The notes below the pieces were generated by a model. The model made no database searches. It saw only the letters and a program-made list of their open reading frames with translations, and was not told the DNA's origin. Made by a program: the position numbers and the translations under genes. Shown here one piece after another: positions 1 through 39,604 of a stretch of 39,604 nt of DNA. The DNA is from an uncultured Pseudomonadota bacterium (GTDB lineage: Bacteria > SAR324 > NAC60-12): assembly GCA_913020725.1 (NCBI GenBank), contig CAJWCD010000011.1:1-39604 (forward strand), given 5' to 3'. How positions within the stretch are numbered: the first letter of the stretch is position 1; each line of letters opens with the position of its first letter.

Positions 1-1651
1 TACCGTTGCCGAAGGCCAGGTGAGTGAGCGGAGCGAGTTCCTCAGTGATGGTGTAAGAGCCGCTTTCATTATCAATCGTGGTGACAAAGCTTAAGTTGTC
101 CGGGATTTCGCCGATGTGACTCCATGCCGAACCATCGGAAGACTGGAAGATCCTACTGGTGTTGTCTAAAGCCAGAACACGGTTGCCGTCATAAAGAACA
201 GCCGTCGGCATCGGAGTGATTTCAGGAGTTTGGGGTAGTTCAATCACCGAATTTTCAGGTCCTTCCTTCCAGGTCAGGCCGTCTCCGGAATAATAAATTT
301 GGGACTGGAACGCCTCGTATACAGGAATATATTGGTTCCCCACTTCAGGAGCATATTCATTCTGAACTCCAGCTGCCGACGCATCCATGGTCAAAAACCT
401 TGGAATCCTGTTGTTTTCCGCAACAAGAGTTCCTCCCGAGCTGCAATTTACTCCGTCGCAGAGGATCGGTTGCTGGTAGGCATAGGCAATCAGTTCCATC
501 GAGACAGTGGTCGAACCCTCGACCCCATTCACACAGGTACCCGCATGACCCGGCATGTCCTCACAGACGGTGACCCGGAGAATCCCGTCATCGCCGTCAC
601 GGTATCCCTGCATCACTGTTTGAATGTGTCCTAATCCCACATTGGCCCTGTTGTCATCGGTCAGTTCCGTGTAGACCGATGAATCAAAGATTCGCATTCC
701 GCCTCCGATGTACTCCCAGTGGGCCACCATCCGGCTGAAGTTCTCATCGTCACTGACCAACAAGGTCCACTGCAGACTTGAATCACCTGTTCGTTCGGCA
801 CTGATGCTTTCAATCACCGGATTCGTGTCAACGATGCTTTGTGAATCAATCGGGCCCGTGATGTAAGTGTTGAATGTTGAAGACACTCCGATTTCCAAAT
901 CGTTCGACACCCGCACCTGAAGATGCTGGACACTGATATTGTCGGGCGCAGTGTAAGTGGTGGCGATCTCGGAATAACCGGAGCCATTGTCGCTCTGAGT
1001 TCCTGTTGCAGGATTGAAGGCACCTCCCAACGATCCACTGAGCGGCACACCAGTTTGTTCGTCAATGGATCGAAAACGGTAGTGAATCGGTGCCTGATCG
1101 CTGTTTGTGACAGAAATCTGGATGGAGTCACTCGTGTTCTTTTCCATCTGGAATGGACGGTTGATTTTTGTGATTCTCGGTACGCTCAACTCCCGTTCAT
1201 CCAGCATCGGTGCCATGCGAAGAGCAAGAGAGATGTTGTCGGAATCAATGACTGTTATCGTCGAACCCCGGAAGATCTCAACCAAACTTCCATTGTCGGC
1301 AGTCTTGTAGGCATGACCGGTGATGGAGTACTCAAAACTGAGGATCAAATTGTTGAGTGTTCCCTGCCAAACACCGTTTTGCCGGGTCAGGGTGAAATCC
1401 TCGACAACCCGCCTGCCATCGAATGTTCTGTCAACATCAAGCGCCAACCGCTCAATCTCGTCAAAGGTTCCCAGGAAGCGTTCCGTCCGCGAGGAGCCAC
1501 CGAGGCTCACCTGCAGGGCCACCGGCCCCTGAACTGCTGTTTTCCTGTTTTGTTCCTGCTCCGTGGGCAGGGCACAGGCTGCCAAAAACAGCAGGCTCCC
1601 CAGGGCTGCTGCGAGAATGCTTGTGAGTGTGGAGTTCATCGTTTTTTTCAT
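1..1651 (-). CDS. Large surface lipoprotein with Asp-box (BNR-like) repeats, 3'-truncated by the window edge; absent from ORF track
   Basis: Hand translation: ATG at 1651 preceded by GAGG, MKKTMNSTLTSILAAALGSLLFLAAC (lipobox LAAC), open for 550 codons to the edge. Asp-box-like YSGDGLTW and QSSDGSAW near the edge; 7 D-N-x-S/T motifs. Confidence 0.85.
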   Translation of the reverse strand, partial: MKKTMNSTLTSILAAALGSLLFLAACALPTEQEQNRKTAVQGPVALQVSLGGSSRTERFLGTFDEIERLALDVDRTFDGRRVVEDFTLTRQNGVWQGTLNNLILSFEYSITGHAYKTADNGSLVEIFRGSTITVIDSDNISLALRMAPMLDERELSVPRITKINRPFQMEKNTSDSIQISVTNSDQAPIHYRFRSIDEQTGVPLSGSLGGAFNPATGTQSDNGSGYSEIATTYTAPDNISVQHLQVRVSNDLEIGVSSTFNTYITGPIDSQSIVDTNPVIESISAERTGDSSLQWTLLVSDDENFSRMVAHWEYIGGGMRIFDSSVYTELTDDNRANVGLGHIQTVMQGYRDGDDGILRVTVCEDMPGHAGTCVNGVEGSTTVSMELIAYAYQQPILCDGVNCSSGGTLVAENNRIPRFLTMDASAAGVQNEYAPEVGNQYIPVYEAFQSQIYYSGDGLTWKEGPENSVIELPQTPEITPMPTAVLYDGNRVLALDNTSRIFQSSDGSAWSHIGEIPDNLSFVTTIDNESGSYTITEELAPLTHLAFGNG

Positions 1652-1674
1652 GGGACCCTCTTGGGTTCAGGATT

Positions 1675-1707
1675 AAAACCCCCGGTGCCACCACGGCATC
1701 CGGGGTT
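1675..1707 (-). terminator. Possible intrinsic terminator or attenuator hairpin
   Basis: Minus strand reads CCCCGG-A-TGCC GTGGT GGCA-CCGGGG(G) then TTTT, about 90 nt after the stop at 1796 and about 25 nt before the next ATG. Confidence 0.45.
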
Positions 1708-1795
1708 GATCAAAAACTTGTGATTCCAAGAATGCGATTGCATTGCATCCTCTCGCTTCCACTCCTAGAGTGGATTGCGTCCAGCGCGGGGCGGT

Positions 1796-3565
1796 TCAAC
1801 AACTGCCCGGCGTAATTTTCTGCTCGAACACCGAGGTTCCACCTTCCCCTTGGCCATCGGTGACCCAGACCTTGAAGGTGCCGCTGGTGATGGCAGCCGA
1901 GTATCCGTAAAGCACGGTTGGATTGGTCGTCTCCGATTCGAAGGCATAGCCGAACCAACCCGCCTTCGAGAAATACCAGAGGTAGCGCAGGTCTCCTAGC
2001 GGACCGTCGTCCTTGACCTCTGCCCAGACCGTGAGTTGGGAGGGATTGCTGGTATTGATTTCACAGTGGATTTTTAGAATCACCGGATTGAAGGCAACAC
2101 TGAAAGTTCCTCCTGACGAGGCTATGACTTCAAAGGCAGTGATGCTGAGATTGTCGCTCACATTCCCGGCTTCATCCGTCACATTGAGTTTGCAGTCTGT
2201 GTAAGTGCCGGGGCTGAGGGAGTTGAACGTGATGGTATTGTTGTCGGTATGGGCATTGATGATGTCGCTGCTACAACTCCCGTAATAGCGGATTTTCCCG
2301 ATTTCTGTGGAACTGAAGATGTAGCTTGGCGAGTCTTCCGCCGTGGGTGTGAGAACGGCAAGTACTTCTTGGAGGACGGGTGCGGTGGTGTCCGTCTTGA
2401 CTGCAGAAATGGTGAAGGCGGTCACCGCAAGCGGATCGCTGGCTTTTCCGGAACTGGTGGTCACGGTGATGGTGCAGTTGCTGTGGGTTCCCGCAGCCAA
2501 GGTATTAAAGAAGATGGTGTTGTTTCCGGAGGTTGCATTGTCGGTGTCACTGGAGCAATCCCCGGAATAGCTGATGGTGCCCGCATAGGTCGAGTGGAAG
2601 GTGTAGTCCGGAGTGGGGTTGGTGCCGTTGTCCACGGCGGCCACTTCCGTCAAGACGGGCTTCTTGCCCACCACCGCCGTGATCGTGCTGGTGGCGTTGT
2701 CATTGGCAGTTTCAATATCGCTCACGACATCCTGCTCCACGACCGTGACGGAGTTGTTGTCCGGAATCGCCTGGAACACGCCCTTGCTCAGGGCGTTTTT
2801 GAGGGTTTGCAGCGTGGTGGTGGTGTCCATGCCATACGCATCACTTGTGGTGGGAATCACGTTGGTGTCGGACAGCGAGCGTTTGAGCGCAGTGAAGGCA
2901 ACGGAATCCAGCGAGACGTTGTCGGACTTCAACCCGTCTTCCTTGAAAACCGTGGCAAGGTTGTTGAGCGCGGTGAGTTGTGCGGACGTGCTGCTTGTCA
3001 GTTGGCTCGTCACATGCCAGTAGGTCTCCACGGTTTTGGCGACCCGGAGCAGTTGAGCGGGCACTCCGCTGGGGGAGGCAATGTCGGTGTTCCAACCGCC
3101 GAGGGCATCGAGTTGGGTTTTGAGAGTGGGCTGAGTGACGACCAGTGTCGTCAGCGGGGTCAGGTTCCAACTGCTCTCGGAACTGGTGGGTGCGGGGGTC
3201 ATCATCGGCGCGGCGGCCACCGCGACTCCCTTCGAGTTGAGGTAGGTGCCTCCGGTTGAAACAATCACATAGTTGGCATAACCGACACTGAGGGAAAACT
3301 GCGCGGAGGAGGAGGACGTGGTGCTGACCTCATCGGCATCCAGTTGGAAATTGCCGGTGGTGCTGCCGCTTACTATCTTGTCCGCGATCACGGTGGCCCC
3401 ATGGACATAACCTTGCGACAACTTGCCGGAGACTGCGACCGACGAGGAGGACGCTTGGGGAGCGGTGGAACTGATAGTGACCTCAGTCCCACAGCCGTAG
3501 AGGGTCGCCAGCAGCAACACGCTGGCGGCAACCCGGAGTGCAAACTGGGGTGAGCAGGTGGTCAT
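1796..3565 (-). CDS. Ser/Thr-rich lipoprotein with two tandem Ig-like repeats and a C-terminal beta-rich domain
   Basis: 589 aa; lipobox LYGC; GGAGG RBS upstream; two ~85-aa repeats (PVL.EV..V...Y.F.ST..G.I.Y.G.CSSD...NNTI.FN.L..GT...C...VT). Confidence 0.85.
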   Translation of the reverse strand: MTTCSPQFALRVAASVLLLATLYGCGTEVTISSTAPQASSSSVAVSGKLSQGYVHGATVIADKIVSGSTTGNFQLDADEVSTTSSSSAQFSLSVGYANYVIVSTGGTYLNSKGVAVAAAPMMTPAPTSSESSWNLTPLTTLVVTQPTLKTQLDALGGWNTDIASPSGVPAQLLRVAKTVETYWHVTSQLTSSTSAQLTALNNLATVFKEDGLKSDNVSLDSVAFTALKRSLSDTNVIPTTSDAYGMDTTTTLQTLKNALSKGVFQAIPDNNSVTVVEQDVVSDIETANDNATSTITAVVGKKPVLTEVAAVDNGTNPTPDYTFHSTYAGTISYSGDCSSDTDNATSGNNTIFFNTLAAGTHSNCTITVTTSSGKASDPLAVTAFTISAVKTDTTAPVLQEVLAVLTPTAEDSPSYIFSSTEIGKIRYYGSCSSDIINAHTDNNTITFNSLSPGTYTDCKLNVTDEAGNVSDNLSITAFEVIASSGGTFSVAFNPVILKIHCEINTSNPSQLTVWAEVKDDGPLGDLRYLWYFSKAGWFGYAFESETTNPTVLYGYSAAITSGTFKVWVTDGQGEGGTSVFEQKITPGSC

Positions 3566-3686
3566 TGACCCTCCTGAAGGAGAAAAACCTTCGTGCTGCT
3601 ACGGAAGGGATTCATCCGGAAGAAACTCGACGGTTCCCAACGTCTTGAAAGACGCTCTTGAAACAAAGTAAGAGATTTGGTTCGGA

Positions 3687-3715
3687 AAGATACCACTGCC
3701 TCTGTGGGAATGCAA
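3687..3715 (-). promoter_or_regulatory. Putative sigma70 promoter for the 3565 lipoprotein gene
   Basis: Minus strand TTGCAT-17 bp-TATCTT with an extended -10 TG. Confidence 0.55.
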
Positions 3716-3825
3716 GCCAAAAACTCTCATTTCCGCTATTTCACAATGGGTTTGTCCGGATCCCGGTTCTGTCCGAACAGGGAAAACCAGAAAACAGGCA
3801 GAGCGAAGTGGTGCATCGTCTCGGC

Positions 3826-5745
3826 TCAACTGCTCGGGCACATCAACGAGGAGCGCGACAGGCTCCCGAAGTGAGTGCTGGCGCTGAAGCCCGAGGCGAA
3901 CTTCTGCGTCCCGGTGCTGTTGTCCATGAAGGTCGAATTCGACAGCGAGGTCATGTTGTCCATGAAGGTCGTGTTGCTCAAGGAGTTCTGCGGGTTGATC
4001 GTCGCGTAACTCATGATGGTGTTGTTGTCCACCTGAATGACAAGCACGGGTTGGGGGTCACTGGCCAAAGGCGTGAATCCGGCTTTGAGGTTGTAGGGAC
4101 CATAGGTGAGGTTGTCGCTGAGTCCGGGACCGCTCAGGGTGAGGGTGACGTTTCGGGCCGTGGGACTGCCACCGTCCTTGCCGAATTCCTCGAAATACAC
4201 CAGATAGGTGCCGCCCTCGACCTTGCCGCTGTCGGTGGCCCAGACCTGAGTTTCCGGAGTCCCCGCCGTGGTGCTGTCGCCAATGTGCACCTGCTTGTAA
4301 AGATCGGCGGTGCCGGTCAGGTTCTTCTCTCCGGGAGGGCAGAAGCTGATGTGGTACTGGGTGCCCGGACTGAACCCTGCTGCCGAGGCATTGTCCGTGT
4401 AATTCCAGCTGGGGTAGTAGTAGGTGTGCAGGTCCAGATCCCCGGCCGATTCCCAGTTCAAGTTCAGGCACATGGTGCTGTTGTCAAGGCAGGAGTCGTA
4501 ACTCGCCGTCGCGTTGTCAAGCGTGGTGGAGGTGCCGTCCACGGTTGAGATCACCTGAATGGAGTTGCTGCCATGCGCAAGGCCGAGTTGGTTGCTGGTG
4601 GACGTTTGGTGAACAAATCCGTAACAGCGGTCGGTGTCATCACCGGACATGCAGGTGTCGGTGCCCAGGCAGAACTTGTAGCAGTAGGAGGTGTTGTCCG
4701 AGTCGCTGCTCACGTTGTCCACCAGCGAGAGATTGACGGAGGGCGTGATGGTGGTTTCGGTGCCACCCACGCGCTTGACGGTGAGCGTGGCGATCAGTTG
4801 CGAGACGTTGTCGGCCTTACTCGCAGGCACGTTGAGCCGCAGGTAGCCGGAAATCTCGGCGGTGCGGCGGGTGCCGTTGTCGTTGGCAACGGTGAGGTTG
4901 TCGATGCTCAACCACGAGGAGTTGATCATTTCCGGGGTGAGTTGGACCGCGTAGGTTCGTTCGCCGCTCACCACGTTGGTTTCACTGATGACGAAGGTTT
5001 CCTGAAGCGTCTTGAAGCCGGGCAGCGCAATGGTGGTGGTCAGGGAGGTTCCCCTAGGATCGTAGGAAACGTTGTCCACCACGAGGTGGTAGGTCTTGTT
5101 GTCGCTGCTGAAGTAGCTGCTCGTGTTGTTGTCGCTGGGGAAGGCGTAGGTGGTGGCGTTGTCCGGAAAGCCGGAGGACTGGACGGTGCCCTGTTGCGAG
5201 GTTGTGTTGTCGTAGTAGGAGGCGACCCCTTTGTAAGGTCCGTTTCCATACTTGTCGGTGATCTGGAGCCGGAACTTGGCGTAGAGCATTTCGTACACCG
5301 TGACGATGATGGTGCTGGCGTAGTTTTCTGTGGAGATGGTGAAGGTGTCCGTCTCGCCCGTCGCGTCTGGAGTGGTGGAGGTCGTGCTGGCCTTGTAGAG
5401 GTACACGCAAAGCTTCAGCGCGGTTCCAAGGGGCACAGCGTTGAAGGTTGCCGTGGGGGTGCCCCCCAAAGTGATCGCCACCGCTCCCAAGCTCCCAGTG
5501 TTGCCGGGACTCCCGGAACAGGACGCCACCGGGATCAGCTCGACCGTGGCACGGTTCGAGGTGTTGTCCGCAATCCGCGATGCCTGCCGCAGCAGTGCCG
5601 GGGAATGTGTGTTGGACGCCAAACGCAACCGCACGGTGGCCGTGCCTTCCGATTCGGGCGACAAGTCCCCGCAGCCCACAACGCCCCATGCCAGCAACAG
5701 GGCCAGCGGGACCAGTCTGAAGGGGAAGTGGCGAACGAAACCCAT
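3826..5745 (-). CDS. Ser/Thr-rich lipoprotein with a YfaP/DUF2135-like C-terminal domain
   Basis: 639 aa; lipobox VVGC; LNLNWESAGDLDLH...GTPE...GGTYLVYF resembles the YfaP-type L.W...DLDLH motif; 18 D-N-x-S/T motifs. Confidence 0.85.
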   Translation of the reverse strand: MGFVRHFPFRLVPLALLLAWGVVGCGDLSPESEGTATVRLRLASNTHSPALLRQASRIADNTSNRATVELIPVASCSGSPGNTGSLGAVAITLGGTPTATFNAVPLGTALKLCVYLYKASTTSTTPDATGETDTFTISTENYASTIIVTVYEMLYAKFRLQITDKYGNGPYKGVASYYDNTTSQQGTVQSSGFPDNATTYAFPSDNNTSSYFSSDNKTYHLVVDNVSYDPRGTSLTTTIALPGFKTLQETFVISETNVVSGERTYAVQLTPEMINSSWLSIDNLTVANDNGTRRTAEISGYLRLNVPASKADNVSQLIATLTVKRVGGTETTITPSVNLSLVDNVSSDSDNTSYCYKFCLGTDTCMSGDDTDRCYGFVHQTSTSNQLGLAHGSNSIQVISTVDGTSTTLDNATASYDSCLDNSTMCLNLNWESAGDLDLHTYYYPSWNYTDNASAAGFSPGTQYHISFCPPGEKNLTGTADLYKQVHIGDSTTAGTPETQVWATDSGKVEGGTYLVYFEEFGKDGGSPTARNVTLTLSGPGLSDNLTYGPYNLKAGFTPLASDPQPVLVIQVDNNTIMSYATINPQNSLSNTTFMDNMTSLSNSTFMDNSTGTQKFASGFSASTHFGSLSRSSLMCPSS

Positions 5746-5838
5746 GACATCTTCTGATTTGGCACACCCAAGGGAGGCCAGTGGAAAATTACGCTCGTGT
5801 TACTCAGAGATCTCTTTGATTCAGGACTTACGCAAAAT

Positions 5839-5941
5839 GGCTCCCATGCTTCGCGTGGGAGCCAAGGACTCGCCCGCTTTGCGGTTCAGAACGTGGACGC
5901 AAAGCGTCTGGGGCGGCGTTCCCACGCAAAGCATGGAAACG
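5839..5941. repeat. REP/REPIN-like composite palindromic element
   Basis: Outer palindromes GGCTCCCA-tgcttcgcg-TGGGAGCC and CGTTCCCACGCAAAGCATGGAAACG; inner short palindromes CCGCTTTGCGG and GACGCAAAGCGTC. Confidence 0.7.
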
Positions 5942-5989
5942 ATTTTGGAAAGTTGCGTAAGTCCTGTGATTGATGCTCATGATTTTCAA

Positions 5990-7039
5990 CTACTGAAAAT
6001 TCAACTGCAACTGGATATTGGTTTCCAGCGTCGCTGGAGGTGCCGTGGGAGTCTCGGACACCACTTCTTCAAGCAAATCCAGCAAATCGTCTGCACCCGT
6101 CTCGTCGAGCAGGGCTGCGGTGTCATCGGCTCCCGTGCGACGCTGCTCGGCAATGGCTTCGGTGGTTTCCAAGCTGCCGAATTCCACATCCTCAAAACCC
6201 TCGGTGCCTTCTGATTCCAGAATCTGCGCACGTTCAGCGGCCCCCACTTTCTCCGGCTGTGTCGGGGCAAATCCGCCCTGCACGCGGGAAACCGTGTTTG
6301 CAGGGACGGTGACTTCATGATCCGGCAGATCCGCTGCGGCCACTCCAACCTCGCCTTCCACGGTGAAGACGTTGGTCACGTCTCCCGCCGTGGCGACCAC
6401 GAAATCGGTGCCGCGCACCGCGATAATCGCCGAGACCGTGCGCACCTGAAACCGGGCCATGCGCTTGCGGGGTCCGGGTTGCTTGGCGCCGGAACCGATC
6501 TTGGCCCAGAAGCTCTCTTCCTGCTCGTCTTTCCGTGCTTCCTGCGCTGCAAGGGATTCCGGAAGTCGCAGAGCTTTTCCCACGCCGGGTTGATCTCCGG
6601 ATTTCTGGGACGTTCCCATGCGTTCCTTCAGTCCGAATTTTTGTGGCCCGCCTGCTTGCGGACGCAGCGACTTGAGTGCTGCCTGACGTTCCTCTGTTGC
6701 TTCCGGAGCCGGGGCAACCTTGAAATTGCCCTTGCCCGTGAGCAGGGCAATCTTGGTCTGGCTGGTCGTGACCCCCTTGAAGTGCAGAAAGGCGTTTGAG
6801 AACAACTCGATGACTTCCGACTCCCCGCGCACTGCAACGATGGCCCGCGTGTCCGGACCCGTGTGCAGACGATCTCCGCGCTGCAAACGGTATTTTTCCC
6901 CGACCGAACTCAGAAACTGGCTCCGGCCTTCACGCAACAACTTCACCACGCCCTTCTCCAACCGCAGGGTGCCGCCCTGCGCAAACACGGAAGTGCCGAA
7001 CACGATCAGCAACGACAGCACGGTGAGCATCCGGCGCAT
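5990..7039 (-). CDS. Secreted FecR-domain protein with an internal insertion and acidic tail
   Basis: Signal peptide ending VFA/Q; FecR-type motifs GDRLHTG...A.V and FQVRTVSAIIAVRGTDFVV...VEGEV; starts 1 nt after the upstream stop. Confidence 0.8.
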   Translation of the reverse strand: MRRMLTVLSLLIVFGTSVFAQGGTLRLEKGVVKLLREGRSQFLSSVGEKYRLQRGDRLHTGPDTRAIVAVRGESEVIELFSNAFLHFKGVTTSQTKIALLTGKGNFKVAPAPEATEERQAALKSLRPQAGGPQKFGLKERMGTSQKSGDQPGVGKALRLPESLAAQEARKDEQEESFWAKIGSGAKQPGPRKRMARFQVRTVSAIIAVRGTDFVVATAGDVTNVFTVEGEVGVAAADLPDHEVTVPANTVSRVQGGFAPTQPEKVGAAERAQILESEGTEGFEDVEFGSLETTEAIAEQRRTGADDTAALLDETGADDLLDLLEEVVSETPTAPPATLETNIQLQLNFQ

Positions 7040-7040
7040 G

Positions 7041-8297
7041 TCAATAGCTCCACATCATTTGGACAGCGACCTGGCTCTCGCTGTACGCATTCAACGCTTC
7101 GTTTGAAGACACCTTGATTTGCTTGGCGTAGAGGTCCAGCAGCAGCGACTCGCTCCAGCGGTACTTGACCCCAAAGCCCGACGTGTTACGGCGGTTCCGC
7201 ACCTGAAGTCCAGTGACGGCGTTGGGTTGCTGATACTGCTGGTTGTGGCTCTGGTACTGCAAGTGGGGCGTCCAGCTGCCCCATGTCATCCGCGCACTGC
7301 CTTTCGTGGTGCTGGAACTGGTGTTGTTGCTGGCGTCCGTGAAGGCTCCGGATTTCTGGTCCGCCCCGACCTTTGTGGAAAACCCGCCAAAACGCAGCCG
7401 CAAACCAAGCTCCGAGGAGGTCACGGTGCCCGCGTTGCCCGCGCTTTTTCCAGTCTGCACCTCCACTTGAACTTTTGCAGACGCCACATAGTTCCCTGCA
7501 AACGGCACGTCCACTCCTGTGAAAAAGAACAAACTTCTGGTGCTGGTCTGAAACTCCCCCAAGGTGCTGGGCTTGCTCGTGTCCGTACTCTTGAGACTGA
7601 AGACGCTCTGTCCCAGACCGGTGGTGAGGTTCGTGCCCCACAAGCGTTGGTGGTCGTACTCGAGCGCCAGTTTGCGATAGCCGGTTTCCCGGTTGCTCAG
7701 GGTGCGGTCGAGTTGACGATCCGTCTTGAGGAGGAACTTGAGGGACAAGCCCGCATTCGCCATCAACTTGTAGCGGTACCCGGAGATCAACACGGCGTCG
7801 AGCCGACCAGCAGGTTTTTTTGTGGTCAACTTGTTCGCTTGCAGCATGTTGTCGCTCTGCGTGTAGCCCAGCACAAAGGCAAGGCTCAGCGGATCAATCT
7901 TGAGCTTTTCTTCCTTCATCTCCTGCGTCGTGTAAGTCACCGTAAAGGATTCCTGCTGCTCCGAGGTCTTCGTCTGCACAAAGACCGCAAACTCGTTGTC
8001 GCCCGGCTTGAGCTGGTAGGGCACCTCGAACACCTGCCAGTCCGCCCCCGGACGCACCATCTGCGCGAAGCCGTTGATCTTGACCACCAACAAGGGATCA
8101 AAGGCACTGACCTCCACCACAAACACTCCGTCGGAATGCTTAACCTTGGACGGTGACGTTTGCATGATCAGCGTCTCTGCCACCGTGTCGGAGTTCTCTT
8201 GTGCAAACACTCGATTCTCCATTCCTCCCCACAGCATCAACAAAACCACCAGCGCAACCCAGCCGCGTTGGCACCACCAATCACTGTTGCTCCGCAT
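7041..8297 (-). CDS. Predicted outer-membrane beta-barrel with an N-terminal Ig-like domain
   Basis: Signal peptide (VFA/QE); LKPGDNEFAVFV Ig-like segment; alternating amphipathic strands; C-terminal VAVQMMWSY ending in an aromatic residue. Confidence 0.7.
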   Translation of the reverse strand: MRSNSDWWCQRGWVALVVLLMLWGGMENRVFAQENSDTVAETLIMQTSPSKVKHSDGVFVVEVSAFDPLLVVKINGFAQMVRPGADWQVFEVPYQLKPGDNEFAVFVQTKTSEQQESFTVTYTTQEMKEEKLKIDPLSLAFVLGYTQSDNMLQANKLTTKKPAGRLDAVLISGYRYKLMANAGLSLKFLLKTDRQLDRTLSNRETGYRKLALEYDHQRLWGTNLTTGLGQSVFSLKSTDTSKPSTLGEFQTSTRSLFFFTGVDVPFAGNYVASAKVQVEVQTGKSAGNAGTVTSSELGLRLRFGGFSTKVGADQKSGAFTDASNNTSSSTTKGSARMTWGSWTPHLQYQSHNQQYQQPNAVTGLQVRNRRNTSGFGVKYRWSESLLLDLYAKQIKVSSNEALNAYSESQVAVQMMWSY

Positions 8298-8301
8298 CCG
8301 C

Positions 8302-9870
8302 TCACGGGAAGAAGCGGCGGGTCACCTCAGTCGCTGGTGGCCGAGTGAAAATGATGTCCACCCGTCGATTGGCCTGACGAGCCTCCCGGAGGGGCTTGCC
8401 CCGCTTGCGCTTTCCGGAGGCGTCCACAATTGGCACCCTCGGGCGGGTGTCCGCATAACCAGCGGCGGCCAGCAGGTTGGGGTCAAACCCGGCCTGCTTG
8501 ATCATGAAGACCGCCATGTTGGTCGCCCGGATGGTGCCGAGTTCCCAGTTGTTCGCAAAGAGGCTGTTCGGCCCCGTCCGCACATCATCGGTGTGCCCCT
8601 CCACCCGGATCGCGTCGCCCTCCAGCTCATAGCGGTTGCGGATGGTGGTCATGAACTCGCGCAGCTTGCCCACTCGTTTCGGGAGCAGCGTGGCCTTCCC
8701 GCTGCGAAACAGGAACGCCGAGGGCAGCGAGAGGATGCAGCGCGACTTCGAGGCATTCAACTCGAACCCCTCAAACTGCCCCGCGTTCTCCCGCAGAAAA
8801 CGGTGGATTCCGCTGCAATCCTTCATCTCCAAGGCGCCAACGATGGTGTTGAACTGTTTGTCCGCCTTGCCGGTTTCGGCGTGTTGCAGCTTTTCGCTGA
8901 GGATCTCGACGATGAGGGATCGCGTTGCGTAGAGCGGCACGTCCTCCTGCATCACTTCCAGCGCGATCGATCCCTTCTCGGTGTAGGGGTAGATGGTGAT
9001 CGCCTTCCCGTCTGGAAAACGATAATCCACGCCCTCCTTGGCGGAACCCCGCGTTCCCAGAGGAATGATGGTTTCCACCCCGCTGATGGGTTGGATGTGT
9101 ACCGTCACATTGACACTCCCTTCATAGATTTCTCGTCGGTCAATCTCGAACGATACCTTGGGCAAAGGTTCATCATCCGAAATCACCAACTCCTTGGAAA
9201 TCAGGCTTCCGCGCTCCACGTTTCCCTCCAAAGTGCCAATCTGCACCACGATGGTCTCGTCCAACTCAAACAGGTCATCATTGATGAGGCAGAGGGGGAG
9301 GTAGCCCGCTTGTTCGTCTTTCCTGACAGTCACCATCTCCCTGCCCAACAGGTAATCGTACTGCATCAGTTCCAGGGGCAGTGCTTGCAGTCCCTCGTCC
9401 GTGCAAAGGGTCGCATCGGTCGGTCCCCGACGGGCACTTCCGGTGAAGTGGAGGGGCACATGAATCTCCTCACCCACATTGTCACTGACCATCACCCCAA
9501 TCCGGCTGACTAGCTGCTGCTCCGAAAGACGCATCTTCACCAAGCTTGTCAAGATGAGGCGCTTTTGGTAGAGCGCCATCAGTTCCGGGCCAAGCTGCTT
9601 GCCAAGCTGCTCAGCGTATTCGGCTTCAATCTCGTAGGTCGCTCCCATCAGTTTGCGAATTTGCCCCAAAGCGTCCGTAGGGAGAAAGGTCTGCAAACTC
9701 GACAACACCGGTTCGGTCACTTTGAACTGCCCCTTGATGCTGACCTGCGGTTTGCTGAACAGCGACAGGTACACGAAGAAGCAAAACAACAGGGTGATCA
9801 GATCGGCAAAGGTGATGATCCAGCGGACCTCTCTGCTGCCCCCCGCTCCCTTGCGCTTGCCAGTAAACAT
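8302..9870 (-). CDS. motB: MotB/PomB-family stator subunit with two inserted Calx-beta-like domains
   Basis: TM WIITFADLITLLFCFFVYL with the conserved Asp; OmpA-like domain (LFRSGKATL, VEGHTDD, NWELGTIRA, GYADTRP, NRRVDI); inserts GSAKEGVDY, INDDLFELDETIVV, ISDDE. Confidence 0.88.
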   Translation of the reverse strand: MFTGKRKGAGGSREVRWIITFADLITLLFCFFVYLSLFSKPQVSIKGQFKVTEPVLSSLQTFLPTDALGQIRKLMGATYEIEAEYAEQLGKQLGPELMALYQKRLILTSLVKMRLSEQQLVSRIGVMVSDNVGEEIHVPLHFTGSARRGPTDATLCTDEGLQALPLELMQYDYLLGREMVTVRKDEQAGYLPLCLINDDLFELDETIVVQIGTLEGNVERGSLISKELVISDDEPLPKVSFEIDRREIYEGSVNVTVHIQPISGVETIIPLGTRGSAKEGVDYRFPDGKAITIYPYTEKGSIALEVMQEDVPLYATRSLIVEILSEKLQHAETGKADKQFNTIVGALEMKDCSGIHRFLRENAGQFEGFELNASKSRCILSLPSAFLFRSGKATLLPKRVGKLREFMTTIRNRYELEGDAIRVEGHTDDVRTGPNSLFANNWELGTIRATNMAVFMIKQAGFDPNLLAAAGYADTRPRVPIVDASGKRKRGKPLREARQANRRVDIIFTRPPATEVTRRFFP

Positions 9871-9912
9871 TTGGGCGTCTCCCTCTTACTGCAATCCAAG
9901 TGTGAGCCTGAA

Positions 9913-10788
9913 TCAGCCCTCGTATTGTTTGTCAAATTCCTCCCGCTTCTTGGGCAGAAACAAATCCAAGCCCTGCATGAGCGTGTAGGGGGATTCCCGC
10001 CGGGCGATACCGTGCACACTCTCCCGGATCATCTCCAACAGCACCAGGTTCGACTCCTTGAGCTGCTTGCGTTTTGAGGCGACCGGCAAAAAAAGCAAGT
10101 TGGCGAGGATCACCCCATACAGGGTGGTCAGCATGGCGATCGACATGGATTGCATCACGGCCCGGACACTTCCGGTTTCGGACAGCATCAGCACCAGACC
10201 AACAATCGTTCCGACCATCCCAAAGGCCGGAGCCGCCGTGCTCATGAACTCCAGAATCCCGATCTCCTCATCGGCGCGATGTTCGTACATGCGGATTTCC
10301 GACTGAATGATCCCCTCAATCTGATCGTCCGAAACCTGCTCCCGCACGATCAGGCTCTCGATCCAGCGCCGCATGAAGACATTCTCAATCCCGTTCAAAT
10401 CCTCGTTCGTGATGCGCTTGCCGTTGAAGCGTTTCTCGCCGAGCTTGCGGGACTGCTCATAAATCTCCTCGGCTTCCAGTTCGGCTTTGTCGGCGGCAAA
10501 CACCTTGAGGATGCTAGCGAAGCAACGAGTGGTTTTCTTGAAGGGGAAGGCGATGAACGTCACCGAAAAGGTGCCGCCAAACACGATGAAGAAGGACTTG
10601 ATGTCCACAAAGCGCGTCAACTGGAAAATGATTTTTCCCGTCCCGGACTCCATCCCCTCCCAGCCCTCAAGGATCAACGCCAGATTGGAGAATTCCGTGG
10701 GCCAGAGGACACCCATCAAGATGAAGAGGGTTCCGGAAATAAAACCGATGAGGGTGCCGATCTTGTCAGTTTTTGGGGCAACAGCCAT
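9913..10788 (-). CDS. motA: MotA/PomA-family stator subunit
   Basis: FVDIKSFFIVFGGT, APAFGMVGTIVGLVLML, AMLTTLYGVILANLLFLPVASK; GAGG RBS overlapping the upstream stop. Confidence 0.92.
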   Translation of the reverse strand: MAVAPKTDKIGTLIGFISGTLFILMGVLWPTEFSNLALILEGWEGMESGTGKIIFQLTRFVDIKSFFIVFGGTFSVTFIAFPFKKTTRCFASILKVFAADKAELEAEEIYEQSRKLGEKRFNGKRITNEDLNGIENVFMRRWIESLIVREQVSDDQIEGIIQSEIRMYEHRADEEIGILEFMSTAAPAFGMVGTIVGLVLMLSETGSVRAVMQSMSIAMLTTLYGVILANLLFLPVASKRKQLKESNLVLLEMIRESVHGIARRESPYTLMQGLDLFLPKKREEFDKQYEG

Positions 10789-10791
10789 TCC

Positions 10792-12531
10792 TCATTCCTC
10801 CTGATTGGTGGTGGTTGGGAGACGGTTCAATTCGTTGTGGACCAGTCGCATGAAGAGACTGCGATGCAGGTCGCGCATCTGCTCGATACGAGCGAGGGCG
10901 TCCTCGTCTTCACTGGCCTGCTGCTGAAGTTGCTCCAGTTGCTCCTGGTAGAACTGGCGGGTGTCTTCTGTGAACTCACTCAAGAGCATCTCCTGAAACT
11001 GCGGCTCTGCCTCGAAGAGGACGTACTGCACAGAAACGCGCCCCCCGTTGCTGAGCTTGGAACGCTCGAAGCGTTCCATCACTCTGCCGAGCAGGGCATG
11101 GTCCACTTCGGAACGTTCGTGCAACTGACCGAAGGTCACGCCCTTGGTCTGAAGCTCCTGCAAGGCACCGCCGACCTGTTCCTTCTTTTCCGGATGCTTG
11201 GTCTGCAAGGCTTCGGCACTGGCGAGAATCTGCTGCCATCTCTCGGTTTCGAGCTGTCCGGAGAGTTCCCCGATGCGTCCGAGCGCATCGAACTGCTGCT
11301 CCAGGGTTTTTGCCGTTTCCGCCAGCTTTTCACCCAACTCCTGAAGCTTCTTTTCCGAGATGGCAACGTTGCGCATCTGGTGCAAGATCACAAACGCCTC
11401 CTCTGGAGGCAGCGTCTTGAGAACGTGTGAAGCGTCAACGAGGTCAATCTGGCTGAGGACCACGGCCCGGTCCTTGTTCTGTAGGGTTTTGATCAGGTTG
11501 GTACGATCCGTGGGGGGCAGTGCCTTGAGGAAGCGCAGGTGATCCTCGCGTTCCCCTTCCTCAGCCGCCGCCTCTTCCTCGGCAAGCGGCAAGCCCTCGT
11601 CTTCGGTTTCCTCTTCCGGTTTCATCGACTCGATGGCCTCGGCGACCTTGCCCAAGGCGGGTTGGAGCGGATGCTGCTTTTCCTCGACGTCGTCTTTGCG
11701 TGTACTCCGGGAAACAAAGAAGAAGAACACCAGCAGCAGTAGGATCAGAAAGCCGAGCAATCCGGCGAAGATCATCTCCTGAATGCTGATCTGCTCCAGT
11801 GTTTCTGATCGGTATTCCGGAATCAGTTTCTCCACGCCAAGCATCTCGTAGCCGTTGGGGAATTTGGCGCTGATCTCGGCGGCCTGCTGAAGCTTGGTGC
11901 GGGCATCGGCAGACTTCCCGCCCCGCAGATCATCCCGCGCGGCCACGAGCAGATTCACATAATCCACCAACTTCTGAGAGAAATCCGGACGCTCGATCTT
12001 CACCAGACCCAGCACCACCGACAGCTCAAAGCGGTCCTGGAGGTCCAGCTTGACGTCGTTGCGGAGGCGAACCTCGATCACGTCCAGGTCCACCTCCGTT
12101 TTGGCGACCACCGTGATCGTCCGGTAGCTAAAGACGACGTTGGCCTCTTCCGGACGGGTCATGATCTGCACACCGGGCACGACATCGCTGTCGCGCTTCC
12201 GCAAATTGGTGTCGATCAGGGCGTGACGCTGCACCGAAACATCCACATACTCCTCCCCCAACATCTTCTGGAGGATACGGTGCATCTGCTGCTTGAGTTC
12301 CGGCTCCGCACGATTGCGGACGAGGTACTCCGCCTGCGTGGTGGTGGCGAATGCCAGCAGACCTCCCAAGCAGAGGCCCACCTGCAAAACCCGGAGGCGG
12401 GAAAGCAAGAAGGCGTGGCCGGAAAATGGGTTCGTCATGCCGTCGGACCATGAGGGAAAGCGGTCAAATGCCTGGAAACGCCCCTCCATGGGCGAATTTT
12501 TCTGAGAATTTGCCTGATTGTACTCCATCAC
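10792..12531 (-). CDS. Single-pass membrane protein: FliF-like periplasmic ring module + TM + FliG middle/C-terminal-like domains (true start possibly ATG 12438)
   Basis: Signal-like segment ending TQA/EY; TM MIFAGLLGFLILLLLVFFFFV; cytoplasmic AVVLSQIDLVDASHVLKTLPPEE and VTFGQL..VDHALLGRVM..VLFEAEPQFQEMLLSEF follow FliG M/C patterns. The FliF similarity is weaker. Confidence 0.7.
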   Translation of the reverse strand: MMEYNQANSQKNSPMEGRFQAFDRFPSWSDGMTNPFSGHAFLLSRLRVLQVGLCLGGLLAFATTTQAEYLVRNRAEPELKQQMHRILQKMLGEEYVDVSVQRHALIDTNLRKRDSDVVPGVQIMTRPEEANVVFSYRTITVVAKTEVDLDVIEVRLRNDVKLDLQDRFELSVVLGLVKIERPDFSQKLVDYVNLLVAARDDLRGGKSADARTKLQQAAEISAKFPNGYEMLGVEKLIPEYRSETLEQISIQEMIFAGLLGFLILLLLVFFFFVSRSTRKDDVEEKQHPLQPALGKVAEAIESMKPEEETEDEGLPLAEEEAAAEEGEREDHLRFLKALPPTDRTNLIKTLQNKDRAVVLSQIDLVDASHVLKTLPPEEAFVILHQMRNVAISEKKLQELGEKLAETAKTLEQQFDALGRIGELSGQLETERWQQILASAEALQTKHPEKKEQVGGALQELQTKGVTFGQLHERSEVDHALLGRVMERFERSKLSNGGRVSVQYVLFEAEPQFQEMLLSEFTEDTRQFYQEQLEQLQQQASEDEDALARIEQMRDLHRSLFMRLVHNELNRLPTTTNQEE

Positions 12532-13009
12532 GCGGGATCGTCAAGCTTTTTGCTGGAGGTTTGTACGGTTCCAAAAACCGTTTGGCGGACGAATCCCCGG
12601 AACCCAAGGGCGTGGGAAATGCCTGATTCGGTTGGCTGCGGGAACGTGTTGGAAGGCGAGAAGCCAGAGGGTAAAAAACCATTTCGCAGATGGGTCTCAA
12701 AAAAACAAGACCTGCGAGTCCGCGAGATGATGACTGCCTTTGCTCCAGGCAGTTGCGTTGTACAGGTCCGCCGAGCAAACGCAGCGACGGTCCGTGTCTG
12801 GAAACACATCAGGAGACTTATGGGTTCCTGAGTTATCCTCACCCGGAATCAGGTTCCCAGAATCTCAAGAGAACACAAGGCCAATCCGAAGAAGAAGGAT
12901 TCCTTCCCGACCGCTATACTTTGTGGATTTTTTTGGATGTGGTGAAAACGGTTAGGTGTACGATTTCGTGAGGTTGTACTCCAAACCTGTTTTGAGCTCC
13001 CTGTTTTTT

Positions 13010-13071
13010 CCGTTCGGGCTGAGCCTGTCGAAGCCTGATGGTTCACCCTTCGACAAGCTCAGGGCGAACGG
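13010..13071. repeat. REP-like inverted repeat, possibly also terminating the enoyl-CoA hydratase transcript
   Basis: CCGTTCGGGCTGAGCCTGTCGAAG...CTTCGACAAGCTCAGGGCGAACGG; related copy at 19708-19778. Confidence 0.75.
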
Positions 13072-13115
13072 GCTGGTAGCCGCTTGCAGGAAAACAACCT
13101 AACGAATCAGCACAG

Positions 13116-13937
13116 TTAGGTGTGGGGAGACCAACTCGGGCGGCGTTTTTCGAGGAAGGCATCCACACCTTCCAGCGCGGCGGCGTACATGAGGTTACAG
13201 GCCATGCGGTCTCCGGCAAAGTTGTAGGCTTCCGAAAGCGGCATTTCCAGTTGTTGATAGAACACCGCCTTGCCGAGTCGCACGGCCTCCGGAGGCTTGG
13301 CGGCAATCTTCTCGGCGATCTCCAGAATCACAGCATCCAACTGATCGGGGGAGACCACACGGTTGACCAGCCCCCAGTCGAGCGCCGTGGGGGCGTTGAT
13401 GAAGTCCCCGGTGAAGAGCATCTCGAAGGCATTTTTGCGGGCGAGGTTGCGGCTCACGGGCACTGCGGGCGTGGAGCAGAAGAGTCCAAGGTTGATCCCG
13501 GAGGTTGCAAAGCGGGCCTCCTCGGCCGCCACCGCAAGGTCGCAGGCCGCGACCAGCTGACAGCCTGCCGCCGTGGCGATGCCCTGCACCCGGGCGATCA
13601 CGGGCTGGGGTAGCCGGTTGACCGAGAGCATCATGCGCCCGCACTGCGCGAACAACTCCCGGAAGTAGCGTTCATCGGTCTTGGAACGCATCTCCCGGAG
13701 GTCGTGTCCAGCACTGAACGCCTTGCCGTTCGCAGCGATCACCACCACCCGTGCCGATTCATCGTGGGTGAGGTCATCGAACGCCGCTTGCAGCGCGGCA
13801 AGCATTTCTTCGGAAAGGGCGTTGTACTGTTTCGGACGGTTGAGGGTGAGCGTGACGATGCCCTCGCGTTCTTCGCGTAGCAGGATCGGTTCGGCAATTC
13901 GGGGACGGGCAACAGATTCAGTGGCGACTTCAGTCAT
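13116..13937 (-). CDS. Enoyl-CoA hydratase/crotonase family protein
   Basis: LTLNRPKQYNALS, FSAGHDL, ATAAGCQLVAACDLAVA, GLFCSTP. Confidence 0.95.
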   Translation of the reverse strand: MTEVATESVARPRIAEPILLREEREGIVTLTLNRPKQYNALSEEMLAALQAAFDDLTHDESARVVVIAANGKAFSAGHDLREMRSKTDERYFRELFAQCGRMMLSVNRLPQPVIARVQGIATAAGCQLVAACDLAVAAEEARFATSGINLGLFCSTPAVPVSRNLARKNAFEMLFTGDFINAPTALDWGLVNRVVSPDQLDAVILEIAEKIAAKPPEAVRLGKAVFYQQLEMPLSEAYNFAGDRMACNLMYAAALEGVDAFLEKRRPSWSPHT

Positions 13938-13992
13938 GAAACTCCTTCGGTTGGTTATACCCTACGAGCATAGCTTGGATCCGGCCATGAGG

Positions 13993-15201
13993 TCAACCGG
14001 ATCGTGTCACCAGTGCGTTGAGCCATGCTGTCAAAACCGGGAGGGCTTGCCGTGTGGGTCGCGTGGGGAAGAGATCAAACGCATGTTCGACTTCCGGAAG
14101 TTGCAACAGGGTCGCCGAGGCTCCGGCATCCCGGAGCCGTTGCTGGAAGGCCTGGGGTTCCGCCAGCGGAATCAGCGCGTCCTTGCTGCCCTGCACGAGC
14201 AGAAACGGCGGTGCCTTGCGATGCACTTGATGCAAGGGGGACATGGCTTCGTAGCGTTCCGGACAGCAGCTTGGAACTGCACCCATCGCACTGCTGAGCA
14301 GTTTTGCCCGTGCCGGGTTCGGTGTCTCTTCAGCAAAACAGCCGTGGAGGTCGTACACGCCATACAGACTCAGGCACCCTACAATCGTGACTCCGGGGGG
14401 ACGAGTTTCCGGACGGCTTAGTTTGAGGGCCAGCAACGAGGCGAGTTGCCCTCCGGCAGAACCTCCGGAAATGACGATGCGCTCCGGATCAATGCCCAAG
14501 CGTCGCTGGTGCTGCACCAGCCATTTGAGTGCCTGTTGTACGTCCGCAAAGGCTTCCGGCAGTTTCAGCTGCGGTGCCAAGCGATAGGTGGGCGCCACAC
14601 AAACCCAACCCTGCGCGGCAAGGTGTCGCAGCAGCGGGATGCCCTGATTGTGGGTGCCCACATGCCAGCCCCCGCCATGGATGTGCAGCAACACGGGTTG
14701 CTGCACAGGTGACAAGTTCTCCGGACGATACACATCCAGCGTGAGAGCGTGTCCTCCGGTACTGGCGTAGACTTCTGTGTGCCGGGCAGTGGCTTCCTTT
14801 TGCTGAGGCCAGAGCGAATTTTGCAGCCAGTCCCATCCGCCATCGGCAATTTGAGGAAACGGCGTCAGGGGACTGCCCTGCGATTCCAGCTGCAACTGGA
14901 GTCCGGAGGACAAGCCGGAGAGTCGATACAACCGATGCAGCAGCGCAACGGCAAGGGCGCTGTGGAGCAAAAGCCAAAACACCGCAGAGATTGTAGCGAG
15001 TTCACCCGCCCAAAACGCGAGCGTCAGCATCCCGAAATCCAGCAGCAGGAACAGAAGCGCGAGATCCCCCACCAACCAGCCCAGCGCAAAGCAGCAGACC
15101 AACGCCGTGGGCGAACGGAAATCTCGGGGAACGAGGGGGTGAAAGACGTTGAGAACGAGCAGGCCGGAAACGAGCGTCCAGCAACCGAGGAAAACGGTCA
15201 T
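13993..15201 (-). CDS. Membrane-anchored alpha/beta hydrolase (HSL-like esterase)
   Basis: Hydrophobic N-terminus; HGGGW oxyanion motif; GGSAGG nucleophile; D in GSKDAL and H in EHAFD. Confidence 0.88.
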   Translation of the reverse strand: MTVFLGCWTLVSGLLVLNVFHPLVPRDFRSPTALVCCFALGWLVGDLALLFLLLDFGMLTLAFWAGELATISAVFWLLLHSALAVALLHRLYRLSGLSSGLQLQLESQGSPLTPFPQIADGGWDWLQNSLWPQQKEATARHTEVYASTGGHALTLDVYRPENLSPVQQPVLLHIHGGGWHVGTHNQGIPLLRHLAAQGWVCVAPTYRLAPQLKLPEAFADVQQALKWLVQHQRRLGIDPERIVISGGSAGGQLASLLALKLSRPETRPPGVTIVGCLSLYGVYDLHGCFAEETPNPARAKLLSSAMGAVPSCCPERYEAMSPLHQVHRKAPPFLLVQGSKDALIPLAEPQAFQQRLRDAGASATLLQLPEVEHAFDLFPTRPTRQALPVLTAWLNALVTRSG

Positions 15202-15246
15202 GGCCGGTCGGAGAAAACTCCCGTCCGGGCCTGCACGGGAAGGGAA

Positions 15247-15642
15247 TCAGCGCTTGGAGAACTGGTAGCGCTTGCGGGCGCCGGGCTGTCCATACTTCTT
15301 GCGCTCCACCTTGCGGGAGTCACGGGTCAGCATGCCGGCTTTCTTCAGTGAAGGTCGCAGTTCCTCATCAGCAGCGAGCAACGCACGAGAAATGCCGTGG
15401 CGCACCGCTCCGGCTTGTCCGGAAAGACCGCCGCCGTGAACGTTGATGTAAATGTCAAATTGCTCACCCATCTCGGCCAGTTCCAACGGCTGGAGGGCGA
15501 TCTTGCGCAAGACCTCGCGCCCAAAGTACTGCTCCAGAGAACGCTTGTTGATGCTCACTTGTCCAGAACCGGGACGCAGGTAAACCCGGGCGACAGAGGA
15601 TTTCCTGCGTCCGGTGCCGTAGTATTGAATGAAAGTCGTCAT
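15247..15642 (-). CDS. rpsI: 30S ribosomal protein S9
   Basis: [14 protein letters not shown]...[15 protein letters not shown]...ERKKYG...YQFSKR. Confidence 0.99.
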
Positions 15643-15655
15643 GTTTTGGTGTCCG

Positions 15656-16099
15656 TCAAATCGAAAGGGGCTGGGGCTGCTGAGCCTGGTGCGGATGCTC
15701 TGCGCCGGTGTACACTTTGAGGCGCGAGAGCATGTGACGGTTGAGGGCGTTCTTGGCCATCATGCCCTTGACAGCCCGCTGAATGATCGCCTCAGGCTTG
15801 CGGGCACGGAGATCCTTGAGACGGTACTCCTTCAACCCCCCCGGATAGCCCGTGTGGTGGTAGTACATCTTGTCGGTTTCCTTGTTGCCGGTCACTTCCA
15901 CCTTGTCGGCATTGACCACGACCACAAAGTCACCGGTGTCCACATGCGGGGCGTAAATGACCTTATGCTTGCCTCGCAACACAGTAGCAATGCGGGTGGC
16001 GATCTTGCCCAGAGTCTTTCCGGAAGCGTCCACAATCCACCACTGGCGCAGATGCGTCCCGTTCTCCATGTCTTCCTTGCGAACAAATCGCGTTTTCAT
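15656..16099 (-). CDS. rplM: 50S ribosomal protein L13
   Basis: MKTRF...[47 protein letters not shown] 16099 with GGAGAG RBS. Confidence 0.98.
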
Positions 16100-16205
16100 C
16101 ACTTCTCTCCAAACGGTGCCCGGATTCCGGTGCACATTACAAGTAAACTATTCATTAAGCCGGAACCCGCGCCAGAACACAAGCTTTTTTGGCAAAAACG
16201 CAGGG

Positions 16206-17612
16206 TTAGATCGGATTAGCACCGATGACAACGTTGCGGCCCGACTCCTTGCCCTGGTAGAGGCAGTCGTCCGCCTGCTTGAGAAGATGCTCGATGGACT
16301 CTGCATCTTCCGGAAAGGTGGCGACCCCGAAGGTGGCGGTGAGGTTGCCGAGCGGCTGCTGTTCCTGATAGGGGATGTCCTCGTCCGCAATCGCCTTCCT
16401 GAGTTTTTCGCCGATCCGGAGGGCGTTGGCCTTGTTGCACTTGGGCAGCATCATCACAAACTCCTCACCTCCGAAGCGGGCGGCGAGGTCGCCACGCCGC
16501 ACCCGGGTCTTGAACACCGAGGAGACCGTGGCCAGCACCACATCCCCCATCTGGTGCCCGTGGGTGTCGTTGTAGTGCTTGAAGTTGTCCACGTCGGCGA
16601 TGATCAGGGAGAACGGCTCCTGACGTTCCGGATAGAGAGTGACCAGTGCTTCGATGAACTCGTCGAGCTTGCGGCGGTTGGCAAGTCCGGTGAGGCGGTC
16701 GGTGTCAGCAGCATGTTCGACTTGCTCCAACTCGCGCTGGCGGTAGTAGGAGACCCGCAGTTGCGAGAGCAGGTGTCGGCAGTCGAATTCCGAAAACGGT
16801 TTCGACAGAAACGAGGTCACGCCCAGATTGGCGAGTTGTTCCCGGTTGCCCTCTTCCGTGCAATAGCGGCTGACGGCCAGAATCATTTCAGAGGCAAGCA
16901 CACAGCCTTCGATAGCAGGCACCACCTCGGTATCGGACTCCCCGTCTAGGGGGTCCACGAGAATGAGGTCAAAGCGCTGGGTGAGGTCGCCCTCCAGTAG
17001 CTTTTCCTTGGAAATTTCAGAAACTTGTCCCCGCGGCCAGACGTCTTGCACCAATGCCAGTAGTTGCTCCAGCGATTCCGGATTGGAATCCACCACCCCA
17101 ATCTTGGGCGGCTGAACCTCATCACTAGCCCGGTTGCCGTGCTGGAGGCGGGTTTGCGCGGTGGTGATGCGCAGCTTTTCGGCAAGGATGTGCGCGAAAA
17201 CCAGATAAATTGCCGAGACTTCTGCCGAGTGTTCCGGAGCCGTGAAGAGTTCGTTGGGGAACATCACGAGCCGGCTCTCGACTTCGGCAACCACACTCGC
17301 TGAGTGTGGTCCCGGACGCAGCACCGACATCTCACCGATCACGTCCCCTGTCTGGTCCAGCCGCATAAGAAAGGACTCCTGCGATGTGACCGCGAGTGAA
17401 CCTTCAAGCAACACTCCCAGACGCGCCGCCTGCTCATCACCTTCCTGAAAGATCACCTCTTCCGGATTGCACCTCACCAACTCTCCACGCCGGAGCATTT
17501 GCTCCAAAACCTGTTCGTCAAGCTGCCGAAAATAACGCCCGGCGGCAATCCGGCGGGTGATGCTTTCCAGTTCGTTATGGTCGATTTGAGTTGAAAGGGG
17601 TGTGCATTCCAT
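16206..17612 (-). CDS. Diguanylate cyclase with cNMP-binding and receiver domains
   Basis: cNMP fold (IFQEGD, LEGSL, VIGEMSVL); REC (FDLILVD, FLSKPF); GGDEF domain (DRLTGLANRR, DVDNFKHYND, RRGD I-site, GGEEF). Confidence 0.93.
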   Translation of the reverse strand: MECTPLSTQIDHNELESITRRIAAGRYFRQLDEQVLEQMLRRGELVRCNPEEVIFQEGDEQAARLGVLLEGSLAVTSQESFLMRLDQTGDVIGEMSVLRPGPHSASVVAEVESRLVMFPNELFTAPEHSAEVSAIYLVFAHILAEKLRITTAQTRLQHGNRASDEVQPPKIGVVDSNPESLEQLLALVQDVWPRGQVSEISKEKLLEGDLTQRFDLILVDPLDGESDTEVVPAIEGCVLASEMILAVSRYCTEEGNREQLANLGVTSFLSKPFSEFDCRHLLSQLRVSYYRQRELEQVEHAADTDRLTGLANRRKLDEFIEALVTLYPERQEPFSLIIADVDNFKHYNDTHGHQMGDVVLATVSSVFKTRVRRGDLAARFGGEEFVMMLPKCNKANALRIGEKLRKAIADEDIPYQEQQPLGNLTATFGVATFPEDAESIEHLLKQADDCLYQGKESGRNVVIGANPI

Positions 17613-17718
17613 GAGCTTGCTGTCGACTTGAGAGCGTGTTAGCGTAAGTGGACGCTAAGGAAAACATTGTTGTAATAACTATGCCACGCTCAGATCACAA
17701 CCGCAACCATCAGAAAAC

Positions 17719-18459
17719 ATGTGGCTCCCGATAACCGCGATGGTGGTTGCTCCCGGACTCGCGTGGATCTGGGCGCTGCTCCACTGGAATCGCAACCAGC
17801 GCCCGCAGTTCCGCCTCTTGCTACGTCTGTTCCTCGGCGGGAATCTCTGCGGCCTGCTGGCGTTGCTGCTCAACCACTTGGTGGAGAAATACACTCGCTT
17901 CTGGCCCGGAGCGCCGGCAGACTTTGGAATCCTTGGATGGGACTGGTCACTGTCACGCTCAGGATTCTGGCTGCTGATTGGGGCCAACGAGGAGTTTGCC
18001 AAGCTCGTCGTTCTGCTACTGCTCTCCTACGTCTTTGGACGACTCCGGAACCCCGCTGAGGGGATGGTGCAGGCCGGAGCGGTCGCCTTGGGATTTGCCA
18101 CCATCGAAAATGCTTTCTACCTAGACCAGTACGGTCCTGCCGTACTGATCACCCGGACCATCATCACCCTGCCTGCTCATGCGTTCATGTCGATGCCGAT
18201 GGGGTATCTACTGGGAAAATCCGCCCTGCGCTTGTACCGAGAAGACGGCGCAGTTCCGGATCATTATCGGGAAATGTGGTCAGTTTTGGGAGCGTGGCTG
18301 GTCGCCTTCCTGCTGCACGGAACCTACGATCTCTGGCTCTCGCTCAACCACGAAGTGCTGGCCTACGCTCAAATTGGTGGGATGGCCCTGCTGAGTCTGT
18401 GGCTGTTACGGCGCTCCCAGCATGAAGTTCCACCCCTCCTCACATCATCGCCAGCTTAA
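17719..18459 (+). CDS. PrsW-family intramembrane protease
   Basis: EEFAK, GFATIENAFY, AHAFM and LHGTYD motifs in a multi-TM protein. Confidence 0.88.
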   Translation: MWLPITAMVVAPGLAWIWALLHWNRNQRPQFRLLLRLFLGGNLCGLLALLLNHLVEKYTRFWPGAPADFGILGWDWSLSRSGFWLLIGANEEFAKLVVLLLLSYVFGRLRNPAEGMVQAGAVALGFATIENAFYLDQYGPAVLITRTIITLPAHAFMSMPMGYLLGKSALRLYREDGAVPDHYREMWSVLGAWLVAFLLHGTYDLWLSLNHEVLAYAQIGGMALLSLWLLRRSQHEVPPLLTSSPA

Positions 18460-19120
18460 TCGAGCCAATCATCTGGAACATTTGCGGGCGCACCGCCGCT
18501 TGGTTGTTGAGACGGTCAAAGCGCATCAGCAGGTGCTTGAGCGCTCGATCCATCAGCACCGGGTCCTTGGAGGCGAGCGTTTGTTCCATCATGCCGAGCA
18601 ACACCTTGGTTTGCTCCGGATCACGAGAGGCGTCCAGTTCTTCACCAATGTCATTGACGCTGGAGATCAGCAACTCCGAGTCCGCCAGCTTCACCGAGCG
18701 TTCGACCAACTTGCCCAGCGTCTCCATGCGCTCCTTGCCGGAACTGCGCTGGTAGCGACGATGCAGCAGCACATACTCTGAACGTAGCAGCATCTCCTGT
18801 GCTTCGGCATATTCTGGAAAGTCCGAGTTCACCTTTTCTAACTCACGAACAGCGAGTTCGTAGTCTTTCTGCTTATACGCCTGCTTACCCCGCTTGTAGG
18901 GAATCTTGCGGATGACCTTGAGGGCTTGCGGGTAGAGGTCGGAATCGGTCGGGATCTTACGGAATTTGCGGGCCGCAAGCGCGTAATCGTCTGCCTCGTA
19001 AGCATGGAGGCCCTGCTCAAAGGCAACCGCTTCATTGCTCTGAGAGTTGAAATTGAGCATTCCGCAGCCCCCCAGTAAGGAGATCACAAGCAGCGTCAAG
19101 AAAATGTGTTGAATTCGCAT
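18440..19120 (-). CDS. TPR-like helical lipoprotein
   Basis: Lipobox LGGC; two TPR-like units (FEQGLHAYEADDYALAARKF, YKRGKQAYKQKDYELAVREL); 20-nt convergent overlap with the PrsW gene. Confidence 0.75.
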   Translation of the reverse strand: MRIQHIFLTLLVISLLGGCGMLNFNSQSNEAVAFEQGLHAYEADDYALAARKFRKIPTDSDLYPQALKVIRKIPYKRGKQAYKQKDYELAVRELEKVNSDFPEYAEAQEMLLRSEYVLLHRRYQRSSGKERMETLGKLVERSVKLADSELLISSVNDIGEELDASRDPEQTKVLLGMMEQTLASKDPVLMDRALKHLLMRFDRLNNQAAVRPQMFQMIGSIKLAMM

Positions 19121-19146
19121 GGTGGAGGTTTGGAATTTAAAGTGTT

Positions 19147-19677
19147 TTATGTCCCTGAATTAGCCTGCTTCCTTGCAGCAACAACCCAGACGGTGATCCC
19201 GATGATGCCCCCGATCCCCGCCAACACGAGGAGCAACCACGGCCACGAGACCGCATCCTTGAGAACCACCACAAACACAATTGCGATGAGCAGCAACGAG
19301 GGCACCTCGTTGAACAAACGGAACCGGCGCGAGTTCCAAGTGCAGGTGCCTTCCGCGAGTTGCGCCCGGAGCCGCCCGCACCAGAGGTGATAGCCGATGA
19401 GCAGCGCCACCAGCCCCAGTTTTGCGTGCAGCCAGTCCGGAAAACCCCAAAAGTGCAAAAGGACGCTTCCGAAGATGACCGTGATGCAGAGTCCGGGCCA
19501 CGTGATGGCGTACCACAAGCGCCGCTCCATGAGTGCGAATTGCGCGCTTAGAATGCTGCACTCTGGCTCCGGTTTGGACTGCGCCTCTTGGTGATAAACA
19601 AAGAGGCGTCCGAGGTAGAACAGCCCCGCAAACCAGACCACAACGCCGATGATGTGTAAGGCTTTCAGGTAGAGCAA
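19147..19677 (-). CDS. hemJ: Protoporphyrinogen oxidase HemJ (UPF0093)
   Basis: LKALHIIGVVVWFAGLFYLGRLFVYH, MERRL, WLHAKL, FRLFNEVP; TTG start with GGAGG RBS. Confidence 0.9.
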   Translation of the reverse strand: MLYLKALHIIGVVVWFAGLFYLGRLFVYHQEAQSKPEPECSILSAQFALMERRLWYAITWPGLCITVIFGSVLLHFWGFPDWLHAKLGLVALLIGYHLWCGRLRAQLAEGTCTWNSRRFRLFNEVPSLLLIAIVFVVVLKDAVSWPWLLLVLAGIGGIIGITVWVVAARKQANSGT

Positions 19678-19707
19678 AACAGCCTCCTTTCTTCATTTGA
19701 CTCAATC

Positions 19708-19778
19708 CCGCTCGTCCTGAGCTTGTCGAAGAATGGCGTGGGCTGTACCTGCACTTCGATGGACATCAGACTAAACGG
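19708..19778. repeat. Degenerate second copy of the REP-like inverted repeat
   Basis: CCGCTCGTCCTGAGCTTGTCGAAG left arm; decayed right arm CTTCGATGGACATCAGACTAAACGG overlaps the stop codon at 19771-19773. Confidence 0.6.
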
Positions 19779-21162
19779 TCGTGCGGGCGAGCAGGCGGTT
19801 CACCAACTCGGAATTGAGTCGGACCGGCAAGGTTCGGTTCTGCGAAAAATGCACCAGCCCGGCTGGTCCGCCACGCACCCTGCGGACGTGTTTGCGCCGG
19901 GTGTAATCGACTTCGGCGCGTCCGGCCTTCCGGAGTTTACTGAAGTACGTCGCCAGTTGTGCCGCTTCTTCCAGTGTTCGTGTGGGTAGGTCTCCCCCAA
20001 AATTCCGGATCACCACATGCGCTCCGCCCACCCCCTGAGCGTGAAGCCACCAGTCGTTGCCCTTGGCCCAGCGGAAGGTCACAGTCTCGTTTTCGCGGGC
20101 GTTGCGCCCCACCCAGATTTCCAACCCGTCCGAGCTGATGCGGATCAGGGGTCCGGAGACTTTGGTCCTCTTGCTGGAGGTTTTGTTGACTTCACGAGGT
20201 CGCGTCGCCTGCATCCATCGCGGCAGGCGTGATTCCCATGCCGCCACTGCCACATCATCCCGGAGTCCGGCAAGCTGCTCCAGTGCCACACCCAAGCTCT
20301 CCAACTGGCTCTGAGTTTCCGTGATCCGTCGTTTAACATGAGGTCTGGAACGCTCCAGCTTTTCGGCCCGGCGGTACAACACTTTCAGGTTCTGCTGGGG
20401 GGATTCCTGTGGGTTGAGTGGAATGCACACCTCGGCGAGTTCGTTTTCAGAGTACTCCAACACAATGATTTCTGCTTGTCCCGGCTGGAGTTCGTGCAAC
20501 TTCGATTTGAGCAAATCTCCCCAACGACGGAAACGATGAGCATCGCTCAAGCTGGTTTGGTCAACCTCCAAGTGCTGGAGTCTACGGTGCAGTTGCTTGC
20601 ACAGTCGTTTGAGGTGCTGTTGCCACACCGCTTGTTGCCCATGAGTTTGAGCCGCTTCCGATTGTTCTCTAGCTTCTGGGCGTGATCGGTGCCAGTGGCT
20701 GGGCTGGGTGTAGGGTTTGCCTTTGGCAAGCGAGCGCCCAGACTGATTGGGATTCCGGAGCGCAATCAGCAGGTGTCGTTCCTCGTCAAGCAGGAGTAGG
20801 TTGCTGTCGGAGCCGTTGTCTTCATGAACGAGGTGGAAACGCTGCACCCGCTCATCCTTGAGCTGGTCAATCGTCACTTCCTGAACACGAGGATGCAGTT
20901 GTGCCCACTGAGCCACTCGTCCGTTCAAGATGCGAGTACGTAGCCACAGACAGAAGATGGGCGGATTGGGAGCGTTTTGATGCGGTTCGCTGCTGGGGTG
21001 GATGCCCGAGGCTTCCGGGGTCGTTGAGATCAACCAGCGCGAGCGACGGGAGGGCAAAGGGGCTTGCGGATGGAAGAGGTCAAGCCGAATGGCGTTGGTC
21101 CCGCGCTGTGAAACACGTTGGATGCGACCACCCACCCATGAGTCCAAGGGAGAGTCCGCCAT
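19771..21162 (-). CDS. NFACT family protein (RqcH/FbpA-like), shortened
   Basis: NFACT-N (FCLWLR..ILNGRV, SNLLLLD); coiled coil; NFACT-R (IWVGRNARENE, DWWLHA..VGGAHVVI, AAQLATYFSK, VDYTRRKHV). Confidence 0.88.
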   Translation of the reverse strand: MADSPLDSWVGGRIQRVSQRGTNAIRLDLFHPQAPLPSRRSRWLISTTPEASGIHPSSEPHQNAPNPPIFCLWLRTRILNGRVAQWAQLHPRVQEVTIDQLKDERVQRFHLVHEDNGSDSNLLLLDEERHLLIALRNPNQSGRSLAKGKPYTQPSHWHRSRPEAREQSEAAQTHGQQAVWQQHLKRLCKQLHRRLQHLEVDQTSLSDAHRFRRWGDLLKSKLHELQPGQAEIIVLEYSENELAEVCIPLNPQESPQQNLKVLYRRAEKLERSRPHVKRRITETQSQLESLGVALEQLAGLRDDVAVAAWESRLPRWMQATRPREVNKTSSKRTKVSGPLIRISSDGLEIWVGRNARENETVTFRWAKGNDWWLHAQGVGGAHVVIRNFGGDLPTRTLEEAAQLATYFSKLRKAGRAEVDYTRRKHVRRVRGGPAGLVHFSQNRTLPVRLNSELVNRLLARTTV

Positions 21163-21182
21163 TGTCCAAGCTTGCCTCCGGT

Positions 21183-22187
21183 TCAGACGTGGGAAAGGTC
21201 GCGGGAGCGGCGCACAGCGAGTTGGAAATAATCCATGCCCAACTCTCCCAAAGCATCGTCCTGAAGTGCCACCTTCATTTCGCAGGAGTTCACTCCTTGT
21301 TTGAGCGCTTGGAAAGTTTCGTAAAGCGGCAATAATCGGTTCAGTTCCCGATCTTTGGAGGTGTCAATGTAGCGTTGCAGGAAAACCGTTCTGAGGTCGT
21401 TCCGGTTGCGGCGCATCAACTCCACACTCAGGGCTGCTACGTCGTTTGCGACATCAAGCACGGCATACTTGCGATGCACTTCTTGCGGACTCGCAACGGT
21501 GATGGTCTCACCTTTGAGGTGGAGGTGTTCGGGCAAGAACGCCCCGTGCCCTCCAACGACTCGACCTTTGCGGAGTCGTCGCACGAGGATCGCTCCATTG
21601 GCGTCCAGAAACTTCTCCAGCGGATGCCGGATCATATCCAGAATCGGCTGTGTCAGCGACGCATCAAAGTAACGCTTGAGTTGGTAGAGAAAATCCTCAC
21701 ACAAGGCTCGGAAGGCTTCCGGACGCGCCGAATTGGCGACCTTGTCCTTGTCCTTGACCGCGAGACTCGCGTGAGTTTCAGCAAGCTGCGCCCCGATCCG
21801 CTCCAAATCCGCAACTCCGGCCTTTTCCTTGTCCAGCCGAACATTCAGGAATCCGGACTCTCTCAAAAAGGGTATCTCCAACGCATACTCGACGGGTGAA
21901 CCCTCGCCCTCCAACTGGAAACCCCCGGAGGTTTCGTGAACGGGCACCACCCGGGCCGGGAATGCGTGATTGAATTGCTGAAGCAGCCGGGCTTCTGCAC
22001 GGCAGAACACCTCCTTGATCGAGGGGCTGGGGTACTCGTTCCCGGGCTTCTTGACCTTGTAGAGGAGTTCGTCGGCTCGAAATAGATACGACGTGTGAGT
22101 TTCCGTCAAACCTACGGATTTCGGAGTTTGCGGATACGCTTCCGGATGCTTCAGTGCCTCCACCCAAGCGGGTAAGTTATGGTTCAT
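21183..22187 (-). CDS. Aminoglycoside phosphotransferase/kinase-fold protein with degenerate catalytic motifs
   Basis: ETHTSYLF, YKVKKP, C.AE.RL, LDVANDVAAL match the Rv2004c-type APH domain; HGAFL in place of HGDLH; no AAA kinase tail. Confidence 0.75.
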   Translation of the reverse strand: MNHNLPAWVEALKHPEAYPQTPKSVGLTETHTSYLFRADELLYKVKKPGNEYPSPSIKEVFCRAEARLLQQFNHAFPARVVPVHETSGGFQLEGEGSPVEYALEIPFLRESGFLNVRLDKEKAGVADLERIGAQLAETHASLAVKDKDKVANSARPEAFRALCEDFLYQLKRYFDASLTQPILDMIRHPLEKFLDANGAILVRRLRKGRVVGGHGAFLPEHLHLKGETITVASPQEVHRKYAVLDVANDVAALSVELMRRNRNDLRTVFLQRYIDTSKDRELNRLLPLYETFQALKQGVNSCEMKVALQDDALGELGMDYFQLAVRRSRDLSHV

Positions 22188-22206
22188 GTTTTGTTTTTGA
22201 GGAAGG

Positions 22207-23421
22207 CTAGATGTTGAGAAGGTGTCCGAGTTTAGACTTCTTCACTTGCAGGTACGACTCGTTCTTGGGGTTGGATTCCACTTGCAGCGAAACCCGCTCG
22301 ACCACTTCCAGACCGTGCCCTTGCACCCCGACGATCTTGCGTGGATTGTTGGTCAGCAGACGCATCCTCCGGATGCCGAGCAGGTAGAGCATCTGCGCCC
22401 CCATGCCATAGTCGCGGAGGTCATCTTTGAAACCGAGGCGGCTGTTGGCTTCAACCGTGTCGGCGCCTTCATCCTGAAGATGATAGGCCAGTAACTTGTT
22501 GATGAGGCCGATGCCTCGGCCTTCCTGCGGGAGGTAAAGGATCACCCCCTTGCCCTCCTGTTCGATCATCCGCATCGCCGCTTCCAACTGTGGCCCGCAG
22601 TCGCAGCGATAGGAGCCAAAGACATCCCCGGTGAGGCATTCGGAATGCACCCGGACCAGCACAGGCTCGTCCGGCTCCCAAGTGCCCTTGACGAGGGCGA
22701 CATAGTCGCTGTCGTCAAGGGTGCTTTGAAAGCCGATGACCCGGAATTCCCCATGCTCGGTTGGCAGCGCAGCCTCGGCTCTCTTCTCGACCAAGGTTTC
22801 GGTGCGCTTACGGTACTCGATGAAATCCGCAATCGTGACCAGTGGCAGCTTGTGGGTGTCCGCGAATTCCCGGAGTTCCGGGTAGCGCGCCATCGTACCG
22901 TCTTCGTTCATGATCTCGCAAACCACTCCTCCCGGACGCAGCCCCGCCAAGCGGGCAAGGTCCACCGCCGCTTCCGTATGCCCGGCACGTCGCAGTACAC
23001 CGCCGATTTGGGCGAGCAGAGGAAAGATATGCCCCGGACGCCGCAGGTCGCTGGGCCGTGCATCTGGGGCCATGGCGGCCTGAATGGTGCGGGCGCGGTC
23101 TTGTGCGGAAATTCCCGTCGTCACTCCCGTTGCCGCTTCAATCGTGACCGTGAAGTTCGTGCCGTGCCCAGAAGTGTTTTCCGAGACCATCAGCGGCAGG
23201 TGGAGTTGCTGAACGCGCTCTGCGTCAATCGGCAGGCAGATGAGTCCGCGAGCGTGCTTGGCCATGAAATTGATGATCTCCGGAGTGACCTTCTCCGCTG
23301 CACAAATCAGGTCGCCCTCGTTTTCGCGGTCCTCGTCGTCCACCATCACGATCAGCTCTCCCCGACGGATCGTATCAATGGCGTCTGCGATGGTGTCAAA
23401 TCTCGGTTCCAGTGCTTTCAT
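22207..23421 (-). CDS. ribBA: Bifunctional DHBP synthase/GTP cyclohydrolase II
   Basis: [51 protein letters not shown]. Confidence 0.98.
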
Positions 23422-23529
23422 AGCCCCTTGCGTTTGTGTCCCCGCATGGCAATGAGATACACGGTCCCATACACCACGAATGCCATCCCAAAAAGAATCA
23501 GTCCCTCATGAATTTCTATCACCTTGCCT

Positions 23530-24255
23530 TTACGTCAAATAGTCTGCAACGATCATCAGATCCTCTCCAACGGACTGGTGCGTCCGGATGCTCCAGCGAG
23601 TCGTGTCCGCAAGTCCTTCGGCGCCCCACTCACCACACCACCCGAGTGCGGCCTGCCCGCCAATCACCTTGGGGGCGAGGAAGAGCACGAGTCGGTTCGG
23701 CAGGTTCGCCACCAAAGCACTGGCATGAAGCTGACTGCCTCCCTCAATCAGCACCTTCCGGTGGCCACGTTCCGCAAGCTGATCCAATACCCAAGACAGC
23801 TCCGGGCGTACCGTGGTTGCCTGTAGCACCGTCACATGCGGACGTTCGCAGAATCCATCATTCTGGGCATCGCGCCCTGTAGCCACAAACACCGAAACCC
23901 CATCTTCCGCCAGCAATCGGCTGTTTTCCGGCAGCCTTCCGTAGGAATCCAGCACCACCCGCACCGGATGGCGACCTTCCGGAATCCCCCGTGTGGTCAG
24001 TGCTGGGTTATCCGCCAGCACCGTGTTGATGCCAACGAGTATCGCGTCATGCGTGTTCCGCAGCCAGTGGCCCAACTTGCGGGCGTTGGGACTGGTGATC
24101 CATTGCGATTCTCCGGTCTTGGTGGCGATCTTGCCGTCCAGCGTGGCGGCTGCTTTGAGTGTCACCCAGCGTTCGGCAGCTTCCGGAGGGGTCAACCATT
24201 CCAGAATGGACGAGTCTACCTCTTCCATCATAGAACAATTTTCAGGACTTGTCAT
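23530..24255 (-). CDS. RibD C-terminal reductase domain only
   Basis: VTLKAAATLDGKIA, SQWIT, DAILVGINTVLADNPALT, LIEGG, FLAPKVIGG; no deaminase domain. Confidence 0.88.
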   Translation of the reverse strand: MTSPENCSMMEEVDSSILEWLTPPEAAERWVTLKAAATLDGKIATKTGESQWITSPNARKLGHWLRNTHDAILVGINTVLADNPALTTRGIPEGRHPVRVVLDSYGRLPENSRLLAEDGVSVFVATGRDAQNDGFCERPHVTVLQATTVRPELSWVLDQLAERGHRKVLIEGGSQLHASALVANLPNRLVLFLAPKVIGGQAALGWCGEWGAEGLADTTRWSIRTHQSVGEDLMIVADYLT

Positions 24256-24701
24256 GGGGAGGGCTGTCCGTTCTCAAATCCTCCCTCGTAGAGGACAAAC
24301 TGCGCGTCTTTCGAATAGAGGGTTCCGGTGCCGTGGTACTTTCCCCGCTGAAACTCGCCCGCATAAATTCGGAAACCATTGACATCAAACTGCACGCCTT
24401 TCCCCTCGGGCCGACCGGATTTGAATCCACCTTCGTAGGCGATCTGTCCACTGTCCCAGAAAAGCAGTCCCTTCCCCTCAGCCACCCCTTTCTTGAGTGG
24501 CCCCGTGTAGCGCAGGTTGCGATCCTGATAGTAGGTGTCGGGCGGCAACCCGCCGGGGTCCGGAAGCAGCCGCACGATCACAGGGCCAAGCCCCAAGGCG
24601 GGCACCGACACTGCCATCGCCAAAATCAACAGTCCAAATACACGGATCATGAGAGGTTTCCAAGGCTGAAGAAACTGGCTATTCTTTGGGACGGATCGCA
24701 T
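24252..24701 (-). CDS. Exported MORN-repeat protein (start probably at the second Met)
   Basis: Signal-like segment; repeats YTGPLKKGVAEGKG, YEGGFKSGRPEGKG, YAGEFQRGKYHGTG, YEGGFENG; ATGA overlap with the next gene. Confidence 0.85.
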   Translation of the reverse strand: MRSVPKNSQFLQPWKPLMIRVFGLLILAMAVSVPALGLGPVIVRLLPDPGGLPPDTYYQDRNLRYTGPLKKGVAEGKGLLFWDSGQIAYEGGFKSGRPEGKGVQFDVNGFRIYAGEFQRGKYHGTGTLYSKDAQFVLYEGGFENGQPSP

Positions 24702-25662
24702 CCGTGCGAGGATCGATCAGGAAACGCTGCGGCTTGCCAGTGGGGGTGGACTTAAGCAACAGTGTTCCTGCACCAACATCCTCGAATCCGGGCGCATCCA
24801 TCATCGCAGTGATCAGGATGAGTCCGTCGAACGGCTGCGCCCCTCTGGGCAAAGGCTTGAGAGTGAACGGCACCCGCACTGACCCGCGTTCGTTGAGGTT
24901 TACACGCTGGGGCAGCACCACTCCTGCGAAATTGCTTTCCAGTAAGACCGGTCCCGGACGCGCCAAAGAGCGACGGTTGCGGGGATTTCCCAATTCGATG
25001 GAGAGGAAGAGCCGGAGGGGTTTCTTGGCAAAGAGATCCACCTCGTACTGCTCGGTGCGCAAGAAGAGTTTGTAGGGCAACGGTGCTCGTTTTTCTGCAA
25101 GATCATCCATGCGCCGGAACTCCGGGAGCCACTGCCCCGGACTCAACTCGACAGTGGACGCGGCATTGGAAACCTCGATTTTCCCTTCGGTGAGGTGAAC
25201 GGTGGTGAGTTCTCCAGACTGCTTCACCAGCAGCACGGTTCCACGCACCGCCACCACGGCGGTCGGGGTGCGGATGCTCACCTGCTGAAACTGCCGCTTG
25301 AGCCTTCCGTGCAGGGTGCCTTTTTTCAGCCCCAGCCCCAGCTTGAAGGTCCGCGCCTTGGTTTTCTGCTCCCCACCGGATTCGATGGTGAACTCGGTTT
25401 CCGCAAACAAACGGACCCGCGAACCATCTCGGAAGACAATCGTGGCCTTGGCTCCGGTTCCGGTCTTGATGACATCTCCCAATCCGAGCAAACGTCCGTT
25501 GCGCCCGGAAACGCTTTTCTGCGTGGATTTTTGCCGGACCTCCACAAACCCCGAAACGGTGCGCATGGTGGCGATGGTGGTGGTGGCCACTGACGACTGG
25601 GCAGACAGTGGTGCCGCCAGCACCAACAACAAAGGAAGCAGCAGAAGAAAGCGGGTCAACAT
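24679..25662 (-). CDS. Secreted FecR-domain protein with an extra C-terminal domain
   Basis: Signal peptide LSA/Q; GDVIKTG..AKATIVFRDGSRVRLF, IRTPTAVVAVRGT, LTEGKIEV. Confidence 0.85.
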   Translation of the reverse strand: MLTRFLLLLPLLLVLAAPLSAQSSVATTTIATMRTVSGFVEVRQKSTQKSVSGRNGRLLGLGDVIKTGTGAKATIVFRDGSRVRLFAETEFTIESGGEQKTKARTFKLGLGLKKGTLHGRLKRQFQQVSIRTPTAVVAVRGTVLLVKQSGELTTVHLTEGKIEVSNAASTVELSPGQWLPEFRRMDDLAEKRAPLPYKLFLRTEQYEVDLFAKKPLRLFLSIELGNPRNRRSLARPGPVLLESNFAGVVLPQRVNLNERGSVRVPFTLKPLPRGAQPFDGLILITAMMDAPGFEDVGAGTLLLKSTPTGKPQRFLIDPRTDAIRPKE

Positions 25663-25712
25663 ACTCGTATCATGAAAGTGCAGTTTGCCCCGGAGACCGA
25701 GAGTTTTATGGG

Positions 25713-25741
25713 ATACTAACAGAAAATGGCGGGAGGGTCAG
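25713..25741 (-). promoter_or_regulatory. Possible sigma70 promoter
   Basis: CTGACC-17 bp-TAGTAT with extended TG, upstream of 25662. Confidence 0.3.
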
Positions 25742-25782
25742 CACGAATCGGAGGTGGCCCCGCTTCAACAGCGCAAGGTTCC

Positions 25783-26490
25783 TCAGAAACGAGTGAACAC
25801 GGAGAGGATGGGACCACCACCAACGGTGATGGTTTCGTACTGCTGACGGGAGCCGGTGGCGTTTTTCCCGAGGCTGGTGGAATTCGTGACACCGGAGGTC
25901 GAGATCGCAAGCTCGAACTTGAAGCCGGCTTCCTCGCCTCCGTACTCTGTGCCAAACTTCAGCATCTGCACGTTAATGCTGTAGTTGGAACTCTGGCTGG
26001 AGTTATAGACGGTATTGGTGTAAGTACCATTGGTCTCCCGTCCTCCATCATTGTAGGAGTTCTTGAGGCTGAAATTTCCAGTCAGCAGCCCGATGTTCAT
26101 GTTGAACTTCGCCTCGGTCGCTTCCTTCCAGTACCAGTTTCCGCCGATCAGAAATCCGGGTCCGGCATCCTGTGCGACATCGCCGATTTTGACGCTGCTC
26201 GAATCCTCGAGCGTGAAGTAACTGCGTCCCGGACTGATGCCGAGGACGGTCTCCACGGTGAAGAAGGGAGTGAAGATCCACTCAAGACCAACGGCGGTGC
26301 TTTGGATGGACGCCGAGCTTGAGGCGGTGACCTCCGTCCCGTCACCGTCGGTCGTTACGTAGGAGTAGTTGACCGTGGTGATGAAGCGCTGGAAGGAACC
26401 ACGCCATTTCTTCTTCTTCCGACCTTGCGCTTCGGCGAGCGTGGCAAAGGCGACCAGTAAAACGAGCAGCAGCGGGAGAATTCTTTTCAT
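25783..26490 (-). CDS. Predicted small outer-membrane beta-barrel protein
   Basis: MKRILPLLLVLLVAFATLAEA/Q signal peptide (ATG 26490); amphipathic strands; C-terminal SVFTRF. Confidence 0.72.
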   Translation of the reverse strand: MKRILPLLLVLLVAFATLAEAQGRKKKKWRGSFQRFITTVNYSYVTTDGDGTEVTASSSASIQSTAVGLEWIFTPFFTVETVLGISPGRSYFTLEDSSSVKIGDVAQDAGPGFLIGGNWYWKEATEAKFNMNIGLLTGNFSLKNSYNDGGRETNGTYTNTVYNSSQSSNYSINVQMLKFGTEYGGEEAGFKFELAISTSGVTNSTSLGKNATGSRQQYETITVGGGPILSVFTRF

Positions 26491-26565
26491 GCGAATCATT
26501 TGGAAACGGGAACGTGCTTGCCCTCGCGGAAATGCACACTCCACGCCACTCCAAAAGTTCCCCGC

Positions 26566-29189
26566 TCAGACCGCCCGCAGCAATGCCAAGGGTTTTTGCC
26601 GCAGCGTTCCGGAGGCCGCCAGCAGGGCGACCCCCATGCTCAGCAGCGAAACGCCGATGACGCTGGCGACGCTCACCTCCCACGCAAGCATCCAAAGCCG
26701 CCCGAAGAACTGCCACGCCAGCGCGTAGGACATCGCCAAACTCAGCAGCAGCCCAAAGAGCGCCGCGAAAAACCCAAGCAATCCGAACTCCAGCAGGACG
26801 AGCGTGCGCACGTCCTGAAACCGCGCACCCAAAACCTTGAGCAGGTTCAGTTCCCATTGGCGCGTCTGCACCTCATGCCGCGCAATCGAATAAACCACCA
26901 CCAGCCCGACAAGAATGGAAAGCCACGCCATCATCCGAATCGCCAAACTCATCTGGTCGCTGATCTGGAGGATGCGGGTGACGATCCGAGTGACATCAAT
27001 CACCGAGACGTTTGGAAACTCCTGCACCACTATGTTCTGGATCGTGAGCCGCTGCTGGTCGTCCAACCTGCTGATGGAACCCAAGAAGCTCGCCGGGGCT
27101 TCCTCCAGCACTCCGGGTTGGAAGAGGATGAAGAAGTTGGGCTGAAAGCTGTTCCACTTCACCTGACGAAAGTTGACCACGCGCCCTTCCACCGGAACGC
27201 CCAATACGTCGAAAGTGAGGAGGTCTCCCAGCCGCAACCCCAGCCGCGAGGCAAAGCGTTCTTCTAGCGAAAGCTCTGGAGGTTCTGAAGAAAGCGGATC
27301 GTAGGACGCGGCCAGCGGACGCCCGGAAACGATGCGCTCTGAATTGGAAAGCGCGGTGCGGTACGAGAGGTTGATTCCACGAGACCGGAATCTGCGGTCG
27401 CCTTCCTGCTCGCGGGTCAGCACCTGCCCGTCCAATTCGGTGCGGAACGGAGTGCCGTTGACCGCCTCCAGCCGCGCCCGCACAAGCGGAGAAAGGTGGT
27501 CGAGTGCCGTGCCGTGCTGTGCGAGCATCCCTTGCACGGGGTCCACTTGTTCGGGTTGGATGTCAAACAAGAAGAGGCTGGGCACTTTCACTCCTTCTGG
27601 ACGAGCGACCTCCTCCTGCAAACCGTTGTGAATTTGCGGCACTAGGTTGATGAGCAGTGTGCCCACGGCAATCGCCAGAAAACAGGAGATTGACCCCAGA
27701 CGATTCCGAGAGAGGTTGCGGAACGCCAACCGCCCCATCGTGCCAAAGCTTGGCCCGGCAAGCTGGAGCAGCGACAGCAGCCCCCACCCCAACAGTCCCA
27801 GCACGAGGATGCTGCCGAAAAGCATGCCGATGAACGCACTGCCGACGATCCACGATTGTGCCTGCCACACCGCCAATCCCCAATACACGAAAATCAGCGG
27901 GAGATACGCCCCCACGTCCCGGAAACGCCAGCGTCCACCCACACTCCGGAGCCCAAGGTGTTCGTGGAACAGCGAAAGTGGCTGCACCAATTGGAGCCGC
28001 GTCAACACAGGCAGACAGAACGCGATGCTCCCCAGCGATCCCATCACGAACGCCAGCCCAAGGTTCCGGAGGTTGAACGAGGTCTCGAATCCGGGCGGGA
28101 GAAATTCCGCAAGCAACCACGGCAGCGCAGGCAAAATCAGCACTGCCCCGACAATCGCCACCAGCGCCGCAGCCGTGCCGAGCAGGCCAAGCTGCCACAG
28201 CACCACCTGCACGGTTTCGGAACGCTGCGCCCCCAAGCTCATCAGAATCGCCATCTCCCGGAAGCGCTGCCGCAGGTAGCTCCGGAAAAGATAGGCCGCA
28301 CCAATGCTGGCGAGGAAGAGTGCGATCAACGCGATCAGCCCAAGGTAGTCGTTGAGGTAGCCCAACACGCGCCCTAGATTTTCGCTCGCGCCGTCGTGCG
28401 TCTGCACCCGAATCCTTGATGTTTCCCCGGAAAGGTTCCGGATTTCCTGCTGAAGTTGCTGCGAGAGGTGCTCCAAATCTGTGTCTTCCGGAAGCCAGTA
28501 GAGTCGCTGAAACCTGATACGGCTCTTGGTCGTGAGCAGTCCCGTACTCTCCACTTGTGAGAGTCCGATGTACACCCGTGGCGCGACTCCAAAGGAGTTG
28601 AACGCGCTGCTCGCGTCCTCCGTGATCGCAGCAGCAATCTCGAACTCGCGGTCTCCAATCTGGAGTTGCTCTCCCACTTCCAAGCCCAGCGCATTCAGCA
28701 GTTCCGGATACGCCCAGAGCTTTCCGCCTTCGAGCAATTCCCGCCGCACCCAATCGGCATCGGCGACTCCCTTGTGGGCAAGCCGCAGTCCGCCGTAGAA
28801 CGGAAAGCCCTCGTCCACGGCAATAAGCTGCACGAGCCGGGAACGGTCAGCCCCTGCGACCATTGTGAAGAAAGCGACGCGCCGAGTTTCACGGTGGTCT
28901 TCCGGGAGCAAGGTTCGCAGCCGGTCGAGGACTTCAGACTCAAACGGCGTGTTCGAGGAGAGCGAGAGGTCGGCGGTCAGAATCGCCTTGGAGTTGCGGG
29001 CGAGGTGGCGGTCCAGCGAAACCTGAAAGGAGTCGAGCGCGATGAATCCCGCCAGTCCAAGGGCAAGGTTGACGACAAAAAAGACGCTGAAACGCAGGTT
29101 GTTGCGCAGTTCCCGGACGGCCAGCTTGGGCCAGAGCGTCCAGCGCGGCGGCAACGATCCGGACTGCTGGGGTCGCGGCAGGGGGGCGT

Positions 29190-29193
<4 letters not shown>
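26566..29193 (-). CDS. ABC transporter permease, YbbP/FtsX-like duplicated type
   Basis: LAVRELR, LTADL, AILMSLGA, FDIQPEQ, WNSFQPNFFILF, LLKVLGA; TTG 29193 overlaps the ATPase stop. Confidence 0.9.
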
Positions 29194-29855
<662 letters not shown>

Positions 29856-30286
29856 CGTGTGGCTTGGAAGAAGTGTTGAAACTTCCAGTATACGGCACTT
29901 AGCGTATGGAATCCACTACGAGGACGCGGAAACCGCCGAGTTTATTGTATCAGGATGTTGTTTAAAGAAACGCTCCTTCCCTCGCCACAGATCACCGGAT
30001 TCAAAAAACATCCGTGAGGATTTGCGCAAATCCGCAGCCAAAACTCAGAACCGGGAGTCATCGTGCTTGACTGTAGCACCTTGTCGGTGATAACCGTTGC
30101 TTCTTGATTTTCCCTACACACAACGCTATTTTTAAGGTGGAGGTGCTTATGAATATCCTGTTTCCAGTCAAACGGTTGAGCCGAAAAAACTTGCGGATTT
30201 CCTGACATTTTGAGATAAACCGCACACCATCCAGCACCGAGAATGAACCCCCATTCCGGGATCCCCTTTGTTGAATTGGAGGAGGT

Positions 30287-31777
30287 GTGTGCAGATCATG
30301 TTTGGTTTTGGGAACAACCGTGTTGGTCGTGATGAGTACGGGATGTGCGGATTCCGAGAAGGAGGAGTTCGAGGAAACGAGCACGACATCATCCGCATTC
30401 ACGGTGAGTTCCGTTTATCCTGCCGACAATGCCACAGGCGTTTCCGTTTCCGATAACATCACCGTCACGTTCAGTGGCTCCCTGAGTTCTTCTGGAGTTG
30501 ACAACCAAACCCTGCAATTGCTCGATAACGGCACTGCCCTCAGCGGCAACCTCACGGTGAGCGGCACGCAACTCATTCTTGACCCAACGCCCACCCTCAG
30601 CTACAGCACCCAGCACAGCATCCAGCTTTCCGGACAAACCCAAAACTCGGCAGGCACGAGTCTCGGCGACAACCAGACGTGGAGCTTCACCACGGGAACT
30701 GAACCGGACACCACCGCCCCAACCTCCCAGAGTTATTCCCCGTCCGACAACGCCACGAACATTTCCACCAGCGACAACATCACCGTCACCTTCAGCGAGG
30801 CGATTGCCAGCAGTTCGGTGAGCAGCACGTCCTTCAAGGTGGTGGACAACGCCTCGGTGACGGTTTCCGGAAGCTACGCTGTCGATAACGCCACCGTCAC
30901 TTTCACGCCTTCTTCCGCACTGACGCCCTACCTCAAGTACACCGTCACGCTGACTTCCGGAATCACAGACGCCTCCGGGAATGCGCTTCAGAGTCCGCCA
31001 AGCTGGTCCTTCACGACCAAGAACGGAGTCGTCCAAGCCGCTGATTCGGAAGGCATGATCCTCTTGAGCGGGGGTGAATTCCAGATGGGGGCGGTCAACG
31101 AAAGTGAGTCGGATGCAGACACGAGCAGTAACGAATTCCCGGTGCATACGGTCACGCTCTCGAACCGCTTCTACATCCTCGAACACGAGGTGACGGTGGA
31201 CAACTACACCGCCTGCGTCAATGCCGGAAGCTGCACGACCACGGGCGTGACCTACAACTCGAAGTGCAACTACGGCAGTTCCGGAAAAGGCAGCTATCCC
31301 ATGAACTGCGCAACCTACACGCAGGCCACGGATTACACGACGTGGAAAACCTCGACCGGCTCCAAGACCTTCCGACTCTGCACCGAAGCCGAATGGGAGT
31401 TCGCCACCCGTGGCGGAACCACGACGAAGTGGTGGTGCGGCGATGACGATTGCACCCTCACCGGGGTCGCGTGGTACGACTCAAACAGCCGCTCCGGAAC
31501 CAACGCTGTCAAGCAGAAGACGGCGAACGCTTGGGGACTCTACGACGTGCATGGCAACGCCTGGGAGCGAGTCACGGATTATTACAGCGGCAGCTACTAC
31601 AGCACCGTCTCTTCCGGGGTCACGAATCCCACGGGTCCCAGCACCGGAAACTCGCGGGTGCTGCGGGGTGGGGGCAATTCCAGCGAGAAGAAAAGCCTGC
31701 GCTCCGCCAAGCGTTGGTACAAGAGTCCGTCTTCGGTGTCGCACTCCGTCGGTTTCCGGATTTGCGCCGATTCCTGA
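30287..31777 (+). CDS. Lipoprotein with two Big_5/SbsA Ig-like domains and an FGE/SUMF1-like domain
   Basis: GGAGG RBS; lipobox STGC; P.DNAT..S.SDNITVTFS...WSFTT twice; GGEFQMG, EFPVHTV, HEVT, RLCTEAEWEFA, NAWGLYDVHGNAWE, RVLRGG, GFRI. Confidence 0.9.
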   Translation: MCRSCLVLGTTVLVVMSTGCADSEKEEFEETSTTSSAFTVSSVYPADNATGVSVSDNITVTFSGSLSSSGVDNQTLQLLDNGTALSGNLTVSGTQLILDPTPTLSYSTQHSIQLSGQTQNSAGTSLGDNQTWSFTTGTEPDTTAPTSQSYSPSDNATNISTSDNITVTFSEAIASSSVSSTSFKVVDNASVTVSGSYAVDNATVTFTPSSALTPYLKYTVTLTSGITDASGNALQSPPSWSFTTKNGVVQAADSEGMILLSGGEFQMGAVNESESDADTSSNEFPVHTVTLSNRFYILEHEVTVDNYTACVNAGSCTTTGVTYNSKCNYGSSGKGSYPMNCATYTQATDYTTWKTSTGSKTFRLCTEAEWEFATRGGTTTKWWCGDDDCTLTGVAWYDSNSRSGTNAVKQKTANAWGLYDVHGNAWERVTDYYSGSYYSTVSSGVTNPTGPSTGNSRVLRGGGNSSEKKSLRSAKRWYKSPSSVSHSVGFRICADS

Positions 31778-31786
31778 GATTAACCG

Positions 31787-31815
31787 TTGACTTCGCTGCC
31801 GAGTTTGCAGAGAAT
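31787..31815 (+). promoter_or_regulatory. Putative sigma70 promoter of the PDH operon
   Basis: TTGACT-17 bp-GAGAAT, followed by GGAGA RBS before ATG 31854. Confidence 0.45.
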
Positions 31816-31853
31816 GCAGGCTCTTAACGACTTGAACCGATTCGGAGACACTT

Positions 31854-34514
31854 ATGAACGACCTCCCGACCCATGACGTTGATCCGCAAGAAACCCAGGA
31901 GTGGATCGAGGCCATTGAAGCGGTGATTGAGCGCGACGGCCTGGAGCGGGCGCACTACCTGCTGAGGAACCTTGCCGAGCGCGCTGTCACCTCCGGAGTC
32001 GAATCACCCTACCTTGCGACCACCCCGTACATCAACACCATCCCGCCTGAGCTTCAGGTGCGCTCTCCGGGCAACCACGAGATCGAAGCCAAACTGAGAG
32101 CGCTGATCCGCTGGAATGCGACGAACATGGTGGTCAAGGCCAACAAAACCTCCTCCGAGCTTGGCGGACACATTGCAAGCTTCGCTTCTGCCGCAACGCT
32201 CTACGATGTCGGATTTAACCACTTTTGGCATGCCCCGCACGAGGGGCACGGTGGCGATCTCGTGTACATCCAGGGGCACTCCGCTCCGGGCATCTACGCC
32301 CGCGCCTTTCTGGAAGGCCGGATGAGCGAGGCACGCTTGGTCAATTTTCGCCAAGAGACCGGAGGCGAGGGCATCTCCTCCTACCCCCACCCTTGGCTAA
32401 TGCCGGACTTCTGGCAGTTCCCCACGGTCTCGATGGGGCTGGGTCCGATCATGGCGATTTATCAGGCGCGCTTCCTCAAGTACCTCCACAATCGGGGACT
32501 CGCCGACACCACCAACCGCAAGGTCTGGGCCTTCCTTGGCGATGGCGAAACGGACGAACCGGAATCGCTTGGAGCGATTGGACTTGCCGTGCGTGAGAAG
32601 CTCGACAATCTCGTCTTTGTCATCAACTGCAACCTCCAGCGGCTCGATGGTCCAGTGCGCGGCAACGGCAAGATCATCCAAGAACTGGAAGGCGAATTCC
32701 GGGGTGCGGGCTGGAACGTCATCAAGGTCATCTGGGGTTCCTACTGGGATCCGTTGCTGGCCCAGGACAACCACGGACTGCTGCGTCAACGCATGGAAGA
32801 AGCCGTGGACGGAGAGTATCAGGCGTTCAAGGCCAAGGATGGCGCGTATGTGCGAGCACACTTCTTCGGGAAGTATCCGGAACTGCTGGAAATGGTTTCG
32901 ACCATGACCGACGAGGACATCTGGCGGCTCAATCGGGGCGGACACGATCCGCACAAGATCTACGCCGCTTACCACGCCGCCGTCAACCACGCCGGGCAGC
33001 CAACCGTGATCCTCGCTAAGACCGTGAAGGGCTACGGCATGGGCCACGCAGGCGAGGGTCAGAACATCACCCACCAGCAGAAGAAGATCAATCCGGAAGA
33101 CCTCAAAATCTTCCGTAATCGCTTCAAGGTGCCGCTCAGCGATGAGCAAGTCGAACGCATGGAGTTCTACCACCCCGGAGAGGATTCTGAGGAAATCCAG
33201 TACCTCAAGGAGCGTCGCGCAGCCTTGGGGGGGGCACTCCCGCAGCGTCGCATTCAGGCCGAACCGATTTTGGCCCCGCCGCTTGGAACCTTTGAGCGTC
33301 TGCTCAAGGACACGGGCGACCGCGAGCTGTCCACGACTCAGGCGCTCGTGCAGGCGATGATCGTGCTCACCCGCGACAAGGTCATCGGCCCACGGCTGGT
33401 TCCCATCGTTCCGGACGAGGCTCGCACCTTCGGGATGGAGGGCATGTTCCGGCAAATCGGCATCTACGCCCACGAGGGCCAGAAGTACGAGCCGATGGAC
33501 CGTGACCAACTCATGTACTACCGCGAGGACAAGCAGGGGCAGATCTTGGAGGAAGGCATCAACGAGGCTGGTTCGATGGCCTCATGGATTGCGGCGGCGA
33601 CCTCGTACAGCCACTCGAACTTGCAGATGATCCCGATTTTTATCTTCTACTCAATGTTCGGTTTCCAGCGCGTGGGCGACCTCATTTGGGCTGCTGGCGA
33701 CATTCAGGCTCGCGGCTTCCTGATCGGTGGCACCGCCGGGCGCACCACACTCAACGGTGAGGGGCTTCAGCACGAGGACGGCCACAGCCAAATTCAGGCG
33801 GGAACGGTGCCCAACTGCATCTCCTACGATCCCACCTTCTCCTATGAGGTGATGGTTATTTTTCGGGAAGGGTTACGGCGCATGTTCGAGGAGCAGGAGA
33901 ACGTGTTCTACTACCTCACCACGATGAACGAGAATTACCCCCATCCTGCGCTTCCGAAAGGCGAGGAGGAGAACATCATCAAGGGCATGTATTGCTTCCG
34001 CAAAGGCAAACGCGGCAAGAAACGGGTGCAGTTGCTCGGTTCCGGAACCATCTTCCGCGAGGTGATTGCCGCTGCTGATTTGCTGGCCGAGGACTTTGGT
34101 GTGCAGGCGGATCTTTGGAGCGCTCCGAGCTTTAACGAACTCAAGCGCAATGGCGACGACGTTGTCCGCTGGAACCGACTCCATCCGGACAAGCAACCCC
34201 GGCAGTCGCATGTCGAGCAGTGCCTTGCCGGAACAGCAGGCCCAGTGGTTGCCGCCACGGATTATGTGAAGCTCTACGCTGATCAAATCCGGGCCTTTGT
34301 GCCACACCGCTATGTTGTCTTGGGAACCGACGGTTTCGGGCGCAGCGACACACGCAAAGCCCTGCGCCGACATTTTGAGGTGGACCGCCACCATGTGGTC
34401 GTGGCGACCTTGAAGGCACTTACTGAAGAAGGCACAATTCCGGCGAAAACCGTCAAGGAAGCCATCAAGAAATATGGGCTTGACCCGGAAAAACCCAATC
34501 CGCTGTATGCGTAG
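31854..34514 (+). CDS. aceE: Pyruvate dehydrogenase E1, homodimeric type
   Basis: DVDPQETQEW, GGHIASFAS, PTVSMGLGP, GDGETDEPES ThDP motif, GEGLQHEDGHS. Confidence 0.98.
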   Translation: MNDLPTHDVDPQETQEWIEAIEAVIERDGLERAHYLLRNLAERAVTSGVESPYLATTPYINTIPPELQVRSPGNHEIEAKLRALIRWNATNMVVKANKTSSELGGHIASFASAATLYDVGFNHFWHAPHEGHGGDLVYIQGHSAPGIYARAFLEGRMSEARLVNFRQETGGEGISSYPHPWLMPDFWQFPTVSMGLGPIMAIYQARFLKYLHNRGLADTTNRKVWAFLGDGETDEPESLGAIGLAVREKLDNLVFVINCNLQRLDGPVRGNGKIIQELEGEFRGAGWNVIKVIWGSYWDPLLAQDNHGLLRQRMEEAVDGEYQAFKAKDGAYVRAHFFGKYPELLEMVSTMTDEDIWRLNRGGHDPHKIYAAYHAAVNHAGQPTVILAKTVKGYGMGHAGEGQNITHQQKKINPEDLKIFRNRFKVPLSDEQVERMEFYHPGEDSEEIQYLKERRAALGGALPQRRIQAEPILAPPLGTFERLLKDTGDRELSTTQALVQAMIVLTRDKVIGPRLVPIVPDEARTFGMEGMFRQIGIYAHEGQKYEPMDRDQLMYYREDKQGQILEEGINEAGSMASWIAAATSYSHSNLQMIPIFIFYSMFGFQRVGDLIWAAGDIQARGFLIGGTAGRTTLNGEGLQHEDGHSQIQAGTVPNCISYDPTFSYEVMVIFREGLRRMFEEQENVFYYLTTMNENYPHPALPKGEEENIIKGMYCFRKGKRGKKRVQLLGSGTIFREVIAAADLLAEDFGVQADLWSAPSFNELKRNGDDVVRWNRLHPDKQPRQSHVEQCLAGTAGPVVAATDYVKLYADQIRAFVPHRYVVLGTDGFGRSDTRKALRRHFEVDRHHVVVATLKALTEEGTIPAKTVKEAIKKYGLDPEKPNPLYA

Positions 34515-34526
34515 AAAGATGTTACT

Positions 34527-35921
34527 ATGTCCACTGTGACGGATGTGTTGGTCCCTGACATTGGGGACTTCAAAGAGGTTGAGGTCATTGACATCCTCAT
34601 CAAGCCCGGAGATGCAGTCCAGCCGGAAGACCCGCTGGTGACACTGGAAAGCGATAAGGCGTCAATGGACATTCCGGCCACAGACGCAGGCATCGTGCAA
34701 GAAGTCATGATCAAGGTGGGGGACAAGATTGCCGAAGGCAGCGTCATCCTCCGACTACTACCCTCCGACGATTTGAAAACGGCAGTTGCTGCTCCCGTTC
34801 CAGAAGCGGCCCCGCCTGCTGAATCAAGCTCGCCGTCCAGTCTGAAATCAGCTCAAAAAAACGTTCAGAAAACCACGTCCACTCCTGAACCCGCCGACCT
34901 TAGCCTCTCTCCTCCCGTTCCTGCGGCGGACCTTCCGGAGGATGCAGTCATGCAGTCCCCGTTGCGACCCCCACCCGTGGCCACCGTGGTTGATCAAAAA
35001 GCCTTTGTCAGTGCCCACGCGAGTCCCGCCGTGCGGCGGTTTGCACGCGAGTTGGGAGTAGATCTCAGCAAAGTGCAGGGTTCCGGACGCAAGGATCGCG
35101 TCACCAAGGAAGACGTGCAGGGCTTCGTCAAGCAGGCGCTCAGTACAGGAATGCCTGCCGCCGCCGAAACTACTGCTGGCGGCATCGGTATCCCAGCAAT
35201 TCCGGAGGTGGATTTCAGCAAGTTCGGGCCGATTGAGGTGCAGCCGCTTTCGCGCATCAAGAAACTCACGGGGAAGCACCTGCACCGGGCTTGGCTCAAC
35301 GTGCCGATGGTCACGCATCACGATGAGGCGGACATCACCGAACTGGAGGCGTTCCGGAAATCACTCAAGGAGGAAGCCACCAAGCAGGGATTGCGCGTCA
35401 CGCCGCTTGCATTTTTACTGAAAGCTTTAGCTGCGGTTTTGTGGATGCACCCACATGTCAACGCCTCGCTCGCTCCGGATGGCGAAAGCCTAGTGCTGAA
35501 GCAGTACTGCCACATCGGGGTCGCGGTGGACACGCCGAACGGACTGGTGGTTCCGGTGATTCAGAACGTGGACCAGAAGGGCATCTTCGAACTCGCTGCC
35601 GAACTTGGCGAGGTCAGTGTCCGTGCCCGTGACGGCAAGCTCAAAATGCAGGATTTGCAGGGCGGCTGCTTCAGCATCTCTAGTTTGGGGGGCATCGGCG
35701 GAACCGCCTTCACGCCACTCGTGAACGCCCCGGAAGTCGCCATTCTCGGAGTCACCAAATCCCGCATGGCTCCGGTCTGGAACGGGGCAGAGTTTGTGCC
35801 TCGACTCCTATTGCCACTCGACCTCACTTACGACCACCGCGTGATTGACGGGGCGCAGGCCGCCCGCTTCATGGTGGACCTCTGTGCAGTGATCCGTGAC
35901 TTGCGGCGGTTGTTGCTTTGA
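34527..35921 (+). CDS. aceF: Dihydrolipoamide acetyltransferase E2, one lipoyl domain
   Basis: LESDKASM lipoyl motif, HASPAVRRFARELGVDL, DHRVIDGA. Confidence 0.97.
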   Translation: MSTVTDVLVPDIGDFKEVEVIDILIKPGDAVQPEDPLVTLESDKASMDIPATDAGIVQEVMIKVGDKIAEGSVILRLLPSDDLKTAVAAPVPEAAPPAESSSPSSLKSAQKNVQKTTSTPEPADLSLSPPVPAADLPEDAVMQSPLRPPPVATVVDQKAFVSAHASPAVRRFARELGVDLSKVQGSGRKDRVTKEDVQGFVKQALSTGMPAAAETTAGGIGIPAIPEVDFSKFGPIEVQPLSRIKKLTGKHLHRAWLNVPMVTHHDEADITELEAFRKSLKEEATKQGLRVTPLAFLLKALAAVLWMHPHVNASLAPDGESLVLKQYCHIGVAVDTPNGLVVPVIQNVDQKGIFELAAELGEVSVRARDGKLKMQDLQGGCFSISSLGGIGGTAFTPLVNAPEVAILGVTKSRMAPVWNGAEFVPRLLLPLDLTYDHRVIDGAQAARFMVDLCAVIRDLRRLLL

Positions 35922-35970
35922 TTTAGCAAGGTGAGGTGATCGATTGGAAACTGCGAAATTGGAAAAGGAT

Positions 35971-36156
35971 ATGAATTCCGTGCAATATGTTTTGGATCGC
36001 AAAGGCCGCAGGAAATCGGTGTCGTTGCCCTTGCGGGAGTATGAGGATTTACTCGAAGATCTTCATGACTTGGCAGTGATTGCCGAGCGCCGGGATGAAA
36101 CTCCTAGGTCATTAGCAGAGGTGCGGCAAAACCTGACCCGCGATCATGTCTTATGA
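35971..36156 (+). CDS. Putative antitoxin, 61 aa
   Basis: AAGGA RBS then MNSVQYVLDRKGRRKSVSLPLREYEDLLEDLHDLAVIAERRDE...; acidic C-half; overlaps the toxin start. Confidence 0.75.
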   Translation: MNSVQYVLDRKGRRKSVSLPLREYEDLLEDLHDLAVIAERRDETPRSLAEVRQNLTRDHVL

Positions 36157-36410
36157 ACTCCGCATTCTTCCCTCTGCGGAGAAAGACTTGCGCAAGTTAC
36201 CTCGAAGCACGGTGTCCGCAATTTTGGAACAAAATCGAATCTTTGAGCCAAGCACCATTCCCTTCCGGTGTTCGTAAGCTGGAGGGAGCAGATCGACTTT
36301 GGCGTCTGCGAGTCCGGGATTATCGAATCACCTACGAAGTTGATTCGGGTATGAAAGAAATCACTATCCGCTATGTGCGTCACCGACGTGAGGCGTACCG
36401 ACAACTTTGA
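36146..36410 (+). pseudogene. RelE/ParE-family toxin split by a +1 frameshift
   Basis: Frame from ATG 36146 gives MSYELRILPSAEKDLRKLPRSTVSAI then stops at 36275-36277. The +1 frame gives WNKIESLSQAPFPSGVRKL...WRLRVRDYRITY...HRREAY. The junction is the TTTT run at 36222-36225. Confidence 0.8.
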
Positions 36411-36416
36411 ACAAAC

Positions 36417-38192
36417 ATGGCACTGATTGAGATAAAAGTTCCGGACATCGGGGATTTCAAAGAAGTGGAAATCGTCGAGATTTTGGTCCAACCCGGAGAT
36501 GCGGTGGCACAAGAAGCCTCGTTGGCCACACTGGAAAGCGACAAGGCGTCGATGGAGGTGCCGTCCTCGGATTCCGGAGTCGTCAAGGAACTCCGAGTGC
36601 AAGTGGGAGAAAAAGTTTCGGAGGGCAGTGTTCTGCTGCTGTTGGAAACCGAAGTCGCCGCTGCGTCTCCGGAACCTTTCCAACCGAAAATCGTTGCTGA
36701 ACCTTCCCAAACGGCCCCGCCGATAAGTCCAGCAACTCCAGAAGCCGGGGCTTTTGCGGGAGAGGCGGACCTTTCCTGCGAAGTGCTGGTGTTGGGGTCA
36801 GGTCCAGGCGGTTACACGGCGGCATTTCGGGCGGCGGACTTGGGCAAGCAGGTGGTGCTAGTCGAGCGTTACGAGAGCATCGGCGGGGTCTGCCTGAATG
36901 TCGGCTGCATCCCCTCCAAGGCACTGCTACACGCTGCGAAGGTCATTGACGAGACTAAGGCGATGCGTGAACATGGCATTGAATTTGGACCACCGCAGTT
37001 CGATCTCGACAAACTCCGGGGTTGGAAAGATCGCGTGGTCAAGCAGCTCACGGGTGGCCTCAAGCAACTCTCGAAGCAGCGCAAGGTCAAGCTCGTCACC
37101 GGAGTTGGAACCTTCCTCGACCCGCACCACCTGCAAGCGAGAGCGGCGGACGGTTCCGCCACCACGATCCACTTTGAACATGCCGTCATCGCCGCTGGTT
37201 CACAGTCGGTGAACTTGCCGTTCCTGCCAAACGATCCGCGCATCATCGACTCCACCGGAGCCTTGGAGTTGCGGGGCATTCCTGAGCATCTGCTCGTCAT
37301 CGGGGGGGGCATCATCGGGCTGGAAATGGCAACCGTGTTCCACGCGCTCGGCGCGAAGATCACAGTTGTTGAAATGCTCGATTCGCTGATGGCCGGAGCC
37401 GACAAGGACATCGTGCGGCCCTTCCAGAAAACCATCGGTAAACTCTACGAGAACATCTGGCTGGAAACGCGGGTAACGGCAGTGGCCGCGCAGAAAAAGG
37501 GATTGAAAGTCACGTTCGAGGGTAAGCACGCTCCGGAACAGCCGCTGGTCTTCGACCGCATTCTCTCTGCGGTTGGACGCTCTCCAAACGGCAAGAAGAT
37601 CGCTGCGAATCAAGCCGGAGTTGTGGTGGACGAACGCGGTTTCATTGCGGTGGATTCGCAAATGCGCACCAATGTTCCGCACATCTTCGCCATCGGCGAC
37701 ATCGTGGGACAACCGATGCTCGCGCACAAGGCCACACACGAGGGCAAAGTCGCCGCCGAAGTCATTTCCGGAATGAAGAGCCACTTTGATGCCCGCGTCA
37801 TTCCGTCTGTCGCCTACACTGATCCGGAGGTTGCATGGGTCGGAGTCACCGAAACTGAGGCAAAAGCGCAAGGGATCAAGATCGGTATCGGGCGTTTCCC
37901 GTGGGCCGCAAGCGGACGTAGTCTCTCGCTGGGGCGTAGCGAAGGGCTGACCAAGGTGATCTTTGACGAGAGGACCGAGCGCGTGATCGGCGCAGGGATC
38001 GTTGGTCCCAATGCTGGAGACTTGATCGCGGAAGTCGCGCTTGCCATCGAGATGGGCTGTGAAGCCTCCGACCTTGGCGCCACCATCCATCCGCACCCGA
38101 CGCTTTCCGAAACCATTGCCTTCGCTGCCGAAACCTTCGAGGGCACCATCACCGACCTCTACCTGCCTAAACGCAAGCAAGCAGCAAGCTGA
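36417..38192 (+). CDS. lpdA: Dihydrolipoamide dehydrogenase E3 with an N-terminal lipoyl domain
   Basis: LESDKASM, GSGPGGY, GGVCLNVGCIPSK, GGGIIGLE, HPHPTLSE. Confidence 0.98.
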   Translation: MALIEIKVPDIGDFKEVEIVEILVQPGDAVAQEASLATLESDKASMEVPSSDSGVVKELRVQVGEKVSEGSVLLLLETEVAAASPEPFQPKIVAEPSQTAPPISPATPEAGAFAGEADLSCEVLVLGSGPGGYTAAFRAADLGKQVVLVERYESIGGVCLNVGCIPSKALLHAAKVIDETKAMREHGIEFGPPQFDLDKLRGWKDRVVKQLTGGLKQLSKQRKVKLVTGVGTFLDPHHLQARAADGSATTIHFEHAVIAAGSQSVNLPFLPNDPRIIDSTGALELRGIPEHLLVIGGGIIGLEMATVFHALGAKITVVEMLDSLMAGADKDIVRPFQKTIGKLYENIWLETRVTAVAAQKKGLKVTFEGKHAPEQPLVFDRILSAVGRSPNGKKIAANQAGVVVDERGFIAVDSQMRTNVPHIFAIGDIVGQPMLAHKATHEGKVAAEVISGMKSHFDARVIPSVAYTDPEVAWVGVTETEAKAQGIKIGIGRFPWAASGRSLSLGRSEGLTKVIFDERTERVIGAGIVGPNAGDLIAEVALAIEMGCEASDLGATIHPHPTLSETIAFAAETFEGTITDLYLPKRKQAAS

Positions 38193-38404
38193 TGAGTTCG
38201 ATGTTCCAACCATGCTGGACGCGAATTCGAGCAAAGTGGTGACACTAGCGCAGTGATTGCCACTGCTTGCTCTGGAGAGAAGCCCACACCAGTGAGGTTT
38301 TCCGTGGTGATTTGGAGGGAAGTGTGGTAATCCTACAAATAAGCATCAGGATGCCCCAAATTTGCATTCCTCCACCAAGTTGATTGTAGGAGTCAGAAAA
38401 AACC

Positions 38405-38632
38405 ATGGCCACTTGGATAATGTTGACCGTTGGATCAGCGGTGTTGCTTGTTGTGTGGCGGCTTCGTCGTCCGGAGGATGAGAAACTTGAGCCGCCCTCA
38501 AACATGACGATGTTCTTCCATCCCGTCAAGGGCGAAGGCGATCTTTTTCTGGGAGGAATGCTAATCATCTACTTCTTCTCGCGCTTAGCCCTCTTCATGT
38601 TCCAAGACATCCGCTCAGTCTTCTTCAACTAA
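38405..38632 (+). CDS. Small hypothetical two-TM membrane protein
   Basis: 75 aa with two hydrophobic segments; AGGAG 12 nt upstream of the ATG; ends 12 nt from the convergent MOSC stop. Confidence 0.5.
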   Translation: MATWIMLTVGSAVLLVVWRLRRPEDEKLEPPSNMTMFFHPVKGEGDLFLGGMLIIYFFSRLALFMFQDIRSVFFN

Positions 38633-38644
38633 GCGGCTGCGTCT

Positions 38645-39448
38645 TCACGACTCCGGTACCACTTCCATTCCCACTTCCAGCCGACCTTCTGAAGCGGGAA
38701 TCCAGTTCTGCCCAAACAGCACCTTGCCCTGCTGCTTTCGGTAGGCGGCCAATGTTTTCAACGGCTCCGGACCCGCGAGAGTTCCGGAAGCGGGATCGAC
38801 TGTGGTGAGGACACAACGCCCGCAAGGTTCGCCTCCGTAAAAACTCAAAGCGTCGATGCGCACTTTACGCCAAGCATCTTCAGCATACGGCTGAGTTTCG
38901 GCAAGCACCAGATTCGGACGGAAACGCAACATCGGTACGGGTTCCGGAAGCCGCGAGTTGAGATCATCGAGCGATGCCTCCGAAATCGCCAGCAGGGGAA
39001 AACCATCCGCAAAGGAAACAGGGTGCCGCTGCGGAGAGCGCTCCGAGTCAACCTCCCGGAAGGTGGATTCCGGCATCCACACCAAGCGGCTCTCCTCACC
39101 CACCGCACGGCTAATCCACTGATCCGCTTCGTCTGAAACCTGCCACGCCTCCACCGTGTCTCGCCACACCCGTACTTGCTCCGGCTTGCCAGAATCGGGT
39201 ACCAGCGGCAGTTCCAACTCCGACTGTTCCGGAGTCGAAAGCACGAGCCGATTCCCATCAAGGCACGGCTGCACAAGGGCTAGGTGTGGGAATTTTCGCT
39301 GGGTGCAGAACTCACTGTGGGCGTCCACGATCAGCCAACGGCGGTCGTGTTCAAGGCCACGAAGCGTCACCCGCGCTTGCGTCAGAGCAAGGGCAGCACA
39401 AGACTTGATGGGGTAAATCGTCAGGGCAGAGAGTCGAGGTTGAGGCAT
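38645..39448 (-). CDS. MOSC-domain protein (YcbX/mARC-like, no ferredoxin domain)
   Basis: IYPIKSC, DRRWLIVD, FADGFPLL, RFRPNLV, PCGRC, FGQN. Confidence 0.93.
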   Translation of the reverse strand: MPQPRLSALTIYPIKSCAALALTQARVTLRGLEHDRRWLIVDAHSEFCTQRKFPHLALVQPCLDGNRLVLSTPEQSELELPLVPDSGKPEQVRVWRDTVEAWQVSDEADQWISRAVGEESRLVWMPESTFREVDSERSPQRHPVSFADGFPLLAISEASLDDLNSRLPEPVPMLRFRPNLVLAETQPYAEDAWRKVRIDALSFYGGEPCGRCVLTTVDPASGTLAGPEPLKTLAAYRKQQGKVLFGQNWIPASEGRLEVGMEVVPES

Positions 39449-39604
39449 GTGATTAGGACTGGTTTAGGAGTTGAATCTACGCACAACTGTACCGCCAGTT
39501 GTGTGCCGGATCAAGTGGACAACTTTGGCAGCCTTGGAGGATGATCTTGAGAGACCCCTGTATTCTCAAGGGGTGGCGTGAGATTTTTCGGAATTTATCG
39601 GAGG

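What the first reader, a model, noticed from the sequence alone, without database searches (positions are those of the whole stretch)
5990..12531. Orphan rotor-plus-stator operon linked to an outer-membrane barrel and a FecR-like protein: candidate non-flagellar ion-driven envelope machine
Seen: five co-oriented genes with gaps of 3, 42, 4 and 1 nt, in the order FliG-like membrane protein, motA, long motB, OM beta-barrel, secreted FecR-domain protein, followed by three large lipoprotein genes on the same strand. No fliM/N, flh, flg, fliC or che gene is in the window. Established: MotA5B2 stators drive FliG in flagella, and related 5:2 motors power Ton/Tol, Bacteroidetes gliding and Zorya without FliG. 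Inference: a minimal rotor ring plus stator spanning cytoplasm to outer membrane, possibly for export or movement of the neighbouring surface lipoproteins, surface motility or mechanosensing. I do not recognise this gene set as a described system, but I cannot check novelty here.
Basis: partly seen in the sequence, partly recalled or inferred. Interest (0 to 1): 0.92.

Follow-up and report, generated by a model that had tools for sequence, protein, structure and literature searches.

The report
Flagellum-free rotor-stator operon in SAR324
A marine SAR324 bacterium with a full set of flagellar marker genes also carries a conserved operon that pairs its own ion-driven stator genes with a membrane protein related to the flagellar rotor protein FliG, which likely forms an undescribed envelope motor working without a flagellum.

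Summary
The five genes and their gaps are real, under purifying selection, and the first four keep this order in 12 of 13 related genomes read. The genome has a separate flagellar set with its own FliF, FliG and MotAB, so this is not its flagellar motor. The first gene belongs to a wide family of natural FliF-ring/FliG fusion proteins encoded beside motAB; the genome has a second, fuller copy. The window's copy is derived. Its periplasmic part matches the gene that precedes the rotor gene in that fuller operon, about 100 linker residues and the FliM-binding motif are missing, and one stator-rotor charge pair has changed on both sides. MotA keeps the sodium-site threonines; MotB has a Calx-beta insert. 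The barrel and FecR-like genes are a separate cassette, common without any motor, though one barrel lineage travels with this stator. Best reading: a likely sodium-driven, switchless motor acting on surface lipoproteins. No fold could be run; ring, rotation and output are untested. I found no paper on it in ten searches; this scan has noted the family before on other DNA.

The parts
12517..12544 (-). Sigma-70-like promoter match upstream of the probable real start of orf1
   Evidence: 10 of 12 consensus match, only hit in 1-13200; 3.6 expected by chance, so weak
10792..12531 (-). orf1: putative rotor subunit (signal peptide, ring-building motif plus partial TPR, one TM helix, FliG middle and C-terminal domains); likely start at 12489 or 12438
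11827..12330 (-). orf1 periplasmic part (residues 68-235): homologue of the RBM+TPR protein C of the fuller operon, linked by a chain of profile matches to FliF RBM3
   Evidence: hhalign 97.4%, E 1e-11 to C, 3% to the family rotor's own N-terminus; C to distant family RBM 93.8%; distant family to FliF 6scn 2e-9
11716..11793 (-). orf1 transmembrane helix (about residues 247-272)
   Evidence: hydropathy scan, alignment
10807..11544 (-). orf1 FliG_M/FliG_C-like cytoplasmic part; no EHPQ motif; acidic residue (D523) where the family has a basic torque-helix residue
9913..10788 (-). MotA/PomA-type stator A subunit, 4 TM; T194, T221, T222 match PomA T158, T185, T186; R120 matches R88; N128 at E96
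   Evidence: best solved relative PomA 8bri 1e-24; sites and tree
8302..9870 (-). MotB with TM Asp23, plug, about 300-residue insert with Calx-beta-like domains, OmpA-type peptidoglycan-binding domain
   Evidence: insert matches Na/Ca exchanger Calx-beta structures at 2e-10
7041..8297 (-). Predicted outer-membrane beta-barrel with an N-terminal beta-rich domain; no Pfam, NCBIfam or PDB match; Slam-like by a weak lead only
   Evidence: motor-linked clade
5990..7039 (-). Secreted FecR-domain protein (weakly like Leptospira Lsa33/LipL45), acidic tail, conserved C-terminal strand-like end
3826..5745 (-). Lipoprotein 1 (639 aa); found almost only in genera that carry this operon
   Evidence: lipobox Cys25; 15 of 88 genomes, 14 of them in g1, g2, g12
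1796..3565 (-). Lipoprotein 2 (589 aa), variable member
   Evidence: sequence shows signal peptide with Cys25; paralogue on C171
2..1651 (-). Lipoprotein 3, cut by the contig end; 1415 aa in G062

Best explanation
The first three genes likely encode a dedicated, sodium-driven rotor-stator pair that works outside the flagellum. Shown: MotA and MotB are flagellar-type stator subunits with the PomAB sodium-site residues, and orf1 joins a periplasmic ring-building domain, one membrane helix and FliG middle and C-terminal domains. Inferred from flagellar motors: Na+ flow past MotB Asp23 turns a MotA pentamer, which pushes on the FliG-like helix of a ring of orf1 subunits; with no FliM-binding motif the ring would be unswitched. 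Inferred from gene order and homology: this copy arose by duplication of the family's fuller operon and an in-frame deletion that joined gene C to the rotor gene; the changed charges on both partners would keep it apart from the cell's other two motors, and the Calx-beta insert would act as a spacer or Ca2+-sensitive element between plug and cell-wall anchor. Least supported step: the barrel and FecR-like protein are a separately evolved export-type pair, recruited behind this motor, and the motor's output is movement or release of the large surface lipoproteins encoded downstream.
For: Own flagellar set is separate: FlhA 1, FliF 1, canonical FliG 2, flagellin-type hits 18, FliM/N hits 10, four MotB plugs. 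The C21 MotA orthologue is in 71 of 88 phylum genomes and FlhA in 77 of 88. Window MotA falls in a starred clade of 14 among the fusion-linked MotAs, far from the C21 MotA. Family profile (102 rows, two of them canonical FliG) best matches the engineered FliF-FliG fusion 8z4d over residues 273-938, 1e-55; 56 distant members alone hit FliF at 2e-9. 67 of 67 long representatives scanned carry FliG_C and FliG_M. motAB lies in the same cluster as the fusion gene in 14 of 20 SAR324 regions (2 without, 4 cut by contig ends) and in all 6 of 13 metagenome loci that show the complete five-gene set. G069 (90% complete) has the fuller operon but no hit for FlhA, flagellin, rod or the C21-type MotA. All 35 MotA rows from the SAR324 loci keep the three threonines that PMC10374538 ties to sodium binding. 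PomA-E96 site: D in 18 of 18 fuller-operon MotAs, N in 13 of 13 of this type; matching rotor site R/K in 54 of 56 distant members, D/E in 69 of 71 of this type. Barrels behind the long MotB form one clade of 16, 15 of them directly after motB and one at a contig end.
Against: No structure or complex was predicted, so ring formation and stator-rotor contact are untested. orf1 alone does not reach the FliG_C model and its own profile gives no FliF hit; the FliF link is transitive, and the direct match of its ring motif to the distant family is weak (24.7%). orf1 lacks about 100 residues covering the FliF tail and FliG N-domain (linker 57 against 155-162 residues). PMC10374538 calls the charge at PomA E96 indispensable for motility; this MotA has Asn there. 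Every well-covered carrier of this operon also has the fuller operon and a flagellum, so independence is not shown. G069 still has a FliF gene and is a fragmented assembly. Barrel relatives occur in 54 of 88 genomes, including 9 of 9 in g11 and 3 of 3 in g9, which have no fusion-protein hit. In G061 the set is split over three contigs with other genes in between. G049 and G045 have a long MotB with no barrel or FecR beside it.
Confidence: 0.55

Rival explanations
1. orf1 and this stator are an add-on to the fuller FliF/FliG-fusion machine encoded on contigs C8 and C1: orf1 co-assembles with, or swaps into, that ring and uses its outer-membrane protein.
For: orf1's periplasmic part is homologous to protein C of that operon; orf1 lacks the FliF-tail/FliG_N segment; the window operon lacks the family's usual outer-membrane protein A; carriers have both copies.
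Against: Its own stator has been kept with it across three genera, and stator and rotor charges differ jointly from the fuller copy, which suggests insulation rather than mixing; G049 and G045 encode A-like genes in their long-MotB operons.
Confidence: 0.2
2. No ring turns: the stator acts as a Ton/Tol-like energiser that pulls on monomeric orf1, which passes force to the barrel or the FecR-like protein for transport or surface signalling.
For: Degraded FliG_C and lost charge pair in orf1; tight spacing with barrel and FecR; one barrel lineage travels with this stator.
Against: MotB has the plug and OmpA domain that PMC12505986 assigns to flagellar-type, not Exb/Tol-type, motors; no TonB/TolA-like gene is in the operon; the ring-building motif is conserved in orf1; barrel and FecR mostly occur without a motor.
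Confidence: 0.15
3. The MotAB is an extra flagellar stator (other load or ion) and orf1 is a docking or braking factor for it.
For: All 19 strong orf1 carriers but one 59%-complete genome have FlhA; several bacteria use more than one stator set (established knowledge).
Against: The C21 stator, not this one, tracks FlhA; flagellated genera g9 and g11 have no fusion-protein hit; this MotA groups with fusion-linked MotAs and has lost the E96 charge; G069 keeps the family operon without hits for FlhA, flagellin or rod.
Confidence: 0.1

Closest known systems
Bacterial flagellar motor core: FliF MS-ring, FliG, PomA5B2/MotA5B2 (PDB 8bri, 6scn, 1lkv; engineered FliF-FliG fusion 8z4d)
   Same: Flagellar-type stator with TM aspartate, plug and OmpA domain; sodium-site threonines; FliG middle and C-terminal domains on a membrane protein with a FliF-RBM3-related periplasmic domain.
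   Different: Natural single chain with a signal peptide instead of FliF's first TM and RBM1/2; no FliM motif; FliG N-domain lost in this copy; one charge pair changed; MotB insert of about 300 residues; no export gate, rod, hook or filament genes linked.
Ton/Tol/Agl/Gld/Zorya 5:2 ion motors (the GIT group of PMC12505986 and relatives)
   Same: An ion-driven stator used outside the flagellum and encoded with envelope proteins.
   Different: Those have no FliG-type partner; per PMC12505986 passages GIT B subunits lack the plug and OmpA-type domain present here.
Slam / type 11 secretion outer-membrane proteins (PF04575)
   Same: Predicted barrel encoded just before a secreted partner and large lipoproteins; nearest named Atlas clusters are SlipAM at 0.86.
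   Different: No PF04575 hit; N-terminal part is beta-rich rather than TPR; the constant partner is a FecR-domain protein; a score under 0.9 is only a lead.
FecR anti-sigma cell-surface signalling; Leptospira LipL45/Lsa33 FecR-domain proteins
   Same: FecR domain (7e-9); weak match to Lsa33 (1e-7) and LipL45 (0.001), far below their cut-offs.
   Different: Only an N-terminal signal-like hydrophobic stretch; no ECF sigma or TonB-dependent receptor beside it.

Membership tests
Flagellar motor | Flagellar-type MotA/PomA with four TM helices and cytoplasmic torque domain | tested here: met
   PomA 8bri 1e-24; NCBIfam MotP/PomA best, below equivalog cut-offs; 4 TM
Flagellar motor | MotB with TM aspartate, plug and OmpA-type peptidoglycan domain | tested here: met
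Flagellar motor | FliG middle and C-terminal domains | tested here: met
   by profile only: 1lkv 6e-5, hhalign 99.6%; below Pfam cut-offs as a single sequence
Flagellar motor | Full FliF (first TM and RBM1/2, PF01514) that houses the export gate | tested here: not met
   no PF01514 in orf1; the genome's only hit is the canonical FliF on C47
Flagellar motor | EHPQ FliM-binding motif and FliF-tail/FliG_N junction | tested here: not met
   motif present in both canonical FliG, not among the commonest variants of any fusion group; linker about 100 residues shorter in this type
Flagellar motor | Canonical stator-rotor charge pairs | tested here: inconclusive
   R88 and an acid at D114 kept in 13 of 13; E96 is Asn; the rotor's basic site is acidic in 69 of 71
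Flagellar motor | Linked or duplicated export apparatus, rod, hook, filament | tested here: not met
   none among 33 window ORFs; one FlhA in this genome
Flagellar motor | Ring assembly and ion-driven rotation | not testable with these tools
   no fold or complex prediction was available; needs structure and experiment
Ton/Tol (ExbBD, TolQR) | B subunit without plug/OmpA domain and a TonB/TolA-type transducer | tested here: not met
   plug and OmpA present, no TonB/TolA Pfam in the operon; ExbB/TolQ models score far below MotP/PomA
Slam / T11SS | PF04575 barrel domain | tested here: not met
   no hit for the window barrel or three relatives; Atlas lead 0.86 only
Slam / T11SS | 14-stranded barrel fold | tested here: inconclusive
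   crude scan finds 10 amphipathic strands after residue 125 and an aromatic last residue; no fold run
FecR cell-surface signalling | Inner-membrane anchor with cytoplasmic anti-sigma part, adjacent ECF sigma and TonB-dependent receptor | tested here: not met
   one N-terminal hydrophobic stretch only; no such neighbours in the window
FliF/FliG-fusion rotor family (undescribed; noted by this scan) | Signal peptide, RBM with the PG motif, one TM, FliG M and C, beside a distinct MotAB clade | tested here: met
FliF/FliG-fusion rotor family (undescribed; noted by this scan) | Outer-membrane protein A and TPR lipoprotein in the same operon | tested here: not met
   absent from the window operon; protein A is encoded with the second copy on C8; a partial TPR is inside orf1

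The most novel reading that the evidence does not exclude
SAR324 runs three insulated ion motors built from flagellar parts. The window encodes the most reduced one: a single-chain, switchless rotor ring made by gene fusion, with stator and rotor charges re-tuned together, which has captured a Slam-like barrel and FecR partner and uses sodium flow to spin, haul or release giant surface lipoproteins. That would be a new class of rotary surface machine and a living model of a flagellar motor without export gate or filament.
Probability: 0.3. Interest if true: 0.93.

Novelty: categorically new. Interest (0 to 1): 0.8.

Why it matters
FliG rings are known only as the rotor of flagella; the other stator-like motors work without FliG. 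A natural one-chain FliF/FliG-type rotor with its own stator and no secretion apparatus would be a new kind of envelope machine and makes an old question testable: can the rotor-stator pair work and evolve apart from the type III export system? This locus adds a natural experiment: a duplicate that lost the FliG N-domain, changed a charge pair held to be essential, and gained a long MotB spacer. Three genes are few enough to express and image. The class is for the gene set as a whole; its parts are homologues of known proteins and no function is shown.

Tried and rejected
Profile searches of solved structures gave nothing useful for the barrel, protein A or the FecR-like family (best 0.47); protein C gave only TPR proteins among the 60 of 137 shown. 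The Atlas search of orf1 residues 60-280 gave only scores under 0.9, one cluster with YscJ_FliF_C in 25% of members: a lead, not used as support. RNA: contigs of 4 of the 14 RNA holders (4 studies) cover short pieces of all five genes at depth of about 2-6; DNA carry-over is not excluded and co-transcription is not shown. The idea that orf1's periplasmic part is the family rotor's own ring domain was rejected (hhalign 3% against 97% for protein C). The idea that the long MotB exists to reach this barrel was rejected (G049, G045 have it without the barrel). The first-look filter missed G045's two fusion genes (found), so absences in the phylum tables are 'not found with this query'. The R88/E96 columns for the nine non-SAR324 MotAs were misaligned and not used; in those nine T185 is Thr in 2, Ser in 1 and Ala in 6, so sodium use does not hold family-wide. 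I recall a natural FliF-FliG fusion being mentioned for a green sulfur bacterium; and the passage search did not confirm it. A link to Bdellovibrio's extra motAB pairs was considered from memory; only the listing was seen and it was not followed.
Full report
OBSERVATION. The five ORFs, their order and the gaps of 3, 42, 4 and 1 nt are as described. Pfam names MotA, MotB (plug, OmpA, weak Calx-beta) and FecR; the barrel has no family; orf1 has only MgtE_N and a sub-threshold FliG_M. All five are under purifying selection against G063 (dN/dS 0.10-0.16). The nearest public relatives with titles are SAR324 or loosely labelled MAGs, so the organism is taken as SAR324.

THE GENOME HAS A FLAGELLUM AND THREE STATOR SETS. 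One FlhA, one FliF, two canonical FliG, 18 flagellin-type hits, 4 rod/hook-type hits, 10 FliM/N hits and 2 CheW-domain hits were found. MotB plugs lie on C21 (two), C1 and the window. The C21 MotA has orthologues in 71 of 88 phylum genomes; FlhA is in 77 of 88; the C21-type MotA was not found in G005, G006, G038, G039, G064-G066 or G069, which also lack FlhA. It is therefore the likely flagellar stator. The C1 and window MotAs are 41% identical to each other and group together, away from C21, in a tree of 35 (C21 is a long branch and the root is for drawing only).

CONSERVATION. orf1 has strong matches in 19 of 88 genomes, all in genera g1, g2 and g12, plus weak ones in G049, G069 and G048. 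I read the surroundings in 13 of the 18 others. orf1-motA-motB-barrel are adjacent in 12 of 13 (G035 has broken frames in motA and motB). FecR follows in 10 of the 11 where the contigs allow a look, counting G059 across two contigs. Lipoprotein 1 follows in 8, and a variable large protein usually comes next. The exception is G061, where orf1, motAB-barrel and FecR-lipoproteins sit on three contigs among other genes, all retained.

THE FAMILY. A third FliG_C hit on C8 is a 647-aa protein with signal peptide, periplasmic domain, TM helix, FliG_M and FliG_C. It ends an operon A-B-C-FG; across four SAR324 families the fuller form is motA, short motB, A (unknown, outer-membrane-like end), a TPR lipoprotein, B (two FliF_C-like domains), C (one such domain plus TPR) and FG. 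motAB lies in the cluster in 14 of 20 regions, is elsewhere in 2, and 4 are cut short. A profile search of 1.84 billion representatives gave 2831 hits at E 0.001, many surely plain FliG; of the best 150, 98 are 530 aa or longer and 92 of these have a central TM helix. I scanned 67 of the long ones: all carry FliG_C and FliG_M. Named members are Fibrobacterales and Bacteroidota (20 looked up, most unnamed). The family profile's best solved match is the engineered FliF-FliG fusion 8z4d from FliF residue 273 on, and 56 distant members alone hit FliF residues 232-558 at 2e-9. In 13 metagenome loci found with a six-member cluster that includes the Fibrobacterales protein, 6 show the complete fusion, A-like, TPR, motA, motB; the other 7 are cut but agree as far as they go. 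G069 keeps the fuller operon without hits for FlhA, flagellin or rod, though it has a FliF gene and is 90% complete.

WHAT IS PARTICULAR TO THIS COPY. (1) A profile of orf1 residues 68-244 from 16 relatives, run over 1746 ORFs, returns after its own type and G049 fourteen C proteins and no FG; hhalign gives 97.4% to C and 3% to FG. C directly precedes FG in the fuller operon, so an in-frame deletion joining C to the TM of FG explains orf1 (inference). C's domain matches B (96%), FG (94%) and the distant family (94%), which match FliF, so orf1's link to FliF RBM3 is transitive. (2) The TM-to-FliG_M linker is 57 residues against 155-162, removing the FliF tail and FliG N-domain; the EHPQ motif of both canonical FliG is not kept. 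(3) MotA keeps the three threonines that PMC10374538 (passages) ties to Na+ binding, and R88 and an acid at D114; E96, called indispensable there, is Asn in 13 of 13, against Asp in 18 of 18 fuller-operon MotAs. On the rotor, the torque-helix site that is basic in 54 of 56 distant members and 9 of 15 fuller-operon SAR324 rotors is acidic in 69 of 71 of this type. The pairing of these two sites is recalled from E. coli work, not from a call, and these sequences are close kin, so this is one joint change and not a statistical co-evolution result. (4) MotB has an insert of about 300 residues matching Calx-beta structures at 2e-10, also seen in G049 and two operons of G045.

BARREL AND FECR. The pair recurs without a motor on C21 and C32. 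Barrel matches occur in 54 of 88 genomes, some only short. In 21 motor-free barrel loci of relatives a FecR-like gene is adjacent in 19, one gene away in 1, and 1 is cut by a contig end; 1100-1400-aa proteins with Ig-like domains follow in three. Barrels behind the long MotB form one clade of 16 with SH-aLRT 100. So the cassette is older and wider than the motor link, but one lineage has stayed with this stator through three genera. Its nearest named Atlas clusters are Slam proteins at 0.86, a lead only.

MECHANISM. Shown: stator type, ion-site residues, domain make-up, co-inheritance. Inferred: orf1 ring, torque transfer, no switching, insulation from the other motors. Speculative: output on the surface lipoproteins through the barrel pair. 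I put about 0.75 on a non-flagellar role for orf1 with its stator, 0.55 on the best explanation with a turning ring, and about 0.4 on a functional link to barrel and FecR.

LITERATURE. Ten full-text searches of the open library showed no title or abstract describing this gene set; three returned no paper at all. I saw listings for all, and passages only of PMC12505986, PMC10374538, 10.1101/2023.02.06.527414 and PMC10341847. No supplements were read; the stator survey's supplementary tables could contain members of this MotA clade. Subscription papers are not covered.

EARLIER SCAN NOTES. 92 findings in at least 84 genomes match the family words, four in SAR324, and one concerns barrel, FecR and lipoprotein beside such motor genes. 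They are unchecked AI notes and are not used as support. The C-to-FG fusion origin and the joint charge change did not appear in the summaries shown.

VERDICT. Real, conserved, not the flagellar motor; a derived member of an undescribed rotor-stator family with an attached export-type cassette. Interest 0.8.

Noticed in passing
L196:9151-16001 and L197:1-13160 (G045 C11): A fusion-rotor, motA, long motB operon lies directly upstream of a contractile injection system locus (sheath, two tube genes, CIS tube, spike, gp25, baseplate J). G045 has a second such motor operon on C63 behind a 1495-aa protein.
   Followed up: partly
window 2-5745 against L039:1301-9641 (G062): The three lipoproteins are 94-95% identical to G062 while the five operon proteins are 80-89% identical: the surface-protein block may have been exchanged recently.
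   Followed up: no
window 13010-13075: Palindromic element between the enoyl-CoA hydratase gene and orf1; full-length copies at about 80% identity on C6 and C164, partial ones elsewhere; deep, multi-source cover in RNA contigs.
   Followed up: partly
G000 C4:4109-5119, C5:35132-36145, C47:3874-6668: Two similar canonical fliG genes stand alone among unrelated genes, and fliF is followed directly by fliH; the genome has 18 flagellin-type hits.
   Followed up: no
window 24679-26544: A second FecR-domain gene (327 aa) with an unnamed 253-aa gene upstream, behind an ABC permease and ATPase.
   Followed up: no
L051 and L176 (G069): Genome with the fuller motor operon and a shortened FliF but no hits for FlhA, flagellin, rod or the flagellar-type MotA; its congener G070 has the flagellar genes and no fusion-protein hit.
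   Followed up: partly
L043:12536-15054 (G035): motA and motB reading frames are broken; other genes of this assembly, FlhA among them, are broken too, so assembly error is likely.
   Followed up: no
window 30287-31777: 496-aa protein with two Big_5 domains and a formylglycine-generating-enzyme-like domain.
   Followed up: no
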